In this document: positions 1-64,000 of the stretch, in pieces
How positions within the stretch are numbered: position 1 is the first letter of the stretch
Layout: the number at the start of each line of letters is the position of its first letter
DNA from: a virus
Virus record (IMG/VR): IMGVR_UViG_3300034954_001721
Length of the DNA stretch: 64,000 nucleotides
Reading direction: 5' to 3' (one strand)
Made by a program: the position numbers and the translations under genes
The notes under the pieces: model-generated
What the model was told of the DNA's origin: nothing
Databases searched by the model: none
What the model saw: only the letters and a program-made list of their open reading frames with translations

Positions 1-2
1 TT

Positions 3-476
3 GCTGATGAGTTTAACTCTCTCGTCCGATCACTTAATAAGGTCGGAGCTAAAGTTTTTCTAGCAGATATGCGATACTTCCCAGTTGGTCATCGTGGTGT
101 CTATCATACCGTAAGTAACAACTTCTTTTTGAATGTTGCTCATATGCATCGTCCTGGAGTGATGATGTCAGTAATGCGTCATGAAGGATGGCACGCTGCT
201 CAGGACTGTATGGCAGGAACTATCAATAATAACTTCATTGCTATTATTAGAAATCAAGAAGATGTCCCAAAGATGTATCAGGCAATCGCAAAGAGTGCTT
301 ATGCGTCTCAACCACATGCTATTCCTTGGGAGAAAGAAGCATACTGGGCAGGTCACACTGAGGGTATGACTGCTGCAGCACTTGAATCTTGTGCGGCAGG
401 AACGATGTGGACTGATTATGAACCTACGCCAATGACCCGTGAATGGTTAGTTGAAAATGGATTCATTGCTAAATAA
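3..476 (+). CDS. Partial (5' end outside window) hypothetical protein with HEXXH zinc-metallopeptidase-like motif
   Basis: Frame is open from position 3 (ADEFNSLVRS...) into ORF 69..476; contains RHEGWHAAQ and a downstream EKEAY Glu. Confidence 0.6.
   Translation, partial: ADEFNSLVRSLNKVGAKVFLADMRYFPVGHRGVYHTVSNNFFLNVAHMHRPGVMMSVMRHEGWHAAQDCMAGTINNNFIAIIRNQEDVPKMYQAIAKSAYASQPHAIPWEKEAYWAGHTEGMTAAALESCAAGTMWTDYEPTPMTREWLVENGFIAK
469..475 (+). promoter_or_regulatory. T4-like late promoter (CTAAATA)
   Basis: TAAATA core at the gene end, just upstream of an intergenic region. Confidence 0.5.
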
Positions 477-586
477 TATCATTCGCTGCAGATAGCGAAC
501 AAAAACCACCCAAGACAAATCCTTTGAATTAATCCCCTCTAAGTCTTATAATGTAGGGGTTTGTTGTTGGAAAACTATTCTTACAT

Positions 587-781
587 ATGACACATTTAAC
601 GAGAGATGTGTTAATCAAGAAAATCGTTGCCGATGAAATGGTCGGTCTCGGTGGAACTGATTACCTCCAAAACTTAAAAAGTGCATATCACAAATGGGAA
701 CATCAAGGCAGTGATGTTCTTTGTCAAAGATACAATCAAATAAACGATACAAATATCTCTGTAGAAATTCTTGACCCCTAA
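587..781 (+). CDS. Hypothetical cyanophage protein
   Basis: 64 aa ORF preceded by TTGAAT-N17-TATAAT (524-552). Confidence 0.6.
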   Translation: MTHLTRDVLIKKIVADEMVGLGGTDYLQNLKSAYHKWEHQGSDVLCQRYNQINDTNISVEILDP

Positions 782-784
782 ATA
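778..784 (+). promoter_or_regulatory. T4-like late promoter (CTAAATA)
   Basis: About 20 nt upstream of ATG 806. Confidence 0.6.
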
Positions 785-805
785 AAGCTGCCTTGTACGC
801 AACCA

Positions 806-1270
806 ATGCCAGAAGAAGTTAAGAAGGACGAAGTTAAAAAGGAAGAACCGAAAAAGAAGAGTGCTCTTGAAAAACTGAAGGAAAAAGCAGGTGACTCTGA
901 AGAGCATCTTGCAATTCTTTCAACCTTTGTTCGTTTAGGTATTCTGGTTTGGTCTGGTGGAATTTTAACATTGAACTATGTTACTATTCCTGGTTTCCCA
1001 CAAGGAAAGATTGATCCCACGTTTATAGCTAGCGTTTTTACTGGAGTTTTAGCTACCTTCGGGGTTCAGACTGCTAAGAACAAAAATGGTAACGGTAGTA
1101 GTGCCCCTTCTGGTGGTGTGAGCAAATCCGACCTGGAGAAACTAATCAATGCAGCCGCTCAAACTGCACCTGCTCAAACGATTAGGATTGAACAAGCACC
1201 ACTCCAAATCGGAGGAAATCCACCAGCACCTCAAGGACCAGCAAAATCTGACGACACCTACAAGATGTAA
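806..1270 (+). CDS. Hypothetical membrane protein (2 TM)
   Basis: Hydrophobic segments LAILSTFVRLGILVWSGGILTL and PTFIASVFTGVLATFGV; charged N-terminus. Confidence 0.7.
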   Translation: MPEEVKKDEVKKEEPKKKSALEKLKEKAGDSEEHLAILSTFVRLGILVWSGGILTLNYVTIPGFPQGKIDPTFIASVFTGVLATFGVQTAKNKNGNGSSAPSGGVSKSDLEKLINAAAQTAPAQTIRIEQAPLQIGGNPPAPQGPAKSDDTYKM

Positions 1271-1274
1271 TGTT

Positions 1275-1829
1275 ATGAATATGAAGTGGGCGACATTGAC
1301 AGTGGGAGCATTATTTGGATTTGCTCATATTGGAATTCTTGGACATATTCTTACCAAACCACAATATCCTGTAATTAATTTTCCAGATGGTGATTATTCC
1401 TCATTTACGGTTAAATCTGGAAAAGATGGTTATCATATTGAATATAAGGCAAACGATCCTACTGTATTAGAATCAACTAGATCTTTGAATGTTGATAAAG
1501 ATAAACGTGGTTTATTTGGTCCTACTACTGAAATGCGTCGTGAGTTCCGCAATGATCAATACACGATGGACGGGACTCGTAATATAGGAGGTGCTGTAGA
1601 CTCTGAGGGAAAGTCCCTTGCAAAAAGCGAAGAGTGTATCAGGGCGGACGCTGGAGCACGGTCACAAGGTGCAATGGCAGGGACCGCAATTAGTGCTGGT
1701 GTAGTAGTGCCTGCTGTTGCTAGTATTCCTTATATTGGATGGTTAGCATCTGGTTGGGCATTATTGCTAGGACAGAAGGCAGGAGAAACTATTGGATCTG
1801 AAGTTGGTTCTTCATTCAGTGATTGTTAA
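1275..1829 (+). CDS. Hypothetical exported/membrane protein with C-terminal glycine-zipper-like segment
   Basis: Start moved to ATG 1275 (MNMKWATLTVGALFG); C-terminal GAMAGTAISAG...GETIGSEVG. Confidence 0.65.
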   Translation: MNMKWATLTVGALFGFAHIGILGHILTKPQYPVINFPDGDYSSFTVKSGKDGYHIEYKANDPTVLESTRSLNVDKDKRGLFGPTTEMRREFRNDQYTMDGTRNIGGAVDSEGKSLAKSEECIRADAGARSQGAMAGTAISAGVVVPAVASIPYIGWLASGWALLLGQKAGETIGSEVGSSFSDC

Positions 1830-2035
1830 TGAATTTATTTCTTCGTCCTTTAGAAGATCCTAACGGAGTAACGTGGAGTATTATCTGGTCATTGGTAATA
1901 CTTCTTATTGGCGTTTCTTATTACATATATACAATTATGAAACTGGCTTACCAGGAGTTAGAAGATGCCAAATCAAATTCAGATGAAGGACGCAGAACAG
2001 GATCAGGAGATAGTACTTCTGAAACATCGCATTGA
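1829..2035 (+). CDS. Small single-TM hypothetical protein
   Basis: TAATG overlap with upstream gene; hydrophobic WSIIWSLVILLIGVSYYIY. Confidence 0.6.
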   Translation: MNLFLRPLEDPNGVTWSIIWSLVILLIGVSYYIYTIMKLAYQELEDAKSNSDEGRRTGSGDSTSETSH

Positions 2036-2231
2036 AGAGTCTGAACAAAAATCTGAAGAACTTCGTCAAAGAGTTCGTAAACTTGAAAGGTGGGTCTGGG
2101 GTGCTGGTGCTGTTATATCAGCAGTAATTACAATTATCGGATTAGCAATGGCGGCAGACGCCAAGGAGATGAATTATGGGAGCAATGACCCCACCAAGCA
2201 GGAAGTCGTGTTACAACTTTCGTGTAGTTGA
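1965..2231 (+). CDS. Coiled-coil plus TM hypothetical protein
   Basis: Charged heptad N-half followed by WVWGAGAVISAVITIIGLAM. Confidence 0.55.
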   Translation: MPNQIQMKDAEQDQEIVLLKHRIEESEQKSEELRQRVRKLERWVWGAGAVISAVITIIGLAMAADAKEMNYGSNDPTKQEVVLQLSCS

Positions 2232-2634
2232 AATCAACAGAGTTGTTGATGGAGATACCATTGATGTTACAATTGATTTAGGATTTGATCTTTTTAAAAA
2301 AGAGAGAGTCAGAGTTGCTGGTGTTGATACACCAGAAAAACGTACAAGAGATCTTGAAGAAAAGGAATTAGGTTATGATGCAACAAATTGGATTAAAGAA
2401 CATCTTGACTCAGCTATTGCTGGAGAAGAAGATCTTGTTATCCGAACTGAGCTTGTGGGTGGAATGGGCAAGTACGGCAGACTCCTTGGATGGTTGTACA
2501 TTGGAGACCAAGAAACTTCCCTTAATGAGCAAATGATTGAAGAAGGTTATGCCTGGGCATATGATGGAGGAACAAAACAGAAAAACTTTGAAGAACTAAG
2601 AGAAATTCGTCGTACCAAAGGTACGTTAATCTAA
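2176..2634 (+). CDS. Thermonuclease/SNase-like endonuclease
   Basis: Motifs VVDGDTI, RVAGVDTPE, KYGRLLG, LNEQMIEEGYA. Confidence 0.9.
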   Translation: MGAMTPPSRKSCYNFRVVEINRVVDGDTIDVTIDLGFDLFKKERVRVAGVDTPEKRTRDLEEKELGYDATNWIKEHLDSAIAGEEDLVIRTELVGGMGKYGRLLGWLYIGDQETSLNEQMIEEGYAWAYDGGTKQKNFEELREIRRTKGTLI

Positions 2635-2885
2635 TGCAAAAAGTAATCAATGTACTCGCACTTGCGTCTTTTGCTGTATCTGGTGCCATCGTTGCTGGTG
2701 GTGCTTATGTATATCTTAACAAAGATGCAATGATTGAAAGTGCTAAAGCAGCAGCAACTAAAGCAGCAACCGAAGCAGTTGCAGGAGCACTCCCTGGAAT
2801 GTTAGATGCTGCCATGCCTGAGATGCCTGAAGTAACTGGTGGTGCAATTGGTGTGCCTGGTGGTGGTTCTGCTCTTCCTTTCTGA
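2634..2885 (+). CDS. Hypothetical membrane-anchored protein
   Basis: N-terminal hydrophobic helix; Ala/Pro/Met-rich tail. Confidence 0.65.
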   Translation: MQKVINVLALASFAVSGAIVAGGAYVYLNKDAMIESAKAAATKAATEAVAGALPGMLDAAMPEMPEVTGGAIGVPGGGSALPF

Positions 2886-2928
2886 GAACTCTATGAGACC
2901 TGATATATAATGCAGTTATTATATTGAT

Positions 2929-3045
2929 ATGACTGTATCTAAACCTAGAAGAAGAACTAAACCTCAGGGTGATAATAGATTTTTTCTTTATGTAATGTTC
3001 TATCACTTCTTCGGTGGACTTGCTGGTATTTTTAAAGATGATTGA
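2929..3045 (+). CDS. 38 aa hypothetical peptide (not in ORF track)
   Basis: MTVSKPRRRTKPQGDNRFFLYVMFYHFFGGLAGIFKDD; TGATG overlap with next gene. Confidence 0.5.
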   Translation: MTVSKPRRRTKPQGDNRFFLYVMFYHFFGGLAGIFKDD

Positions 3046-3812
3046 TGGCAGAAATCCCTGAAATTAGAGTCCGATCTGTGGATGTTCCACGGGTTCCTGA
3101 TTATTTGATGGCACCACCACAGGCAATTCCAAATTCTGTTCCTGTTACGGTTCAGATAGGATTTCCTGTGGTGGATCTTCCTGGTTGTGTTGAATCACAT
3201 GAAACAAAGAATGCTAAAAATAATCAAATTAAGAATGATGATAGGAGGGGAGTTTTAACTTTTTGTGATGGACAAATCCCATCATTCAATCCAATAAATT
3301 TTAATGAGGAAGTAGAGTTACCAACTCCCAAACCATCTATTCCTCCATATAAGGCACCAGAACTTCCTGGAGTACCAGAAATTCCTAAAGATGCCATACC
3401 AAAACCAAAAAAGGAAGAGGTGCCTTGTCCTGGTCCTAATGCACCTAGGATAGGTGATGTAGCACAAAATAAGAAAGAGAAGGTTTCTGGATTTGAATTG
3501 CAGACTGTAAATGGTCAGCAGATATGTGTAACTCTCTACGAACCAATTTCATTTACAGAGCAATATCTACCAGCACCACAAGTTGTAGCAACAACTGCTG
3601 GTATTGCTGCTGTCGCAACTACATCTGCTTTATTAGCAAAACCAGTAGCAGACCTTTTACTTAAGGTAGTAAAACCACTGGTAAAGAAAACAATTAAAAA
3701 AATTACTGCCAAGTTGGGTAAAAAACAAAAAGTTTTGAGTGTATCTGAGAGGAAAGAAGTTCAGAGAGAACTATCTCAGGCAGTTAGAATTATGAAAAAT
3801 ATGAAGAGATAA
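3045..3812 (+). CDS. Pro-rich hypothetical protein with C-terminal hydrophobic and basic segment
   Basis: About 255 aa; ends tail-to-tail with the minus-strand gene at 3813. Confidence 0.7.
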   Translation: MAEIPEIRVRSVDVPRVPDYLMAPPQAIPNSVPVTVQIGFPVVDLPGCVESHETKNAKNNQIKNDDRRGVLTFCDGQIPSFNPINFNEEVELPTPKPSIPPYKAPELPGVPEIPKDAIPKPKKEEVPCPGPNAPRIGDVAQNKKEKVSGFELQTVNGQQICVTLYEPISFTEQYLPAPQVVATTAGIAAVATTSALLAKPVADLLLKVVKPLVKKTIKKITAKLGKKQKVLSVSERKEVQRELSQAVRIMKNMKR

Positions 3813-4688
3813 TTATTCGATTGCACCACCAAGGTCTTCTGCTTTCCTTGATGTTCTTGTAGGTTTAGGAATAGTATGAACGTGTGGTTTAATATGATTT
3901 ACGTTCTGAACTACCACGTCTGCACATATTTTATAATAAGGACTTCTTGGATGAAAAGTTATTCCCTCCTTTATCAACTGGCCACAATTTTTGAGCCTGG
4001 CGATCTCAAAATCTAATCTCTTATTGGCTGCTGCCTGTCTCATTAAATCAATGTTTGCCGCGGCCGCTTCTTTACATTGATCTTGTAAAGTCTTATCTAA
4101 TGGTGAACTCCAAGTCATAGAGAAACCAATACTTAAATTATAATTATCCTTCTGTCCAGTTCTTACCGGAACTTTATATAAAATATCGCCAGGATTGTCT
4201 GGTGCGCCATCCCCGATTGCTTCTCCATCATCATCAAAATCTCCGGACAAATCTCTCATATCATAAACATTATCATAGTATTGTCCCTGAAATGGTTTTT
4301 GGGCGGATACTGCTCCTGTTACATACGGCGTAAAGTTCATAGTGGGACCTTGACACTGGATCCCTCCGCCGTAAGTATTAGTGATATATGGGCCTTGTAA
4401 AACCTGAATTGCCTGATTAGTGACTGAGCCTGAACTATTCGCCACAGGCGCAGCAGTCGCACTTACACCTCCGACTTCCGCACTTGCAGGTAGGGCATTC
4501 GCAATACTTGTTAGACATAAGATTACTGGGAGAAAATACTTGTTGTAGTTGTTATACTTTCTACTTCTGTCGTCCTTTGGATAATCGTCTGGTTGCTTAA
4601 TCCTGGGCCTTGATAGGTTTCCGTGAACTGGAAGGCATTTCCAGGATTTGTTTGTGTAAAGGATGGTTTGCTCGTCACACCTGTCCAT
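3813..4688 (-). CDS. Hypothetical exported protein, possible oligomeric outer-membrane channel subunit; true start uncertain
   Basis: Signal-like KYFLPVILCLTSIANALPASA near 4545-4485; PTMNFTPY...SIGFSMTWSSPLD followed by helix. Confidence 0.65.
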   Translation of the reverse strand: MDRCDEQTILYTNKSWKCLPVHGNLSRPRIKQPDDYPKDDRSRKYNNYNKYFLPVILCLTSIANALPASAEVGGVSATAAPVANSSGSVTNQAIQVLQGPYITNTYGGGIQCQGPTMNFTPYVTGAVSAQKPFQGQYYDNVYDMRDLSGDFDDDGEAIGDGAPDNPGDILYKVPVRTGQKDNYNLSIGFSMTWSSPLDKTLQDQCKEAAAANIDLMRQAAANKRLDFEIARLKNCGQLIKEGITFHPRSPYYKICADVVVQNVNHIKPHVHTIPKPTRTSRKAEDLGGAIE

Positions 4689-4960
4689 GTTGAAGTCACT
4701 CCGTCAATAGTTACTGTATTTGTTCCAGTTCCAGGTGAAAGATTTCCTGATGCTGTAACTCCACTTCCTGTAGCAGAATATTGATATCCTGTATTATAAT
4801 CCATCGAATTGATGGTTTCAACAACTTTAGATTTGGTCTCAGTTGTGCTGGTCATTGATCCCTGAGTAAAATTTGGGACCACTGGAACTGCATTTGCAGC
4901 AGTCCCTTGCAATACACCAAGAATCAACCCTAAACCGATTGCTTCCTGTAATCTAGTCAT
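4523..4960 (-). CDS. Secreted Thr/Ser/Gly-rich beta protein
   Basis: Signal peptide ending TAANA; AFQFTETY motif. Confidence 0.75.
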   Translation of the reverse strand: MTRLQEAIGLGLILGVLQGTAANAVPVVPNFTQGSMTSTTETKSKVVETINSMDYNTGYQYSATGSGVTASGNLSPGTGTNTVTIDGVTSTWTGVTSKPSFTQTNPGNAFQFTETYQGPGLSNQTIIQRTTEVESITTTTSIFSQ

Positions 4961-4972
4961 TGTTATTTAACC

Positions 4973-5470
4973 TCAGTCAATAACCGTGATTTCCGAAACG
5001 AATTGTCCTATTGCCGTAGAACCAGCTCCGCCAGCCGTCACCGTAAGAACATTTGCCGAGGTTACAGTACCAGCAAGATCACCAGTAGTACCAGCAGTAT
5101 AAGATGTCTGACCCGTCAGATTACCAACAGTTCCTACAGTAGGAGCACTAGTTGGGATTGCATCAGCCTGGGTATAAGATTGACTGAAGGAGAATGCTGC
5201 TCCAGGAGTATCCTGAGTTGCTGCAATCGTTCCTGGTGAATAAACACCATTAGTGATAGTACCAGCAGAAACTGTGTTTGCAGTTGATCCGTCCGTGGTG
5301 TCAATATTTGTTCCGGAAATACTGAACGATGAACCAATTCTTGATGCGGTAGTTTTTGCAGCATCAACTGAAAGTTGAACACTTGATGCATGTTTGCTAA
5401 CCAAACCACCTGCATTTGCTACAGAAGTGGTCATCAAAACCATACCAAAAGCAAGTAATGCTTTTTTCAT
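4973..5470 (-). CDS. Secreted Thr/Ser/Gly/Ala-rich beta protein
   Basis: Start revised to ATG 5470 (MKKALLAFGMVLMTTSVANA signal peptide); AFSFSQSY motif. Confidence 0.75.
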   Translation of the reverse strand: MKKALLAFGMVLMTTSVANAGGLVSKHASSVQLSVDAAKTTASRIGSSFSISGTNIDTTDGSTANTVSAGTITNGVYSPGTIAATQDTPGAAFSFSQSYTQADAIPTSAPTVGTVGNLTGQTSYTAGTTGDLAGTVTSANVLTVTAGGAGSTAIGQFVSEITVID

Positions 5471-5496
5471 AAATTTGTAGTATAATTCTATGGCTT

Positions 5497-5503
5497 TATT
5501 TAG
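5497..5503 (-). promoter_or_regulatory. T4-like late promoter for the minus-strand trio
   Basis: CTAAATA on the minus strand about 27 nt upstream of ATG 5470. Confidence 0.6.
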
Positions 5504-5505
5504 TA

Positions 5506-6072
5506 TTGGGTAAATTGTATCATAACGTACTAGACAAAAATATATTTCCAAGTTTTGTATGCTCATGCATTCCACAGATTGATATGATGTCTGTACTTGA
5601 AGAGGCATATGTTATTGAAAATAGATATCCATCAGAAGAAGTATCTAATGAGGGAGGATATCATTCCCCAACTTTTGTGGGAACTTCTTTTTCTTCATTA
5701 TATGATGTTGTTAAACAGTTTTCTAACGATGTCCTTCAGCAAAAAAATCTTGGATTGACTGTAGAAAATATTGAATATTGGTGTAATATCAATAAGTGTT
5801 ATAACTATAATGTAATGCATTCTCATGGTCGTGCTGATTTAATTGGCATTTACTACGTTAAAGTTCCTCCACAATCTGGACAATTTGTAGTTTTGAGAAA
5901 TGATGGATCGCAATATTGTAATCTTTACGAAAACCGTAATGACATGTTAGAATATATTACCGAACCTGAAGAAGGTCGGTTGTATATTTTACCTGGACAC
6001 TTTTGGCACTATGTAACTGGTAACAACAGTAAAGAAGATAGAATTTCAATCTCATTTAATATCTACACATGA
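5506..6072 (+). CDS. 2OG-Fe(II) oxygenase (TIGR02466-like)
   Basis: WCNIN, HSH, GIYYVKVP, LPGHFWHYV, RISISFN. Confidence 0.85.
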   Translation: MGKLYHNVLDKNIFPSFVCSCIPQIDMMSVLEEAYVIENRYPSEEVSNEGGYHSPTFVGTSFSSLYDVVKQFSNDVLQQKNLGLTVENIEYWCNINKCYNYNVMHSHGRADLIGIYYVKVPPQSGQFVVLRNDGSQYCNLYENRNDMLEYITEPEEGRLYILPGHFWHYVTGNNSKEDRISISFNIYT

Positions 6073-6509
6073 TTAAAAAATTTGCAGAACTTCTTGGTAT
6101 CTCTAAAGAACAACCAAAAATGGAAGTAGAAACTCAAACTACACTTCTTCAGAAAAAAGCAGGTACTTATAAAGAAAAGAAAGAAGAAGGGGAAGCATTT
6201 AAACAAGATGCTATCAATTATTACACAGGTGTTCCTGCTCCTGCATATTTGGAGGATGATCCCTGGTTTGGTCCTGCTCCCAATTTAACTGAAAAGCAGC
6301 AAGATTATATGGAGCAAGAAACGCTAATCAAGCAACAGGAAGAACAGGAACGTTCTGAAGATACTTGCGAATCACACGATATTCATGCTAAGATGTACGA
6401 GATTGCAACTCAGAACTGGACCACCGTAGCGGAAACCCAAGGCGGTTCCGAAAACTTTCAAGAAGGTCCTGGTGGTTGGAATTCTGGAACTGGTTTAGCA
6501 CAGTTTTAA
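6069..6509 (+). CDS. Hypothetical acidic protein
   Basis: 146 aa ORF, ATGA overlap. Confidence 0.6.
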   Translation: MIKKFAELLGISKEQPKMEVETQTTLLQKKAGTYKEKKEEGEAFKQDAINYYTGVPAPAYLEDDPWFGPAPNLTEKQQDYMEQETLIKQQEEQERSEDTCESHDIHAKMYEIATQNWTTVAETQGGSENFQEGPGGWNSGTGLAQF

Positions 6510-6511
6510 CG

Positions 6512-6540
6512 TTGACAATCTACGCCCTGTAGTGTAGAAT
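6512..6540 (+). promoter_or_regulatory. Sigma70-like early promoter
   Basis: TTGACA-N17-TAGAAT. Confidence 0.75.
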
Positions 6541-6546
6541 ACTTTT

Positions 6547-6936
6547 ATGATTTTAGAAACCATTTTGGCATTAACGCCACTTGATTATGATCATCTTGCT
6601 CGTGCCGTTCAGGTAGAAGCAGCACCCAATACTCGTGATGAGTTTTGTGTTGCTGTTTCAATTTTGAATCGTGTTCGTTCTCCGCATTTTCCAAATACGG
6701 TAGCGGATGTTGTTTATGCGCCTGGACAGTATGAGGGATTCCGCTTTTGGAATCCTGTAGCAAAGAAAAGTGTTGTTGAGCGTCTCAAGAAAAATGAGAA
6801 CTTGCTTGCAGCATACTCGGTGATTGGTGATCGAACTGATTTCAAAGGTCAATCGCAACTCCCATATAGAATTATATCCGAGGATCCAATGTGTGATCCA
6901 AAGGGAAACTTCTTCCATTATCATTGGCAGGGGTGA
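6547..6936 (+). CDS. Cell wall hydrolase, SleB/Hydrolase_2 family
   Basis: LARAVQVEA, AVAVSILNRV, FPNTVADVVYAPGQY. Confidence 0.85.
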   Translation: MILETILALTPLDYDHLARAVQVEAAPNTRDEFCVAVSILNRVRSPHFPNTVADVVYAPGQYEGFRFWNPVAKKSVVERLKKNENLLAAYSVIGDRTDFKGQSQLPYRIISEDPMCDPKGNFFHYHWQG

Positions 6937-6944
6937 CCCTCCTT

Positions 6945-7018
6945 GACTCAATAGCTCAGCTGGATAGAGCAACTGCCTTCTAAGCAGTCGGTCGTAGGTT
7001 CGAATCCTACTTGAGTCG
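6945..7018 (+). tRNA. tRNA-Arg(TCT)
   Basis: Acceptor GACTCAA/TTGAGTC; anticodon loop CTTCTAA; T arm GGTTCGAATCC. Confidence 0.95.
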
Positions 7019-7032
7019 TTTGTCTTCTTACT

Positions 7033-7203
7033 ATGGACCCAGTTAAAATATTACTTCTACTATCTGAATTAGAAGGCAGTTCTGCTCATTTGGGCAACTT
7101 GGGTTTTGAAGAGGACAAAGAAGTTCTTAACGAAATGAAGGGTAGGTACTACAAACTATACTTCAAACTCTGTAAAGAACAAGGGAGAAATCCCTACGGA
7201 TAA
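7033..7203 (+). CDS. 56 aa hypothetical protein between tRNAs (not in ORF track)
   Basis: MDPVKILLLLSELEG...GRNPYG; stop abuts tRNA-Asn. Confidence 0.55.
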   Translation: MDPVKILLLLSELEGSSAHLGNLGFEEDKEVLNEMKGRYYKLYFKLCKEQGRNPYG

Positions 7204-7275
7204 TCCTCTGTAGCTCAGCGGTAGAGCCGACGACTGTTAATCGTCTGGTCGCAGGTTCGAATCCTGCCGGGGGAG
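7204..7275 (+). tRNA. tRNA-Asn(GTT)
   Basis: Cloverleaf; anticodon stem GACGA/TCGTC with loop CTGTTAA. Confidence 0.95.
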
Positions 7276-7522
7276 TTAGGAACTTGAGACGTTCCAACCA
7301 AGGTGCTCATCGGTTCGGATATACCGAAACCCTGTAGGTGAGGGTAAACCCCCTTGGATATTCACAACGGAAATTGTGTCTTACTCCATTACAAACTGTC
7401 AGAATGTTGGGTTGAGTGCCCCGTCCTCAATCAGGCGCTTGGTTGAGAAACACATTCGGATAAGTGTAATGTATTATATAAGACCATGGAGTAATCCTAA
7501 ACTACAGGTTGGTTCACCTGTA
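7276..7522 (+). ncRNA. Putative highly structured ncRNA between tRNA-Asn and tRNA-Thr
   Basis: No convincing ORF; about 9 complementary helices and a possible pseudoknot (see findings). Confidence 0.6.
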
Positions 7523-7524
7523 TT

Positions 7525-7597
7525 GCCTCCGTAGCTCAGCTGGTAGAGCAGGTCTTTTGTAAAGATCAGGTCGCAGGTTCAAGTCCTGTCAGAGGCT
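7525..7597 (+). tRNA. tRNA-Thr(TGT)
   Basis: Cloverleaf; loop TTTGTAA; C6:A67 acceptor mismatch. Confidence 0.92.
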
Positions 7598-7625
7598 TGA
7601 CAATCTGAAATGATTGTTATATTAT
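7597..7625 (+). promoter_or_regulatory. Sigma70-like early promoter
   Basis: TTGACA-N17-TATTAT upstream of tRNA-Gly. Confidence 0.7.
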
Positions 7626-7673
7626 AGGTTCATCCGTGTGAAGGATGTGTCTGGGGATTAATCCCCACCACCT

Positions 7674-7745
7674 GCGGGTGTAGTTCAGTGGTAGAACGTC
7701 AGCCTTCCAAGCTGAATGTCGTCGGTTCGAACCCGATCTCCCGCT
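7674..7745 (+). tRNA. tRNA-Gly(TCC)
   Basis: Cloverleaf; loop CTTCCAA; T6:T67 mismatch. Confidence 0.92.
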
Positions 7746-7780
7746 TTCTGGTTAACCGTAAAACCAGAATTTATACCTAG

Positions 7781-7788
7781 TATAAATA
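7781..7788 (+). promoter_or_regulatory. T4 late promoter TATAAATA
   Basis: Exact consensus, upstream of the OMP-like gene. Confidence 0.65.
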
Positions 7789-7893
7789 TTACACCTTTTG
7801 AAGATTTACAACAAAAGGTAACAACAGGGAGTTGTCGATTCCCTTTCCATCTGCGGGTAATCATTCCGCAAGTAAAAAACGAGGTTTAAACAA

Positions 7894-8259
7894 ATGATCA
7901 AATCTGTATTCGCAGCAACTGCTGCTCTGTCTATGTCCGCAGGCGCTGCCCTTGCAGGTCCCTACGTCAACGTGGAAACGAATGCCGGTTGGGTAGGCGA
8001 CGATTATTCCGGAGCAACCACAGATCTTCATATTGGCTATGAAGGAGAAGTTGGTGCTGCCGCATACTACGTCCAGGCGGGTCCAGCAGTCGTTTCTGTT
8101 GATGGTCAAGAGTCCGAAACTCAATTCTCTGGTAAAGCAGGTCTTGGCGTTCCCGTTAGCGATGCTATCGGAGTGTATGGAGAAGTTTCCTTCCTGACTG
8201 CAGACGATAAGGATGATCTGGGTCTTGGCGGTAAGTTGGGTGTTAAGTACAACTTCTGA
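7894..8259 (+). CDS. Small outer-membrane beta-barrel-like protein
   Basis: Signal peptide ending AALA; alternating amphipathic strands; C-terminal GVKYNF beta-signal; GAGG SD. Confidence 0.75.
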   Translation: MIKSVFAATAALSMSAGAALAGPYVNVETNAGWVGDDYSGATTDLHIGYEGEVGAAAYYVQAGPAVVSVDGQESETQFSGKAGLGVPVSDAIGVYGEVSFLTADDKDDLGLGGKLGVKYNF

Positions 8260-8292
8260 TCCCATTTTTCTAGTTAATAAGGATATCCTAAC

Positions 8293-8318
8293 AACCTCCC
8301 TAAAGGGAGGTTTTTTTA
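8293..8318 (+). terminator. Rho-independent terminator
   Basis: AACCTCCC-TAAA-GGGAGGTT followed by T run. Confidence 0.85.
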
Positions 8319-8371
8319 TGGTTTAATTTGGATTAACCATGTTAAAATAGTAAGGTCATTTGACAAAACCG

Positions 8372-8566
8372 ATGAAAAAGTATTTAAGAGCATTCTTAAA
8401 TCCAATAACTCAGATTAATATAATGATTCTGGGTTTTTTAATACTTGTTCAGGTTATACATACCAGAGCACATCATACTCTAGAGACTGATGTCCATGGG
8501 CATGTTCATAGAGCACTAAAAGCAAACCCAGAAATGGCACGATCTACCTGCTACGAACTTGACTAA
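8372..8566 (+). CDS. Small TM hypothetical protein
   Basis: MKKYLRAF... with a hydrophobic helix. Confidence 0.55.
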   Translation: MKKYLRAFLNPITQINIMILGFLILVQVIHTRAHHTLETDVHGHVHRALKANPEMARSTCYELD

Positions 8567-8805
8567 TGAAGAAGAAAGTAAAAAAAATGATGGAATGGTT
8601 CTATGATGAATCATATAGAGGAGGACAAAACATTGCAGAATGCAAAAATCTTTATGATCTTGTAGAAAAACTGCAGTGTCGTCTAGAAGATGTGGAAAAT
8701 GATTATCTGCACTTATGTCGTGAAATTGCTATACATCGACGTGAAATTGGTAGATTACAAGGTATACTAGATACGTTAGAATCTCGGTTACCTGATGAAG
8801 ATTAA
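8566..8805 (+). CDS. Hypothetical coiled-coil protein
   Basis: TAATG coupling. Confidence 0.55.
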   Translation: MKKKVKKMMEWFYDESYRGGQNIAECKNLYDLVEKLQCRLEDVENDYLHLCREIAIHRREIGRLQGILDTLESRLPDED

Positions 8806-8980
8806 TCTGTGGTATTCAAAGAGTATGTCTCAGTGGCGTTGGACACTTGTGGAAGAGTGGAGAAACGGCGTCACTAAGACCGAACAACACTCTGGACAAC
8901 AACCGATGTTGCGTGATGCAATGGAAGATGTTGCCAAAACTGTAGAGTATATGTTAAAATATGAGGAGAAGGGCGATTAG
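8795..8980 (+). CDS. Hypothetical cyanophage protein
   Basis: MKINLWYSKSMSQWRWTL; stop lies inside tRNA-Val. Confidence 0.6.
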   Translation: MKINLWYSKSMSQWRWTLVEEWRNGVTKTEQHSGQQPMLRDAMEDVAKTVEYMLKYEEKGD

Positions 8981-9042
8981 CGCAGCGGTAGCGCAGCTGC
9001 TTTACACGCAGTTGGTCATTGGTTCGAATCCGATATTGCCCA
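8971..9042 (+). tRNA. tRNA-Val(TAC)
   Basis: GGGCGAT/ATTGCCC acceptor; loop TTTACAC. Confidence 0.93.
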
Positions 9043-9050
9043 TATAAATA
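9043..9050 (+). promoter_or_regulatory. T4 late promoter TATAAATA
   Basis: Exact consensus. Confidence 0.6.
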
Positions 9051-9094
9051 GATGTGGAAAGACTTCTGTGAAGGAAGGAACACATTATAAAAAC

Positions 9095-9349
9095 ATGGAT
9101 AATGTTAAAATAAGATGCCGCTCCTGTGGTAAGGAGTTAATTGGGCATCCAAGTAGGACTGTTTGTTGTGGTTGCCCAAATATGACAACTATTCGTGGAG
9201 ATAGAATCTCTGCAGTTGACTTAGGTCAAGTTATCATGTTAAACTCTTATACAAGTAAAAAAGAAACCGTTCTTACTCAGCAAGATATTGAGTGGCAAGA
9301 ACAAAGAAGACAACGCAAAGTTCGTAAAATGAATTTTGAAGTTCGTTAG
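9095..9349 (+). CDS. Zn-ribbon-like hypothetical protein
   Basis: CRSC...CGCPN. Confidence 0.65.
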   Translation: MDNVKIRCRSCGKELIGHPSRTVCCGCPNMTTIRGDRISAVDLGQVIMLNSYTSKKETVLTQQDIEWQEQRRQRKVRKMNFEVR

Positions 9350-9420
9350 GAAACTCACACATTAGTGCATGATTAGAAGTACTTACTATAATAGCTAGTA
9401 TGTATTTTAAACTAAAACAA

Positions 9421-9582
9421 ATGGACAAAACATCCTATGAAAATTGGGTGAGAGTCAAAGAATCTTTAGAAGAGTCAGGAAGTACGGACAATTTCTATTA
9501 TAGGAGAGCTTGTGCTATAGTATCGGGAGGACCCGATCCAATGGAAAATCTGCCCAATGTCGCACAGGATGGATCAAATTAA
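9421..9582 (+). CDS. Hypothetical protein
   Basis: MDKTSYENWVRVKE... Confidence 0.55.
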   Translation: MDKTSYENWVRVKESLEESGSTDNFYYRRACAIVSGGPDPMENLPNVAQDGSN

Positions 9583-9778
9583 ACCAGCTCACTATGTCAC
9601 TCGCGAAGAGTGTCAGGAGATGATAGATGCTGCAATAAGACAACATAATCGTAATGCTTCAATTATTTCAATGTGTGTTGGATGGGTTGTTCTTGCACTT
9701 TTTGCTGAGGGTTTACTTCGACTCATCGGCGTGATTGATCCAATTTTTCCCTGGTTAAAAATCACACTACAGTCTTAA
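9557..9778 (+). CDS. Small TM hypothetical protein
   Basis: IDAAIRQHNRNA followed by a hydrophobic helix. Confidence 0.6.
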   Translation: MSHRMDQIKPAHYVTREECQEMIDAAIRQHNRNASIISMCVGWVVLALFAEGLLRLIGVIDPIFPWLKITLQS

Positions 9779-9901
9779 ATGAACGCTGACGAAAAAAGAG
9801 AGTTCTATAAAGGACTCCGCGAGCGCATCAAACAACTTAGAATAGAACACTTATTTGAAGAACCTTGTCCTTTATATGAGGATACAGATGAAGAAACTTA
9901 A
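9779..9901 (+). CDS. 40 aa hypothetical peptide (not in ORF track)
   Basis: MNADEKREFYKGLRERIKQLRIEHLFEEPCPLYEDTDEET fills the gap exactly. Confidence 0.5.
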   Translation: MNADEKREFYKGLRERIKQLRIEHLFEEPCPLYEDTDEET

Positions 9902-10493
9902 TACGTTTACATTAAATATCACAGTTGCTATCTTAAACTTCCTGTATCAAGGTCGTCACTTTCAGAGATTCTGGGTACTTGAGGAGATAGCACGGGCACC
10001 ATACTTTGCTTTTTTAAGTGTGCTTCACTTACGTGAATCATTAGGTTTGCGTGGACAGTGGCACATTTATTTGATGAAACAGCACTTCGAGCAATCGGTC
10101 AATGAAACAGAACATCTGGAAATCATGGAATCTAGGGGCGGTAATGCTTATTGGATTGATCGCTTTTTTGCCAGACACCTCGTACTTGTCTATTATTGGA
10201 TCAACGTGGTTTATTATTGGTTATCTCCTCGCGCTGCTTACCATCTCTCCTACGAAATAGAACTTCATGCTATGGAAACCTATGCAAAGTATCTTGCAGA
10301 GATTGATGGATCTGATATAGATATATGCAGTGTGATGAATGATGAATTGCATCACGCTCAAGAATTGTATGAGGCAATGAATATCATTGATCCTGATCAT
10401 TTAACAGTAAGAGAGGAAAATCGCAAACCATTTCCACCGGATATAAGTGATTTAAGTTCAGTAAAATTAGTATCATCAGTAGAACAACAATGA
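9888..10493 (+). CDS. ptoX: Plastoquinol terminal oxidase (PTOX)
   Basis: RFWVLEEIARAPYF, NETEHL, EIELHA, DELHH di-iron motifs. Confidence 0.93.
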   Translation: MKKLNTFTLNITVAILNFLYQGRHFQRFWVLEEIARAPYFAFLSVLHLRESLGLRGQWHIYLMKQHFEQSVNETEHLEIMESRGGNAYWIDRFFARHLVLVYYWINVVYYWLSPRAAYHLSYEIELHAMETYAKYLAEIDGSDIDICSVMNDELHHAQELYEAMNIIDPDHLTVREENRKPFPPDISDLSSVKLVSSVEQQ

Positions 10494-11536
10494 AAGTAGG
10501 AATTATTGGTTTAGGTAGAATGGGTGAGGGTATGTCCCGCCGTATGATGAAAGAAGGTATTGAAGTTTGGGGTTATAGACGAAATTATGAAAAAGCACAA
10601 GAGGCATTTGAAAAGGGATACGTAAGTGGAGTTGCTACCACTTTAGAAAATCTTGTTCAGATAGTTAAAACAGATGGAAAGATGTATACCAGTGGTGGTG
10701 AAGTTCCTGGTATTTTTCAACTTGTTATTCCTGCAGAATTAGTAGAGGACACATTAAATGAGTTACTACCATTACTTGGCGACGGGGATATTATTATTGA
10801 TCATGGCAATAGCAACTTTAAGGATTCTAGACGGAGAGCAGAAAGGCTTGCTAAGTTGGGTATCCAATATCTTGACTGCGGTACTAGTGGTGGAGTTTAC
10901 GGTCTGGAGCGTGGATACTGTCTTATGGTTGGTGGTGCAACTGGAGCAGTATCTGTCTGTGCCCCCATTTTCAGGGCACTTGCACCTGGTATTACCGCTG
11001 CAACCCGCACAGACCCCCGCACTAGGGCAACCAGTGCTGAGTATGGTTGGTTACACTGCGGAGGTCCTGGAGCAGGTCATTTCGTAAAAATGGTTCACAA
11101 CGGAGTCGAATATGGAATCATGCAAGCGTATGCAGAAGGGTTTAATATTCTCCATCATGGTAATCTTGGTTCCAAATATGTTAAGGAAGGGGATGCTGAG
11201 GTTGCTCCGATGGAAAATCCAGCAGACTATCAATATGATGTTGATGTTGTTGAAGTTGCTGAGCTCTGGCGTCGTGGTTCTGTTGTTGGTAGCTGGTTAC
11301 TTGACCTTACCGCTGATGTATTACGGCATGACCATGACCTTAGCAAGTTCGATGGGGGAGTATCAGACTCTGGTGAGGGTCGTTGGACTCTCCACGCTGC
11401 TGTGGATCTTGGTGTACCCACACCTGTTATCTCTGCCGCACTATTTGAACGGTTTAATTCTCGCAGACTGGGGGAGTTTGGAAACAAAATCTTGAACGGA
11501 ATGCGTTACATGTTCGGAGGTCATCATGTTCGCTAA
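10490..11536 (+). CDS. gnd: 6-phosphogluconate dehydrogenase
   Basis: IGLGRMG, GHFVKMVHNGVEYG, DSGEGRW, MRYMFGGH. Confidence 0.97.
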   Translation: MKVGIIGLGRMGEGMSRRMMKEGIEVWGYRRNYEKAQEAFEKGYVSGVATTLENLVQIVKTDGKMYTSGGEVPGIFQLVIPAELVEDTLNELLPLLGDGDIIIDHGNSNFKDSRRRAERLAKLGIQYLDCGTSGGVYGLERGYCLMVGGATGAVSVCAPIFRALAPGITAATRTDPRTRATSAEYGWLHCGGPGAGHFVKMVHNGVEYGIMQAYAEGFNILHHGNLGSKYVKEGDAEVAPMENPADYQYDVDVVEVAELWRRGSVVGSWLLDLTADVLRHDHDLSKFDGGVSDSGEGRWTLHAAVDLGVPTPVISAALFERFNSRRLGEFGNKILNGMRYMFGGHHVR

Positions 11537-11654
11537 TGTACTTCTTTGGATAGCAGTTCCCTTTGTATGCACAACTGTATTCTTTGGGTTCTTCAAAGGA
11601 GAAAATGTCTATTATGAATCAGATAAGTATGACGGAAATGGAACCGCACACTAG
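11526..11654 (+). CDS. ndhP: NdhP-like small subunit of NDH-1L (42 aa; not in ORF track)
   Basis: MFANVLLWIAVPFVCTTVFFGFFKGENVYYESDKYDGNGTAH: single TM with P, then FFG...YY-SD-Y-GNG-AH C-terminus typical of NdhP. Confidence 0.8.
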   Translation: MFANVLLWIAVPFVCTTVFFGFFKGENVYYESDKYDGNGTAH

Positions 11655-12972
11655 TGGAATAGTGATCTTCGGAGCAACGGGAGACCTTTGTAAGAAGAAA
11701 CTAATACCAGCACTTTACAATCTTTGGAAGAAAGATTTACTTCCAGAAAATTTTTTAATTACTGGTTCTGCTAGAAGAGAACCAACACCAGAGCAGTGGA
11801 AACAAAGTTTGGGTGATTATCCATCCGAATTCTTGTGGCATTTAGATTATGTTTCTACAGATCTTTCAATGCCAAACACTCTGATGCATTTGCCAAATGA
11901 TCTGGAAGACACGACTTATTTCTTATCTGTCCCACCAGAAAGGTATGAAAATGCAATCATCAATCTTAAAGAAGCTGGTTTCTTGGATGACCCTGAGCAC
12001 TCCCGAGTGGTTATCGAGAAACCCTTTGGGCACAATTATAAATCTGCTGATCATTTACAGTCAGTGGTGGAGCGACATCTACGCGAAAAGCAAGTCTATC
12101 GCATTGATCATTATCTCGGCAAAGATACTGTTAATAACATCCTTGCCACCCGCTTTAGCAATATTTTATTGGAACCACTTTGGAATAGGCAGTACATAGA
12201 AGAAGTGCAAATCTTTGCAACTGAAAAAATCAGTTGTGATGGTCGATCACAATACTATGAGACTGCTGGTGCAGTTCGTGATATGTTGCAGAACCATATT
12301 CTTCAGGTTCTTGCACTAATCGCTATGGAACCACCTTGCAAAATGGATGCAAGAGAAGTTCGTCGTGAAAAGACAAAAGTTCTTGCTGCTACTCGTTTAG
12401 GGGAGGATACGATCTTTGGACAATACGAACAATACCGCACTGAAGAGGGTGTTGATCCTCACAGTAGCACTCCTACCTTCGTTGCTGGTTCTCTTTATGT
12501 CGATAACTGGCGTTGGGAAGGAGTTCCTTTTCGCGTTCTGACAGGTAAATGTATGCCTTATGGGTGTGTAGAAGTTGTAATTAAATTTAAATCACCACCA
12601 AGACAGTTGTTTGATGGTGAAACAAACGATCGCATTGTGATAAGACTTCAACCACATGCACATTTGGATATGAGAATTGATATTAAAGCGCCAGGATTAA
12701 CAGATCATGTTGAAACTGCAACACTAACTCACAGATATCCTGATTGGTTGGGTGTTGATGGATATGAGAAACTTCTTTTTGATGCTATTAATGATAATCA
12801 ATCTAATTTTGTTCACGCTGATGAAGTGATGGAGTCTTGGCGTATTGTTGAGGATTTACTTTGTACTGGTGATGAGTGTACTATTTGTACTACTCCTCAC
12901 ATTTACTCTTCTGGTAGTTGGGGACCTAGAGAAGAGGTAAATAAAATTACTGATTGGGATTTTCCAGCATGA
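11629..12972 (+). CDS. zwf: Glucose-6-phosphate dehydrogenase
   Basis: IFGATGDL, EKPFG, RIDHYLGK; start at 11629 or 11638. Confidence 0.97.
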   Translation: MTEMEPHTSGIVIFGATGDLCKKKLIPALYNLWKKDLLPENFLITGSARREPTPEQWKQSLGDYPSEFLWHLDYVSTDLSMPNTLMHLPNDLEDTTYFLSVPPERYENAIINLKEAGFLDDPEHSRVVIEKPFGHNYKSADHLQSVVERHLREKQVYRIDHYLGKDTVNNILATRFSNILLEPLWNRQYIEEVQIFATEKISCDGRSQYYETAGAVRDMLQNHILQVLALIAMEPPCKMDAREVRREKTKVLAATRLGEDTIFGQYEQYRTEEGVDPHSSTPTFVAGSLYVDNWRWEGVPFRVLTGKCMPYGCVEVVIKFKSPPRQLFDGETNDRIVIRLQPHAHLDMRIDIKAPGLTDHVETATLTHRYPDWLGVDGYEKLLFDAINDNQSNFVHADEVMESWRIVEDLLCTGDECTICTTPHIYSSGSWGPREEVNKITDWDFPA

Positions 12973-13172
12973 GAATACAAATTTTAGAAGCACTCAAAGC
13001 AGATGCTAAAGGCAACATTGAAAAAGCAAGATTAAATATTGAAATTTATCTAAAGAATCCTGTGGGTATTGGGGAGCATCCAGATGTTCTCGCTGCTATT
13101 CAAGATCAAATTGATATTATTGCCCATGAAGAAGAGCGTATTGAAGTATTAGAAAAGTATTTTGATTCATGA
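12969..13172 (+). CDS. Conserved phage hypothetical protein
   Basis: YLKNPVGIGEHPDV motif. Confidence 0.65.
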   Translation: MRIQILEALKADAKGNIEKARLNIEIYLKNPVGIGEHPDVLAAIQDQIDIIAHEEERIEVLEKYFDS

Positions 13173-13255
13173 TTACATTTATGTTTGTATTTGCTTTTAT
13201 TTCGTTGCTTGTTTTTGGTATGGAGTTAACCTGGCCAATAAAACAACATAAGTAA
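13169..13255 (+). CDS. 28 aa hydrophobic peptide
   Basis: MITFMFVFAFISLLVFGMELTWPIKQHK; ATGA coupling. Confidence 0.45.
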   Translation: MITFMFVFAFISLLVFGMELTWPIKQHK

Positions 13256-13256
13256 A

Positions 13257-13418
13257 ATGATCCATAAAGTTGCACATTTTGCTGCATGGACTTTAAACAA
13301 TCCTTGGACACTAGGACCAATGTGTTTGGCACTAGTGTTTGTTCCTATTTTGGGAATGCATCTGGTTCATAAGTATGGATGGGAACACTGGGAACCGTTT
13401 GCCAAACCCCACAAATAG
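13257..13418 (+). CDS. 53 aa membrane peptide
   Basis: ...LVFVPILGMHLVHKYGWEHWEPF. Confidence 0.55.
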   Translation: MIHKVAHFAAWTLNNPWTLGPMCLALVFVPILGMHLVHKYGWEHWEPFAKPHK

Positions 13419-13503
13419 TGCTATACTAAACGGGTTGAGACACAACTCAACTGCGGTGACCTCCTTGGTAGTTCAGGGTTAGCGGCGATAGGAACTACCA
13501 CAA

Positions 13504-13577
13504 CGGGGTGTAGCGCAGTTTGGTAGCGCGGTGCTTTTGGGAAGCATAGGTCGCAGGTTCAAATCCTGTCTCCCCGA
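13504..13577 (+). tRNA. tRNA-Pro(TGG)
   Basis: CGGGGTG acceptor; loop TTTGGGA; T6:T67 mismatch. Confidence 0.92.
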
Positions 13578-13600
13578 TCGCCAGATTCTTATCTGGCATC

Positions 13601-13629
13601 TTGACTATATAAAGTCAAAACCTTATAAT
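13601..13629 (+). promoter_or_regulatory. Sigma70-like early promoter
   Basis: TTGACT-N17-TATAAT. Confidence 0.75.
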
Positions 13630-13652
13630 ACAAGGGTAAACCAAACACAACA

Positions 13653-13871
13653 ATGGCACTGACTGAAAAATTCAAAAAAGACATTAGCACTCTTCGTGCT
13701 GCTGCGACTGGCGAAATTTTCCTTGATGTAAAGAATCCGAAACTTTTCAAAAAGGTACGCCGCTTCTACGAAAAAGAAGGAGTGGTGTTTTCAGGAGAAC
13801 CACTAGATGATTATGAAATGTTGATGGAACAGATTTACACTGATCTTGAAACTGTTGAGGTTACTCAATGA
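13653..13871 (+). CDS. Conserved cyanophage hypothetical protein
   Basis: LDVKNPKLFKKVRRFY. Confidence 0.65.
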   Translation: MALTEKFKKDISTLRAAATGEIFLDVKNPKLFKKVRRFYEKEGVVFSGEPLDDYEMLMEQIYTDLETVEVTQ

Positions 13872-14131
13872 GTATTATGAAAAAACCAACTGTTCTTTTT
13901 GAGCGGTTTCCTTATCGTTATGTTGAGTGTGGCACATTGGAAATCAACGGTATGCCAGACTATCGTATTCAAAAAGCAAATGAGTATACCAAGCGTTACT
14001 CCGACATGTATCTTCTAGACAATCAGATGCAACTTTTGACTGCTATAGAAGACTTTGAATACACTAAATGGTTGGACCCTGAAGGTGTTCCTGCCTATAT
14101 CAAAGACACAGTATCTTCAACTCACAATTGA
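13868..14131 (+). CDS. Conserved cyanophage hypothetical protein
   Basis: RFPYRYV...NGMPDYRIQK. Confidence 0.65.
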   Translation: MSIMKKPTVLFERFPYRYVECGTLEINGMPDYRIQKANEYTKRYSDMYLLDNQMQLLTAIEDFEYTKWLDPEGVPAYIKDTVSSTHN

Positions 14132-14697
14132 TGGTAACAGATATACAGAAAATTCATGAACGTCAGAGTATCATCGTAATTGATGATTACTTATCAAAAT
14201 CTGAGTTGGAAAAATTTCAAAAGTATTTCTACGAAAAAGTTGGAGATGTTTTTGGCAACAAGATGGAGAAACCTTCAAGTCGTCAATGGTTTGATTGTTG
14301 GGACGAACATAAATTTTCTGATATTTGTAAGGACTTATTTTTACTTAGTTCACAATATTTTGATACTTCCAAATGTATTGGATATGAGTTCTGGGTAAGA
14401 AAGAATAGTAGACCAGATTCTTGGCATTTTGATATTGATGAAAAAGCAGAAGAACTTGGTAAAACATCATATCCTGTATGTACTATAATCTTTTATCCAG
14501 AAGTCAGTCATTTAAATGGTGGTCGCATTCACATTGAAGATACTATCATTACACCTAAAACAAACAGGGTAATTATTTTCTCTGCAAATGTCGAACACTT
14601 TGTTGAAGAGTTTACTGGTAAAAGATGTGGTATACTAATTCTTCCTAGAGAAATATCTCTAATTAAGAAGGAGATATTTATTGAAGACTGTGATTAG
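14128..14697 (+). CDS. 2OG-Fe(II) oxygenase
   Basis: WHFDIDE, IFYP, GGRI, PKTNRVIIF, HFVE. Confidence 0.8.
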   Translation: MMVTDIQKIHERQSIIVIDDYLSKSELEKFQKYFYEKVGDVFGNKMEKPSSRQWFDCWDEHKFSDICKDLFLLSSQYFDTSKCIGYEFWVRKNSRPDSWHFDIDEKAEELGKTSYPVCTIIFYPEVSHLNGGRIHIEDTIITPKTNRVIIFSANVEHFVEEFTGKRCGILILPREISLIKKEIFIEDCD

Positions 14698-14900
14698 TCG
14701 CGGAGTGACTATAAACCTGCCCTGGTCGGTGAAGGATCCCCTTCAATCCCGAAGTTTCCTAGTTCTTAAAACTAGGTGGTGGAGTCATTAGACCCTCTTA
14801 GAGTTTCTTGTTTCTTTCAAAAGCAAGTGGTGCGGATGGGGTTTTATACTCCCGCTCTGTTTCTTGCTTCAGAACAAAGAGCAAGTGGCGTGCATGTAAA
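14697..14900 (+). ncRNA. manA/wcaG-type cyanophage cis-regulatory RNA with three GTTTC-hairpin-TGGYG modules
   Basis: Repeats at 14751-14786, 14801-14840 and 14857-14896 upstream of gmd-fcl; which Rfam family is not verified. Confidence 0.7.
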
Positions 14901-14908
14901 GACCTAAT

Positions 14909-14944
14909 AGGATGGTTGCATAAACCGTCCTTTTTTAGTATAAT
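14909..14944 (+). promoter_or_regulatory. Terminator hairpin overlapping a sigma70 promoter
   Basis: AGGATGGTT/AACCGTCCT plus T run; TTGCAT-N17-TATAAT (14916-14944). Confidence 0.65.
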
Positions 14945-14964
14945 AGTAAAAAGTATTATTGTAG

Positions 14965-15966
14965 ATGAAAGTTGCTTTAATTACAGGAATTACAGGACAA
15001 GACGGGTCATATTTGGCAGAACTTCTTCTTGAGAAAGGATATGAAGTTCATGGTATTGTTCGTCGTGCTTCTCTGATTAATACACATCGTATTGATCACA
15101 TCTACGATCAACTGCATCTTCACTATGGTGATTTGACTGATTCTACTAACCTTGTGAGGGTTATTCAGCAAGTTCAACCAGATGAAATCTATAACCTTGG
15201 TGCTCAGAGTCACGTCAAGGTATCTTTTGAGATGCCTGAATATACAGGACAGACTGATGCTTTGGGAACTCTTCGTGTTCTGGAAGCAGTTCGTCTTCTG
15301 GGTATGGAAGATAAAGTTCGTATCTATCAGGCATCTACCAGTGAACTCTATGGTCTGGTGCAAGAAATTCCTCAGAAAGAGACAACACCTTTTTATCCAC
15401 GTTCTCCATATGGTGTAGCAAAACTTTATGGTTATTGGATTATCAAGAACTATCGTGAAGCATATGGAATGCATTGTAGTTCTGGTATTCTCTTCAATCA
15501 CGAATCACCACGACGGGGCGAGACTTTTGTAACTCGTAAGATTACTCGCGGTCTGTCACAAATTTCTGTTGGTCTTCAAGACTGTCTGTATCTTGGTAAT
15601 CTTAATGCTAGGAGAGACTGGGGTCATGCAAAAGACTTTGTGGAAGCAATGTGGTTGATGCTCCAACAAGATGAACCTGATGATTATGTGATTGCCACTG
15701 GTGAGCAGTATTCTGTTCGGGACTTTGTTGATGCTGCTGCACCCATCTTTGGTATGAAGATTGAGTGGATGGGTGAAGGTCTCAATGAAGTTGGTTATGA
15801 TTGGAATACAAAGAGACCAGTCATTAAAGTAGACCCTAAATATTTCCGACCTACTGAGGTTGAAACTTTGTTAGGTGACGCCACAAAGGCGAAGGAAAAA
15901 CTGGGTTGGGAACCCAAGACTTCTTTTAAAGAATTAGTTGAGGATATGTGTATCTATGGACAGTGA
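14965..15966 (+). CDS. gmd: GDP-mannose 4,6-dehydratase
   Basis: [36 protein letters not shown]. Confidence 0.97.
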
Positions 15967-16912
15967 AAGTCGTGTATACGTCGCTGGTAACACAGGACTA
16001 GTAGGATCAGCAATTGTTCGTATGCTCCATCGGAAGGGGTATACAAACATCTTTTCAACTCCATCAAGTCATTTTGACTTGCGGCGACAAGATGATGTTG
16101 AAAGGTTTTTCAAGAATAACGAACCTGAATACGTCTACCTTGCTGCTGCGAAGGTTGGTGGTATTGGTGCAAACAAAGATTATCCTGGACATTTCATCTA
16201 TGATAATCTGATGATTCAGTCAAACATCATTCACGCTGCAAGAAAGTTTGGTGTTAAGAAACTCTTGTTCCTTGGGTCTTCCTGCATCTATCCAAAGATG
16301 TGCGAACAACCTATTAAAGAAGAGTATCTGATGACAGGTCCTCTGGAACCAACAAATGATGCCTATGCTATCGCTAAGATTGCTGGTATCAAAATGTGCC
16401 AGGCATATCGTAAGCAGTATGGATTCAATGCAATCTCTCTGATGCCTACGAATCTATATGGTCCTAATGATAACTTTGATCTTGAAACGTCACACGTTCT
16501 TCCTGCATTAATTCGTAAACTTGATGCTGGGAAATCTAATATTGGTCACGATCTTGGTGGTTCTTATCAGTATCCAGTAACCCTTTGGGGTGATGGTTCT
16601 CCGATGCGTGAGTTTCTTCACGTTGATGATTTAGCAGATGCTTGTTTTACTGCTATGTTGAATTATGATGGATCAGAACCTATTAATGTAGGAACTGGTG
16701 AAGATGTGACTATTAAAGAACTTGCGAACATTATTTCTAATGTTGTTGGATTCACTGGAGGTATTGATTGGGACACGTCAAAACCAAATGGTACACCACG
16801 TAAAGTTCTCAATGTGGATAAGATGAAGTCACTTGGTTGGCAACCTAAGATTAATCTTAAAGAAGGTATTAAATCAACTTACGAATGGTATAAAGATTAT
16901 GCTTGCAAATGA
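15956..16912 (+). CDS. fcl: GDP-L-fucose synthase
   Basis: [39 protein letters not shown]. Confidence 0.95.
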
Positions 16913-17702
16913 TGATATTGGAAATCTAGGTAGACTTGGTAACCAAATGTTCCAGTACACTGCACTTCGTGGTGTTGCCGATAGACATGGATATGGTTAC
17001 TGTCTTCCACCTAGAGAGATTGTTGGTACTAGAGATTTGAATTGTTCAAACTCTGATATTAGTATCTTTGAATGCTTCAAACTTCCTGATGCTCCAAGAG
17101 GCGTATCTAATTATCCAAGGGTTCAAGAATCTTGTGGATTCAACTTTGATACAAATATTTGGAATGGATGTCCTGATAATGTATCTTTGTATGGATACTT
17201 TCAGTCTGAAAAATACTTCAAGCACATTGAACATGAGATTCGTGAGGCATTTACTTTTGCTGATGATTTCCGTGTTCCTACAGAGGAAGCATTTAAATCA
17301 AACTTTGGAGATACTGAAGTAATTGCTATTCACCTTCGACGTGGTGATTACTTGAAGTATCCTCATCATCCTGTTCAGGAACTTTCTTATTACCAAAAGG
17401 GACTTGCAGAACTTCCCTCTGATATTCCTGTTATGATTTTTTCTGATGGGATTGATTGGTGTAAAGAGCAAGAAGAATTCAAAGACGACAGATTTATTTT
17501 TGCTGAAGGCAACCACACTGGTGTTGACCTCTGCCTTATGTCTCTCTGCACATATCATGTAATTGGCAACTCTTCTTTCTCTTGGTGGGGTTCTTGGTTA
17601 GCAAAGAGTAAGAAGACTATTGCCCCTAGTGTTTGGTTTGCTGGACCTGATGCACATAAAGATCTTAGTGATCTGTATCTTCCTGAGTGGACAATAATAT
17701 GA
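16899..17702 (+). CDS. Alpha-1,2-fucosyltransferase (GT11)
   Basis: GRLGNQMFQY, GYFQSEKYF, HLRRGDY, NSSFSWW. Confidence 0.9.
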   Translation: MLANDDIGNLGRLGNQMFQYTALRGVADRHGYGYCLPPREIVGTRDLNCSNSDISIFECFKLPDAPRGVSNYPRVQESCGFNFDTNIWNGCPDNVSLYGYFQSEKYFKHIEHEIREAFTFADDFRVPTEEAFKSNFGDTEVIAIHLRRGDYLKYPHHPVQELSYYQKGLAELPSDIPVMIFSDGIDWCKEQEEFKDDRFIFAEGNHTGVDLCLMSLCTYHVIGNSSFSWWGSWLAKSKKTIAPSVWFAGPDAHKDLSDLYLPEWTII

Positions 17703-18433
17703 GAGTAGCAGTATTCATCTCTGGTAGACTCAAGTGCTACGAGCAGAGACTTTTACCTTTCCTAGAAAAGGTTGATTATGATGTTGACCTCTTTATCTCT
17801 ATCAATGGTCATAGAGATGCTTATCATAATCAGGCGATTGAAAAACTATCTAAGTGGTTGAAAGGAGACTATATCAATCCATATATTGTCCCTCAGGATT
17901 ATGTGGATATTTTTATCAATATGAATAGTGGTACTAATGAACCACTTCCGTATAATCAGATGTCTTGCTTCTACAATGATAGAAAGGCATTTGAACTTGC
18001 TACTGAATATGCTGATAGAAACGGATTTGAATATGATGCCTACATGAAGTATCGTGCAGATATTATTACTGACAGTTATCCTCATGTTCAAAAGAGTGAT
18101 GAATATAAGTTGTTCTCAGTAGTTCCACAGTGCAATCATCATTCTCCGATTATTGATAAGTCAAAACCAACTATTTACAATAAACCTGGAGATTGGAGAC
18201 TTCCCGATACTAGAATAGTTCCTTGGGTGTCAGATGCTATAATCTATGGTAATAGAAAGTCTATGGATTCCTATACAAAAACTTATGAATATTGTGTAGA
18301 AATGAATAAACTTTGGAACGGACTTTATCCGATTGCATTTGAACCGTCGGTTACTCAAAATGCCTATGATAAAGGTGTGGAGATAGAATATTTTTCTATG
18401 TCATACTCCCATGACCCTGGTCGCCATAACTAA
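17699..18433 (+). CDS. Putative glycosyltransferase-like protein
   Basis: VAVFISGRL start; YDAYMKYRAD; island context. Confidence 0.5.
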   Translation: MRVAVFISGRLKCYEQRLLPFLEKVDYDVDLFISINGHRDAYHNQAIEKLSKWLKGDYINPYIVPQDYVDIFINMNSGTNEPLPYNQMSCFYNDRKAFELATEYADRNGFEYDAYMKYRADIITDSYPHVQKSDEYKLFSVVPQCNHHSPIIDKSKPTIYNKPGDWRLPDTRIVPWVSDAIIYGNRKSMDSYTKTYEYCVEMNKLWNGLYPIAFEPSVTQNAYDKGVEIEYFSMSYSHDPGRHN

Positions 18434-18436
18434 ATA
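18430..18436 (+). promoter_or_regulatory. T4-like late promoter inside the glycosylation island
   Basis: CTAAATA about 18 nt upstream of ATG 18454. Confidence 0.6.
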
Positions 18437-18453
18437 TCTAAAAAATATAATCA

Positions 18454-20004
18454 ATGAAAGTCGTTATTCCAATGTCTGGCATGAGCAGCAGGTTTGTTGC
18501 TGCTGGATATGAAATCCCAAAGTATCTGATAGAAATTGATGGTAAAAAAGTCATTGAACATATTGTTGAATTGTACCCAAAAGATTCTGACTTTGTTTTT
18601 ATTATCAATGATAAGCATGAGAAAGAAACCAATATTGTTGAAGTTTTAGAGGGTATTGCTGAAAACAAAGAGATTGTTACTATTCCTCGCCATAAGAAAG
18701 GTCCAGTATTTTCTGTATCTCAGTTTGAAGATTTGATTGATGATGATGAGGAAGTCATTGTTAATTACTGTGACTTCTCAATCTTTTGGGACTATAGGCA
18801 TTTCAAGGGATATGTTGATGATGTAGAATGTGATGGGTGTGTAATCTGTTATACGGGGTTCCATCCTCATATGTTGGGTAGTGATAACTATGCTTTCTGT
18901 CAGACTGATGATGAAAATAAAATTTTAGAGGTTAGGGAGAAGCAACCATTCACAGACGATAAGATGTCTGAGTTTGCTTCTGCTGGTAACTACTATTTTA
19001 GGAAAGGAAGTTATATCAAGAAATACTTTAAGCAGTTAATGGATGAAGATATTAATATCAACGGTGAATACTATGTGAGTCTGATTTATAATCTGATGGT
19101 TCAGGATAATCTGGACAATCGTGTTTATGAGGTCCCTTATATGTTGCAGTGGGGAACTCCTGGTGATCTTGATATTTACAACAGTTGGTCCAACTATTAT
19201 TGTAAAGCACTGGAGGGGCAGAAAGAAGTTAAGATAGAGAACTGTACACTTGCACTTCCTATGGCAGGTGCTGGTAGTCGTTTTGCCAAGCAGGGATATG
19301 CACATCCTAAACCATTTATTCCTGTGAATGGGAAGAATATGGTTGACCAGGCAGTTCGTTGTCTTCCCAAGACTGACAGAACCATCTATGCTTGTTTGAA
19401 GGGACATCAAGCACCTGGTGATGATGTTGTATGGATTGATGAGGTTCTAGAGGGTCAAGCTTGTACTACAGAAAAGATTGTAGAACAATGTGAGGATGGT
19501 TCAATTCTTGTATCTGCGTGTGATAATGGTGTCTTTTATGATGCAGATAAGTTCTTAGAGTTGGTAAATGATGAAAGTAATGATATAATAGTATGGACCT
19601 ATAGAAATAATTATACCAGTCAACTTCAACCAAATGCATATTCATGGGTAAACTGTGATGAAGATGGTAATGTTTCTAGTGTTGATGTAAAAGATTTCAA
19701 AGGAACTAATCCTGTAGAAGAGTTTGCAATTACAGGAACAATGTTCTTCCGATCAAGAGAAATTTTTGCACAGACTCTGAGTTCTCTTTATGATCATGAT
19801 GTAAGAACAAATGGTGAGTTCTATGTTGATAGTATGCTTAATGAAGCAATCAATATGGGATTCAAAGTAAAAAACTTTGAGATTGATAATTATATTTGTT
19901 GGGGAACACCTAACGATTTAAAGACTTATCAATACTGGCAAAGATTCTTTAATAAAGTTGATTGGCACGATTATTGTTATGCAGAAGACTACTTTACAAA
20001 ATAA
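18454..20004 (+). CDS. Tandem two-domain sugar nucleotidyltransferase (BcbE-like)
   Basis: IPMSGMSSRF...PKYL and LPMAGAGSRF...PKPF; each domain has NGE(Y/F)YV and WGTP. Confidence 0.85.
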   Translation: MKVVIPMSGMSSRFVAAGYEIPKYLIEIDGKKVIEHIVELYPKDSDFVFIINDKHEKETNIVEVLEGIAENKEIVTIPRHKKGPVFSVSQFEDLIDDDEEVIVNYCDFSIFWDYRHFKGYVDDVECDGCVICYTGFHPHMLGSDNYAFCQTDDENKILEVREKQPFTDDKMSEFASAGNYYFRKGSYIKKYFKQLMDEDININGEYYVSLIYNLMVQDNLDNRVYEVPYMLQWGTPGDLDIYNSWSNYYCKALEGQKEVKIENCTLALPMAGAGSRFAKQGYAHPKPFIPVNGKNMVDQAVRCLPKTDRTIYACLKGHQAPGDDVVWIDEVLEGQACTTEKIVEQCEDGSILVSACDNGVFYDADKFLELVNDESNDIIVWTYRNNYTSQLQPNAYSWVNCDEDGNVSSVDVKDFKGTNPVEEFAITGTMFFRSREIFAQTLSSLYDHDVRTNGEFYVDSMLNEAINMGFKVKNFEIDNYICWGTPNDLKTYQYWQRFFNKVDWHDYCYAEDYFTK

Positions 20005-20821
20005 AGATATTGATGCTGTATTGATGCTGCATTGGGGATGGACTGATCTTCTCCAGCACGTTGGTATGGTTAGATATTATAAAGAACAATATAAATCTGT
20101 TTCTTTAGTTTGCTTACCTCATCAGAAAATATTTCTTGAGGCATTGTTTCCAGACTTTGAGTTAATTTTTGTTCCGTGTCCTGATAGGGGTCAAATTGAT
20201 TTGGAAGTTAGGAGATTATTTGATGATGATTACTTGTTCCTATTTGACGGTCATCAGTGCTCTCAAAATCTTACTCTTTCATTTGGTAGACAAAAATTCA
20301 AACCAAAAACTGAGATACAGCAAATGAACTGTGAGGCATATAGGAAGAGTGCCTTACATAGAATGCAAGAAATCAAAGATTTGGATGCCAATGATCCTAC
20401 TTTTGATGAAAGGATTGGTTTCTACACTTTGTCTGGTTTAGAACATTCTATTGCTTTTGACTATTTTGATATTGTTAGAGATAAGGAAAGTGAAGATGCA
20501 AAATATTCTGAATTAGTTTACTCTGAAGGACACTCTGTGGTTCATCATACTTATGGTATGGATATTTCAAAAGTCAAAGAACCACTAGTATATCTTAATG
20601 ACAACTCGCATAAAATTGTTGATATGATGAAAATCATTGAGAATGCAAATGAGGTTCATCTTTATGATAGTCTCTATGGAGTTCTCTGTTATTTTGCATA
20701 CTTCTCTGGTAAATTGAAAGGACCAAAGTTTTATTTCCACAAGTATGCTAGATTGAAGATACCTAAATTTTTCAATTATGAGTGGATGGAAAAATCTGAT
20801 GATTGGGTTATCTTAGAATGA
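19979..20821 (+). CDS. Putative GT-B (GT9-like) glycosyltransferase
   Basis: HWGWTD...GMVRYY and IENANEVHLYDS; resembles 23310 gene. Confidence 0.5.
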   Translation: MQKTTLQNKDIDAVLMLHWGWTDLLQHVGMVRYYKEQYKSVSLVCLPHQKIFLEALFPDFELIFVPCPDRGQIDLEVRRLFDDDYLFLFDGHQCSQNLTLSFGRQKFKPKTEIQQMNCEAYRKSALHRMQEIKDLDANDPTFDERIGFYTLSGLEHSIAFDYFDIVRDKESEDAKYSELVYSEGHSVVHHTYGMDISKVKEPLVYLNDNSHKIVDMMKIIENANEVHLYDSLYGVLCYFAYFSGKLKGPKFYFHKYARLKIPKFFNYEWMEKSDDWVILE

Positions 20822-21921
20822 AAAAAACCATATTACCTATTTCATACTGGGATTCTGGGCAGACAAGGAGAGTTGCACCTGTAGATGAAAATCATAGAAT
20901 ACTTGAAGTTGCTTATTTTGAACAGATAAGATTTGTAGGTCATTCAAAGCATTATCCACAACCTTTGATGTGGTCCACTAAAACAGAAAAACTTATTCTG
21001 CCAACAATTGAAAAATTTATGTCTCTTGACAGGGGAACTGTTTATGAAGAGACGATGGAATATGAGATGTGGACTCCCGTAAGATTCACTCAGTTTTGTG
21101 ATATTCCAGTATTTTATTTCGTCTATAATATGGCGAACTATTATCATTTCATTTACGATACTCTTCCATATCTTTATCATTTCTTCAACGAAAGAAAGAT
21201 TCATCCCAATCTAAAACTACTTGTCAGTCCACCTGAAGGTAGAGCAGATCTCTATCCATTTGTTTGGGAATGTTTGCTACTTTTAGGCATCACTCAGAAC
21301 GATGTGATATTTTTGAATCAAAATACCTTATATAATAAGGTCTGTGTAGGTTCTTCTCTCACTCATAATCGTCTTTCTAACTCACCACCACATAATAAGG
21401 TGTTTGAAGTTTTGAATCGCATGAAGGGTGAAAGTAAAGGACCAGAGAAGATTTATATTTCTCGCCGTACTTGGTTGCATAATAATCTAGAAAATATTGG
21501 AACAAATTACACAGAACGCAGACGTTGTGTGAATGAAGATGAGGTGGCAGAACTTTTTATCTCTCAGGGATTTGAAGAAGTGTTTTGTGAAAACTTGTCA
21601 ATGAGAGAAAAGATTGCTATGTTTAGTAACGCTAAAGTCATAGCAGGTCCAATCGGTGGAGGTATGTGTAATGTAATCTTTTCTCCACCAGAGACAAATG
21701 TAATCTCAATTAACAGTCCAAAGTTTTTTGATGTTAATAGTAGATTTGAATACTCAATGTCTCATACTAATCTACATCACTTTGACCACACAGAGTTTGT
21801 TGATGAGATTGAAGAGAGTGTAGAAAGCAAAGGATCACTTTCTATTTCTGGTGGATTAAATTCACCTTGGAAAGTAAATATAGATAAACTGACCAAATTC
21901 TTAAAAGCATGTCTGACTTGA
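20818..21921 (+). CDS. GT61/DUF563 family glycosyltransferase
   Basis: NYYHFIYDTLP, KIYISRR, RRCVNEDEV, FSNAKVIAGPIGGGMCN. Confidence 0.8.
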   Translation: MKKTILPISYWDSGQTRRVAPVDENHRILEVAYFEQIRFVGHSKHYPQPLMWSTKTEKLILPTIEKFMSLDRGTVYEETMEYEMWTPVRFTQFCDIPVFYFVYNMANYYHFIYDTLPYLYHFFNERKIHPNLKLLVSPPEGRADLYPFVWECLLLLGITQNDVIFLNQNTLYNKVCVGSSLTHNRLSNSPPHNKVFEVLNRMKGESKGPEKIYISRRTWLHNNLENIGTNYTERRRCVNEDEVAELFISQGFEEVFCENLSMREKIAMFSNAKVIAGPIGGGMCNVIFSPPETNVISINSPKFFDVNSRFEYSMSHTNLHHFDHTEFVDEIEESVESKGSLSISGGLNSPWKVNIDKLTKFLKACLT

Positions 21922-22568
21922 TTGAACTGGCACGGACGGTAAGTCCATATACTATTGTTGGGGAGGGGAATGTATCCAAAAGAACTAAAGATGGATTTGT
22001 TGTAAAGGCAAGTGGTGCAGATTTAAAATCCATGAATGATGAGGATTTAGTTCCTTGTAATTTTGATGGTGAACAGATTGGTAACTTTGATAGAGTTCCT
22101 AGTATTGAAGTTTGTTTTCATGCTTGGTTTATGGAAAAATTTCCATTAGTGAATTACGTAGCTCATACACATCCTGTAGAAACTAATAAAATTTTATGCT
22201 CCCATGATGTCTTCACATTTGCTACGACTAGATTATTTCCTGATCAAATTGTAAGGAATGGCGCAAAATCTTGTGTTGTTCCATACGCAACACCAGGTGC
22301 TCCATTAATGAAAGAGATTGAAAATTCTGTTTATCATCATATAAATTTTGAAGGATACTTTCCAAAATTGATTCTGCTGCAGAATCATGGTATAATTGTT
22401 GCATCTGCATCTATAAAGGAATGTATTGCTTCTACAATGATGTGTGAAAAGTCTGCTGAAATTTATATTGGTGCTAAGTCACTAAGTATGAAGTGTTTAA
22501 CTAAAGAAAATGTTATGGAAATTGACACATGTCCAAAGGAAGAATATCGGAGAAAGATTTTAAAATGA
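21909..22568 (+). CDS. Class II aldolase/adducin family (aldolase or ketose-phosphate epimerase)
   Basis: EGNVS, PSIEVCFH, HTHP, LQNHG. Confidence 0.85.
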   Translation: MSDLIELARTVSPYTIVGEGNVSKRTKDGFVVKASGADLKSMNDEDLVPCNFDGEQIGNFDRVPSIEVCFHAWFMEKFPLVNYVAHTHPVETNKILCSHDVFTFATTRLFPDQIVRNGAKSCVVPYATPGAPLMKEIENSVYHHINFEGYFPKLILLQNHGIIVASASIKECIASTMMCEKSAEIYIGAKSLSMKCLTKENVMEIDTCPKEEYRRKILK

Positions 22569-22876
22569 AAGTCATTTATGTAGATATTGATGAAACTATT
22601 TGTCACCGTGAAACATCAGTAGACTTTGGTACTACACACGATTATACAAAAGCAAAACCAATTGTAGAGAATATTGAAAAAATCAATAAACTTTATGATC
22701 AGGGAAATACTATTGTGTATTGGACTGCTCGTGGTAGCAGGAAGCAAATTGATTGGACAAATCTGACGAGACAACAACTTGATGATTGGGGTGCTAAGTA
22801 TCACGAACTTAGAGTTGATAAACCTTTTTATGATTTGTTTATTGAAGACAAATCACTTCGCATTGAGGAAGTATGA
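22565..22876 (+). CDS. Small HAD phosphatase (BcbF-like)
   Basis: VDIDETIC, WTARG, KP..D..IEDK. Confidence 0.8.
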   Translation: MKVIYVDIDETICHRETSVDFGTTHDYTKAKPIVENIEKINKLYDQGNTIVYWTARGSRKQIDWTNLTRQQLDDWGAKYHELRVDKPFYDLFIEDKSLRIEEV

Positions 22877-23313
22877 AAATTATTTCTCATCGGGGAAACA
22901 TTCGTGGTCCCGTTCCTGGTAGGGAGAATGCTCCTAGTTACATTGATTGTGCCATTGGTAATGGGTACGATGTAGAAATTGATGTTCGCTCAGTGAATGG
23001 TGAATTGTGGTTAGGTCATGATGAACCTCAATATAAGATAACCTGGAACTGGATTTTTCATAGACAGTTTAATTTGTGGTTGCATTGTAAAAATCTTGAA
23101 GCAGCTAAAATGTGTCAAATTTTTCAATCTTTTTGTCATGAGGGGGATGCATTTACATTTACTTCGAAAAAGATGATTTGGTTGCATGATCTTTCTCAAA
23201 CAGTTGATGACAAAACAGTCATTCCTCTTCTATCAAAAGAGGATTTAGAACAACAGTCTAATCTCATTCAAGATTGTTATGGAGTTTGTACTGATTATCC
23301 TTCATTAATATGA
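22873..23313 (+). CDS. Minimal glycerophosphodiester phosphodiesterase-like protein
   Basis: ISHRGN, EN, DVEIDV, LGHD, HCKN, CTDY. Confidence 0.75.
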   Translation: MKIISHRGNIRGPVPGRENAPSYIDCAIGNGYDVEIDVRSVNGELWLGHDEPQYKITWNWIFHRQFNLWLHCKNLEAAKMCQIFQSFCHEGDAFTFTSKKMIWLHDLSQTVDDKTVIPLLSKEDLEQQSNLIQDCYGVCTDYPSLI

Positions 23314-24092
23314 AATCTCTTTTCGTTAAACAGTATGATGCCTTTGGTGATTGGGTGTCTGCAAATGGACTGATTCGTCATCTGATTGAAGAGCAGTCCT
23401 ATGACAAGGTATATCTGGTTTTGGAGTATAACGAAAGCAGGAAACACTTCATCAATATGTTATATGGTGATGATACTAGAATCACTACCATTATGGATAC
23501 TCAAGTTGATAATACCTGCACACCTAATGATGATGTGATTGATCTAAGATTTGAAAATAATCCACGAACTCGCAGTCATAACCATTGGTGTAATCAAAAT
23601 CTGTATGGAAATTATGTCCATATTGGAGAAGAATCTAACTCCGATAAGTTTTATACTAGACTTGGTATAGATCCGAAAATTAAAAATGATAAATTCTTCT
23701 TCTCAAGAAAGCATGATTTGGAAGAAGAACTTTTTGCTAGTTTAGATGTTGAAGAACCCTATTCGGTCGTATGTGACTATGGTGAAAACCTTATAGATAG
23801 GAAGTATGTGAAGCATAAAAAGATTATCAATCTCCATAATATTTCTCCAAATTTGGTTGATATATTAAAGATTCTTGAGAACTCGGACGATATACATTTG
23901 ATAGAAAACACCGTAGGACTATTTGTATATCATCTACAGTCTGCTAACCTGCTTGATAGATTTAACGTGAATCTTCATGCGTATGCTAGAAAAGAATCTC
24001 ATCGCAAATGTGATGGACCAGATTGTAATAATCCTTATCTAAACATGCTACTTCTACCTAAACTGGATAACTGGGAGGTCGTATGGAATTGA
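23310..24092 (+). CDS. Putative GT-B (GT9-like) glycosyltransferase
   Basis: FGDWVSANGLIRH and ILENSDDIHLIEN. Confidence 0.5.
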   Translation: MKSLFVKQYDAFGDWVSANGLIRHLIEEQSYDKVYLVLEYNESRKHFINMLYGDDTRITTIMDTQVDNTCTPNDDVIDLRFENNPRTRSHNHWCNQNLYGNYVHIGEESNSDKFYTRLGIDPKIKNDKFFFSRKHDLEEELFASLDVEEPYSVVCDYGENLIDRKYVKHKKIINLHNISPNLVDILKILENSDDIHLIENTVGLFVYHLQSANLLDRFNVNLHAYARKESHRKCDGPDCNNPYLNMLLLPKLDNWEVVWN

Positions 24093-24418
24093 AACCATGG
24101 GGTTCTTATACTAATATTCTTGATGAAGAATATACTAAAGTAAAGAAGATTGTAATCAAGTCTGGTGAGTCACCAAGTTATCAGTATCATTTCAAGAGAA
24201 GTGAAATCTGGGTTATCGTAAAAGGGTCTGCAGAGGTCAAGATTGACGATAACATCATGACTCACGGTGTTGGTGATGTTATTAGAATTCCTAAGGAAGC
24301 AAAGCATCAAGTAACAAACATTTCAAATGAAGATTTAGTTTTTATTGAAGTACAACTTGGTGAATACTTTGGTGAAGATGATATTGTGAGGTTAAATGAC
24401 AAGTATGGCAGAGTATAA
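24083..24418 (+). CDS. Mannose-6-phosphate isomerase type II cupin
   Basis: KPWGSY, SYQYHFKRSEIW, IEVQLGEYFGEDDIVRLNDKYGR. Confidence 0.88.
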   Translation: MELKPWGSYTNILDEEYTKVKKIVIKSGESPSYQYHFKRSEIWVIVKGSAEVKIDDNIMTHGVGDVIRIPKEAKHQVTNISNEDLVFIEVQLGEYFGEDDIVRLNDKYGRV

Positions 24419-25952
24419 GGTATTACTTACAACAAGTGGTCTTGGTTCAAGGTTAGGCAATCTAACCAAATTTACGAATAAGAGTTTGGTTCGCGTTGGT
24501 GATAAACCAGCAATCTCTCATATCATTGAATCATATCCAAAGGATGTTGAGTTTGTAGTGACTATAGGTCATTACGGATCTCATGTGAAGCAGTATCTTT
24601 CTATGGCACACGCTGATAGAAAGATTCAGTTTGTTGAAGTTGATAATTATATGGGTGAGGGAAGCAGTCTCCTTTACTCAATTTCTTTATGTGAAGAGTA
24701 TCTTCAGTGTCCTTTCGTCTTCCATGCATGTGATACTATTCTTCCAAAGAACTATATTAAAGACATAGATTTTTCATCTAACTGGTCTATTGGTGGTGGA
24801 GGAGAGAATAGTCAGGCATATAGAACTCTAAATTGTGTCAATGGTAAGATTGCTTCTATTAATGAGAAAGGGGAGCAAAACTTTGACTATGTTTATATTG
24901 GAGTCTCTGGATTCAAGAACTATATTGAATTCTGGGAAGTATGTAATGAGATTCTAAGTGCAGTCAAGACTAGTGAATTGAGTGATTGTCACGTCATCAG
25001 GAAAATGTCTGACTTCTCTGTGGTAGAAGTTAGTGATTGGTATGATATTGGTAATATTGATTCACTGAAGAAAACTAGAAGTGTTATCAAAGGTACGGTT
25101 CATGTCTTGGATAAAGAAGATGAGAACATCTTTGTCTTTGAAGATTATGTCATCAAGTTTTTCTACAACAAAAAGATTTGTTCTGACAGAGTTGCTAGAA
25201 CTCAGAGTCTGTCTGGATTGGTTCCTGAACTGGTTGCAAGTTCAGAGAACTTCTACAAATACAAGTTTGTAAAAGCAGACCTTCTAGCAGACACTGTAAA
25301 TATCACACGCTTCATTAATCTTCTTCAGTGGGCAGATAAAAAACTTTGGATTCCTAAAGAAGATGAATCCTATAAAGATAATGCACTTTCTTTCTATAAG
25401 GACAAAACTCTGAAGAGAATATCTAAGTTCTTGGATAAGTATAATCTTGAGGATGAGTCTGATGTTATCAATGGTGTTCAGGTTCCACCTGTCAGAGAGA
25501 TGATAGAACAGATTGATTTTGATCGCTTAATTGGATCTAAACCAACTGGATTTCACGGAGACTTCATCTTAGATAATATTCTTGTTAATGAAGAAGGATT
25601 TACATTAATTGACTGGAGACAAGATTTTAATGGTAGTATAGATGCTGGTGATATGAATTATGATATTGCCAAGTTGAATCATAATCTAACTCTCAATCAT
25701 CAAGTTCTTTCTAATAATCTTTTTACAATCAACTCTAAGGATGAAATTACTTGTGATGTCTATGTGAAGAAATCTCACCTAGATTGTAAGGAGTATCTCA
25801 AACACTTCTGTCAATTTAGGGGAGTATCACACGACGATATTCAAATATTGACTTCCCTTATTTGGATAAACATGGCTCCATTGCACGAGCATCCTCTTGA
25901 TATGTTCTTATATTATTTTGGTAAACATAATTTGTTCTTGAACCTTATATGA
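24405..25952 (+). CDS. Nucleotidyltransferase fused to an APH/choline-kinase-like domain
   Basis: SGLGSRL...NKSL N-domain; FHGDFILDNI and LIDWR C-domain. Confidence 0.8.
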   Translation: MAEYKVLLTTSGLGSRLGNLTKFTNKSLVRVGDKPAISHIIESYPKDVEFVVTIGHYGSHVKQYLSMAHADRKIQFVEVDNYMGEGSSLLYSISLCEEYLQCPFVFHACDTILPKNYIKDIDFSSNWSIGGGGENSQAYRTLNCVNGKIASINEKGEQNFDYVYIGVSGFKNYIEFWEVCNEILSAVKTSELSDCHVIRKMSDFSVVEVSDWYDIGNIDSLKKTRSVIKGTVHVLDKEDENIFVFEDYVIKFFYNKKICSDRVARTQSLSGLVPELVASSENFYKYKFVKADLLADTVNITRFINLLQWADKKLWIPKEDESYKDNALSFYKDKTLKRISKFLDKYNLEDESDVINGVQVPPVREMIEQIDFDRLIGSKPTGFHGDFILDNILVNEEGFTLIDWRQDFNGSIDAGDMNYDIAKLNHNLTLNHQVLSNNLFTINSKDEITCDVYVKKSHLDCKEYLKHFCQFRGVSHDDIQILTSLIWINMAPLHEHPLDMFLYYFGKHNLFLNLI

Positions 25953-26941
25953 ATTTCCCCAAATATTATATTGGTCCAATGAGTAAGAATGTGGTTGATT
26001 GTGTAATCGACCATAAGTATCCTATTGGATTTATTCCTTCAAGACGACAGGTTGATTTTTGTGGAGGGTATGTAAGTGGGTGGGACACAAAATCATTTTC
26101 TGAATATGTAAGAGAAAGAAATTCATCTGTTCTTCTCTGCAGGGATCATGGTGGAGAAAATCAAGGTCAAGAGATGGATGATGGAAATGAGTCTTTTTCA
26201 AATGACTGTGATAACTTTGACTTGATACATATTGATCCTTTTAGAGTGTCTGGCAGTATGTTAGATGCTGCAGAGAAAACCAAATCAATCATAGAAAATC
26301 TTTGGACTAAAAATCCAAATATGATGTATGAGGTTGGAACTGAAGAAGCAATCTATAAGTATCAACCAGAAGAACTAAAGTGGTTCCTTGAGTATCTCAA
26401 GATGGGTTTGACTGTAGAACAGTTTAATCAAATCAAATATGCTGTAGTTCAGTCTGGAACCAGATTAGATTTATCTACAAGAACAAATACTGGCAACTTC
26501 AACAATAGAAGACTCAAGAGTTTTATTCGTGTTGTTAAAAAGTATGGACTTCTTAGTAAAGAACATAATGGTGATTATCTGATTGATTCTTTTGACGTTG
26601 AGATGAGATTTGAATCTGGTCTTGATGCTATTAATATTGCTCCTGAGTTTGGACAGATTGAATCTGAATATTACTTAGAAGAGTGTAGAAAGGATAAAGA
26701 AATATTTGAACGTCTTTATGAATTATGTTATAATTCTGGAAAGTGGAAGAAGTGGGTTAAGGATGTAAAGAGAGTTTCTAAAAGTCAACTCATAATGACT
26801 TGCTGCCATTACATTTTGAGTAATCAAGAATTTATTAATTCAATTAAATCTCACTTTCCAGATTCTGATTCCATCATTAAAAAAAGGATTAATTCTCAAC
26901 TTAAATTATTAAATGAGCAGACAAAAAACTATCGCATTTGA
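25949..26941 (+). CDS. GatZ/KbaZ-like (tagatose-phosphate epimerase/aldolase-like) TIM barrel
   Basis: SRRQVD..GGY, RDHGG, IHIDP, YEVGTEE, EHNGDY, NIAPE. Confidence 0.7.
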   Translation: MNFPKYYIGPMSKNVVDCVIDHKYPIGFIPSRRQVDFCGGYVSGWDTKSFSEYVRERNSSVLLCRDHGGENQGQEMDDGNESFSNDCDNFDLIHIDPFRVSGSMLDAAEKTKSIIENLWTKNPNMMYEVGTEEAIYKYQPEELKWFLEYLKMGLTVEQFNQIKYAVVQSGTRLDLSTRTNTGNFNNRRLKSFIRVVKKYGLLSKEHNGDYLIDSFDVEMRFESGLDAINIAPEFGQIESEYYLEECRKDKEIFERLYELCYNSGKWKKWVKDVKRVSKSQLIMTCCHYILSNQEFINSIKSHFPDSDSIIKKRINSQLKLLNEQTKNYRI

Positions 26942-27293
26942 TTTGGATGATGTTATTTGTTGGAGACCCAAAGGATATGAGGACTTGGGTCCATTCAAGT
27001 ATGATCATTGCCAACCAATTCAAGAAACAATTGACTTGGTAAATGAACTTCACGATGACGGACATAAGATTGTGGTTTATACTGCAAGAGGAATGTCTCA
27101 ATACAAAGGTGATGTGAATTTAATTTATTCAAATTTATATTGTAGAACGATATCACAACTTGATAAATGGGGTGTTAAGTATGATCAGTTAGTGATGGGT
27201 AAGATTCATTTTGATGTTCTAGTTGATGATAAGGTTTGGAACTCTCGTAAGATTACAAAGAAAGCAATTGAGAATTTGTTAAATGAAAACTGA
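26913..27293 (+). CDS. Small HAD phosphatase (BcbF-like)
   Basis: FDLDDVIC, YTARG, GK...DDK. Confidence 0.8.
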   Translation: MSRQKTIAFDLDDVICWRPKGYEDLGPFKYDHCQPIQETIDLVNELHDDGHKIVVYTARGMSQYKGDVNLIYSNLYCRTISQLDKWGVKYDQLVMGKIHFDVLVDDKVWNSRKITKKAIENLLNEN

Positions 27294-28062
27294 TATCGTT
27301 ATTTCAATCAACGTTCATGAAAAACCAGAATATTTGCTGAATCAGATTGAAAATATAAACAAGCATGTAAAACTCAACAAAAAAATCATTTTGAATTGTA
27401 ATGATTATATGTTGAAGGAAATGAGCTCTAGAAATATTACTGATGTTGAAGTTTTTCCTGAAGCAATATCGAAGAGACCCTTTCATGGTTCTCTGATGCA
27501 TGGTATTACTTGTAATATGTCACATGCAGTTAATAAGTATGACTTTGATTATTTTCTTGTTCTCTCATCTAGGGAGTTTTTCTATAGGGATCTTACAGAA
27601 ATTTCACAGATAGAAGAGTGTCTTGTCATAAAGCAGAGTGGAGACATTGATTTTAGATTTCCAAATCTATATGAGTCTGGCAACTACTGTAAAGTATCTG
27701 GAGACCATGCTGATTGGTTAGGAGCAAATGAAGATTCTGATTTAGTCAGTATGTGGTGGTGGCCAAAGTTTAGTAGAACAGAATTATATCAATACATCAA
27801 AACGTATAATATGAAGTTCGCTCATTCCATGCACGAGGGTGTGTGCTTTAGAAAGGATGGTTGTGACTATATAATGAACTTCTTTGAAACAAATGAAGAT
27901 ATGATGTATGAACTATTTGATTTTGATGGTTGTGTAGAGGAGTTTGCACTACAATCGATCGCAGCAAATCATGAAGGTTTTTACTATCTTGGGAATGGAT
28001 GTGATACCAAATCATTAGAAGAAGTTAATCCAGATAAGTTTACTCATAAGAAAACCAGATGA
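27283..28062 (+). CDS. Hypothetical, possibly glycosyltransferase
   Basis: ISINVHE start; EEF near C-terminus; island context. Confidence 0.45.
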   Translation: MKTDIVISINVHEKPEYLLNQIENINKHVKLNKKIILNCNDYMLKEMSSRNITDVEVFPEAISKRPFHGSLMHGITCNMSHAVNKYDFDYFLVLSSREFFYRDLTEISQIEECLVIKQSGDIDFRFPNLYESGNYCKVSGDHADWLGANEDSDLVSMWWWPKFSRTELYQYIKTYNMKFAHSMHEGVCFRKDGCDYIMNFFETNEDMMYELFDFDGCVEEFALQSIAANHEGFYYLGNGCDTKSLEEVNPDKFTHKKTR

Positions 28063-28898
28063 AAAAGTGTTTATTTGTAATCACGGGAGACACCTTTCGT
28101 ATCGGCGGACAACGTTCTACAGGAAAGGGTGGTGATGAATCTTTCAGGAGACAGAACTTAGCAACAGATTCTCACTTAAGATTTTTTGAGAGTATTGAAA
28201 AAAAATTTGATATTCAATGCGATGTCTTTCTGAATATCTACAAGTGTAATGATGAGTATGATAAGCAACTGTTTGAATGGTATGGTGATAGAGTAGTTCA
28301 AAGTAAGATTCATCCAGGTAGATTGGGTAGTGAATTTGAAATGATCTATGATACAATCGGTAGACTTATAAATTCAAAAATTGATGACTATGAGTTCGTT
28401 ATGTTCATCAGACCTGATTGGTATCTGAAGAAGTATTTTGATGAAGTATTCAGACCAGACCCTGAAAGAGTTCTCTACGCTCATCTAGACGCTGGATATA
28501 AATTAGTTGAGAATCCTACTGGATTTATTGATGGAGGTGGTAGAAGGAGAGATATACCACACGTATGTCATTGTATTACCTATTGTCCTAAAAAGCATTA
28601 TAGATGGTTGTTGGAAAACAGAGTTTGGCATTGGCACGATTCCCTTCTTAGATTGGAACAACATCTTCCAAGAACTCAGTTTGGATTCTTCATAGATACC
28701 GTTCATTGGTGTTGCAGTAGTCTTGATTGGAATCCTCTTTACTCTCTAGTTGGTAGAGACGAACATCTTGAATACAAGTTTCCTAACATCTCATATGATA
28801 TTGAAACGCACACGGTACACCATGTAGACACACTTGAAAGATACAAGGATGTGTTGTATACTGATACGATAGAGGAGAACTTGAAATCCTATGGATAA
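28059..28898 (+). CDS. Hypothetical, possibly GT-A glycosyltransferase
   Basis: YEFVMFIRPD resembles 17699 gene. Confidence 0.45.
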   Translation: MKKCLFVITGDTFRIGGQRSTGKGGDESFRRQNLATDSHLRFFESIEKKFDIQCDVFLNIYKCNDEYDKQLFEWYGDRVVQSKIHPGRLGSEFEMIYDTIGRLINSKIDDYEFVMFIRPDWYLKKYFDEVFRPDPERVLYAHLDAGYKLVENPTGFIDGGGRRRDIPHVCHCITYCPKKHYRWLLENRVWHWHDSLLRLEQHLPRTQFGFFIDTVHWCCSSLDWNPLYSLVGRDEHLEYKFPNISYDIETHTVHHVDTLERYKDVLYTDTIEENLKSYG

Positions 28899-29634
28899 AA
28901 TCACGCTGGCGATACCTTTTTATAATACGTCCAGATATTTCAAAGAAGCAACTGAACTCGCACTCAAGTCTGATTTTGTGCGAGAGATTGTTGTGAGTGA
29001 TGATTGTTCTACAGACGAAGAATCAAATAATCTGAAGAACATTGTTTCTGAACTTGGTAGTGATAAAATTAAAGTTTATCGTAATGAAAAGAATCTTGGT
29101 GGATTCAGAAATAAGTACACTGCAGTAGGACATGCTACTTCTGAGTGGGTTTATCTCCTTGATAGTGATAATAATCCAGCAGAAGATACTTTGAGTATTA
29201 TTGAATCTATTGAGGACCCAAATCCAGACCTTTGCTATGTTCCACAAACACTCAAGCTTCACAAGGTTGGTGAAGAAAGTTGGGAGATTAGTTATAATTT
29301 TAGGTATGATGAAATTGGTATTGATGAAGCACAGGATGCTCTTCTCAAGAAGACAAAACACTTTGATTGGTTGTTGAATACTGGTAACTTTGTTTTCAAC
29401 CGAGAGAACTATCTTGAAAGACTATCTGGTGGATATGCTAATCTGGATGAACCAGTTTACGCTTGTAGTATTGCATTCTCATATCATTGGTTGGATAATG
29501 GTGGACGATATAAGGTTGTTCCTGGAATGAGTTACTATCATCGCTTGAGAAATGATAGTTATTGGAACAGTTGTGGAAGCAACTCTGATTTGTCCGCTAG
29601 ATATTATCATGAGAGGATTATTAACTTACAATGA
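28891..29634 (+). CDS. GT2 glycosyltransferase
   Basis: IPFYN, SDDCSTD, LLDSDN. Confidence 0.85.
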   Translation: MDKITLAIPFYNTSRYFKEATELALKSDFVREIVVSDDCSTDEESNNLKNIVSELGSDKIKVYRNEKNLGGFRNKYTAVGHATSEWVYLLDSDNNPAEDTLSIIESIEDPNPDLCYVPQTLKLHKVGEESWEISYNFRYDEIGIDEAQDALLKKTKHFDWLLNTGNFVFNRENYLERLSGGYANLDEPVYACSIAFSYHWLDNGGRYKVVPGMSYYHRLRNDSYWNSCGSNSDLSARYYHERIINLQ

Positions 29635-30353
29635 TTACAGTCTCTATACCTTTTTACAATACAGTTGACTATCTTGAATCACTTCTTGAAGAGATAGTTG
29701 ACTCTTTTTTCATTGATGAAATTGTAATCAGTAACGATGCCTCTGATTATAGTGTTGAGATCGATCATCCTAAGATTAAAATATACCATAATGCAGTTAA
29801 TCAAGGTGCTTTTCGGAACAAATATTTAAGCGTTGCCCGTGCATCAAACGATTGGGTTTACCTTTTAGACAGCGATAATAAGCTTCCCGAAAGTTCTATA
29901 GATATACTAGAGAATATTCAAGATCTAGATCCTGACACATATTATTCTCCTATTCAACTGAACTTGGTAAATGATGGTCTAGACGAATCGCTTGATGGAA
30001 AAACAGTTGTATATGATTTTCCAGAAAGAACGATAGATTTAGAACTAGCAAAAGAATACCTGGCAAATGATACGGGTCAAATTCAATGGTTTTTGAACAC
30101 GGGTAATTTTCTTGTCAACAAGAAAACTTATCTTGAAACCATGAAGTTTATCTTTGATAATCCCAATCATAAACACCTTGAGGCGGATGCTATGGCATTC
30201 ACCACGCATTGGTTGAGAAAAAATAAAAAGATTCAAATCGTTCCAGATCTTTGTTACGAACACAGAGTTAGACCACAAAGTTACTCCCATGCCTTTGGTT
30301 CAAGAGGTTCTGAGTCCCTGCATTATCATAGAAAACTATTATTACAATCATGA
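29631..30353 (+). CDS. GT2 glycosyltransferase (paralog of upstream gene)
   Basis: IPFYN, FRNKY, WVYLLDSDN and LNTGNF are shared with 28891. Confidence 0.85.
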   Translation: MITVSIPFYNTVDYLESLLEEIVDSFFIDEIVISNDASDYSVEIDHPKIKIYHNAVNQGAFRNKYLSVARASNDWVYLLDSDNKLPESSIDILENIQDLDPDTYYSPIQLNLVNDGLDESLDGKTVVYDFPERTIDLELAKEYLANDTGQIQWFLNTGNFLVNKKTYLETMKFIFDNPNHKHLEADAMAFTTHWLRKNKKIQIVPDLCYEHRVRPQSYSHAFGSRGSESLHYHRKLLLQS

Positions 30354-31222
30354 TTAGAATTGCTGACGTGCCGGAGAAGTTTCTCCCTTCAATGCCTGTT
30401 CAATATCCTCCTCATCAAGGATATAATCCAATGATTGAAGAAAGGGCATACTCTTTCTTCAAGACTCAAGAAGTTGAGTCTGACTATATCTACATTCCAA
30501 TTCAATGGACTGCTTGGCACATTAATCCTAGTGGTGCATATGGTCAAAATACTCAACCACTGATTGATTATTGTAATGAACTAACCTCAAAACATCCAGA
30601 TGAGAAGTTCTTTACTGTAGTTCAGTATGATGGTGGAACTTTAGTTCCTATTGATAACTGCACAATCTTTGGTTCTTCTGGTGATTTCAGTTCTCCTGTT
30701 GGAAAGAACTCTAAGTATGAACCTATTCCACTTTTGTGTGATGCACATGGTGGTGCTCCTAATCCTGTGAGAGAATATAAGGTTGGATATGCTGGTCGTG
30801 ACACTCACCCAATCAGGGAGCGTATGAATCAGTTGATGGCACATCTTCCACAGTATAAGTTTGCTATCAACTTAAATCATAATCATACGAGTGTGTTTAG
30901 AGATATTCTTTATAACTCTGTTTTCGCACTTGCACCTAGGGGATTTGGACCTGCATCTTTTAGAATGTATGAAGCAATTCAAATGCAGTGTGTGCCCATT
31001 TACATTAGTGACGTAATGTGGCTTCCCTTTACAGATTATATTGAATGGGATAAAATGTGTCTGTTAGTTCATCCAGATGAAATGGAATCCATCCCTCAAA
31101 AAGTTGATGAACTTCTTGAGAGTGGTAAGTATCAAGACATGGTTGACTACGGTCAAGAAATTTATGAGAAACACTTAACCTGGGATGGTTGCCTGAGAAC
31201 AATTGCTAAAATGGTATGCTGA
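30350..31222 (+). CDS. Exostosin-like GT47 glycosyltransferase
   Basis: SVFALAPRGFGPASFRMYEAIQMQCVPIYISD..LPF. Confidence 0.85.
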   Translation: MIRIADVPEKFLPSMPVQYPPHQGYNPMIEERAYSFFKTQEVESDYIYIPIQWTAWHINPSGAYGQNTQPLIDYCNELTSKHPDEKFFTVVQYDGGTLVPIDNCTIFGSSGDFSSPVGKNSKYEPIPLLCDAHGGAPNPVREYKVGYAGRDTHPIRERMNQLMAHLPQYKFAINLNHNHTSVFRDILYNSVFALAPRGFGPASFRMYEAIQMQCVPIYISDVMWLPFTDYIEWDKMCLLVHPDEMESIPQKVDELLESGKYQDMVDYGQEIYEKHLTWDGCLRTIAKMVC

Positions 31223-31842
31223 TTAATTTTACTAACCTGTATAGGAAATATAAAATGGACGTGAAAGGTATCGTCCATATTGGAGCTCACTATGGTGAGG
31301 AAATTCAAGAATATGTTGATAATGGTATTCAAAAGATTACTGTTTTTGAACCACTTTCTGATAACTTTGATGTTTTATCTGAGAGACTGAAAGATGTTAA
31401 TGCTGACATCGAAGGTTATCAGGTTGCTCTCGGCAGTAAGAAAGGTACTGCAACCATGTTCCTCAGCAGCAATGAAGCACAGAGTAGTTCCATCTTGAAA
31501 CCAAAAGATCATTTAGAGCATCATCCTGACGTGTCTTTTGATGGAACTGAAGAGGTTGAAGTAGAAACGCTTGATAGTTACAATATTGGTGAGGCAAATT
31601 TCATCAATATTGATGTTCAAGGATATGAACTTGAAGTATTCAAGGGTGCAAAGAAGACACTCAAGAAAGTTGATTATATCTACTGCGAAGTCAATCGTGG
31701 TGAGATGTATGAAAACAATGCAATGGTTGAAGAATTAGATGAATATCTTGGTAAATATAACTTTCAACGGGTAGAAACTCACTGGCCAGAGACCTGGTAT
31801 AAATGGGGTGACGCACTTTACATCAAAAACAAGGGAGAATAA
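31216..31842 (+). CDS. FkbM family methyltransferase
   Basis: HIGAHYG, FEP, IDVQGYELEVFKG. Confidence 0.9.
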   Translation: MLINFTNLYRKYKMDVKGIVHIGAHYGEEIQEYVDNGIQKITVFEPLSDNFDVLSERLKDVNADIEGYQVALGSKKGTATMFLSSNEAQSSSILKPKDHLEHHPDVSFDGTEEVEVETLDSYNIGEANFINIDVQGYELEVFKGAKKTLKKVDYIYCEVNRGEMYENNAMVEELDEYLGKYNFQRVETHWPETWYKWGDALYIKNKGE

Positions 31843-31845
31843 TCA

Positions 31846-32439
31846 ATGCCTAAAACTAAAAAACAATCAGTTCCAGACCCCACTAGAGGGAAAAGTCTCA
31901 TGTATTGGGAACCAACTTATGTTTGGACTACCAAATTTCTGAATGAACATCCAGAACTTAAAATTGGTGCTGAAATTGGTTGTGCCGCAGGTCAACACAT
32001 CAAAGCGATTATGGAAGAGACCAAGGTTGAAAAAATGTATGGTGTTGATCCTTACATCACAGAATCTTGGGATATGCATGGATTCTTTGACATCAATGAA
32101 ACTTACGGTGGATTTGATGGTCTCTATGAGGAGGTGTGTGATATGTTAAGTCCTTATGGTGACCGTGTGGAAATGGTACGTAAGAAGTCTATAGATGCAG
32201 CTCCCGACTTTGAAGATGGGTGTCTTGACTTTGTATTCATTGATGCTTTCCATGATTATGAGAATTGTAACAATGATATTGCTTTCTGGCATCATCGTGT
32301 TCGTGAGGGTGGATATGTAATGGGTCACGATTGGGATCACGGTTCTCACCCTGGAGTTCAACAGGCAGTTGTTGAGCACTATGGTGATAAAGTCACAGGA
32401 ATTTCTAGTCCTGTTCATGTTTGGTATATTCAGGTATGA
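31846..32439 (+). CDS. Class I SAM methyltransferase (Methyltransf_24-like)
   Basis: GAEIGCAAG, DFVFIDAFHDY, GGYVMGHD. Confidence 0.85.
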   Translation: MPKTKKQSVPDPTRGKSLMYWEPTYVWTTKFLNEHPELKIGAEIGCAAGQHIKAIMEETKVEKMYGVDPYITESWDMHGFFDINETYGGFDGLYEEVCDMLSPYGDRVEMVRKKSIDAAPDFEDGCLDFVFIDAFHDYENCNNDIAFWHHRVREGGYVMGHDWDHGSHPGVQQAVVEHYGDKVTGISSPVHVWYIQV

Positions 32440-33134
32440 AAATTTGCATCTTGACTATCGCCACAAACAAATATATTCAGTTTGTTGAGCGACTTCTTAA
32501 TAATATTGAAGAAAACTTTTTGAACGGTCACGAGATTCAGTGCCTTCTCTTTACAGACCATGAGATTGAAGAGTCTTCTGACAATGTAAAGATTAGTCAG
32601 ATTGACCATGAACCTTGGCCAATGCCTACTCTGAAAAGGTATAATTACTTTATGAAGGAGAAGGAGTTCATCTCTCAGTTTGATTACTGCTATTACTTTG
32701 ATGTAGATATGGGTATTGTGGATAAGGTTGGTGATGAAGTATTGAGTGACCTGGTTGCCACGAAACATCCATATCAATCTTTCCATTCCCCTGCACAACA
32801 ATCATTTTGTAGGGATGAAAGATCTCTTGCGTATGTTCCTTTTGATCAAAAAACAGTAACTTACTACGCTGGTGGATTTAATGGTGGATCTGCAGAAAAG
32901 TTTCTTGAAATGTCAGAAGTTCTTGCTGATAGAGTCACCAAAGATCTTAAAAAGGGTGTCATCGCAACTTGGCATGACGAAAGTCATATGAATCGATACC
33001 TGATTGATAATCCACCTACATTAAGTTTGACACCATCCTATTGTTTTGCTGAAGAGTTTATGGGTAATCCTGACTATCCATATGAACCCAAAATCGTTGC
33101 GTTGAAAAAGAATCACGATGAACTTAGATCTTAG
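32436..33134 (+). CDS. GT6 family glycosyltransferase
   Basis: IATNKY, FDVDM (DXD), YYAGGFNGG, WHDESHMNRY. Confidence 0.9.
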   Translation: MKICILTIATNKYIQFVERLLNNIEENFLNGHEIQCLLFTDHEIEESSDNVKISQIDHEPWPMPTLKRYNYFMKEKEFISQFDYCYYFDVDMGIVDKVGDEVLSDLVATKHPYQSFHSPAQQSFCRDERSLAYVPFDQKTVTYYAGGFNGGSAEKFLEMSEVLADRVTKDLKKGVIATWHDESHMNRYLIDNPPTLSLTPSYCFAEEFMGNPDYPYEPKIVALKKNHDELRS

Positions 33135-33768
33135 AGAAGTACCTTTTTACTATATCAATCTAGACAGACAACCTGAAAGAAAGGAGAGGATGGAAGAACT
33201 TCTGTCCTCTCTTGACATTGAGAATTACTCAAGAATAAAAGCAACTACCCATAGTAATGGTTTTGCTGGTTGTGCTAGAACTGTTGCTGACTTTTTGAAA
33301 GAAAACAAAGGACCATTTGTTCTTTTGGAAGATGATATTGCATTGAAAAACTGGGAACCCATCATTGATATTCCTGATGATGCAGATGCTTTTTATCTTG
33401 GCATCTCTGGTTGGGGTAGAATGAACGGACACTCTGGTCCTTGCGTTCAGCATGAAGACATGGGTGACAATGTAGTAAGGATTAGAAATATGTTGAGCGG
33501 GCACGCTGTTCTATATCTGACACAAGAGTGGATTGATATGGCACAGAAAGCGTGTAGTTTTGCTGGATATGAGATTGAGAGTTACTATGATGTTCAGGTC
33601 GCTGAAGTGATGCGATTCTTTAATGTCTATGCATTTGATGACCCATACTTCTATCAGACAAGTTCTGACGGAAATCAAACTGTGACCTATAATAAGTTGT
33701 CCGAACAACAGTCTATTGAAATCTTCCAACCAATCAAGCAGTTGTTCTTACCTGAGCGTGTTAATTAA
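33118..33768 (+). CDS. GT25-like glycosyltransferase
   Basis: YINLDRQPERK, LLEDD. Confidence 0.75.
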   Translation: MNLDLREVPFYYINLDRQPERKERMEELLSSLDIENYSRIKATTHSNGFAGCARTVADFLKENKGPFVLLEDDIALKNWEPIIDIPDDADAFYLGISGWGRMNGHSGPCVQHEDMGDNVVRIRNMLSGHAVLYLTQEWIDMAQKACSFAGYEIESYYDVQVAEVMRFFNVYAFDDPYFYQTSSDGNQTVTYNKLSEQQSIEIFQPIKQLFLPERVN

Positions 33769-34715
33769 TGATTATATCTTCCTGCCCTCTTCGTGTTTCT
33801 CTCTTTGGAGGTTCTACTGATAATCCATTCTTCGTCAAGAAATATGGATATGGTTCTGTAATTAGTTTTACATCTAATCTTAAAACCTATGTGACGATTA
33901 GTCAGGATAAGTTTGGATTTAATAAAGACCAACACAAATACATTATCAACTATTCACGTAGAGAAGAGGTGAGTAGTGTTTCTGAAATCAAGAACGATGT
34001 AGTTAGAGTTGTTCTTGAATATTTCAAGATGCCACCAGTGCAGGTAACCCTGACAAGTGATGCTTACTCGCAAGGTAGCGGGTTGGCATCTTCGTCGTCT
34101 TATATCATTAGTCTTATCAAAGCATGTTGCATCTTTAAGAAAGTAGATATGACTTCTGAGTCTATCTGTAAGTTGTCACACGAACTTGAATTGACATTCA
34201 ATCCTTACTGTGGATATCAAGATCCATATGGATGTGGTATTGGTGGTTTCAAGAGAATTGAATTCTTGGAGAATGATAGAATCAGATATGAATACTTGGA
34301 CACTGATATTTTCAATCAGTATGATGTTCATCTAGTCTTTAGTGGTGTCACTAGAAACTCAAAGAAAGTTCTGAAAAACGTAACTGATAATCTGGATAAA
34401 ATCAAACCATTACTTAATACAGTTGAGAAGGCACATCAAGAAATCTTAAACTGTGACTTTATAGAATTCTTTAAACTCTTCAAAGAAGGATGGATTCAGA
34501 AGAAGAATACTTCTACGTCTATCACAGAGAATAATCGTATTAGAGAGATTGATAACTACCTTGAAATAGACCAGTCTGTTATCGCACATAAATTATGTGG
34601 AGCAGGTAATGGGGGATTTTTCTTGACATTTTCTGAAAAGAATTCTTTGACTCTTCCATATGATTCTGTTAAAATAAACGTAGTGTCTGAGGGAGTATTG
34701 GGTGAATCCATTTAG
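33768..34715 (+). CDS. hddA: D-glycero-alpha-D-manno-heptose-7-phosphate kinase (GHMP)
   Basis: PLRVSLFGGSTD, GSGLASSS, GYQD, KLCGAGNGGF. Confidence 0.85.
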   Translation: MIISSCPLRVSLFGGSTDNPFFVKKYGYGSVISFTSNLKTYVTISQDKFGFNKDQHKYIINYSRREEVSSVSEIKNDVVRVVLEYFKMPPVQVTLTSDAYSQGSGLASSSSYIISLIKACCIFKKVDMTSESICKLSHELELTFNPYCGYQDPYGCGIGGFKRIEFLENDRIRYEYLDTDIFNQYDVHLVFSGVTRNSKKVLKNVTDNLDKIKPLLNTVEKAHQEILNCDFIEFFKLFKEGWIQKKNTSTSITENNRIREIDNYLEIDQSVIAHKLCGAGNGGFFLTFSEKNSLTLPYDSVKINVVSEGVLGESI

Positions 34716-35205
34716 TGAATACGTGGATGCTCTTAAATGCGCTCACATGGAATGTGAGTTTCAAAAATTTAAGGAAGCATTTGATAATCATAAAAGAATC
34801 ATCGTCTTGGGAAATGGTGGTAGTAACTCCGTTGCATCACACATCTCTCAGGATTATATGAAGTTTGGTAAGAAGAGGGTATCTATCTTTTCCGATCCGT
34901 CAATGCTTACGATGCTTGCTAACGACTTTGGATATGAGAACGCATATCTAAAGTTTTTGGAGTATCATGTAGAAGATGATACTCTCGTTATTCTAATGAG
35001 TTCTGGTGGTGAGTCTGAGAATATCATTAAGTGTCAGAAGTATTGTGAGGATAATAAAATTGACTATGGCGTTCTTACAGGATTCCTATCAAACAACAGA
35101 TTGAAAACTAGATCTAAGAGTGCTGTATTTAACTATCATATAGACAGTGAGTCTTATGGTGTGGTAGAATGTGTCCATCAGATTTTCCTCCATGGAGTTG
35201 TATGA
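34702..35205 (+). CDS. gmhA: Phosphoheptose isomerase (SIS)
   Basis: GNGGS...SH, ANDFGY, SSGGESENI, VECVHQ. Confidence 0.85.
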   Translation: MNPFSEYVDALKCAHMECEFQKFKEAFDNHKRIIVLGNGGSNSVASHISQDYMKFGKKRVSIFSDPSMLTMLANDFGYENAYLKFLEYHVEDDTLVILMSSGGESENIIKCQKYCEDNKIDYGVLTGFLSNNRLKTRSKSAVFNYHIDSESYGVVECVHQIFLHGVV

Positions 35206-35936
35206 GGTATTGTTTTGATATTGATGGCACTCTGTGCCATACACCAAACAAGGTAAATGGAAAACCTGATTATTATAATGCTATTCCTCTACCTTGGATG
35301 GTGAGAGCGGTTAATAATTTATATGACCAAGGTCATTATATTATTATGATGACTGCTCGTGGTAGAGGTTCTGGTATAGACCACACGGATTTGACACGTA
35401 ATCAGTTGGCAATGTGGGGATACAAGTATCACGAACTTGAGCCTATGTTTCACAAACCAAATGCTGATATCTTTATTGATGATAAAGGGGTTGAAGCAAG
35501 TAAGTGGGCAGCATCTCAACCAAAATTAAAAGGAATAGTTGCTGGGGCATTTGATATTATTCATCCTGGATATATTAGGATGTTTAAAGAAGCGAAATGG
35601 CATTGTAATCATTTAACAATTGCTCTTCATGATGATCCTTCAGAAGAAAGACCTCATAAACTTGCTCCAGTTCAAACTATAGATGAACGAAAAGAGATTC
35701 TGAAATCAATCATATATATTGATGATATCGTAGTATATCAAAAAGAAGAAACATTTCTGGAATACCTCAAGGACTATGATGTTAGGTTCTTAGGTGACGA
35801 TTACATGGATGGATCTTACTCTGGGAAAGAGATTCCCATTGACATCGTTTGGTTGAATAGAGGACATAATTATTCAACCACAAAACTAAAACAACAAATT
35901 CACGATTCTATTTTGGAGAAATCTAGTCATGACTAA
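35202..35936 (+). CDS. HAD phosphatase fused to a cytidylyltransferase-like (HIGH) domain
   Basis: FDIDGTL/TARG/DDK then GAFDIIHPGY...YSTT. Confidence 0.8.
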   Translation: MRYCFDIDGTLCHTPNKVNGKPDYYNAIPLPWMVRAVNNLYDQGHYIIMMTARGRGSGIDHTDLTRNQLAMWGYKYHELEPMFHKPNADIFIDDKGVEASKWAASQPKLKGIVAGAFDIIHPGYIRMFKEAKWHCNHLTIALHDDPSEERPHKLAPVQTIDERKEILKSIIYIDDIVVYQKEETFLEYLKDYDVRFLGDDYMDGSYSGKEIPIDIVWLNRGHNYSTTKLKQQIHDSILEKSSHD

Positions 35937-36828
35937 AAGTCTGGTAACAGGTGGTGCTGGTTTTATTGGGTCTAATCTTGTAGACTATCTTGTTGAACTG
36001 GGGCACGAAGTTGTCGTTATTGATAATGAGAGTGCTGAGTCTAATGAACAATTTTACTGGAACGAAAAGGCACAGAAGTGTGTCTATGATATTCGTGACT
36101 ATGAGAACACCCGTCCTCTGTATGAAGGTGTGGATTATGTTTTCCACCTTGCTGCAGAGTCTAGGATTCAACCAGCAATTCAGAATCCTATCAATGCAAT
36201 TAGTCTGAACTCTGTTGGAACCTGTACAGTTCTTCAGTGTGCTCGTGAGGCAGGTGTGAAGCGTGTTATCTATTCTTCCACGTCATCTGCATATGGTATG
36301 AATGAAGCACCTAATGTTGAGACTCAACCTGATGACTGTCTGAATCCTTACTCAGTTTCTAAGTCAAATGGTGAGAAACTGTGCAAGATGTATAATGATC
36401 TGTTTGGTCTGAAGACAGTATCGTTCCGTTATTTTAATGTTTATGGTGAGCGTCAACCTATCAGAGGGCAGTATGCACCTGTTGTGGGTATCTTCTTGCG
36501 TCAACGTGCTGCAGGTGAAGCATTGACGATTGTGGGTGATGGGGAGCAGCGTAGGGACTTTACGCACGTCAGTGATGTTGTTCAGGCAAATTTTCTTGCC
36601 GCAACTACTGAAGTTGATGAAAGTGCTTTCGGACAACTTTACAACATTGGCAATGGTAAGAACTATTCGGTGAATGAACTTGCTGCAATGATTTCTGATA
36701 ACACCACTAACATTCCACCACGTATTGGTGAAGCAAGAATTTCCCTTGCAAACAATAACAAGATGAAGACCACTTTTGGTTGGAATCCACAAGTTAAACT
36801 GAGTGATTGGGTTTCTGCACAGAAATGA
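35929..36828 (+). CDS. NAD-dependent nucleotide-sugar epimerase/dehydratase
   Basis: TGGAGFIGS, YSVSK, RYFNVYG. Confidence 0.9.
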   Translation: MTKSLVTGGAGFIGSNLVDYLVELGHEVVVIDNESAESNEQFYWNEKAQKCVYDIRDYENTRPLYEGVDYVFHLAAESRIQPAIQNPINAISLNSVGTCTVLQCAREAGVKRVIYSSTSSAYGMNEAPNVETQPDDCLNPYSVSKSNGEKLCKMYNDLFGLKTVSFRYFNVYGERQPIRGQYAPVVGIFLRQRAAGEALTIVGDGEQRRDFTHVSDVVQANFLAATTEVDESAFGQLYNIGNGKNYSVNELAAMISDNTTNIPPRIGEARISLANNNKMKTTFGWNPQVKLSDWVSAQK

Positions 36829-37598
36829 TTAATATTTTTACTTCCGTTGTTAATCGTCCAGAGTTTGTAGAGATTCAAAAGAAAACATTTGATAAGTTTC
36901 TGAAGGAAAAGTATCAGTTTCACGTTGTTGATGATTCTCTTGATGAATCTATCTCTGCTGAATTTAAAAAAGTTTGTGAGGAAAATGGAATCAACTACTA
37001 TAGAAAGCCTCAAGGTAATCGTAGTTTGAATGAGAGTCGTTGGAATGGTGCTCGTCATGCATGTGAGACCATTCAATGGACTTATGATACGCTAATTAAA
37101 ACAAAGTATTGTAATGACCTGGTTCTATTTCTAGACTCTGATATGTTCTTGCTAGACCATTTTAGTATGGTCGATCATATGGATGATCAAATTATGTCTG
37201 GACTCAAGCAAGTCAGAGGTAAAATTGAGTATATGTGGAATGGAATTATGTTCTTCAATATGCTTAAGATTATGGCGATTGATCCTGACCTTAATTTCTC
37301 TGATGGCGTTGTTGAAGGTGAGATGACTGATATTGGAGGACATCTCTATTACTACTTCAAGAAGAATAATATTTCTTTTAAAGATACTGGGGTAGATTAT
37401 CCAACTCATTTCAATGACTTGGACTTGCAAAAAGATACAGATGGGTTTAATATGGAACTCCATCTTGATGGTAATTTCTTACACTATCGTGCTGGCACAA
37501 ACTGGCATACTCAAAGTAGTTGGAAAGGAAACAAAGACCCTCTTGCACGTAAAGAGGAAGCATTCAATATGATTATTAAGGAAACTTTGAATGGATAA
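36825..37598 (+). CDS. Putative GT-A glycosyltransferase
   Basis: VVDD, FLDSDMF. Confidence 0.55.
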   Translation: MINIFTSVVNRPEFVEIQKKTFDKFLKEKYQFHVVDDSLDESISAEFKKVCEENGINYYRKPQGNRSLNESRWNGARHACETIQWTYDTLIKTKYCNDLVLFLDSDMFLLDHFSMVDHMDDQIMSGLKQVRGKIEYMWNGIMFFNMLKIMAIDPDLNFSDGVVEGEMTDIGGHLYYYFKKNNISFKDTGVDYPTHFNDLDLQKDTDGFNMELHLDGNFLHYRAGTNWHTQSSWKGNKDPLARKEEAFNMIIKETLNG

Positions 37599-38382
37599 GA
37601 ACAAAGCAGCACACAAACTCAAAAATCTTCCACCAATCTATTGTATTAACCTTGATGATAAACCTGAAAGGTGGAAGTTTATGGAAGACCAGTTCAAGTA
37701 CTGGCAAGTAGAAAACTATACTCGTGTGTCTGCCTATGATGGTAGAGGTGATAATGACTTAGGAGAAATTCTGAAAGGGAGATATCCAGACAATATGACT
37801 TCTGGTGAGGTCGGTTGTACCACATCTCACCTCAAGGCGATTAAAATGTTTTTGGAAACAGACGCGCCCTGTGCTTTAATGATGGAGGATGATTGTGACA
37901 TATCTACCGCATTTCATTGGGGATTCACTTGGAAAGATTTTTATGCCAAGATTCCATATGATTATGATGTAATTCAATTAGCAATCATCAATCCTGCACA
38001 GATCACAGTTCAGATGCATCGTAGATTTGTCAATGACTTTTCTACTGCTTGTTATATGATTACTAGGCATCACGCAGAGAAACTTGTAAAACTTCATTGC
38101 CGTGGTGATAAGTATAAACTTGATCAGGGTGTCAAACCTCGTGCAGTTGCTGATGATCTGATTTACAACTCAGGTAATACTTTTGCTATGCCTTTGTTCC
38201 TATATCAGATTGCTTTGGGATCTGATATTCACGATATTCATATCAATGTATTCCATAAGAGTAGTTATGAGGGTCTCTGGCAGTTCTGGAGAAATCAAGC
38301 AGCAGACATTGAAAACTGGAATGAAATGTTTGATTACAACCCATATGCAGGAAGATTGCCACCTGGTTTTGAAGGCAAGTAA
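37591..38382 (+). CDS. GT25 glycosyltransferase
   Basis: CINLDDKPER, GEVGCTTSH, MEDD. Confidence 0.85.
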   Translation: MDKNKAAHKLKNLPPIYCINLDDKPERWKFMEDQFKYWQVENYTRVSAYDGRGDNDLGEILKGRYPDNMTSGEVGCTTSHLKAIKMFLETDAPCALMMEDDCDISTAFHWGFTWKDFYAKIPYDYDVIQLAIINPAQITVQMHRRFVNDFSTACYMITRHHAEKLVKLHCRGDKYKLDQGVKPRAVADDLIYNSGNTFAMPLFLYQIALGSDIHDIHINVFHKSSYEGLWQFWRNQAADIENWNEMFDYNPYAGRLPPGFEGK

Positions 38383-38398
38383 GTATAAACCACTACAC

Positions 38399-38435
38399 AG
38401 CATCTCTTGACAGGGGTGCTTTTTTACTATATAAT
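38399..38435 (+). promoter_or_regulatory. Terminator hairpin with the -35 box in its loop, plus early promoter
   Basis: AGCATCTC-TTGACA-GGGGTGCT plus T run; TTGACA-N17-TATAAT. Confidence 0.75.
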
Positions 38436-38462
38436 ATGTAAAGATTTACAACGAATTGTAAA

Positions 38463-38666
38463 ATGACTGTTACAACCAATGAGTATGGGCAACAGAATCT
38501 GTTTGCCAAAGAACCCCAAATGGTTGTTGAAAGCTACAACCGTAAGGGTCTTGAGTCTCCACAGCAGTATGCCGAGACCTATAATGGTCGCTGGGCAATG
38601 ATGGGTATCATCTCTGGATTCATCTCTTATGCTGCTACTGGCAAGTTTTTCTTCGGTATCGTTTGA
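38463..38666 (+). CDS. hli: High-light inducible protein
   Basis: AETYNGRWAMMG chlorophyll-binding motif; TG..FFG end. Confidence 0.9.
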   Translation: MTVTTNEYGQQNLFAKEPQMVVESYNRKGLESPQQYAETYNGRWAMMGIISGFISYAATGKFFFGIV

Positions 38667-38752
38667 TGGCGGAGACTGTATTTACGGTTACTTCAATTGC
38701 ATTCCTAGTTTTGCTAGGATATTCTGTACAACAACTTGCTGAAACTTATTGA
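38666..38752 (+). CDS. 28 aa TM peptide
   Basis: MAETVFTVTSIAFLVLLGYSVQQLAETY; TGATG coupled at both ends. Confidence 0.55.
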   Translation: MAETVFTVTSIAFLVLLGYSVQQLAETY

Positions 38753-38970
38753 TGGAAAACTCCCTTCTTGAAATTCTGACTTATTATGTGATTGGTGGTG
38801 CCCTTCTGATTGGTGCTCCAGGAGTATTCTTTTTTGTTGTATTCATGTCCGCCCTTCAAAATACGAAAGGGCGTATGGTTGGATACAAAGATCACAAAAC
38901 CTATGGTGACATTTCATCTTATGAAAACTCACCTACAGATAACACAAAATTCTATCTTACACTAAAATAA
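38752..38970 (+). CDS. Small TM hypothetical protein
   Basis: Hydrophobic helix followed by LQNTKGRMVGY. Confidence 0.6.
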   Translation: MENSLLEILTYYVIGGALLIGAPGVFFFVVFMSALQNTKGRMVGYKDHKTYGDISSYENSPTDNTKFYLTLK

Positions 38971-39080
38971 TGTTTAACGAAAAAGCAGAAAAACTTAATG
39001 GTCGCGCAGCAATGGTTGGTTTCGTAGCCGCCGTTGGATCCTATCTCGCCACTGGTCAAGTAATTCCAGGTTTATGGTGA
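38970..39080 (+). CDS. hli: High-light inducible protein (36 aa; not in ORF track)
   Basis: MFNEKAEKLNGRAAMVGFVAAVGSYLATGQVIPGLW. Confidence 0.92.
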   Translation: MFNEKAEKLNGRAAMVGFVAAVGSYLATGQVIPGLW

Positions 39081-39214
39081 ACGAAATGTTACTCATAGCA
39101 GCTTCCATGGTAGGAGGGTTCCTCTTTGCCGCCTTATTGACTGATGGAAATGTTGATGATGACGACGATTATGGTGGAGGAATGATGATTCCTGCCTCAT
39201 CATCGAATACTTGA
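39077..39214 (+). CDS. Small TM peptide with DDDDDxGGGMMIP tail
   Basis: GTGA overlap; hydrophobic helix followed by acidic run. Confidence 0.55.
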   Translation: MNEMLLIAASMVGGFLFAALLTDGNVDDDDDYGGGMMIPASSSNT

Positions 39215-39239
39215 CAAGGTATCAAATCTTCTATATAAT
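39211..39239 (+). promoter_or_regulatory. Sigma70-like early promoter
   Basis: Perfect TTGACA-N17-TATAAT. Confidence 0.8.
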
Positions 39240-39260
39240 TCTATCTCATACACAAATTAA

Positions 39261-39551
<291 letters not shown>

Positions 39552-39584
39552 ATACATAAGTTTATATCGTAAGTATTCAATAAT

Positions 39585-39737
39585 ATGCCCAATTCAGACG
39601 CACTGTGGCAGGATATACAAAAACTCGACGATATGTACGAAGAGTTACTATGGCATCCTGATGATAAACTGGTCTTCACACATGATGGTAAGCGAATCAT
39701 CATATACAATAAAACAATAGAAGATAATCAATCTTGA
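39585..39737 (+). CDS. 50 aa hypothetical protein
   Basis: MPNSDALWQD...LLWHPDDKL. Confidence 0.5.
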   Translation: MPNSDALWQDIQKLDDMYEELLWHPDDKLVFTHDGKRIIIYNKTIEDNQS

Positions 39738-39750
39738 TTCCCACACAAAA

Positions 39751-39802
39751 TTGACGGTTAAATACAAAAGAATATAATATAAGGGCAGCAATGCCCTTTT
39801 TT
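39751..39802 (+). promoter_or_regulatory. Promoter plus terminator-like hairpin ahead of glgP
   Basis: TTGACG-N16-TATAAT, then AAGGGC-AGCAAT-GCCCTT-TTTT. Confidence 0.6.
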
Positions 39803-39807
39803 AATAG

Positions 39808-42198
39808 ATGCTTAAAACTAATATTGGTGATAGAGTAAAGGAAAGACTTCTCTACACCTTGGGCAAACGCTCAGAAAATGCCTCAGCACACGATGTGTAT
39901 ACGGCATTGTGCTATGCAGTTAGAGATAAGATGGTGGAGAACCATCTGGTTGAGAAGTCTCATAGAAAAGAGATTGCATATCTTTCAGCAGAATTTTTGA
40001 TTGGTCCACAGTTAAGCAATAATCTCCTCAACTTAGATATCCGCAAAGAAGCAGCAGAAGCAGTTGGTAAGTACGGATATACTCTGGATGAGATCTTAGA
40101 ACTGTCAGTTGAACCTGGACTTGGTAATGGTGGTCTGGGTAGACTCGCTGCTTGTTATATGGAATCTCTGGCAACTTTGAGAGTGCCAGCAACTGGATAT
40201 GGTATCAGATATAAGTATGGTATTTTCAAACAGACCATCAAGGACAATCAGCAGGTAGAGGTTACTGATAACTGGTTGCACGGAGATTGGCCCTGGGAAC
40301 TTTGTTATCCTGATGAATCAGTAGAAGTTGGATTTGGTGGTAAGGTTGAGCACTACGAACTAGAAGAGGGTGAGTATCGAGTTCGTTGGGTTCCTGCTAC
40401 TCACGTTGTTGCTGTTCCTTACGATGTCTTGCAAGCAGGATACAAGGTTGATAGTTGTGCAAAGATCAGACTCTGGAGAGCAGATGCTACAGATGTATTT
40501 GATTTCTATGCTTTCAATATTGGTGACTACCTTGGGTCAGTTGAACAGAGCGTAACTTCTGAAACTATCTCTAAGGTTTTGTATCCCAATGACGGTACAG
40601 ATCAGGGCAAGGAACTCAGACTGAAGCAGCAGTTCTTCTTTGTAAGTGCTTCACTTCAGGATATGCTTCGCAGTATGAAAGAACGTGCATTGCCTCTTGA
40701 GGACTTTCATAAGCACTTTCAAGTTCAGTTGAATGATACGCACCCATCTGTTGCTGTAGCAGAACTGATGAGGTTGCTTGTGGATGAGCACCACCTGGAC
40801 TGGGATCTGGCGTGGGACATTACAAGTAAGTCAATTGCTTACACGAATCATACATTGTTGCCAGAGGCACTAGAGAAGTGGAGTCTGAAGTTGTTTGAGA
40901 AACTTCTGCCTAGACACCTGGAAATCATTTATGAAATCAACTCTCGTTTCTTGCAGATTGTGAGAATGAGATATCCTGGTGATGATGAAACTCTGAGCAA
41001 ACTATCCATCATTGATGAAACTGGTAGTAAGTCAATTCGTATGGCAAACCTTGCTACAGTCGGTTCTCATCACGTCAATGGTGTTGCTGCACTCCACTCA
41101 GATTTGATTACTAAGAATTTGATGCCAGAGTTCTATGATCTTTGGCCACACAAATTCACCAATGTAACTAATGGTGTGACACCACGCCGTTGGTTGGCAG
41201 ATTCTAATCCAGCACTCGCAGAAGTTCTTGATGAATATGCTGGACCAGAATGGGCAACTGATATGGATATTCTCAGGAATCTAGAGAATCATATTGATGA
41301 TAATCATCTGCTTGAGAAGATTGATGCTACCAAGCTCATAGGTAAGCATAAACTGTCTCAATACATACAGAACACACTTGGCATTTCTGTTGATCCGTCA
41401 AGTATGTTTGATGTGCAGGTGAAGAGAATTCATGAGTACAAACGACAGCATCTCCTTGCTTTATGGATTGTGTCTCGGTACATGTATATCAAAAATCATA
41501 AAGACGATTACGTTGTACCTCGCACAGTAATCTTTGGTGGTAAGGCAGCACCTGGTTACTATATGGCGAAAGAGATTATTCGCTTTATCTGTAATGTTGC
41601 TGAGACGATCAACTCTGATCCTGATATGGATGGGAAGTTGCGTGTGGTCTTCTTGCCAAACTACAGTGTGAAGTTGGGGCAGAAAGTATATCCTGCTGCT
41701 GATCTTTCTGAGCAAATCTCTACTGCAGGTAAGGAGGCATCCGGTACTGGTAATATGAAGTTCCAGATGAATGGTGCTTTGACTATTGGAACACTTGATG
41801 GTGCCAACGTTGAAATCCGTGATCTGGTTGGGGAAGAGAACTTCTTTCTCTTTGGTAATACTGAAGATGAGATTGCTGCTCTATGGGCAAATGGATATGA
41901 TCCAAAAGAATATATGAGTGCTGGTCTTTTTGAAGCAATTGAACTTATCAAATCTGGTCACTTCTCAAACGGAAATAAGAACTCATTCAATAATTTGGTG
42001 AGTAATATTATGGATAGAGATCCTTTCTGTGTCTGTGCAGACTTTGCTGACTACTGTCGTGCCCAAACTGTAGTGGACACCACTTGGGGTAATAGAGAAG
42101 AGTGGAACCGTAAGTCTCTTATGAACATTGCTAGGTCTGGATTCTTCTCTTCTGATCGGTCCATTCAGGATTACTGCGATACGATTTGGAAAATTTGA
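39808..42198 (+). CDS. glgP: Glycogen/alpha-glucan phosphorylase (GT35)
   Basis: GLGNGGLGRLAAC, QLNDTHP, YTNHTLLPEALE, KRIHEYKRQ, PLP-lysine motif EASGTGNMKF. Confidence 0.97.
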   Translation: MLKTNIGDRVKERLLYTLGKRSENASAHDVYTALCYAVRDKMVENHLVEKSHRKEIAYLSAEFLIGPQLSNNLLNLDIRKEAAEAVGKYGYTLDEILELSVEPGLGNGGLGRLAACYMESLATLRVPATGYGIRYKYGIFKQTIKDNQQVEVTDNWLHGDWPWELCYPDESVEVGFGGKVEHYELEEGEYRVRWVPATHVVAVPYDVLQAGYKVDSCAKIRLWRADATDVFDFYAFNIGDYLGSVEQSVTSETISKVLYPNDGTDQGKELRLKQQFFFVSASLQDMLRSMKERALPLEDFHKHFQVQLNDTHPSVAVAELMRLLVDEHHLDWDLAWDITSKSIAYTNHTLLPEALEKWSLKLFEKLLPRHLEIIYEINSRFLQIVRMRYPGDDETLSKLSIIDETGSKSIRMANLATVGSHHVNGVAALHSDLITKNLMPEFYDLWPHKFTNVTNGVTPRRWLADSNPALAEVLDEYAGPEWATDMDILRNLENHIDDNHLLEKIDATKLIGKHKLSQYIQNTLGISVDPSSMFDVQVKRIHEYKRQHLLALWIVSRYMYIKNHKDDYVVPRTVIFGGKAAPGYYMAKEIIRFICNVAETINSDPDMDGKLRVVFLPNYSVKLGQKVYPAADLSEQISTAGKEASGTGNMKFQMNGALTIGTLDGANVEIRDLVGEENFFLFGNTEDEIAALWANGYDPKEYMSAGLFEAIELIKSGHFSNGNKNSFNNLVSNIMDRDPFCVCADFADYCRAQTVVDTTWGNREEWNRKSLMNIARSGFFSSDRSIQDYCDTIWKI

Positions 42199-42207
42199 AA
42201 AAGGGGG

Positions 42208-42236
42208 TTGACAGATACGGAGAACCGAAGTATTAT
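42208..42236 (+). promoter_or_regulatory. psbA promoter
   Basis: TTGACA-N17-TATTAT. Confidence 0.8.
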
Positions 42237-42269
42237 ACATAATGTAGAACGTTACGAAACGTAACACTC

Positions 42270-42380
42270 AAACACCCCACAAACCAAGACCTCTAGGGTG
42301 TATAAAAACGTCTTTCATATCCTCTCTAAGGGTGAGAGGAAATAGTAACTCCACCATTTCCCTGATGGTCTTACTTTTTT
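42270..42380 (+). ncRNA. PhotoRC-II-like structured leader upstream of psbA
   Basis: Hairpins TCCTCTC/GAGAGGA, ACCAT/ATGGT, AGTAA/TTACT; position matches the known cyanophage psbA leader motif. Confidence 0.7.
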
Positions 42381-42390
42381 GTTTAAAACA

Positions 42391-43470
42391 ATGGCTTCAA
42401 CTCTTTCAAGACAACAATCACAATCCTCGTGGGAAAATTTCTGCGAGTGGGTAACATCCACCAATAACCGTCTCTATGTCGGTTGGTTCGGCGTTCTGAT
42501 GATTCCAACTCTGTTGGCAGCAACTATCTGCTTCATCGTCGCCTTCATCGCTGCTCCCCCTGTGGACATCGATGGCATCCGTGAACCCGTCGCTGGTTCA
42601 CTCATGTATGGTAACAACATCATCTCTGGTGCGGTTGTTCCCTCTTCCAACGCAATTGGACTCCACTTCTATCCCATCTGGGAAGCCGCATCGCTCGACG
42701 AGTGGCTGTATAACGGTGGTCCTTTCCAACTCGTAGTCTTCCACTTCCTGATCGGCATCTATGCCTATATGGGTCGTGAGTGGGAACTTTCCTATCGTTT
42801 GGGTATGCGCCCCTGGATCTGCGTTGCTTACAGCGCACCTGTCGCTGCTGCTTCTGCTGTATTCCTCGTCTATCCTTTCGGTCAAGGTAGTTTCTCCGAT
42901 GCTATGCCTCTTGGTATCTCTGGTACTTTTAACTATATGCTTGTATTCCAAGCAGAACACAATATCCTTATGCATCCGTTCCACATGCTCGGTGTTGCTG
43001 GGGTATTCGGTGGATCTCTGTTCTCTGCTATGCATGGAAGTTTGGTTACTTCTTCGCTGGTTCGTGAAACCACGGAAACTGAGTCCCAGAACTATGGTTA
43101 TAAGTTCGGTCAAGAAGAAGAGACATACAACATCGTCGCCGCTCACGGTTACTTCGGTCGCCTGATCTTCCAATATGCATCCTTTAACAACTCACGCTCT
43201 TTGCACTTCTTCCTCGCTGCTTGGCCTGTTATTGGAATCTGGTTCACTGCCCTTGGTGTTTCTACCATGGCATTCAATCTCAATGGTTTCAACTTCAACC
43301 AGTCTATCCTTGATAACCAAGGACAAGTTCTGAATACTTGGGCAGATGTTCTGAACCGTGCAGGTCTGGGTATGGAAGTGATGCACGAGCGCAACGCTCA
43401 CAATTTCCCTCTCGACCTTGCTGCTGCTGAGTCAACTCCTGTTGCACTCACCGCACCTAGCATCGGTTGA
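42391..43470 (+). CDS. psbA: Photosystem II D1 protein (no intron)
   Basis: NRLYVGWFG...[13 protein letters not shown]. Confidence 0.99.
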
Positions 43471-43488
43471 TATTTAACTCACATACAA

Positions 43489-43519
43489 AAAGTAGGGGAC
43501 TTTGGTCCCCTATTTTTTT
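43489..43519 (+). terminator. Rho-independent terminator
   Basis: TAGGGGAC-TTTG-GTCCCCTA plus T run. Confidence 0.85.
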
Positions 43520-43537
43520 CTCCTTGTATGTTAAGAT

Positions 43538-43669
43538 ATGATAAGTTCACAAACACCTTATAAACTTGCTGAGATCATTCGTGATACTTGGCCACAACTC
43601 TATTACTTAAAAGGAGGTAAAAAAATTGGTAGCATCAACACTACAACAACCAAGGAGGGAATGGTTTGA
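43538..43669 (+). CDS. 43 aa hypothetical peptide between psbA and psbD
   Basis: [24 protein letters not shown]...; overlaps psbD start. Confidence 0.4.
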
Positions 43670-44681
43670 CATCCTTGATGACTGGCTTAAACGCGACCGC
43701 TTTATCTTTGTGGGCTGGTCTGGACTACTACTTTTTCCCACTGCTTATTTGGCCATTGGTGGCTGGCTTACTGGCACGACCTTTGTTACAAGCTGGTATA
43801 CCCACGGGTTGGCGTCTTCTTATCTTGAGGGTGCTAATTTCCTCACAGCGGCTGTGTCAACGCCTGCTGATGCTATGGGTCATTCTCTTCTTCTACTTTG
43901 GGGTCCTGAAGCTCAGGGCGATTTCGTCAGGTGGTGCCAACTTGGGGGACTCTGGGCTTTTGTGGCGCTCCACGGCGCTTTCGCCCTCATTGGTTTCATG
44001 CTTAGGCAATTTGAACTTGCTCGTCTAATCGGTATCCGTCCCTACAATGCTATTGCTTTCTCTGGTCCTATTGCTGTTTTTGTCAGCGTTTTTCTCATAT
44101 ATCCTCTGGGACAGTCGTCCTGGTTCTTCGCGCCATCGTTTGGGGTTGCGGCTATTTTCCGCTTCTTACTTTTCCTACAAGGTTTCCACAATTGGACGCT
44201 TAATCCGTTCCACATGATGGGAGTCGCAGGTATCCTAGGTGGAGCACTACTCAGTGCAATCCATGGTGTCACAGTGGAGAATACTTTATATCAAGATGGC
44301 GAACAAGCAAACACGTTCAAAGCGTTCGACTCGACGCAAGAAGAAGAAACATATTCCATGGTCACGGCGAATCGATTTTGGTCGCAGATATTTGGAATTG
44401 CTTTTAGCAATAAACGTTGGTTGCATTTTTTCATGTTGTTTGTACCTGTTATGGGCCTATGGACTTCTTCCATTGGGATTATTGGTCTTGCCCTCAATCT
44501 TCGTGCATACGATTTTGTATCTCAAGAGATTCGAGCAGCGGAAGACCCAGAGTTCGAGACGTTCTACACTAAGAACATTCTATTGAACGAAGGTCTTCGT
44601 GCATGGTTGGCACCAGTTGATCAACCACATGAAAACTTCGTGTTTCCTGAAGAAGTATTGCCTCGTGGTAATGCACTCTAA
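43626..44681 (+). CDS. psbD: Photosystem II D2 protein
   Basis: DDWLKRDRF...[10 protein letters not shown]; TTG start with AGGAGG SD. Confidence 0.99.
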
Positions 44682-44739
44682 AGGATGTTGTGGAGCAGGA
44701 TGTTATGACTGTCCATTCAGACCACGAACCAAACGGTGA
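44671..44739 (+). CDS. 22 aa Cys-motif peptide (CCGxGCxxCP)
   Basis: [22 protein letters not shown] overlapping the psbD stop. Confidence 0.4.
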
Positions 44740-44833
44740 AGACACCATACCTAGATGGTTATGGATAGGGGCAGCAGGTCTGCTCCTTTTCACCATTTTA
44801 TGTTTTCTAATTATGCTTGCAGGAATGCTTTGA
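44705..44833 (+). CDS. 42 aa TM peptide
   Basis: [42 protein letters not shown]; GGAG/AGGA upstream. Confidence 0.5.
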   Translation: MTVHSDHEPNGEDTIPRWLWIGAAGLLLFTILCFLIMLAGML

Positions 44834-44879
44834 CTAAAAATTTTATGATCCAATATCAACAATTCAAAGAATAGATTAA

Positions 44880-45089
44880 ATGAATCACTATCTCCTATTC
44901 GTATATGGGGTATGTTTTGCTCTTATCGGGGGCGCAGCATTCGCCATGATGTGGGCAAACATTAATTCACTTGATATCAAACCCATATCAAAAAAACAAA
45001 GACATCCAGAGGTACCAGAACCAGGAGAAGAGGTGATGTATGTCGATCTTTCAAGAGAAAAACTAGAGAGATTATATGATGACAAATAG
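44880..45089 (+). CDS. DUF2973-like small membrane protein
   Basis: TM helix followed by RHPE...GEEVMYV. Confidence 0.6.
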   Translation: MNHYLLFVYGVCFALIGGAAFAMMWANINSLDIKPISKKQRHPEVPEPGEEVMYVDLSREKLERLYDDK

Positions 45090-45112
45090 ATGAGGCAACA
45101 CACTTTGATTTT

Positions 45113-45142
45113 GGAGAGAGGTTAAGAAACCTCTCTTTTTTT
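45113..45142 (+). terminator. Rho-independent terminator
   Basis: AGAGAGGTT/AACCTCTCT plus T run. Confidence 0.75.
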
Positions 45143-45295
45143 ATACCTATGTAAAAAAGAAAAGAAAGTTTAATAATTTATGTGTAAATCGACACATTGT
45201 TCCTATATAGTGATAGAATTGGGAAGTCAATTATGAAATGAAAACCCCAAATCTTTTGTAAATTTTGGCATGATTTAAATTACGTGGAGGTAATT

Positions 45296-45493
45296 ATGCA
45301 TAATATTCTTTCGCACAATCAACTGGAAGGTTGGAAAGACGCATTCTTACGACTAAACAAAACACTGGATCGATCATTGGAGGAATCAGATGTTATCAAC
45401 GACTATTATGATTGTTTGATTGAATGCGATGATAGTCAATCAACATGTAAACGGATCTGTCGGGAGGTTCTAAGAGATCACCCCGTTGGGTGA
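45296..45493 (+). CDS. Conserved cyanobacterial-type hypothetical protein (4 Cys)
   Basis: DYYDCLIECDD...CKRIC; GGAGG SD. Confidence 0.65.
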   Translation: MHNILSHNQLEGWKDAFLRLNKTLDRSLEESDVINDYYDCLIECDDSQSTCKRICREVLRDHPVG

Positions 45494-45539
45494 AAAGAAA
45501 CGATTATGATATAATAGGAGGGTTAACACCCTCTTTTTT

Positions 45540-45716
45540 ATGTCTAGAATGCGTGACCCATTGGTGCATGGGTTTTGGTGTGTTGGTTACGTTCTCAATG
45601 GTGAGGACAAGGTAGCAACATTCTTTCAGATGGAATCAGCACAAGAAGCACTAGTAAGGATGATGAAGATGGGTGTTGAGTGTAATGGTATGTGGGAATG
45701 GAAGTTTGAAAAATAA
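45540..45716 (+). CDS. 58 aa hypothetical protein (not in ORF track)
   Basis: MSRMRDPLVHGFWCVGY...WEWKFEK. Confidence 0.5.
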   Translation: MSRMRDPLVHGFWCVGYVLNGEDKVATFFQMESAQEALVRMMKMGVECNGMWEWKFEK

Positions 45717-45758
45717 ATAGTAATGTAGTCACGGGCACACAACCCAAGCAGGTTTCCC

Positions 45759-45962
45759 ATGTATCGGGAACCGCATTTACAGTGTAAGTCGGACAAATGT
45801 CGTGACCTCTGGTTGGTATGGAAAGAATTTTGGGACAGAGATAACAACAGTAAAGAAACAAAAGAAGCAAGAAAAAATTGGGGTCAATGTGTAACAGAAT
45901 TTGGTGAAATGGTTAGTGAGGAAGTCCGCACAAATCCCAGGTATCACGGTATACGGAAGTAA
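45759..45962 (+). CDS. Hypothetical protein
   Basis: MYREPHLQ...; TAAATA at 45714 upstream. Confidence 0.55.
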   Translation: MYREPHLQCKSDKCRDLWLVWKEFWDRDNNSKETKEARKNWGQCVTEFGEMVSEEVRTNPRYHGIRK

Positions 45963-45988
45963 TATATACTGAAGATGCGTAAACTTAA

Positions 45989-46312
45989 ATGAAGTTTTTC
46001 TTCGCACTTCTTGCTACACTCTTTCTTGCTACACCTGCTTGGGCTGTAGATGTTCAAATGGGATCAAATGGTAACTTGATTTTTGACCCAGCAGATGTTA
46101 CAATATCCGCAGGTGAGTCAGTTCACTTTGTGAATAATATGCTCCCTCCACATAATGTGATCGTAGAGGATCGTCCTGATCTTGCTCATGAATCACTCGC
46201 TATGCTTCCTGGTGAAGAGTTTGATATCACCTTTAATGATCCAGGTGATTACACCTATTGGTGTGCTCCTCATAAAGGCGCTGGTATGATTGGTACCGTA
46301 CACGTTGAATGA
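45989..46312 (+). CDS. petE: Plastocyanin
   Basis: Signal ending AWA; PHNV; YWCAPHKGAGMIG. Confidence 0.96.
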   Translation: MKFFFALLATLFLATPAWAVDVQMGSNGNLIFDPADVTISAGESVHFVNNMLPPHNVIVEDRPDLAHESLAMLPGEEFDITFNDPGDYTYWCAPHKGAGMIGTVHVE

Positions 46313-46332
46313 TGCAGTATACGCACAATTAC

Positions 46333-46977
46333 ATGAAAATTTTTCTGGATACAGCAGACACCGAAGTTATTAATAATGCCTATCGAAGTGGATTGGTAGA
46401 TGGTGTCACTACCAACCCCACACTCATTATGAAGAGTGGTCGCAATCCTGAAGAGGTCTATCAGGAAATCAAAGATATTGGTATCACTGATATCAGTATG
46501 GAAGTGGTTGGCGATGAGGGTGAAATGTATCGTGAAGGCAAGCGTCTTTATGAGAAGTTTGGGAATGTTTGTACCGTCAAAGTTCCTTGCACCCGTGAAG
46601 GACTTGCTGTATGTAAGTCTCTTTCTGACCAGAATATCAAGGTCAATGTAACCCTTATCTTCAGTGCTGCTCAGGCAGTGCTTGCTGCTAAGGCAGGTGC
46701 TACCTATGTTTCACCATTCGTTGGTCGTCTTGATGACCAGTCTGTTGCTGGTCTTGAGGTTGTGCGTTCTATTTCTGAACTCTATCGTATTCATGGAGTG
46801 AGGACTCAGGTTCTTGCTGCTTCTATCCGAAGTGTTCAGCGTGCTGTTCGCTCTTGGTATAATGGTGCAGAAATTTGTACTATGCCACCAAAGGTCTTTG
46901 AACAGATGTATGACCACATCCTTACGGATAAAGGTCTGGAAATCTTTGATAAAGACTGGGCAGCAGTTAAGAAATAA
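46333..46977 (+). CDS. talC: Transaldolase (TalC)
   Basis: FLDTAD, GVTTNPT, VKVP, YVSPFVGRLDD. Confidence 0.96.
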   Translation: MKIFLDTADTEVINNAYRSGLVDGVTTNPTLIMKSGRNPEEVYQEIKDIGITDISMEVVGDEGEMYREGKRLYEKFGNVCTVKVPCTREGLAVCKSLSDQNIKVNVTLIFSAAQAVLAAKAGATYVSPFVGRLDDQSVAGLEVVRSISELYRIHGVRTQVLAASIRSVQRAVRSWYNGAEICTMPPKVFEQMYDHILTDKGLEIFDKDWAAVKK

Positions 46978-46980
46978 CCC

Positions 46981-47009
46981 TTTACATACCCCCACTTTGG
47001 GGGTATAAT
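46981..47009 (+). promoter_or_regulatory. Early promoter with a palindromic spacer
   Basis: TTTACA-N17-TATAAT; spacer ATACCCCCA/TGGGGGTAT. Confidence 0.6.
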
Positions 47010-47031
47010 TGTATTAAGTTGAATTAATTCG

Positions 47032-47337
47032 ATGATTGGTAAACTTGATCCTGAAGAGTATGAAGATACTCTTGTGAACCAAATAGCAAGAGCTATCAAC
47101 AAACTAGGATGGGAACCGGGAGATGAAATCGATGTAGAAATCGGTGGAACATCTGTCTCTGGTATTGATGTTGGTGAGGAATATAACAAGAAGTGGCAAT
47201 CACCTCTTGGAACCAGAAAGTATAATAAAGATGCTTTCATCGTCATCAAAAATCAATCTCGTCGCGACCTAACTAAATCACAACCTTTTCCTGAAGGTGA
47301 ATTCAAACCTGCTCACCCTTACGAGAAAAAGAAATGA
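47032..47337 (+). CDS. Conserved cyanophage hypothetical protein
   Basis: GTRKYNKDAFIVIKN. Confidence 0.65.
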   Translation: MIGKLDPEEYEDTLVNQIARAINKLGWEPGDEIDVEIGGTSVSGIDVGEEYNKKWQSPLGTRKYNKDAFIVIKNQSRRDLTKSQPFPEGEFKPAHPYEKKK

Positions 47338-47633
47338 GAGGTTACTATTCAGTATTCAATCCTAGGGGAGAAAAAATTGCTGACTGTGGTATTGAGAGGG
47401 ATGCAGTCAATCTTATGCATACCCGAAACAAATACTGGGACGGACACTATTTCACGTTTAATCCTCTTCCAGGTGATATTGTTGATATTGGTAGTAAAGA
47501 ACTTCCTTATATTCCAGTAAAATCAATTGCTGATGACATTGTTGTCAATATGGACGGTGGAGTTGGTGGTTCTTGGAAAGTAGATTCTGTTCCTTTATTG
47601 GAAGAAAATGATGGAGAAATCTTTTCACCCTGA
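47334..47633 (+). CDS. Hypothetical protein
   Basis: ATGA coupling. Confidence 0.55.
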   Translation: MRGYYSVFNPRGEKIADCGIERDAVNLMHTRNKYWDGHYFTFNPLPGDIVDIGSKELPYIPVKSIADDIVVNMDGGVGGSWKVDSVPLLEENDGEIFSP

Positions 47634-47787
47634 TAGTTCAAACTGGAGGGAAGATTATAAACAGTTCACAAGTGACAAGAGAGATCTTGTTTTACTTGAG
47701 AATGGTCCTAAGAGTCTGGCACAGTCATGGCATATGCAAGCAATGTATAATAAGTGGAAAAAAATTAGGGGTATTGATACTAAATAA
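47611..47787 (+). CDS. 58 aa hypothetical protein (not in ORF track)
   Basis: ...NWREDYK...LLENGPKSLAQSW... Confidence 0.5.
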   Translation: MEKSFHPDSSNWREDYKQFTSDKRDLVLLENGPKSLAQSWHMQAMYNKWKKIRGIDTK

Positions 47788-47806
47788 TTGTAAGACGTAA
47801 TTTTTT

Positions 47807-48178
47807 ATGCCTCTCTACAATACTCCCGAAGCCTATGTCTTTAACCTCCAAACCACAAGTTCCGCCGAAGCAAAAAGGTTATGGAGGCAAAAGATAAAGG
47901 AAAGTTGGGATTATAAATGTGCCTATTGTGGGTCTGAGCACAAACTCACAATAGACCACATTCAACCACGTTCAAAGGGAGGCACGGACTTTACAAAGAA
48001 TTGTCTTTGTGCCTGTCACAAGTGTAATCAAGATAAAGGTCATACTCCTTGGGAAGATTGGTATCTTTCTCAGGAGTTTTTTAGTATCCAGCGTTATGAA
48101 AAAATCAAAGACTGGATGAAACCTGAGAAACCTGCTAATCTTTACATGTATCGTTCCAGAAGGAATAATGCGAGTTGA
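47807..48178 (+). CDS. HNH endonuclease
   Basis: CAYCG, TIDHIQPRSKGG, NCLCACHKCNQDKG; late promoter CTAAATA at 47780. Confidence 0.9.
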   Translation: MPLYNTPEAYVFNLQTTSSAEAKRLWRQKIKESWDYKCAYCGSEHKLTIDHIQPRSKGGTDFTKNCLCACHKCNQDKGHTPWEDWYLSQEFFSIQRYEKIKDWMKPEKPANLYMYRSRRNNAS

Positions 48179-48235
48179 ATAAATAAATGATAGCAGTACA
48201 TACTGCTATTTTTGGTAAATACCGAATGCGAATAA

Positions 48236-50092
48236 ATGGCAACACCGTTCAGAATTAAACGGTCTGCTGTACCTGGAAAGGTACCTCAGGTAGCGGATCT
48301 ACAGTTAGGAGAATTAGCTCTTAACACTAATGATGCAGAACTGTATGCTCTCAGAGTGAGAGCAGGATTATCAACGGACGTTGTTCGCGTCGGTGCGGGT
48401 GCAACTGTTACAAATATTTTATATGTCACAAAAGACGGAAAAGACACAAACACAGGAAAAAAACTTGGAGACGCAAAAGCAACAATCAGAGCAGCAGTCG
48501 CAATCGCTTCAACAATCCCAGGATCAGTTGTTAAAGTTTCTTCTGGGACTTACGTAGAAAACAATCCTATCAAGGTTGGACCACAAATCAGTGTTATTGG
48601 AGATAGTCTTAGAGAAGTTACAGTCGTTCCACAAAACGCTGGTAGCGACTTATTCCATGTAGCACCAGGTAATTACTTTAGTGAGATGTCGTTCACTGGA
48701 ACGATGAATTCTGGAAAGTCGGTCTTTGCTTTTGATCCAAGTGTAATCAGATATTCTAACCAGTCACCATATATTAGAAACTGTACAAACTTCATTACTA
48801 ATAGTATTGGAATGAAGATTGATGGTAATCACGCCATCGGTCCATTCAAGAGTTTTGTTACTGATTCTTATACACAATACAATCAAAATGGTATTGGGTG
48901 TTCTATTACAAACGAAGGATATGCTCAAATCGTTTCAATGTTCACTATCAATAGTGATATTGGAGTATATGCTGGAAGTGGTGGACAGTGTGATATAACA
49001 AACTCCAACTCATCATTTGGTAACTTTGGATTAGTTGCTGATGGAGTTGGACCTAGAAAGTATACTGGAATAATAAACGCTGCTAAAGAAGAAAATTCTA
49101 GTGAATTTGAACTTAATTTAAACACTACATCTTATAATGTTTCTGGTGCTACTTACGAAAAAGAAACTGGAATAACTACAATAACAACTTCATCAAATCA
49201 TAATTTTGAAGTTGGAATGAGTGTTTCATTAGCAAATCTAGAATTTACTTGTTCATCAGAACATGCTGGTGTTACTACTACAATATTCCCTGATGGAACT
49301 AATGGATACACCTTTGAAGTTTCTTCTGTAAATTCTAGTAATGAGTTTACAGTTAATGTTGGTCCATCAACTATTGGACACACATATAGTTCTGGTGGAA
49401 CTGCTAACATCTATGCAGTAAGACCTTTTGATGGGCAAGTAGTTTATTTTGATGAACTTTATAAAAAGGTTTCTAAAATTGCAGTGACTGATGGTGGGTC
49501 TGGATACACTACTGCACCTGAAATCACTATTGATTCTCCAACAACAAGTTGGGGTATTCCTGCGACTGCAACTGCCGAAATAAAAAATGGTTCTGTTGAA
49601 TCTATCATTCTTATTTCTGAGGGTAGAGGATATGAATCTATACCATCAATTTCTGTAAGTGGGTCTGCTACTGCCTCAATTGAAATGATTGATGATTATT
49701 ATGTAATATCAAAATCAACACCAATATCTAATGGTATATCTACTATTACAGTGACATCAAATGTTCCATATGCTGTTGGAGTTGGAACTACAGTTCCTTT
49801 CTACAAGCAAAGTAGAGTTCTTGCATCTAGTCATGCGTTTGAATATGTTGGTTCTGGAACTGATCCTGTAACATCACTTCCTTCGCGTGGTGGTGTTGCT
49901 ATACAAGACAATGAAGTAGATAATCGTGCTGGTGGATTGGTTGTTTATACTTCTACTGATCAAACTGGAAATTTCAGAATTGGTGAGGGCGTACAAATTA
50001 ATCAGCAAGAGGGAACTATTTCAGGAACCTTCTATAGTAAGAGTTTGTTTTCTACAATGACACCATTTATCTTAGCATTAGGAGGAGATTAA
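48236..50092 (+). CDS. Virion structural/tail-fibre-associated protein
   Basis: Fibre-type N-terminus IKRSAVPGKVP...GELALN; beta-helix-like region; GGSGYTTAP repeats; TAAATA at 48180. Confidence 0.7.
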   Translation: MATPFRIKRSAVPGKVPQVADLQLGELALNTNDAELYALRVRAGLSTDVVRVGAGATVTNILYVTKDGKDTNTGKKLGDAKATIRAAVAIASTIPGSVVKVSSGTYVENNPIKVGPQISVIGDSLREVTVVPQNAGSDLFHVAPGNYFSEMSFTGTMNSGKSVFAFDPSVIRYSNQSPYIRNCTNFITNSIGMKIDGNHAIGPFKSFVTDSYTQYNQNGIGCSITNEGYAQIVSMFTINSDIGVYAGSGGQCDITNSNSSFGNFGLVADGVGPRKYTGIINAAKEENSSEFELNLNTTSYNVSGATYEKETGITTITTSSNHNFEVGMSVSLANLEFTCSSEHAGVTTTIFPDGTNGYTFEVSSVNSSNEFTVNVGPSTIGHTYSSGGTANIYAVRPFDGQVVYFDELYKKVSKIAVTDGGSGYTTAPEITIDSPTTSWGIPATATAEIKNGSVESIILISEGRGYESIPSISVSGSATASIEMIDDYYVISKSTPISNGISTITVTSNVPYAVGVGTTVPFYKQSRVLASSHAFEYVGSGTDPVTSLPSRGGVAIQDNEVDNRAGGLVVYTSTDQTGNFRIGEGVQINQQEGTISGTFYSKSLFSTMTPFILALGGD

Positions 50093-50095
50093 AAA

Positions 50096-50437
50096 ATGGC
50101 TTTAGCACTTAATGTATTCAAGACAGTAACAAAAGTAGTTCCTACAAATCCTGTGGGAATTTATACAGCACCAGTTGGATATACTGGAGTTGTATTGTTA
50201 GCACAATGTGCAAATGTTGGATCAACCACACAGAGAGTTTCTTTTTCCCATGAAAGAACCGTTGCTGGTGTAGCAGTAACAACAGAAATTTTAAAAGATT
50301 TTGCTATTGAATCAAGTGATACTGCAAACTTACTTGTAGGAAAGTTGGTTCTTGAGTCAAATGATGTTTTAGTGATTTCGGGAACAACTGGGACCGATAT
50401 TAAATTTTTAGGTAGTATTTTAGAAACCCTTAAATAA
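50096..50437 (+). CDS. Small structural protein
   Basis: YTAP...VLESND...SILE pattern in the structural operon. Confidence 0.6.
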   Translation: MALALNVFKTVTKVVPTNPVGIYTAPVGYTGVVLLAQCANVGSTTQRVSFSHERTVAGVAVTTEILKDFAIESSDTANLLVGKLVLESNDVLVISGTTGTDIKFLGSILETLK

Positions 50438-50450
50438 TTTTTAAAGAACA

Positions 50451-53400
50451 ATGGCAAAGTACGCTTCTGGCAATCAAGAAAGATTAAGAGTAGGATTTAC
50501 TAATAACAACGAAAATGATACTTCTCTTAGAGTTGTTGGTAACGTTGGTATTGGAACAACAGTTTTTGATGCCAGTAAGTCGTTAGATGTTAGGGGAAAT
50601 GTAGATGTAGATGGTGACGTTAATATAACGGGTGTAATTACTGCTACTAGAATTTATAGTACTCTTTTTGGAGAATTCACTGGGTCTTCTGTATCGGCAG
50701 ATAATCTAGTTGGAACTGCATTATCTATTTCTGGTATTTCTACATTTACTGGTGCAATTGATGCAAATGGTGATTTAGATGTTGATGGACACACTGAACT
50801 TGATAACTTAAATGTATCTGGTGTTTCTACTTTTAGTGAAGATATAATTTTCACAGGTGCAAACTCTAATGCAAGATGGGATTACTCTGCAAGTGATTTA
50901 ACTTTATTTGATAATACTAGATTAATATTTGGAAGTAATGATGATTTCCAAATATGGCATGGAGGTTCTCATACCTTCATGAAAAATAGTGGTGGTGATT
51001 TAAGAATTCGTGGTGATAAAATCCTACTTAAAAGGGAAGATGACAGTGAGAAATATCTTGAAGCCACTGTTAATAACGACGTAAAATTATTTTTTAATGA
51101 TACTGAAAAGTTTGCTACAACTACTGATGGAGTAGCAGTTTCTGGTGTTGTAACTGCAATTTCTGGTGTTGTAACTTACTTTGGTGATGGATCTCAGTTA
51201 TCTAATTTACCTAGTAGTGGTTTAAATCAAATTCAAGAGGAGGGGTCTGTTGTAGGAACTTCCATTACCTCTTTGAATTTTGTAGGTAATAATATAACTG
51301 CAACTGGAGTTGGTGCTGCTGCTACAGTAACCTTAAGTGAAACTCCAACATTTAATAGTCTCAAAGTAACAGGTTTATCAACCTTTGTTGGAGTAGCTAC
51401 ATTTACCACAAATGATGTTTATATTGCTAATCGTCTGTTTGTTGGTGGTTTAGAAGTAGAAGGTGGTGGTGGAGCAAACGTATTTTCTGGGATATCTACA
51501 TTTACTAATTTAACTGATAACGTTCTTGGTGATCCAAACACTGGTGCTGTTCAAATTAATGGTGGACTTGGAATTGATAAGAATACAACTGTTGGTTCTG
51601 GATTATCAGTTGTAGGTCATACTGCAACTGATACTCTGAATGTTTCTGGTGTTTCTACTTTCGTTGGTATTACTACCAATCAATCAACATTATTTGCAAA
51701 GCAGTTAAATGTCTCTGGTGTTTCTACATTCCATGATGATATTAACTTAAAAATTAATGAAAGTATTAATTTTGGTTCTACTGGTCGTGCTGTAAGAAGT
51801 TCTGGTGATGAATTAATTCTTAGAACTACTGGTGTTAATGACATAAAAATATCCGCCAATGATGATGGTGCAACTCATGGAAATGTTGAAATAAGAACTG
51901 GTGCAGCTGGCGGTAAAGTTTATCTTACTGGTACTGGTGGTGTAGGAATTTATCATACTGATACTGCATTAAAATTAGAAACCACTGGTATTGGTGTATC
52001 AGTTGTTAATGGAACATCAGATACTGCAACAATTGCTGGTCCCTCTAATCTTATTATTGATCCTGGAACAGTTGGTGATAACACTGGTATAGTAAGAATC
52101 AAAGGTGATTTATTTGTTGATGGTACTCAGACTCAAATTAATTCAACAACAATTGAACTTGCAGACTTTGTAGTTGGAATTGCTACAACTGCAACTAGTG
52201 ACCTACTTGCTGATGGTGCTGGTATTGAAATTGGTCCAGATAATACCTTCAAGTATCACCATAATGGTGGAACCAATCCATCACTGAAATCTAGTGAGAA
52301 CTTAAATGTTGCATCTGGAAAAGGATATCAGATTAATCAAACAGAAGTTCTTAATGCGACCACATTGGGATCGAATGTAGTTAATTCTTCATTAACTTCT
52401 GTTGGAACTCTTACCGCACTTACAGTTTCTGGTAATGTAACCGCAAATGGAAATATTGTAGGTGATAATGCGACTAATATTTCTGGTATTAATTCAGTAA
52501 CCGCTACATCATTCCACGGTAATGGTGCTGGATTAACTGATATCACTGCGTCTCAAGTAGGTGCTCTTGCTGATCTTGTAAATGATGCTACACCACAACT
52601 TGGTGGTGATTTAGATCTTAATGGTAATGATATTACTGGAACGGGTAATTTTAACGTTACCGGTGTTATTACTGCAACATCATTTGTTGGTAATGGTGTT
52701 GGATTGACTGGTATTACTGCATCTCAAGTAGGTGCTCTTGCTAATGTTGTTGAAGACACAACACCACAACTTGGTGGTGATTTGGATGGTAATGCAAAAA
52801 ATATCTATAATGTTGGAATTACATCTTCTTCTGCTTTTGCAGATTTTGATTATTTACAGGCACCATTTGGTAGCACAGTTACATTTACTGTTACTGTTGC
52901 AAGTAAGGATTCTTCTCACAGATATAATGGAACAGGTAGTGGTAGTGGATATTTGATCAATGGAGTTCAGGCACCATTCTTAACATTAACACCTGGAAGA
53001 ACTTATAGATTTACAAACGACAATACTGGAAGTCATCCCCTTAAGTTCTATCTTGAAGCAGATAAGACTACAGAATATACTTCAGGTGTAAGTTTCCAGA
53101 ATACTTATACAGAAATAACAGTAAGTGATCAAACTCCAGTGGTTCTTCATTATCAATGTACTGCTCATGGATACATGGGTAATGCTGTTCAGGTGAATTC
53201 GAACGTTGTTAATACAAATTATCCAGCAACTCTTCGTGATTCACTTACGGTTTCTGGTGATATCAATGCTAATGGAAATATTGTAGGTGACAACTCAACT
53301 AATATTTCTGGTATCAATCAAGTAACTGCTACATCATTCTCGGGTAATGGTGCTTCGCTCACTAATGTTGATGCAACCACGCTAGATGGTATTGACTCTA

Positions 53401-55805
53401 CCTCCTTCCTCCGTAGTGATGCTGCTGATGAAAAAACTTCTGGTAACTTAACATTTAATGATAGTATTGAGGCTCGGTTTGGAACTGGTGGTGATCTACA
53501 ACTCTGGCATAATGGAAGTCAATCATACATTAGCAACATTACAGGAAATTTAAATATTAGAACCACCTCATCTGCTGGTGATATCAACTTAAATTCTAAT
53601 GATAATGTTAGTATTAAAGTACAGGGAGGAAATGAAACTGCTGCGACCTTTACTCAAAATGGTTCAGTTGACCTTTATTATGATAACTCCAAGAAATTTG
53701 AAACCACTGCTTCTGGTATTGATGTAACAGGACATACTGAAACTGATACTCTTAATGTTTCTGGTGTTTCTACATTTGCTGGTAATGTTAGATTTAATAG
53801 CACAATCGCAGTTCATGATGGTACAACAGGAACAAGTGGACAATATTTAAAGTCAATCGGAACTGGAGTTACTTGGGCAACATTCCCAACACTTAGAACG
53901 ACTCAAACGAATACTGCTACTGCTGGACAGACTACATTTAATTTCTCTTATAATGTAAACTTCCTTGATGTATTTGTTAACGGTGTAAAACTTACTTCAG
54001 CAGAATATACTGCATCAAATGGAAGTCAGATTATACTGAGTACACCTGCATTTGTAGGTGAAATTGTTGAATTCCATTCTTATAATACTACCAGCACAGG
54101 TGGAGGTGGTGGTTCTTACGGAAATAATGATGTAGATGCACACCTCAATGTTAGTGGTGCTTCCTCGGGGCAAATTCTGAGTTGGAATGGTTCTGATTAT
54201 GCTTGGGTAGCAGATCAGACTGGTGGTACTGGTGTTACCACAGATGCCCAGCAAAATACTTATGCTGGTGAATTGGCTGGTGGTAGTTTCTCTGGTACTG
54301 ATGCTCAATACAATACATTATTTGGATATGATGCTGGTGGAGACATCACTACTGGAGACTATAATACTTTTGTTGGATGGACTGCTGGAGATAAAGTTAC
54401 TACAGGATATAAGAATGTTGCTGTGGGTGCAGAGGCATTAGATTTTTGTACTGAAGGATACAGTAATGTTGCTGTGGGTTGGGAAGCTGCTAGGTCAATA
54501 ACCAGTGGTTATAATAATGTCGCCATCGGTGACATGGCAGGAAGAACATTTAGTAGTACAGTTGAATGTATTGCGATTGGAGCTCATGCTGCATCTAATT
54601 TCGGTTCTGGTACAAGAGTTATTGGAATTGGTGGTGAGTCTGTTTTCTTAGGTGGAACAGATGTGATAGGGATAGGTAAATTCACAATGGCGAGAGGTGG
54701 TAGTCAGACTGGTGGTATTGGTATTGGATATTATGCTGGAAGAAATAATGCTGGTGATTATAATGTTTATATTGGTTATGAAGCTGGTCTTGGTAACGAT
54801 AGTAGTCCTTTTTCTACGGGAGAATATAATCTTTCTTTAGGATATAGATCTTTATATGTAATTGATACTGGACATGATAATATTGCTATTGGACATAGTA
54901 GTGGAAATACGATTACCACTGGATCTAACAATATAATACTTGGAAATAATGCTCAAGTTTCTTCAGCAACTGCAACTAATGAAGTAGTTATTGGTGATTC
55001 GAATATCACCAAGTTTAGTATTCCAGGTATTGGAGTTACTCTTAAAGATAATGGTGGAACCCCAACTCAAGGACATGTGCTGACTGTTGATGCTAATGGT
55101 GAAGCAAGTTTTGCTGCTGCTTCTGGTGGAGGTAGTGGAACTATAACTGGAGTTACTGCTGGAACTGGTTTATCTGGTGGTGGAACAAGTGGTACTGTAA
55201 CTGTTAATTTAGCAAATACTTCTGTAACTGCTGGTAGTTATTCTAATGCAAATATTACTGTTGATGCTCAGGGACGTATTACTGCTGCATCAGCAGGTTC
55301 TGGAGGTGGAGGATCATATGGAGATGCTGATGTAGATACTCATCTTAATAGATCTACAGCATCTTCTGGTGAACTATTAAGTTGGAATGGTTCTGATTAT
55401 GATTGGGTATCTGGTGTTACAACTTCTAGATTTGTTGCTTCTAATAATACTGGAAGTATTGGTGCTGGAACAACCACGGATATTACAATTACTGGAGCAA
55501 AAGCATACTCATTATTTAAGGTTGTGACTTCACATGCTGCTTGGGTAAGACTGTATACTGATACAACTTCTAGAACTAATGATGCCTCCAGAGCATATAC
55601 AACTGACCCAACCCCTGGTTCTGGTGTTCTTGCTGAAGTTTATAGCACCACTTCTGGTTCTAATACTTTCAAAATGACTCCAGCAGTTATGGGATGGAAT
55701 GATGATGGTACACCAAGCACAAACATCTATGCTAAAGTGACTAATAATGAATCAACATCACAAGATATTACTATATCACTCACAATCCTTCGCACGGAAG
55801 ATTAA
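50451..55805 (+). CDS. Long tail-fibre-like protein with cupredoxin-like and beta-roll domains
   Basis: Repeated LNVSGVSTF, TPQLGGDLD, NxxxGxxAG; ITVDAQGRIT; HP...YQCTAHGYM. Confidence 0.8.
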   Translation: MAKYASGNQERLRVGFTNNNENDTSLRVVGNVGIGTTVFDASKSLDVRGNVDVDGDVNITGVITATRIYSTLFGEFTGSSVSADNLVGTALSISGISTFTGAIDANGDLDVDGHTELDNLNVSGVSTFSEDIIFTGANSNARWDYSASDLTLFDNTRLIFGSNDDFQIWHGGSHTFMKNSGGDLRIRGDKILLKREDDSEKYLEATVNNDVKLFFNDTEKFATTTDGVAVSGVVTAISGVVTYFGDGSQLSNLPSSGLNQIQEEGSVVGTSITSLNFVGNNITATGVGAAATVTLSETPTFNSLKVTGLSTFVGVATFTTNDVYIANRLFVGGLEVEGGGGANVFSGISTFTNLTDNVLGDPNTGAVQINGGLGIDKNTTVGSGLSVVGHTATDTLNVSGVSTFVGITTNQSTLFAKQLNVSGVSTFHDDINLKINESINFGSTGRAVRSSGDELILRTTGVNDIKISANDDGATHGNVEIRTGAAGGKVYLTGTGGVGIYHTDTALKLETTGIGVSVVNGTSDTATIAGPSNLIIDPGTVGDNTGIVRIKGDLFVDGTQTQINSTTIELADFVVGIATTATSDLLADGAGIEIGPDNTFKYHHNGGTNPSLKSSENLNVASGKGYQINQTEVLNATTLGSNVVNSSLTSVGTLTALTVSGNVTANGNIVGDNATNISGINSVTATSFHGNGAGLTDITASQVGALADLVNDATPQLGGDLDLNGNDITGTGNFNVTGVITATSFVGNGVGLTGITASQVGALANVVEDTTPQLGGDLDGNAKNIYNVGITSSSAFADFDYLQAPFGSTVTFTVTVASKDSSHRYNGTGSGSGYLINGVQAPFLTLTPGRTYRFTNDNTGSHPLKFYLEADKTTEYTSGVSFQNTYTEITVSDQTPVVLHYQCTAHGYMGNAVQVNSNVVNTNYPATLRDSLTVSGDINANGNIVGDNSTNISGINQVTATSFSGNGASLTNVDATTLDGIDSTSFLRSDAADEKTSGNLTFNDSIEARFGTGGDLQLWHNGSQSYISNITGNLNIRTTSSAGDINLNSNDNVSIKVQGGNETAATFTQNGSVDLYYDNSKKFETTASGIDVTGHTETDTLNVSGVSTFAGNVRFNSTIAVHDGTTGTSGQYLKSIGTGVTWATFPTLRTTQTNTATAGQTTFNFSYNVNFLDVFVNGVKLTSAEYTASNGSQIILSTPAFVGEIVEFHSYNTTSTGGGGGSYGNNDVDAHLNVSGASSGQILSWNGSDYAWVADQTGGTGVTTDAQQNTYAGELAGGSFSGTDAQYNTLFGYDAGGDITTGDYNTFVGWTAGDKVTTGYKNVAVGAEALDFCTEGYSNVAVGWEAARSITSGYNNVAIGDMAGRTFSSTVECIAIGAHAASNFGSGTRVIGIGGESVFLGGTDVIGIGKFTMARGGSQTGGIGIGYYAGRNNAGDYNVYIGYEAGLGNDSSPFSTGEYNLSLGYRSLYVIDTGHDNIAIGHSSGNTITTGSNNIILGNNAQVSSATATNEVVIGDSNITKFSIPGIGVTLKDNGGTPTQGHVLTVDANGEASFAAASGGGSGTITGVTAGTGLSGGGTSGTVTVNLANTSVTAGSYSNANITVDAQGRITAASAGSGGGGSYGDADVDTHLNRSTASSGELLSWNGSDYDWVSGVTTSRFVASNNTGSIGAGTTTDITITGAKAYSLFKVVTSHAAWVRLYTDTTSRTNDASRAYTTDPTPGSGVLAEVYSTTSGSNTFKMTPAVMGWNDDGTPSTNIYAKVTNNESTSQDITISLTILRTED

Positions 55806-57844
55806 TGAAAGAATATATCCTAACTTGTAGATCATACGAAGACTTAGAAGATCTTTATAATGATATGGAGACTCCTGGTGGGTCTTTATATATTCCTGAT
55901 AGAGCAGTTGAGTTAGTTCATAGGAGAACCATTAGTCGTAATACACATTATATGCTAACTGAAGAGGAAGCAGTGGAGATAAGAAATGATCCTAGAGTGC
56001 TTGGATGTGAAATTACATTTAAAGATTCTGAAATAATTAAAGTAGGATATGATTGGACACAAACTGCTGATTTCAATAAAACTACTGGAACTTTTTCTGG
56101 TGATGATAAAAACTGGGGATTGTATAGAACAGTAAAAGGTGAAACATTATATGATTCTGCAGCAACATATGATATTACTGTAACAGCATCAGGATCTTCA
56201 AACTATACTTTATCTGGTAATGATAGAAATGGTAGTGTTTCTGGAAGTGATCCTACAGTCACATTTAATGTAGGTGATACGATGAAATTTGCAGTTAATG
56301 CATCTGGTCATCCATTTTATATAAGAGTAAGTAATGGTGGTTCTAATGTGAGTACTCCTGCTGCTACAGGTCAAGGGTCTACCAATGGAACTGTTACTTG
56401 GACACCTAATACTGCAGGAACATATTATTATCAATGTGGTTTTCACTCTAGTATGATTGGAACAATTACTGTTAATGAAGTTTCCAGTAGTTGGGGTAGT
56501 AATGATACTTCCGAGATAACGAATAAAAATATTGTTACTACAGCATCAGGAAAGAATGTTGATGTTGTGATTGTTGATGGACATGTCAATCCAGATCATC
56601 CAGAATTTGCTGTTAATCCTGATGGGACAGGTGGTAGTAGAGTTAATCAATTTAACTGGTTTCAATATAATTCTGTATTAGGATATGGATCTAACGGAAC
56701 TTATACTTACAGTACCTCTGGTGCTTCGCCAAACACGAATCATGGAACTCATGTTGCAGGGACAGTAGCTGGTAATACACAAGGATGGGCAAGAGATGCT
56801 AACATCTATAATATGGCTTTCAGCGATAGTTTATCCGGTGTAACCAGTTGGTCTGAAAAGTTGTGGGATTATCTTCGTCATTTTCATAAGAATAAACCAA
56901 TCAATTCTGAAACTGGTAGAAGAAATCCAACTGTAACCAATCATAGTTGGGGTGCTGCATACATTACATTATATCTCACCGATACTGGAACTCATGTTGA
57001 CTCTGTAAATTATAGAGGAACAACTACAACAATGACTGGTACCGAATCTGAAAGAAAGGCATTGTTGGAAGCAAGAGGTGTTCCTTGCCGACTAGGAAAT
57101 TTTGTTTATAAACTTCCATCTGCAAGTACAGCATTAAGTGCTGATATAGAAGATGCTATAAATGATGGTGTGATTGTAATTTCTTCGGCAGGAAACAGTG
57201 CATTTAATGCTGATATTTCTACAGGTCTGGACTATAATAACACTTTAACTTTTACACATAGTGGTTTTTCTTATACAGTATATACAAATCGTGGTGGATC
57301 ACCAGGATTTTGTCCTGGTGTAATATGTGTTGGTTCTGTAGGTTCTAAAAAAGAGGAATATAAATCTGATTTTAGTAACTGGGGTGCTAGAGTAGATATA
57401 TGGGCATCTGGTAGTGATATTATTTCTGCTGTTTATGATAGTTCTAGTGCTACTACAGAAAGCAGTGGTGGATATACTCCTATTATTGCTGACTCTAGAA
57501 ATTCTTCATATCATCTTGCTTCGATTAGTGGAACAAGTATGTCCTCTCCACAGGTCTGTGGAGTTATTGCTTGTCTTGCCGAACAAGAACAAAATATTAC
57601 TCAAGCAGAAGCACTTCAATATTTGAAAGAAACATCCACATCTAATGTAGGTGATCAAGGAGGTAATCCTCATGCTTCTCCTTATGAAGGATTTGGATCT
57701 ACAAGTAATAATAGATATCTTTTTGATAAAAAAAAGAGACCTACTAGTGGGACATTATCTCCTGCAGTCTTACATAAGAATAGAAATCCAGATTCTTCTG
57801 GAGTAAAATATCCTAGAGTGAGGAATAATAGAGTATTTAAATGA
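55805..57844 (+). CDS. Subtilisin-like S8 serine protease with inserted cupredoxin-like domain
   Basis: Catalytic VIVDG, HGTHVAGT, SAGN, SGTSMSSP. Confidence 0.88.
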   Translation: MKEYILTCRSYEDLEDLYNDMETPGGSLYIPDRAVELVHRRTISRNTHYMLTEEEAVEIRNDPRVLGCEITFKDSEIIKVGYDWTQTADFNKTTGTFSGDDKNWGLYRTVKGETLYDSAATYDITVTASGSSNYTLSGNDRNGSVSGSDPTVTFNVGDTMKFAVNASGHPFYIRVSNGGSNVSTPAATGQGSTNGTVTWTPNTAGTYYYQCGFHSSMIGTITVNEVSSSWGSNDTSEITNKNIVTTASGKNVDVVIVDGHVNPDHPEFAVNPDGTGGSRVNQFNWFQYNSVLGYGSNGTYTYSTSGASPNTNHGTHVAGTVAGNTQGWARDANIYNMAFSDSLSGVTSWSEKLWDYLRHFHKNKPINSETGRRNPTVTNHSWGAAYITLYLTDTGTHVDSVNYRGTTTTMTGTESERKALLEARGVPCRLGNFVYKLPSASTALSADIEDAINDGVIVISSAGNSAFNADISTGLDYNNTLTFTHSGFSYTVYTNRGGSPGFCPGVICVGSVGSKKEEYKSDFSNWGARVDIWASGSDIISAVYDSSSATTESSGGYTPIIADSRNSSYHLASISGTSMSSPQVCGVIACLAEQEQNITQAEALQYLKETSTSNVGDQGGNPHASPYEGFGSTSNNRYLFDKKKRPTSGTLSPAVLHKNRNPDSSGVKYPRVRNNRVFK

Positions 57845-57882
57845 ATATTTAAATGATAAAGAAAGATATCTTCTATCTAAAG

Positions 57883-57890
57883 TATAAATA
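57883..57890 (+). promoter_or_regulatory. T4 late promoter TATAAATA
   Basis: About 17 nt upstream of ATG 57908. Confidence 0.75.
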
Positions 57891-57907
57891 TCTAAAAAAG
57901 ACCTAGA

Positions 57908-60900
57908 ATGGCTAATAATAGAGAGTTATCACAATTAGGTTCTATAGTTACAGTTGATGATTCTAATAGAAATCTTGGTATTGGAACCACAAATCCTAAC
58001 GCCATTGTAGGTGCTGATAACACTGCTAAGTTGAGTGTTGGAATCTTATCTGCTTATCAACTTTTTGGTGATGGAAGTAATCTAACTAATCTTCCTGCTG
58101 CTGGATTCCAACCAGATGCACAAGAGAATTTATATGCTGGAACAAGTGCTGGCGAATCTTCTGATGCTGACACTTGTTTTAATATTGGTATTGGTTATAG
58201 TGCTGGTGCATCATTAAATTCTGGTGATCAAAATATTTTCCTTGGATGTTGTGCTGGTAATTCTACTACTTCTGGTGGACATAACGTTTTCTTAGGATCA
58301 AAGGCTGGAGCTAATCATACTTCTGGATATTATAATATTGCTATTGGTAATTGTGCTAATGCTAGTGGAACAACTACAGGACAATATAATGTCTTTGTAG
58401 GTTGTAGTGCTGGTGATTGTGTAACGAGTGGATGTGATAATGTTTATCTTGGTCGTGGTGCTGGTAAATGTGTAACTACAGCAAGATGTAATATTGCTCT
58501 TGGATTCTTTGCTGGTAGTAAGAATCTGAGTGGACTTCATAATATTTTCTTTGGTAATAATGCTGGTGGAAATAGTTCATCAGGAAATAGTAATATCAAT
58601 ATTGGACAAAGAACAGGATTTTGTAATGCTGGTGGATGTTATAATAATTTCATAGGACATTATGCTGGATATTATAATACCACTGGTTGCACAAACAACT
58701 ACTTTGGTTATGCTGCAGGATACTCTAATACTACTGGATCTGCTAATAATATCTTTGGAGAAAATGCAGGATTTGATTTGGCGTCTGGTAGTAATAATGT
58801 TTTCATTGGAAATTATTCTGGAAAATCACAGACATCTGGAGATTGTAATATTGCTATTGGTCATAATGCATGTCTCCCCAATAAGACAGGAAGTTCTCAA
58901 TTAGCAATTGGTGCTGGTAGTACTAATTGGATTGCTGGTGATAGTTCCTTTAATGTAACGATTGCTGGTATTGCAACAGTCACAGCATCCACTGGTGTTG
59001 TTGAGGCAACTAAGTTTTGTGGTGATGGTTCTTGTTTAACTGGTCTTGGTGCTGCTGGATTCCAACCAGACTCACAAGAGAACTTATACGCTGGAACAAA
59101 TGCTGGAGCAGCATCAGATTCTGATACTTGTTTCAATATTGGTATTGGTTATAGTGCTGGATCTGCATTAAATTCTGGTGATAATAATATACTCTTAGGT
59201 TGTGAAGTTGGTAGATCCTTAACAAATGGATGCTATAATATCTTCCTTGGACTGGCTGCAGCAAAAAATACTACTAGTGGTACACATAACATTGTAATGG
59301 GTTATCTGGCTGGTTGTTCTACTAGTTTACTTGGTTCTGGTAATGTTATTCTGGGTAGTTCTGCTGCCAGGTCCATGACTGGTAATTGTAATATTGCTAT
59401 AGGATGTGATGCTAACTGGATAGGATGTGGTGGAGGTTGTAATATAATTCTTGGAAAAGCTGCAGGATATAAGAACTGTGGAAACTATAATGTCTTTTTA
59501 GGAAGGTATACTGGTGGTTATAACAGAACTGGTGCCTATAACGTCTTCCTCGGATGTGGGACAGGAAGTACCAATACTACTGGTGATTCTAACATTGCTA
59601 TTGGTTGTCAGGTGTCACTTCCATCTGCAACTGGTGATAAACAACTTGCAATTGGTAATGGGACAGATCGTTGGATTGCTGGTGATAATTCTTTCACTGT
59701 AACTATTGCCAATAAATTACTTGTTTATACTTCGGGTATTGTTACTGCATCTTCTGGTATTGTTACTTATTATGGTGATGGAAGTAATTTAACTGGTATT
59801 ACTGCAGATCAAGTAGGGGCTATTGGAAGTATAGTTAGTGATACAACACCACAACTTGGTGGAGACTTAGATGTAAATGGTAATGATATTTTTGGTACTG
59901 GTAATGTTAATCTTAGTGGTATTGTTACCGCAACTGCATTCCATACAGGTGCTGAAGGATCTGCAATTAGAGTTACATCAAACACAATCTCAGGTCCCGC
60001 AACTTTAACCATTGACCCTGCTGCTGTAGGTGATAATACAGGTAAGGTGGTAATTGCTGGTGATCTCCAAATTGATGGAACGACCACAACTGTGAATTCA
60101 ACCACGATGACAGTGGATGATAAAAACCTTGAGTTGGGCACAGGTGCTGCTAATGATGCTGCCGCAAACGGTGGTGGTATCACAATCGTATCTGGTGAAG
60201 GAAACAAGACATTCCAGTTTGAGGCAACGGGCGACAACTTAGGATCCTCTGAGAACCTAAACATTGCATCTGGTAAGGACTATAAGGTAAACAATGTATC
60301 AGTTCTTAATGCAACAACATTAGGATCCAGTGTAGTTAATTCTTCACTGACAAGTGTGGGAACACTTGGATCACTAAGAGTTTCTGGTGAGGCTGAGTTT
60401 GAGGATGATCTAAGAATATACAATGGCGAAGATATATTTTTCTATACTGGTACTGGAGGATCAGCAACTGCAGATATATTTGCTCACAGCGGTGGATTAA
60501 ACATAAATCAATTATCTGGAGACTTTAAGGTTGCGGTCACTGGCGGTAACAGCGATGGAGACTGTATTATGCAGCTTCCTACTGCCGGTAATTTTGTCGT
60601 CACAAACAATAATGTTGAAAAGTTAAATGTTAACAGTTCTGGTATTAATGTAACTGGTGTTGCTACATTTTCTGGTGATATAACTGCAAACGGAAATATT
60701 GTAGGTGATAACTCTACAAATATAACTGGTATTAATCAAGTAACTGCTACCACATTCTCTGGTGCTTTGAGTGGTAATGCAACGTCTGCAACCACTGCAA
60801 CTAATGTAACTGTAACGGCAAATAATGGTACTAATGAAACCGTATATCCAGTATTCGTTGATGGAGCTACTGGATCACAGGGTGCCGAAACTGATACTGC

Positions 60901-63085
60901 ATTAAGTTATAATCCATCAACGGATACTCTTACTGCTGGTACTTTTAGTGGTGCTTTGAGCGGTAATGGAGCAGCAATAACTGCTTTAAACGCAAGTGAA
61001 CTCTCTTCGGGTGTTGTGCCAGCAGCAAGAATGTCTGGATTATATAATATAGAGTCTGCTACCTTTACAGTAACTGCTAATAACTCTACAAATGAAACTG
61101 TATATCCAGTATTTGTAGACGGTGCTACCGGTTCTCAAGGTGCTGAAACTGATACTGGACTAAGTTATAATCCAAGTTCGGGTACATTATCTGCCACCAC
61201 ATACTTTGGTGATGGTTCAAATCTAACTGGTATTACTGCATCGGGAACTGGTGCTATTGGTGGTCTTACCGTAAAGGATGAGGGGTCTGTAGTTGGAACT
61301 GCTGGTAGTGTTAGCACCTTTGATTTTGTTGGTAGTTCCGTTGTTGTTGCTGCAACAAGTGGTGCTTCGGGTATTGCTACAGTTACTATTAGTAGTGAAT
61401 TTAATGCTGATGCTGACTTAAACTTATTTGCTTCTAATACTTGCTCCGGATGTAACCTTGACGGAACTAATGGTTGTTTTAATGTTTTCTTAGGTTGGTA
61501 TGCAGGAAAATCAGTTACAAGTGGTGATAATAATGTTTTCTTAGGAAAATGTGCCGGTAATTCTAATAATACTGGGGAATACAATTTATTCTTTGGTAAA
61601 TATGCAGGTAAAGAATTTACTGGTAATAGTTATGGCAATATTGCGATTGGATGTAAAGCAGCAAGTGAAGCAACGGGAGGTAATAATAATATATTCCTTG
61701 GTGGATATAATGTAAGGAATTTATCTGCCGGTGAAGATAACATAGTTATGGGCACTAGTGCCGGAGATTCTCTTACCACCGCATGTAGAAATATTTTTAT
61801 TGGATGTAAGGCAGGGCAAGACGCAACGACAGCAAAACATAATGTTTATGTCGGTACATACGCAGGAAAAGCTAGTGCAACAACATGCTATAATTCTTTC
61901 TTTGGTGGATTTGCTGGAGGTGAACATAGTGATGGAAATTATAATTTCTATGGTGGATATGCTGCTGGAGGATTAAAAGGAGCTTATAATGTTGCTTTTG
62001 GAAAATATGCAAGAAGAGAAAAATGTGGTGACCATAACATTGCCATGGGACAATGTGCCGCAGGTAAATGCACCGCATGTAATACTCATAATATTACTAT
62101 GGGTTATTTTTCAGCAGCATGTATTACCACCGGTAGTAATAATATTTTCTTAGGACAATGTACTGCTGCTACTGGAACAGTAACTGGTAATTGTAATGTT
62201 GTTATTGGTACGAATGCTGGTCTTGCATTAGCACAAGGGTCTTTCAACGTTGCTATTGGTCAGCAAGCACTTAAATGTAATATTAGTCAAAATTCAATTG
62301 TTGCTATAGGAAATGCGGCAGGATTGAACGCTACCAATGCTCAAACTTCAATTTTTATAGGAAATAAAGCAGGAACATGTCAAGGTAATGGAGTTAAAAA
62401 TTTATTCCTAGGATCCTATGCTGGTACAGGTAGTGGCACAGTTTCCCATAATGACGGGGATTGTAATACCTTCATAGGACACTATGCTGGAAATGCAACG
62501 TGTAGTGGTAGTAAAAATACTTTCCTTGGATACTCTGCTGGATGTAGTAATACTCAAGGTTGTTGCAATATTTTCATAGGACAACAAGCAGGAAATACAA
62601 ATACTACTGGAAATAAAAATATTGCTATTGGATGGGATGTAGAACTTCCAAGTGCCACAGGAGATAAGCAATTTGCAATAGGACATGAACAGGGTCGTTG
62701 GATTACTGGTGATAGTTCCTTTAACGTAACAGTATCGACCGCATCAACATTCTCAAGCAGTGGTATTAACGTTGTTGGTGTTGTAACTGCAACAGATTTC
62801 AACGCTACATCAGATGCAAGACTGAAGACTAATGTTCAGGTAATTTCAGATCCATTAGATAAAATTGTTAGAATTGATGGTGTATCTTTCGATTGGATTG
62901 AAAATAATAAACCATCGATGGGTGTTATTGCCGACAACATTGAAGAAGTTGTACCAGAACTGGTCAGCGATACCGATCCTAAGACGGTTAACTACAATGG
63001 TCTTATCGGTCTCCTGATTGAGGTTGTTAAGGAGCAGCAGACGCAGATTGATTCTCTCAACGAAAGATTATCTAGACTGGAATAA
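57908..63085 (+). CDS. Tail fibre/spike with three Cys-rich beta-roll blocks and C-terminal S74 intramolecular chaperone
   Basis: NxxxGxxAG repeats; C-terminal TSDARLKTN...GVIA...VNYNGLIGLLIE. Confidence 0.85.
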   Translation: MANNRELSQLGSIVTVDDSNRNLGIGTTNPNAIVGADNTAKLSVGILSAYQLFGDGSNLTNLPAAGFQPDAQENLYAGTSAGESSDADTCFNIGIGYSAGASLNSGDQNIFLGCCAGNSTTSGGHNVFLGSKAGANHTSGYYNIAIGNCANASGTTTGQYNVFVGCSAGDCVTSGCDNVYLGRGAGKCVTTARCNIALGFFAGSKNLSGLHNIFFGNNAGGNSSSGNSNINIGQRTGFCNAGGCYNNFIGHYAGYYNTTGCTNNYFGYAAGYSNTTGSANNIFGENAGFDLASGSNNVFIGNYSGKSQTSGDCNIAIGHNACLPNKTGSSQLAIGAGSTNWIAGDSSFNVTIAGIATVTASTGVVEATKFCGDGSCLTGLGAAGFQPDSQENLYAGTNAGAASDSDTCFNIGIGYSAGSALNSGDNNILLGCEVGRSLTNGCYNIFLGLAAAKNTTSGTHNIVMGYLAGCSTSLLGSGNVILGSSAARSMTGNCNIAIGCDANWIGCGGGCNIILGKAAGYKNCGNYNVFLGRYTGGYNRTGAYNVFLGCGTGSTNTTGDSNIAIGCQVSLPSATGDKQLAIGNGTDRWIAGDNSFTVTIANKLLVYTSGIVTASSGIVTYYGDGSNLTGITADQVGAIGSIVSDTTPQLGGDLDVNGNDIFGTGNVNLSGIVTATAFHTGAEGSAIRVTSNTISGPATLTIDPAAVGDNTGKVVIAGDLQIDGTTTTVNSTTMTVDDKNLELGTGAANDAAANGGGITIVSGEGNKTFQFEATGDNLGSSENLNIASGKDYKVNNVSVLNATTLGSSVVNSSLTSVGTLGSLRVSGEAEFEDDLRIYNGEDIFFYTGTGGSATADIFAHSGGLNINQLSGDFKVAVTGGNSDGDCIMQLPTAGNFVVTNNNVEKLNVNSSGINVTGVATFSGDITANGNIVGDNSTNITGINQVTATTFSGALSGNATSATTATNVTVTANNGTNETVYPVFVDGATGSQGAETDTALSYNPSTDTLTAGTFSGALSGNGAAITALNASELSSGVVPAARMSGLYNIESATFTVTANNSTNETVYPVFVDGATGSQGAETDTGLSYNPSSGTLSATTYFGDGSNLTGITASGTGAIGGLTVKDEGSVVGTAGSVSTFDFVGSSVVVAATSGASGIATVTISSEFNADADLNLFASNTCSGCNLDGTNGCFNVFLGWYAGKSVTSGDNNVFLGKCAGNSNNTGEYNLFFGKYAGKEFTGNSYGNIAIGCKAASEATGGNNNIFLGGYNVRNLSAGEDNIVMGTSAGDSLTTACRNIFIGCKAGQDATTAKHNVYVGTYAGKASATTCYNSFFGGFAGGEHSDGNYNFYGGYAAGGLKGAYNVAFGKYARREKCGDHNIAMGQCAAGKCTACNTHNITMGYFSAACITTGSNNIFLGQCTAATGTVTGNCNVVIGTNAGLALAQGSFNVAIGQQALKCNISQNSIVAIGNAAGLNATNAQTSIFIGNKAGTCQGNGVKNLFLGSYAGTGSGTVSHNDGDCNTFIGHYAGNATCSGSKNTFLGYSAGCSNTQGCCNIFIGQQAGNTNTTGNKNIAIGWDVELPSATGDKQFAIGHEQGRWITGDSSFNVTVSTASTFSSSGINVVGVVTATDFNATSDARLKTNVQVISDPLDKIVRIDGVSFDWIENNKPSMGVIADNIEEVVPELVSDTDPKTVNYNGLIGLLIEVVKEQQTQIDSLNERLSRLE
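59051..59130 (+). repeat. Near-identical repeat, also at 63651-63730 (diverged copy near 58097-58180)
   Basis: 78/80 nt identical by inspection. Confidence 0.9.
60805..61180 (+). repeat. Internal duplication VTANNxTNETVYPVFVDGATGSQGAETDTxLSYNPS x2
   Basis: Two copies at about 60805-60920 and 61065-61180. Confidence 0.85.
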
Positions 63086-63088
63086 TTC

Positions 63089-63095
63089 CTAAATA
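63089..63095 (+). promoter_or_regulatory. T4-like late promoter
   Basis: CTAAATA upstream of ATG 63135. Confidence 0.65.
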
Positions 63096-63134
63096 CTTGT
63101 ACTATTAACTACCCAGTGTATACGAGGACGGTAG

Positions 63135-64000
63135 ATGGCAATTAAGATATCGGGTTCTACTATAATTGATGATAGTAGAAATATTGTTAATGCAGGAGTG
63201 GTAACTGCTACATCATTTTCTGGTTCTGGTGCTTCACTGACTGCTGTTGATGCTGCCACTTTGGATGGTGTTGATTCTACTTCCTTCCTCCGCAGTGATG
63301 CTGCTGATTCCAAGAGTTCTGGTGATTTAACCTTCAACGACAATATTAAGGCTAGTTTTGGTACTGATGGTGACTTAAAGCTTTACAGTAATAATGTTCA
63401 TTCATATATTTCAAATTATTCTGGTCAATTGTTTATTGACCAGGAAGTTGGCGATGGATATATTAACATAAGAAACGATAATGGTAGTGGTTCACCGACA
63501 GATTATATTGTCGCTCATGGTGGTAGTGGTGAGGTTAGACTTTATCATTATGGTACTCAGAAACTTGCCACTAAGTCCACTGGTGTGACTGTTAGTGGTA
63601 GCTTGTGTGCTACTACGCTTTATGGTGATGGAAGTAATATAACTAATATTGCTGCTGGATTCTCACCAGACTCACAAGAGAACTTATACGCTGGAACAAA
63701 TGCTGGAGCAGCATCAGATTCTGATACTTGCTACAATATAGCACTTGGTTGTAGTGCTGGTAATGCATTAAATTCTGGTGATTATAATGTATTCTTGGGT
63801 AATGCAGCAGGTCAAGCAGTCACCAGTGGTACTGCTAATATCTTCCTTGGACGTGATGCAGGATACTGTACTACCGATGGGGGATGTGTTTTTGCTGCAG
63901 GTTTTTATGCTGCAAAGTGTCGTAATAGTAACAATGATATCTTTATTGGTACTTATGCCGGTATGGGTTGCAACGGAGCAACTGGTGGATGTAACATTGC
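63135..64000 (+). CDS. Tail-fibre-like protein, partial (runs off the window; not in ORF track)
   Basis: MAIKISGSTIIDDSRNI...ATLDGVDSTSFLRSDAAD...QENLYAG; GAGG SD. Confidence 0.85.
   Translation, partial: MAIKISGSTIIDDSRNIVNAGVVTATSFSGSGASLTAVDAATLDGVDSTSFLRSDAADSKSSGDLTFNDNIKASFGTDGDLKLYSNNVHSYISNYSGQLFIDQEVGDGYINIRNDNGSGSPTDYIVAHGGSGEVRLYHYGTQKLATKSTGVTVSGSLCATTLYGDGSNITNIAAGFSPDSQENLYAGTNAGAASDSDTCYNIALGCSAGNALNSGDYNVFLGNAAGQAVTSGTANIFLGRDAGYCTTDGGCVFAAGFYAAKCRNSNNDIFIGTYAGMGCNGATGGCNI

Follow-up and report, generated by a model that had tools for sequence, protein, structure and literature searches.

The genome of a cyanophage contains a spacer at positions 7276–7524 that fills the entire gap between the genes for tRNA-Asn and tRNA-Thr, which raises the question of whether this DNA encodes an RNA of its own and what such an RNA might do. 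The window analyzed here, a stretch of 64,000 nucleotides, comes from a T4-like Synechococcus cyanomyovirus. None of its sequenced relatives is close: over 20 kb, the best megablast hits extend across no more than 16%, with identities of approximately 76–83%. It also encodes a wcaG RNA, a PhotoRC-II RNA and six tRNAs, as detected by ARAGORN and Rfam. Strong promoters are located at 6512–6540 and 7597–7625, none of them belonging to the spacer RNA itself, and no terminator was found within 7276–7524, suggesting that the RNA would be co-transcribed with tRNA-Asn and tRNA-Thr. A sequence-only reading, made before any database search, described the spacer as a highly structured RNA of about 245 nt without a convincing ORF. 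The exact fit into the tRNA-Asn/tRNA-Thr gap and the lack of a conserved ORF hold, but the unit itself is shorter, comprising about 197 nt (7276–7474), and about half of the pairings drawn in that reading had to be revised.

A blastn search with the spacer reveals homologs in about 14 isolate species, including S-N03, MA10-type phages, S-T4, S-PRM1, S-CAM9, S-8S55, Syn1, S-RIM44, S-SM2, Sf-CH5/8, S-TIM5-type phages and S-SKS1. IMG/VR, scanned twice with degenerate patterns, yielded at least 118 contigs each time, and at least 165 cyanophage sequences are true members of the family. The carriers belong to seven genera of the T4-like Kyanoviridae, to Aurunvirus (S-TIM5) and to Llyrvirus (S-SKS1). 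Their hosts are all marine Synechococcus, and this host group is the only thing that the three unrelated lineages have in common.

The 3′ half of the RNA is universal, while the 5′ half has two forms: type A, found in the window, which may carry inserts, and type B, which is shorter. Common to both types are a P1 hairpin whose loop contains UGAG, the string GGUGC, a P3 hairpin whose loop contains GG, and a CUCC box. A covariance model of the 3′ domain only (R1; helices P4–P7 with the invariant strings AAACUGUCAG ... GGAUAAGU) scores 68–90 bits on independent loci. The window carries these helices and strings and matches the model at 7378–7474 with 81.3 bits (E 7e-18); it also combines the UGAG loop of P1 with the (N)CUC box, GAG at 7286–88 facing CUC at 7384–86 in 3 bp.

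Searches beyond phages returned almost nothing: 185,579 species genomes contain three pattern matches, of which only one 878-bp contig fits R1 and is probably mis-binned, and an R1 search of 151 cyanobacterial genomes drawn from the whole breadth of the phylum found nothing. Within the databases and genomes searched, the RNA is found in phage DNA only. No earlier description of it was found in the literature searched, and its invariant strings do not occur together in 200 searched supplementary alignment files of Weinberg et al. 2010 (part of the full set; motifs outside Rfam, such as Ocean-VI). As judged from sequence comparison, the spacer belongs to a previously uncatalogued RNA family confined to marine cyanophages. 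The family itself is new, but its kind is not: orphan small RNAs lodged within phage tRNA operons are already known.

The borders of the conserved unit follow from alignment A2, which holds 69 distinct complete spacers. In the window, just TT separates tRNA-Asn from AGGAAC. At the other side, the conserved element stops 3–6 nt past the invariant GAUAAGUGUARUG, right at the next tRNA. Typical spacers measure 137–198 nt and the minimal forms 137–150 nt. The remaining part of the window's spacer is a lineage-specific 3′ tail (7475–7524), found besides the window only in the three IMG/VR contigs L023, L046 and L170 among the matches listed. This tail contains AUGGAGUAA (7486–94), a perfect 9-nt complement of the linker box described below, and a hairpin UACAGGU/ACCUGUA at 7503–09/7515–21. 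The complement is thus known from four sequences only among the matches listed, and it is degraded in L023.

Several pairings suggested from the single sequence draw on this tail and do not belong to the family. A long-range helix TTACTCCAT/ATGGAGTAA (7381–89 with 7486–94) has its 3′ partner in the rare tail, where it is already degraded in L023, and its 5′ partner overlaps a box, TTACTCC, that covaries with the P1 loop instead. The helix TTAGGA/TCCTAA, thought to close the unit, likewise depends on 7475–7524 and is no family feature, and TACAGGT/ACCTGTA is confined to the tail-bearing sequences. The features of the spacer and its neighbors are collected in Table 1.

Table 1. Features of the spacer RNA and the flanking tRNA genes (positions in the window).
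Feature	Position	Strand	Remarks
tRNA-Asn(GTT)	7204..7275	+	ARAGORN, Rfam tRNA model; RNA directly follows its 3′ end; no encoded CCA
Conserved core of the RNA family	7276..7474	+	P1–P3 5′ domain, linker box, P4–P8 3′ domain; alignments A1, A2, A3
P1 hairpin GGAAC/GTTCC	7279-83/7291-95	+	loop UUGAGAC 7284–7290
Pseudoknot 5′ strand, GAG of the P1 loop	7286..7288	+	pairs with CUC 7384–7386
P2 CCAAGG/CCTTGG	7298-7303/7352-7357	+	6 or 7 bp, matched insertions, UCAAGG/CCUUGA variant
P2b CTCA/TGAG	7306-7309/7339-7342	+	six Watson–Crick variants, fixed position
P2c optional branch GGTT-CGG/CCG-A-AACC	7312-7318/7324-7331	+	compensatory changes
P3 hairpin CACAA/UUGUG	7363..7378	+	GG kept in loop
Linker box UCUUACUCC	7379..7387	+	invariant in A2; CUC 7384–7386 is the pseudoknot 3′ strand
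Universal 3′ domain P4–P8	7387..7471	+	covariation, model R1
P4 CATTACA/TGTAATG	7387-93/7465-71	+	covaries
J4/5 AAC/AG junction	between P4 and P5	+	nucleotides invariant
P5 UGUC/GAUA	7397-7400/7459-62	+	invariant
A.G between P5 and P6	3′ domain	+	
P6 GAATGT/ACATTC	7402-07/7452-57	+	covaries
P7	7409-11/7419-21	+	invariant strand
P8 CTCAATCA/TGGTTGAG	7426-33/7440-47	+	optional insertion, compensatory changes
Lineage-specific 3′ tail	7475..7524	+	outside the family; missing from 66/69 aligned spacers
tRNA-Thr(TGT)	7525..7597	+	ARAGORN, Rfam; RNase P cut at its 5′ end would fix the 3′ end of the RNA

The curated structure comprises 55 pairs on the 69 sequences of A2 and was compared with controls in which the 3′ partners were slid by 1–3 columns, and with 500 shuffles. 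Of the A2 cells, 92.2% are paired versus 27–46% after sliding; 20 pairs change on both sides versus 2–9, and the covariation score is reached by 0 of the 500 shuffles. Type B sequences, aligned separately (A4, 28 sequences), are paired in 97.5% of cells versus at most 54% in the slid controls, with 9 covarying pairs versus 0–3. Moreover, both the MFE and the centroid fold of 7276–7474 alone give back all curated helices. On this comparative evidence, the segment 7276–7474 encodes a real, conserved, pseudoknotted structured RNA. As regards a structured non-coding RNA, the sequence-only reading holds up as far as computation goes: both types covary and coding is excluded (see below).

Folding energy is no evidence in this case. 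The z-scores are unremarkable and do not discriminate: the plus strand gives −1.43, the minus strand −1.70 and the core 7276–7474 −1.44. It is the comparative data that establish the structure, and the dense complementarity that had been taken as a signal does not by itself exceed chance. RNAalifold, applied to the mixed alignment, recovers P3–P6 alone because the type B sequences, together with shifts of 1 nt in register, obscure the 5′ domain; this gap is resolved by the curated structures and an anchored tabulation of P2/P2b.

Individual helices support this picture to different degrees. P1, P2, P3, P4, P6 and P8, all of which had been named from the single sequence (GGAAC/GTTCC, CCAAGG/CCTTGG, CACAA/TTGTG, CATTACA/TGTAATG, GAATGT/ACATTC and CTCAATCA/TGGTTGAG), are backed by covariation as well as by the single-sequence fold. 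The stem of P1 also occurs as GGGAG/CUCCC or GGGAC/GUCCC, and in type B as CGGG/CCCG or CAGG/CCUG, and all five pairs of P3 vary on both sides, in up to 28 sequences per pair. Within the region enclosed by P2 (7298–7357), the helices TCGGT/ACCGA and ACCCT/AGGGT had been placed in wrong registers, since compensatory changes favor P2c and P2b; those of P2c include U-A to C-G and G-C to A-U (L024/L103). Another proposed pseudoknot, between the loop GGCGCT and AGTGCC, draws on the P7 strand, which is invariant, and L023 does not preserve it.

P4 and P6 contain many G-U pairs that are possible on the plus strand only, which identifies the strand of the RNA and places its effect at the RNA level. 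About 45 nucleotides are invariant, and these lie in junctions and internal loops. As P5 and its junction nucleotides are invariant too, covariation neither supports nor contradicts this helix.

The loop of P1 and the linker box form a pseudoknot that ties the 5′ domain to the 3′ domain. In type B it consists of 4 bp, is paired in 28/28 sequences and has two of its four pairs changing on both sides (A-U to G-C, and C-G to U-A via U-G). Where type A has ACUCC as its box, type B has GCUCC or GCCCC, a difference matched by the P1 loop: the observed loop/box combinations are GAGU/ACUC, GAGC/GCUC, GAGU/GCUC with a U-G intermediate, and GGGC/GCCC, the last in a single sequence (L143). The type A pseudoknot, that of the window included, has 3 bp and an A.A mismatch; the covariation comes from type B, where one of the two compensatory changes is that of L143 alone. 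In the window, a 9-bp pairing between the 3′ tail and the box is also possible, and it would be in competition with the pseudoknot.

The ends of most copies lie close to neighboring tRNAs. All members lie on the same strand as the adjacent tRNAs, and no tRNA on the opposite strand occurs within 300 nt of any of the at least 165 members. P1 begins 0–3 nt past an upstream tRNA in 106 copies among these members, and so short a distance before AGGAAC leaves no space for an encoded CCA. At the 3′ side, a downstream tRNA starts 1–5 nt beyond the end mark, defined as P4 + 3 nt, in 119 of the approximately 136 fully scored copies. The flanking tRNAs are of at least 15 kinds of pairs, such as Met-Leu, Asn-Val, Asn-Thr, Arg-Thr, Arg-Asn, Arg-Gly, Thr-Asn, Gly-Asn and Ile-Leu. 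Some copies have petE or an ORF downstream instead of a tRNA, and those of S-TIM5/S-TIM54 and S-N03/MA10 have no downstream tRNA.

Another 16 copies have no upstream tRNA and sit behind a sigma-70 promoter. In 11 of 13 distinct contexts this promoter consists of TTGACA or TTGACC, a spacing of exactly 17 nt, and TATAAT or TATGAT ending exactly 9 nt before P1. With such spacing, the primary transcript would begin at the very boundary that tRNA processing gives elsewhere. Precursors of tRNAs lacking an encoded CCA are cut by RNase Z after the discriminator, and RNase P cuts at position +1 of the next tRNA; the same two cuts on the flanking tRNAs would release the RNA. The earlier suggestion that processing of the two neighbors frees a discrete RNA is consistent with all these boundaries, whether set by a tRNA (106 copies at the 5′ end, 119 at the 3′ end) or by a promoter at the same place.

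Rfam 15 gives no match on the spacer of the window at the gathering threshold, none overlapping it when 6700–9200 is scanned at E ≤ 10 and none on eight homologs at E ≤ 5; the unmatched families include GOLLD, ROOL, abiF, Yfr1, self-cleaving ribozymes and Y RNA. These searches agree with the initial impression that the RNA belongs to no named family, and manA is excluded with a positive control (see below).

Phage T4 encodes two RNAs of a comparable kind, rnaC (species 1, 139 nt) and rnaD (species 2, 119 nt), which lie end to end behind tRNA-Arg in the order tRNA-Arg, rnaD, rnaC and are matured along with the tRNAs. Like them, the RNA of the window is a non-tRNA RNA located within the tRNA operon of a T4-type phage, abutting tRNAs on the same strand. 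Homology to them was not detected: R1, covering the 3′ domain only, gives at best 9.8 bits (E 5.5) in T4 69500–73500. A 10-mer, GTTCGGATAT, common to the T4 rnaC/rnaD region and the cyanophage RNA is probably due to chance. In addition, the 3′ terminus is a tRNA-like T-arm in rnaC and CACCA in rnaD; the window RNA has neither. The T4 RNAs, whose function is still unknown, are classed as late (PMC9697503), unlike the cyanophage RNA, copies of which lie behind early-type sigma-70 promoters.

A small RNA also sits between tRNAs in the S-CREM1 array, as here: abiF RNA (RF03085), which is type III antitoxin-like. It differs from the present family in its length of 37 nt, its unrelated sequence and its cellular homologs, the RNA described here having none among the genomes searched. 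The position of abiF means that slots between tRNAs can hold trans-acting, possibly counter-defence, RNAs. GOLLD (RF01998) and ROOL (RF03087) are structured RNAs of phages and prophages, of unknown function and often found near tRNA genes; they are several-fold larger, belong to other hosts and show no Rfam match to the window RNA.

Taken together, we consider it likely that the spacer encodes a discrete folded non-coding RNA of a new cyanophage family, released by tRNA processing and most probably acting in trans. Early sigma-70-type promoters would drive its transcription along with that of the phage tRNAs, the tRNA array serving as its production line. An RNase Z-type cut after the discriminator of the CCA-less tRNA-Asn would create the 5′ end and an RNase P cut at the downstream tRNA the 3′ end. 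In the phage of the window the released species would span 7276–7524 unless the tail is trimmed, its 3′ end lying 50 nt further, at 7524, because of the lineage-specific extension. The product is predicted to fold into a P1-P2-P3 domain tied by the pseudoknot to a long irregular 3′ hairpin (P4–P7, with P8 added in the window).

Excision, stability, action in trans and the kind of target are what we infer from this arrangement. The trans-acting reading draws on action at the RNA level, independence from particular flanks, early production, a compact fold whose invariant positions lie in junctions, internal loops and the pseudoknot, the spread of the family and the lack of a host homolog in the searches. 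Such a structured RNA might bind a host protein, RNA or ligand early in infection, a phage target being less likely. It may serve tRNA or translation metabolism or counter-defence and would be neither antisense nor a cis-regulator; a counter-defence or tRNA/translation role is plausible because an abiF-type antitoxin RNA and manA fill equivalent slots.

We speculate further, with more doubt than confidence, that the RNA is a host-directed effector exchanged horizontally among the three lineages, which binds and neutralizes, or hijacks, a factor specific to marine picocyanobacteria. This factor could be, for example, a defence system that targets tRNAs or senses RNA, or else part of the metabolism of tRNAs or of translation, and tRNA arrays would then be launch pads for anti-host small RNAs. 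If so, host tRNA-processing enzymes would themselves produce a repertoire of anti-host RNAs comprising the present family, manA, abiF-like RNAs and others.

Whatever its target, the RNA is the third unrelated one, after manA and abiF, in the tRNA-to-tRNA slots of cyanophages, which strengthens the view of phage tRNA arrays as small-RNA expression cassettes. This question goes back to the discovery of T4 RNA C and D in the 1970s. The ocean's main primary producers lose a sizeable fraction of their numbers to marine cyanophages, whose non-coding RNAs are barely charted. The family offers exact ends, a testable fold with a pseudoknot and a clear route of production, by tRNA punctuation or an early promoter, and several of its carriers can be cultured (S-PRM1, S-T4, Syn1, S-SM2, S-TIM5 and S-SKS1).

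The arrangement of the copies would also fit an RNA that works in cis, helping polycistronic tRNA transcripts to mature or to remain stable, and has no function after excision, since nearly all of them precede a tRNA. Such a self-folding spacer could stop neighboring tRNAs from misfolding, keep the sites of RNase P and RNase Z clean, or shield a promoter-proximal 5′ end. The short downstream distances in 119 of about 136 fully scored copies speak for it, as do the 16 promoter-proximal copies, which are leaders of tRNA operons. However, most cyanophage tRNAs are spaced by 1–5 nt with no such insert, indicating that processing has no need of the RNA, and the copies of S-TIM5/S-TIM54 and S-N03/MA10 do without a downstream tRNA altogether. 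Nor would a mere spacer retain about 45 invariant nucleotides and a covarying pseudoknot over three lineages. We therefore regard a purely cis-acting role as unlikely and continue to favor a released, trans-acting RNA.

The linker box brings another function to mind, that of a base-pairing small RNA. It is reminiscent of ACUCC in the host RNA Yfr1, and UCUUACUCC could be a single-stranded seed, resembling an anti-Shine-Dalgarno sequence, for mRNA sites containing GGAG. The box is the most conserved non-helical stretch in type A, and a perfect 9-nt complement of it is present in the window's own tail. Nevertheless, this complement has the narrow distribution given above, and the 64-kb window holds 19 complementary sites versus 25.7 expected, that is, no enrichment. 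In type B the box varies (GCUCC, GCCCC) along with the P1 loop, just as an intramolecular pseudoknot predicts; as the two covary, the box is not a free seed. A seed function is accordingly quite improbable compared with pairing inside a trans-acting, folded RNA.

Among named families, manA (RF01745) resembles the spacer RNA most in its setting. It occurs mainly in 5′ UTRs, is a riboswitch candidate and is also found in two gamma-proteobacteria (Weinberg et al. 2010, PMC2864571). In S-CREM1, whose manA has been published (PMC9964418), it lies flush between tRNA-Leu and tRNA-Asn and fills the spacer. Both are orphan structured RNAs of marine cyanophages, measure about 190–215 nt and can sit between tRNAs, which gives them niche, size class and hosts in common. 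Both also start with a small hairpin and have a long-range G-rich/CUCC pairing, and the P2′ loop of type B, CUAACCA, looks like a manA hairpin loop.

That the family is a divergent branch of manA is very unlikely all the same. The Rfam model, with a gathering threshold of 55.2 bits, finds nothing in the window, staying silent on the spacer even at E ≤ 10 and on eight homologs at E ≤ 5, yet it scores 96.6 bits on the genuine manA of S-CREM1. Conversely, R1 reaches at most 5.1 bits on the S-CREM1 manA, so cross-matches are absent in both directions. The sequence is another one, and helix order and invariant strings differ: in a comparison by eye, the plan of manA (a 5′ hairpin, a multi-stem junction closed by GGGAG...CUCCC, GUGaCUGAAUAA and GUGGUG) is absent from A2 and A4.

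If the spacer held a tRNA look-alike or one or two decayed tRNA genes, this would account for the position within tRNA arrays, for a minimal length of ~2 × 72 nt and for P4, a 7-bp helix with a 3–4-nt 3′ overhang resembling an acceptor stem. This origin has very little probability, as ARAGORN and the Rfam tRNA model, the latter even at E ≤ 10, find nothing inside the spacer, no T-loop or D-loop signature is present and the fold backed by covariation is not a cloverleaf.

A small protein-coding gene, to which a 52-codon GTG ORF at 7376–7534 of the window and the "hypothetical protein" CDS overlapping the RNA in the Syn1, S-RIM44, S-SM2, S-TIM5 and S-TIM54 records might point, can be dismissed, because each frame is open in at most 19 of 93 distinct copies, the lengths fall about equally into the three classes modulo 3, the distances between invariant blocks keep no frame, the annotated ORFs lie on differing strands and overlap tRNAs, and variation is compensatory in stems rather than concentrated at third codon positions. 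The CDS drawn over the RNA in these five phage records are probably spurious.

Between a sigma-70-like promoter and the tRNA-Pro gene of the window lies a hairpin-rich leader of ~70 nt. The equivalent slot is occupied by the cyanophage tRNA-array RNA in several other phages (L110, L125, L035, L057, L058 and L091), and the same ORF end precedes it in the window and in those six loci. The strings UUGAGAC, GGUGAC and CUCC are common to the leader and the RNA family; R1, the model of the family's 3′ domain, found no match when run on the leader. We regard the leader as a different element. Slots punctuated by tRNAs are shared by unrelated small RNAs: in S-CREM1 (L172, 9500–11000) wcaG, manA and abiF all lie within one tRNA array.

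Short stretches of the family resemble two known RNAs. The loop CUAACCA of P2′ in the shorter type-B form (columns 30–36 of A4, the type-B alignment) resembles the consensus loop cuaACCA of one manA hairpin, which may reflect either a shared module or chance. The 10-mer GTTCGGATAT of the optional branch P2c (window 7313–7322) also occurs in T4 rnaC (L131), as does the motif TTGAGA, found in both RNAs. No model-level similarity to T4 rnaC was detected, and this sequence match is probably fortuitous (~0.03 expected for a single 10-mer).

In Syn1, S-RIM44, S-SM2, S-TIM5 and S-TIM54 the RNA is covered by CDS features annotated as hypothetical proteins, some of which overlap tRNAs or sit on the strand opposite to the RNA. 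Judging from the coding test, these annotations are probably spurious. A further copy (89 bits) makes up, with two tRNAs, an 878-bp contig (L133, JAPOJR010000293.1) binned to an "Alphaproteobacteria" MAG; this contig is probably mis-binned cyanophage DNA.

The S-N03 and MA10 copies have no tRNA next downstream. Endonuclease genes flank these two arrays, an arrangement reminiscent of segB in the T4 tRNA cluster and a hint that homing endonucleases remodel such arrays.

Features in and around the tRNA arrays
Feature	Location	Remark
Leader with promoter TTTGCC-17-TATACT	window 13398–13503	promoter 5′ of leader
Overlying CDS	L005 543–725	Syn1_196
Overlying CDS	L009 609–725	
Overlying CDS (two)	L011 486–692, 698–790	
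Overlying CDS	L006 462–746, L010 489–773	minus strand
manA	S-CREM1 array	flush between tRNA-Leu and tRNA-Asn
abiF	S-CREM1 array	between tRNA-Asn and tRNA-Gly
Putative endonuclease	L001 1–303	flanks S-N03 array
HNH endonuclease	L007 881–1393	flanks MA10 array
Promoter TTGACA-17-TATTAT	window 7597–7625	between tRNA-Thr and tRNA-Gly
Short hairpins	within window 7597–7673	next after promoter
ATG ORF	window 7033–7203	56 codons

Within the window's own array, the strong sigma-70 promoter preceding tRNA-Gly lies inside the array, which therefore has more than one transcription start; short hairpins come next after it. The gap from tRNA-Arg to tRNA-Asn is filled by an ATG-initiated ORF.

Follow-up and report, generated by a model that had tools for sequence, protein, structure and literature searches.

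A conserved glycogen phosphorylase gene in large T4-like cyanomyoviruses, probably feeding host glycogen into the pentose phosphate pathway

Introduction

Cyanophage carbon AMGs (cp12, talC, zwf and gnd) are a textbook case of how viruses reprogram metabolism in the ocean, and to our knowledge the source of the hexose phosphate that they handle has so far been left open. A glycogen phosphorylase gene, glgP, lying close to psbA in the virus record IMGVR_UViG_3300034954_001721 raises the question of whether some cyanophages draw on the host glycogen reserve, and whether the gene belongs to the phage at all. An earlier note on this DNA had read it as a full-length enzyme that completes a route from glycogen to the oxidative pentose phosphate pathway, and had suggested a phylogeny with the host enzymes and a check for chimeric assembly with host DNA. 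Here, we analyzed glgP in the whole stretch of 64,000 nucleotides, hereafter the window, and in its relatives. We put at roughly 0.7 the probability of the account as a whole, in which glgP is a functional phage alpha-glucan phosphorylase AMG that was captured once, was retained, and feeds host glycogen into the pentose phosphate pathway.

Results

The glgP gene (39808..42198, + strand) starts with ATG and encodes a 796 aa GT35 alpha-glucan (glycogen) phosphorylase of the phage-clade form. The product matches the Pfam profile PF00343 end to end (profile positions 3–713 of 713, 1034 bits, E=0), and with TIGR02093, whose cut-off is 553, it reached 1126 bits. Six motifs were located in the product, namely GGLGRL (position 108), LNDTHP (308), TNHT (346), TNGVTPRRW (454), KRIHEYKRQ (539), and EASGTGNMK (643), the last of which contains the PLP Schiff-base lysine, Lys651, aligned with PLP-Lys680 of the rabbit enzyme. 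Motifs matching the rabbit phosphate- and glucosyl-binding residues (K568/R569/H571/Y573/K574, H377, N484 and D339/H341) are likewise present in the alignment, a solved alpha-glucan phosphorylase was matched with 961 bits, and the PLP lysine and all six motifs are kept in 81/81 phage-clade sequences. The enzyme is intact with all its catalytic and PLP motifs, as the earlier note had claimed, and glgP is an intact GT35 alpha-glucan phosphorylase gene in a T4-like cyanomyovirus. A pseudogene reading was rejected. The product scored below the equivalog cut-offs for E. coli GlgP (NCBIfam NF011562, 886.6 vs 1546) and MalP (NF011561, 917.5 vs 1273), so that a preference for glycogen or for maltodextrin is not transferable from the E. 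coli enzymes. The GT35 family is structurally well solved at ~50–60% identity, and the GC content of glgP is ~42%, slightly above the window mean.

Upstream of glgP lie petF, encoding a 2Fe-2S ferredoxin (39261..39551, +; PF00111, E=4e-24), and a 50 aa DUF7191 ORF (39585..39737, +; PF23821, E=1e-8), which directly precedes the glgP promoter-like site and was found also on the independent contig L221. The downstream neighbor is psbA, encoding D1 (42391..43470, +), whose leader contains a PhotoRC-II RNA motif (42262..42353, +; RF01717, 75.5 bits vs a gathering score of 39). The position between petF and psbA given in the earlier note was thereby confirmed, with the addition of the DUF7191 ORF, which had gone unmentioned. 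A sigma-70-like promoter-like site (39751..39778, +; TTGACG, 16 nt, TATAAT) agrees with the consensus at 11/12 positions and may serve glgP; it is conserved in the contigs L002, L005, and L222, which diverge farther upstream. It is followed by a 7-bp GC-rich hairpin (39781–39798) that forms, with a T-run, an element at 39781..39804 (+), 3 nt before the glgP ATG. The folding energy of this hairpin (dG −10.7 kcal/mol, z −1.43) is weak taken alone, the hairpin is kept in relatives, and the cultured cyanophage S-SCSM2R has another stem sequence and a T-run in the same place. Both elements had been described before as an own promoter and a hairpin, and both proved to be conserved in relatives at this locus. 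The hairpin with its T-run is a probable terminator of transcripts arriving from upstream; a transcript starting ~7 nt past the −10 box would begin inside the 5′ arm, so that promoter-derived RNA would form no hairpin. A psbA promoter-like site (42208..42236, +; TTGACA, 17 nt, TATTAT) is found 10 nt past the glgP stop, and no terminator was detected in the interval between glgP and psbA.

Both glgP junctions were reproduced in independent JGI contigs from other samples, at 100% and 99.87% identity, and the phage glgP clade comprises at least 216 IMG/VR contigs that are 72–100% identical. The neighbors of glgP in relatives are nrdA/B, regA, hsp20, gp43, and psbA. Its commonest setting, at 77/81 loci, is a replication/nucleotide module (regA-glgP-hsp20-gp43 or nrdAB-glgP), and at 77/81 loci sugar genes are absent beside it. 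Copies mostly follow regA, to which glgP is coupled in relatives, or nrdB, and the petF-psbA site with an own promoter is a minority arrangement. The gp43 of one contig with the regA context is 82–85% identical to those of P-SSM2, S-SRM01, and S-SKS1, well-studied large cyanomyoviruses that are without glgP, and the GC content of glgP follows that of the phage.

Among cultured cyanophages, a single record, S-SCSM2R, carries glgP. Its ORF260 (PQ898602, annotated as 'carbohydrate phosphorylase') belongs to the same clade, with 86% amino-acid identity to the window GlgP, and likewise lies between petF and psbA with a hairpin and T-run before the start codon, but it has a peroxiredoxin gene upstream and ~7.5 kb of GT24, Kds, and 2OG-oxygenase genes between the phosphorylase and psbA. 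The S-SCSM2R paper leaves the phosphorylase gene undiscussed (PMC12801897), and our literature search found no paper describing glgP as a cyanophage AMG. Hence, glgP is common in uncultured cyanophages and almost undescribed. The earlier view that it is not a common known AMG stands as regards the one cultured record and the literature, and has to be amended for its frequency in IMG/VR and for the annotation already present in S-SCSM2R.

The GlgP sequences of 28 small cyanobacterial genomes are 63–66% identical to phage GlgP, and those of other cyanobacteria and bacteria at most 58%. In both trees (quick searches with SH-aLRT support values), support was 100 for the phage clade, 94/96 for the picocyanobacterial clade, and 100 for the pair. 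The phylogeny thus gave a distinct, monophyletic phage clade that is sister to the GlgP of Prochlorococcus and marine Synechococcus (~65% identity), and each Prochlorococcus-sized genome had one GT35 match. The host and phage enzymes have identical catalytic and PLP motifs, and their identity of ~65% extends across the entire core, which is interrupted by just three small internal indels, whereas the phage GlgP is set apart by a phage-like GC content and a separate long stem branch. These sequence relationships indicate a single old capture from a picocyanobacterial host lineage. With dN/dS values of 0.05–0.11, glgP is kept under strong purifying selection in the phage lineage. A recent pick-up from the host was rejected. 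A non-cyanobacterial origin was also rejected; a pattern scan had given only Proteobacteria at 53–56%, which a direct phylum scan corrected. In a search of representative sequences, with clusters collapsed at 50%, the best match reached 52% and the representatives were spread over scattered phyla, so that this search says nothing on the origin of glgP. As is expected of an AMG, glgP is reproducibly present in bona fide phage genomes and is a host-derived metabolic gene under purifying selection.

All cellular relatives possess an N-terminal leader (~24–29 aa) and a C-terminal tail (10–27 aa) that are absent from the phage clade. In the hosts, the leader of ~24–29 residues (...DLRLPTPGCYADPERAG...) and the tail of 10–18 residues (...PMPVEITCDV...) each contain a conserved Cys, whereas the phage GlgP is without either segment. 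The window GlgP stops 2 residues past the conserved ...IW, and 77/81 phage sequences have tails of 2–5 residues. Synechocystis GlgP1, also a cyanobacterial GT35 enzyme, has its regulatory cysteines in a C-terminal extension (10.1101/2022.11.21.517384), whereas the phage enzyme has no extension; the paired-Cys motif by which redox-switched cyanobacterial GlgP1 is recognized in that extension is accordingly lacking in the window GlgP. The CPDGQC motif of the Synechocystis GlgP1 type was present in L200, L203, and L211, and the picocyanobacterial host tail (EITC) differs from the Synechocystis extension and is accompanied by a leader Cys.

The window also contains gnd (6-phosphogluconate dehydrogenase; 10490..11536, +), zwf (glucose-6-phosphate dehydrogenase; 11563..12972, +), and talC (transaldolase; 46309..46977, +; PF00923, E=4e-52), in agreement with the earlier note, and the two complete genomes searched both carry glgP together with these three genes and cp12. 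A search of the window and of both complete relatives turned up no phosphoglucomutase and no debranching enzyme; the route would still need host enzymes, and it is extended, not completed as had been claimed. The sugar-nucleotide/glycosyltransferase island reported previously is real. It spans ~14.9–38.4 kb, ends ~1.4 kb upstream of glgP, and includes gmd, a GDP-fucose synthase-like gene, GT11, GT61, GT47, and GT25 genes, a GHMP kinase gene, and a double nucleotidyltransferase gene (18454–20004). A role of glgP in supplying this island is weakly indicated because most loci of the clade have no sugar genes beside it.

Discussion

The integrity of the gene, its residence in phages, its phylogeny, selection and truncations, and its co-occurrence with other carbon genes were directly observed. 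As to substrate, flux direction, and timing, we infer that in the lineage concerned, that of large (~240–250 kb) T4-like cyanomyoviruses, phage GlgP most likely converts host glycogen to glucose-1-phosphate during infection. Host phosphoglucomutase would then yield glucose-6-phosphate, which would enter the oxidative pentose phosphate pathway, itself strengthened by the phage proteins Zwf, Gnd, TalC, and CP12, and the resulting NADPH and ribose-5-phosphate would be used in phage dNTP synthesis. GlgP by itself halts near glycogen branch points. Mobilizing glycogen might also permit infection in the dark, as the earlier note had proposed. A review lists host GlgP among the few host proteins still made in S-SM1 infection (PMC10452541). 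The classic carbon AMGs cp12, talC, zwf, and gnd are likewise host-derived or host-like central-carbon genes of T4-like cyanophages and share with glgP the proposed logic of directing carbon into the pentose phosphate pathway; in comparison, glgP would act upstream, on a storage polymer, and among cultured isolates it is present in one only.

Glucose-1-phosphate could instead serve chiefly as a direct nucleotide-sugar precursor for the glycosylation island, and not as pentose phosphate fuel. The closeness of the island to glgP in the window, the GT24, KdsB, and KdsA genes directly after the S-SCSM2R phosphorylase, and the fact that NDP-glucose can be made from glucose-1-phosphate without the phosphoglucomutase that we did not find in the phages would all fit such a role. 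We nevertheless consider it unlikely, given that the prevailing setting of glgP is among replication/nucleotide genes with no adjoining sugar genes, that the recognizable chemistry of the island begins at GDP-mannose and not at glucose-1-phosphate, and that the island has no clear glucose-1-phosphate nucleotidyltransferase, the NTP_transferase match being weak (E=2.5e-5). It is quite improbable that the retained enzyme uses an alpha-1,4-glucan other than glycogen (maltodextrins or short primers), runs toward synthesis, or acts non-catalytically: among GT35 phosphorylases, its sister alone was found in Prochlorococcus-sized genomes (one match each), which belong to glycogen storers, its catalytic residues are fully conserved, and phosphorolysis is normally favored by a cellular phosphate level that is high compared with glucose-1-phosphate. 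These points outweigh the failure of equivalog-level assignment for both GlgP and MalP, the absence of the terminal segments that every cellular relative has, and the reversibility of the GT35 reaction.

An origin of glgP from host DNA that was mis-assembled onto phage DNA or mis-binned is effectively refuted, and the chimerism considered in the earlier note was not borne out. The hosts are indeed the nearest cellular relatives of phage GlgP, and the gene has a GC content slightly above the window mean, but the protein is only ~65% identical to that of any host, the two junctions were seen again in independent contigs of other samples, the complete genome of a cultured isolate carries glgP in synteny, more than 200 viral contigs have it beside nrdAB, regA, or gp43, and the phage sequences form one monophyletic clade and are all truncated.

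With its missing termini, phage GlgP is a minimal core that may escape host control. In a bolder version, the leader Cys and tail Cys of the host enzyme would act as a regulatory, possibly redox, clamp that confines glycogen breakdown to the night, and the phage would have shed both to burn glycogen at any hour with a deregulated, 'always-on' enzyme. We regard this version as rather doubtful. The activity of Synechocystis GlgP1 fell upon deletion of its C-terminal region (preprint 10.1101/2022.11.21.517384), so that tail loss need not equal deregulation.

A widespread and conserved phage glycogen phosphorylase points to the host glycogen reserve as the source of the hexose phosphate handled by the cyanophage carbon AMGs. 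Infection success would thereby be tied to the diel carbon storage of the host, and with it to time of day, light, and nutrient status, and glgP would add a term to carbon-flow models for infected Prochlorococcus and Synechococcus. The existence of S-SCSM2R, which carries glgP, and of close relatives lacking it makes the idea directly testable, and the truncated phage enzyme offers a natural experiment on the regulation of picocyanobacterial GlgP. If the 'always-on' reading were true, glycogen would be a major, previously unrecognized source of carbon and reductant from which large cyanomyoviruses of an abundant and mostly uncultured lineage make their dNTPs.

Phage GlgP carries a full catalytic set and is conserved across its clade

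In the window, glgP is a single long open reading frame with an ATG start (39808–42198, + strand) encoding 796 aa. The protein covered positions 3–713 of 713 in Pfam PF00343 (E=0), that is, the whole profile, and scored 1126 bits against NCBIfam TIGR02093 (cut-off 553); its PHROGs family, phrog_23782, has no stated function. Among solved structures, it gave 961 bits to 9wvu, an 855-aa alpha-1,4-glucan phosphorylase, and ~786 bits to the rabbit muscle and E. coli enzymes. Structure alignment and motif scanning located GGLGRL at residue 108 (rabbit G134–L139), LNDTHP at 308 (D339, H341), TNHT at 346 (H377), TNGVTPRRW at 454 (N484), KRIHEYKRQ at 539 (K568, R569, H571, Y573, K574) and EASGTGNMK at 643, with Lys651 equivalent to the rabbit PLP-Lys680. 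Judged by sequence, the full catalytic set is present, in agreement with the earlier note, which had described an intact enzyme with catalytic and PLP motifs. All six motifs were intact in 81/81 phage-clade sequences in the motif scan. Pairwise dN/dS within this clade was 0.05–0.11, including two pairs of loci with synonymous divergence below saturation (L001–L005, dS 0.98, dN/dS 0.059; L020–L025, dS 0.79, dN/dS 0.10). The phage protein is thus maintained as an enzyme.

glgP resides in phage DNA in several genomic contexts

A chimera with host DNA, which the earlier note had raised as a danger to its reading, was effectively refuted, as both glgP junctions recur in independent contigs and an isolate genome. 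JGI contigs from two other samples spanned both junctions, one 100% identical across window positions 36808–43034 (sample 3300035069) and one 99.87% identical across 39648–43531 (sample 3300035107), and in the complete 244-kb genome of the isolate Synechococcus phage S-SCSM2R, a gene with 86% identity likewise sits between petF and psbA. A large protein database contains well over 100 clusters (90%) of proteins of 791–801 aa, several of them on contigs of 236–251 kb. The gene therefore resides in phage DNA, and its GC content tracks that of each phage locus (33–43%), not that of the hosts.

Three arrangements were found: regA-glgP-hsp20(-gp43 DNA polymerase) in 51/81 loci, nrdA/nrdB-glgP in 26/81, and petF/DUF7191-glgP-psbA, as in the window, in 3/81. 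The gp43 of a regA-context contig was 82–85% identical to those of P-SSM2, P-SSM5, S-SRM01 and S-SKS1, and an nrdB-context contig also carried psbA, psbD, zwf and talC. The gp43 sequences closest to that of the regA-context phage, up to 84.5%, came from the single-cell amplified genomes 'Marine virus AG-345-*' (MH3197xx), several of them partial records, in which GlgP tblastn found no match. In the glgP-carrying IMG/VR contig of locus L013, talC and zwf are each divided into two neighboring fragments that lie in different open frames (~10.8–11.4 kb and 19.6–20.5 kb), possibly frameshifts, assembly errors or decaying genes.

Neighborhood and putative transcription signals

The earlier placement of glgP between petF and psbA was largely borne out, although it had passed over a 50-aa DUF7191 ORF (39585–39737, +) between petF (39261–39551, +) and glgP. 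A PhotoRC-II RNA (42262–42353, +) lies between the psbA promoter-like site and psbA. As also reported earlier, gnd (10490–11536), zwf (11563–12972) and talC (46309–46977) share the window, which encodes petE as well. Immediately 5' of gnd and zwf is a gene for a plastoquinol terminal oxidase-like protein (PF01786 AOX, 9855–10493), which shares its last 4 nt with the start of gnd, and six clustered tRNA genes lie upstream of this block (6945–9042 and 13504–13577). A glycosylation island (~14.9–38.4 kb) encodes GDP-mannose dehydratase, epimerases, GT11, GT61, GT47, GT25, a GHMP kinase and a double nucleotidyltransferase. Its first gene, for GDP-mannose 4,6-dehydratase, is directly preceded by a wcaG RNA motif (RF01761, 90.5 bits, 14799–14899).

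Upstream of glgP, a sigma-70-type promoter-like site (39751–39778, +; TTGACG, 16 nt, TATAAT; 11/12 consensus positions) is followed by a 7-bp hairpin (39781–39798, +) and a T-run ending 3 nt before the ATG. Taken alone, the hairpin was unremarkable (dG −10.7 kcal/mol, z = −1.43), and the region was not enriched in promoter-like sites overall relative to shuffles. The pair gains credibility from its conservation among relatives: three related loci (L002, L005, L222) retain both elements while sequence farther upstream diverges, and S-SCSM2R has another stem sequence with a T-run at the equivalent place. The earlier assignment of an own promoter, here a promoter-like site, and hairpin holds for these loci and not for most relatives, in which glgP has no separate promoter and its start overlaps the regA end or lies within a few bases of it. 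RNA begun ~7 nt past the −10 box would start within the 5' arm of the hairpin, so that a terminator here could act on upstream transcripts only; the layout could block upstream read-through yet spare promoter-derived RNA. No terminator-like site was found between glgP and the psbA promoter-like site, and transcription from glgP into psbA is therefore possible. Near-perfect sigma-70-type promoter-like sites, two of them 12/12, occur just 5' of four auxiliary metabolic gene (AMG) cassettes: hli (38407–38435), petF (39211–39239), glgP and psbA (42208–42236). This suggests a series of host-like genes, each promoted independently.

Phage GlgP is sister to picocyanobacterial GlgP

Early scans were misleading. 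A peptide-pattern scan of species genomes gave only Proteobacteria (53–56% identity) and suggested a non-cyanobacterial source, an exhaustive search of 50% representatives gave a best match of 52% and scattered phyla, and PLSDB gave Burkholderia-group, Nostoc and Acaryochloris sequences at 54–56%. The origin was settled when 401 cyanobacterial genomes were scanned directly: identity was 63–66% (1137–1202 bits) in 28 small genomes (1.6–2.9 Mb; locus GC ~35–40% or 55–65%) and at most 58% in the remainder. From size and GC, we infer that the 28 are Prochlorococcus and marine Synechococcus/Cyanobium.

In the phylogeny that the earlier note had called for, two maximum-likelihood trees agreed (68 rows, LG+G4; 39 rows, LG+C20+F+G4 PMSF), with SH-aLRT as the sole branch support. 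The phage clade (SH-aLRT 100) and the picocyanobacterial clade (94/96) were each monophyletic and were sisters (100), nested among cyanobacterial GlgPs. The simplest reading is that the gene was captured once, long ago, from the host lineage and later spread among T4-like cyanophages, in which it occupies at least three genomic positions. A second, divergent paralogue (L213–L216) in some 2.7–3.0 Mb high-GC genomes, Cyanobium/Synechococcus-sized, formed the next outgroup on a long branch.

Phage GlgP lacks both host termini

Window GlgP and one host enzyme share 65.5% identity over 797 columns with three gap openings, and their differences concentrate at both termini. Host proteins have a leader of ~24–29 residues (...DLRLPTPGCYADPERAG...) and, after the conserved ...IW, a tail of 10–18 residues (...PMPVEITCDV...), whereas the window protein lacks the leader and ends 2 residues past ...IW. 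In 77/81 phage sequences the tail is 2–5 residues long, compared with 13–27 in hosts, 6–29 in other cyanobacteria and 18–28 in Proteobacteria. Nor could a leader be concealed in phage loci, where the open frame does not extend far enough 5' of the start. Since leader and tail are present in all cellular relatives, their absence in phages is a derived loss, which argues for host-to-phage transfer.

A leader Cys (PTPGC) and a tail Cys (EITC) both occur in 26/28 host loci (L171–L198); one genome (L196) lost both and another the leader Cys only. In Prochlorococcus/Synechococcus GlgP, the two cysteines may represent a regulatory pair not described before. According to a preprint, a C-terminal extension is typical of cyanobacterial GlgPs; in Synechocystis GlgP1 this extension acts as a redox switch, and its deletion lowers activity (10.1101/2022.11.21.517384). 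The GlgP1 switch motif, C-terminal CPDG[QT]C, was seen in three non-picocyanobacterial sequences (L200, L203, L211), in one of two paralogue groups only. It is a tentative and rather doubtful proposal that the picocyanobacterial termini have a regulatory role and that the phage enzyme, without them, is deregulated.

Prevalence and probable role of phage GlgP

Both the enzyme family and AMGs as a concept are already well known. The gene itself bears the labels 'carbohydrate phosphorylase' in one GenBank isolate and 'starch phosphorylase' on JGI contigs, short of the wide prior annotation that the earlier note had considered. The S-SCSM2R paper (PMC12801897) does not mention the gene, a viral-AMG survey reported glgA and not glgP (PMC4053976), and no description of a cyanophage glgP came up in full-text literature searches. 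GlgP tblastn of 50,697 phage records recovered S-SCSM2R as the only clade member. The earlier view that GlgP is not a common AMG agrees with these results and not with IMG/VR, where at least 216 contigs carried relatives (identity ≥72%), next to 274 for zwf and >595 for talC; the scan was crude and pattern-limited, so this comparison is order-of-magnitude only, and the glgP count is relatively fuller because GlgP evolves slowly. On this evidence, glgP is an AMG that is widespread among cyanophages yet undescribed, in a truncated form specific to phages.

The comparisons establish that phage GlgP is a host-derived GT35 enzyme, intact and under selection. It co-occurs with zwf, gnd and talC in the window, and with these and cp12 in the complete genomes of S-SCSM2R and of a 250.6-kb IMG/VR contig (completeness rating, 100%). 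Neither phosphoglucomutase (PF02878) nor an alpha-amylase-family debranching/branching enzyme (PF00128) was found in the window or these two genomes, in searches whose controls responded. The claim that GlgP completes a glycogen-to-pentose-phosphate route was thus overstated: GlgP extends the route upstream, with host enzymes still required.

For the window phage and S-SCSM2R, which have sugar genes next to glgP, it is plausible that glucose-1-phosphate feeds the glycosylation island, a use compatible with a pentose phosphate role. That this is the main role is unlikely, as it leaves unexplained the 77/81 loci without nearby sugar genes, and a search for a glucose-1-phosphate nucleotidyltransferase gave no clear match. 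The window protein scores below the E. coli equivalog cut-offs, and another glucan substrate or reaction direction is conceivable on sequence grounds; we regard this as quite improbable.

A glycogen-to-pentose-phosphate-to-dNTP route is the most likely role. Phage GlgP would release glucose-1-phosphate from host glycogen by phosphorolysis, host phosphoglucomutase would convert it to glucose-6-phosphate, and the phage-boosted oxidative pentose phosphate pathway would yield NADPH and ribose-5-phosphate for dNTP synthesis. According to a review, host GlgP is among the few host proteins that S-SM1-infected WH8102 continues to synthesize (PMC10452541). The usual site of glgP, beside ribonucleotide reductase or in the regA-gp43 replication cluster, fits nucleotide supply and early or middle expression.
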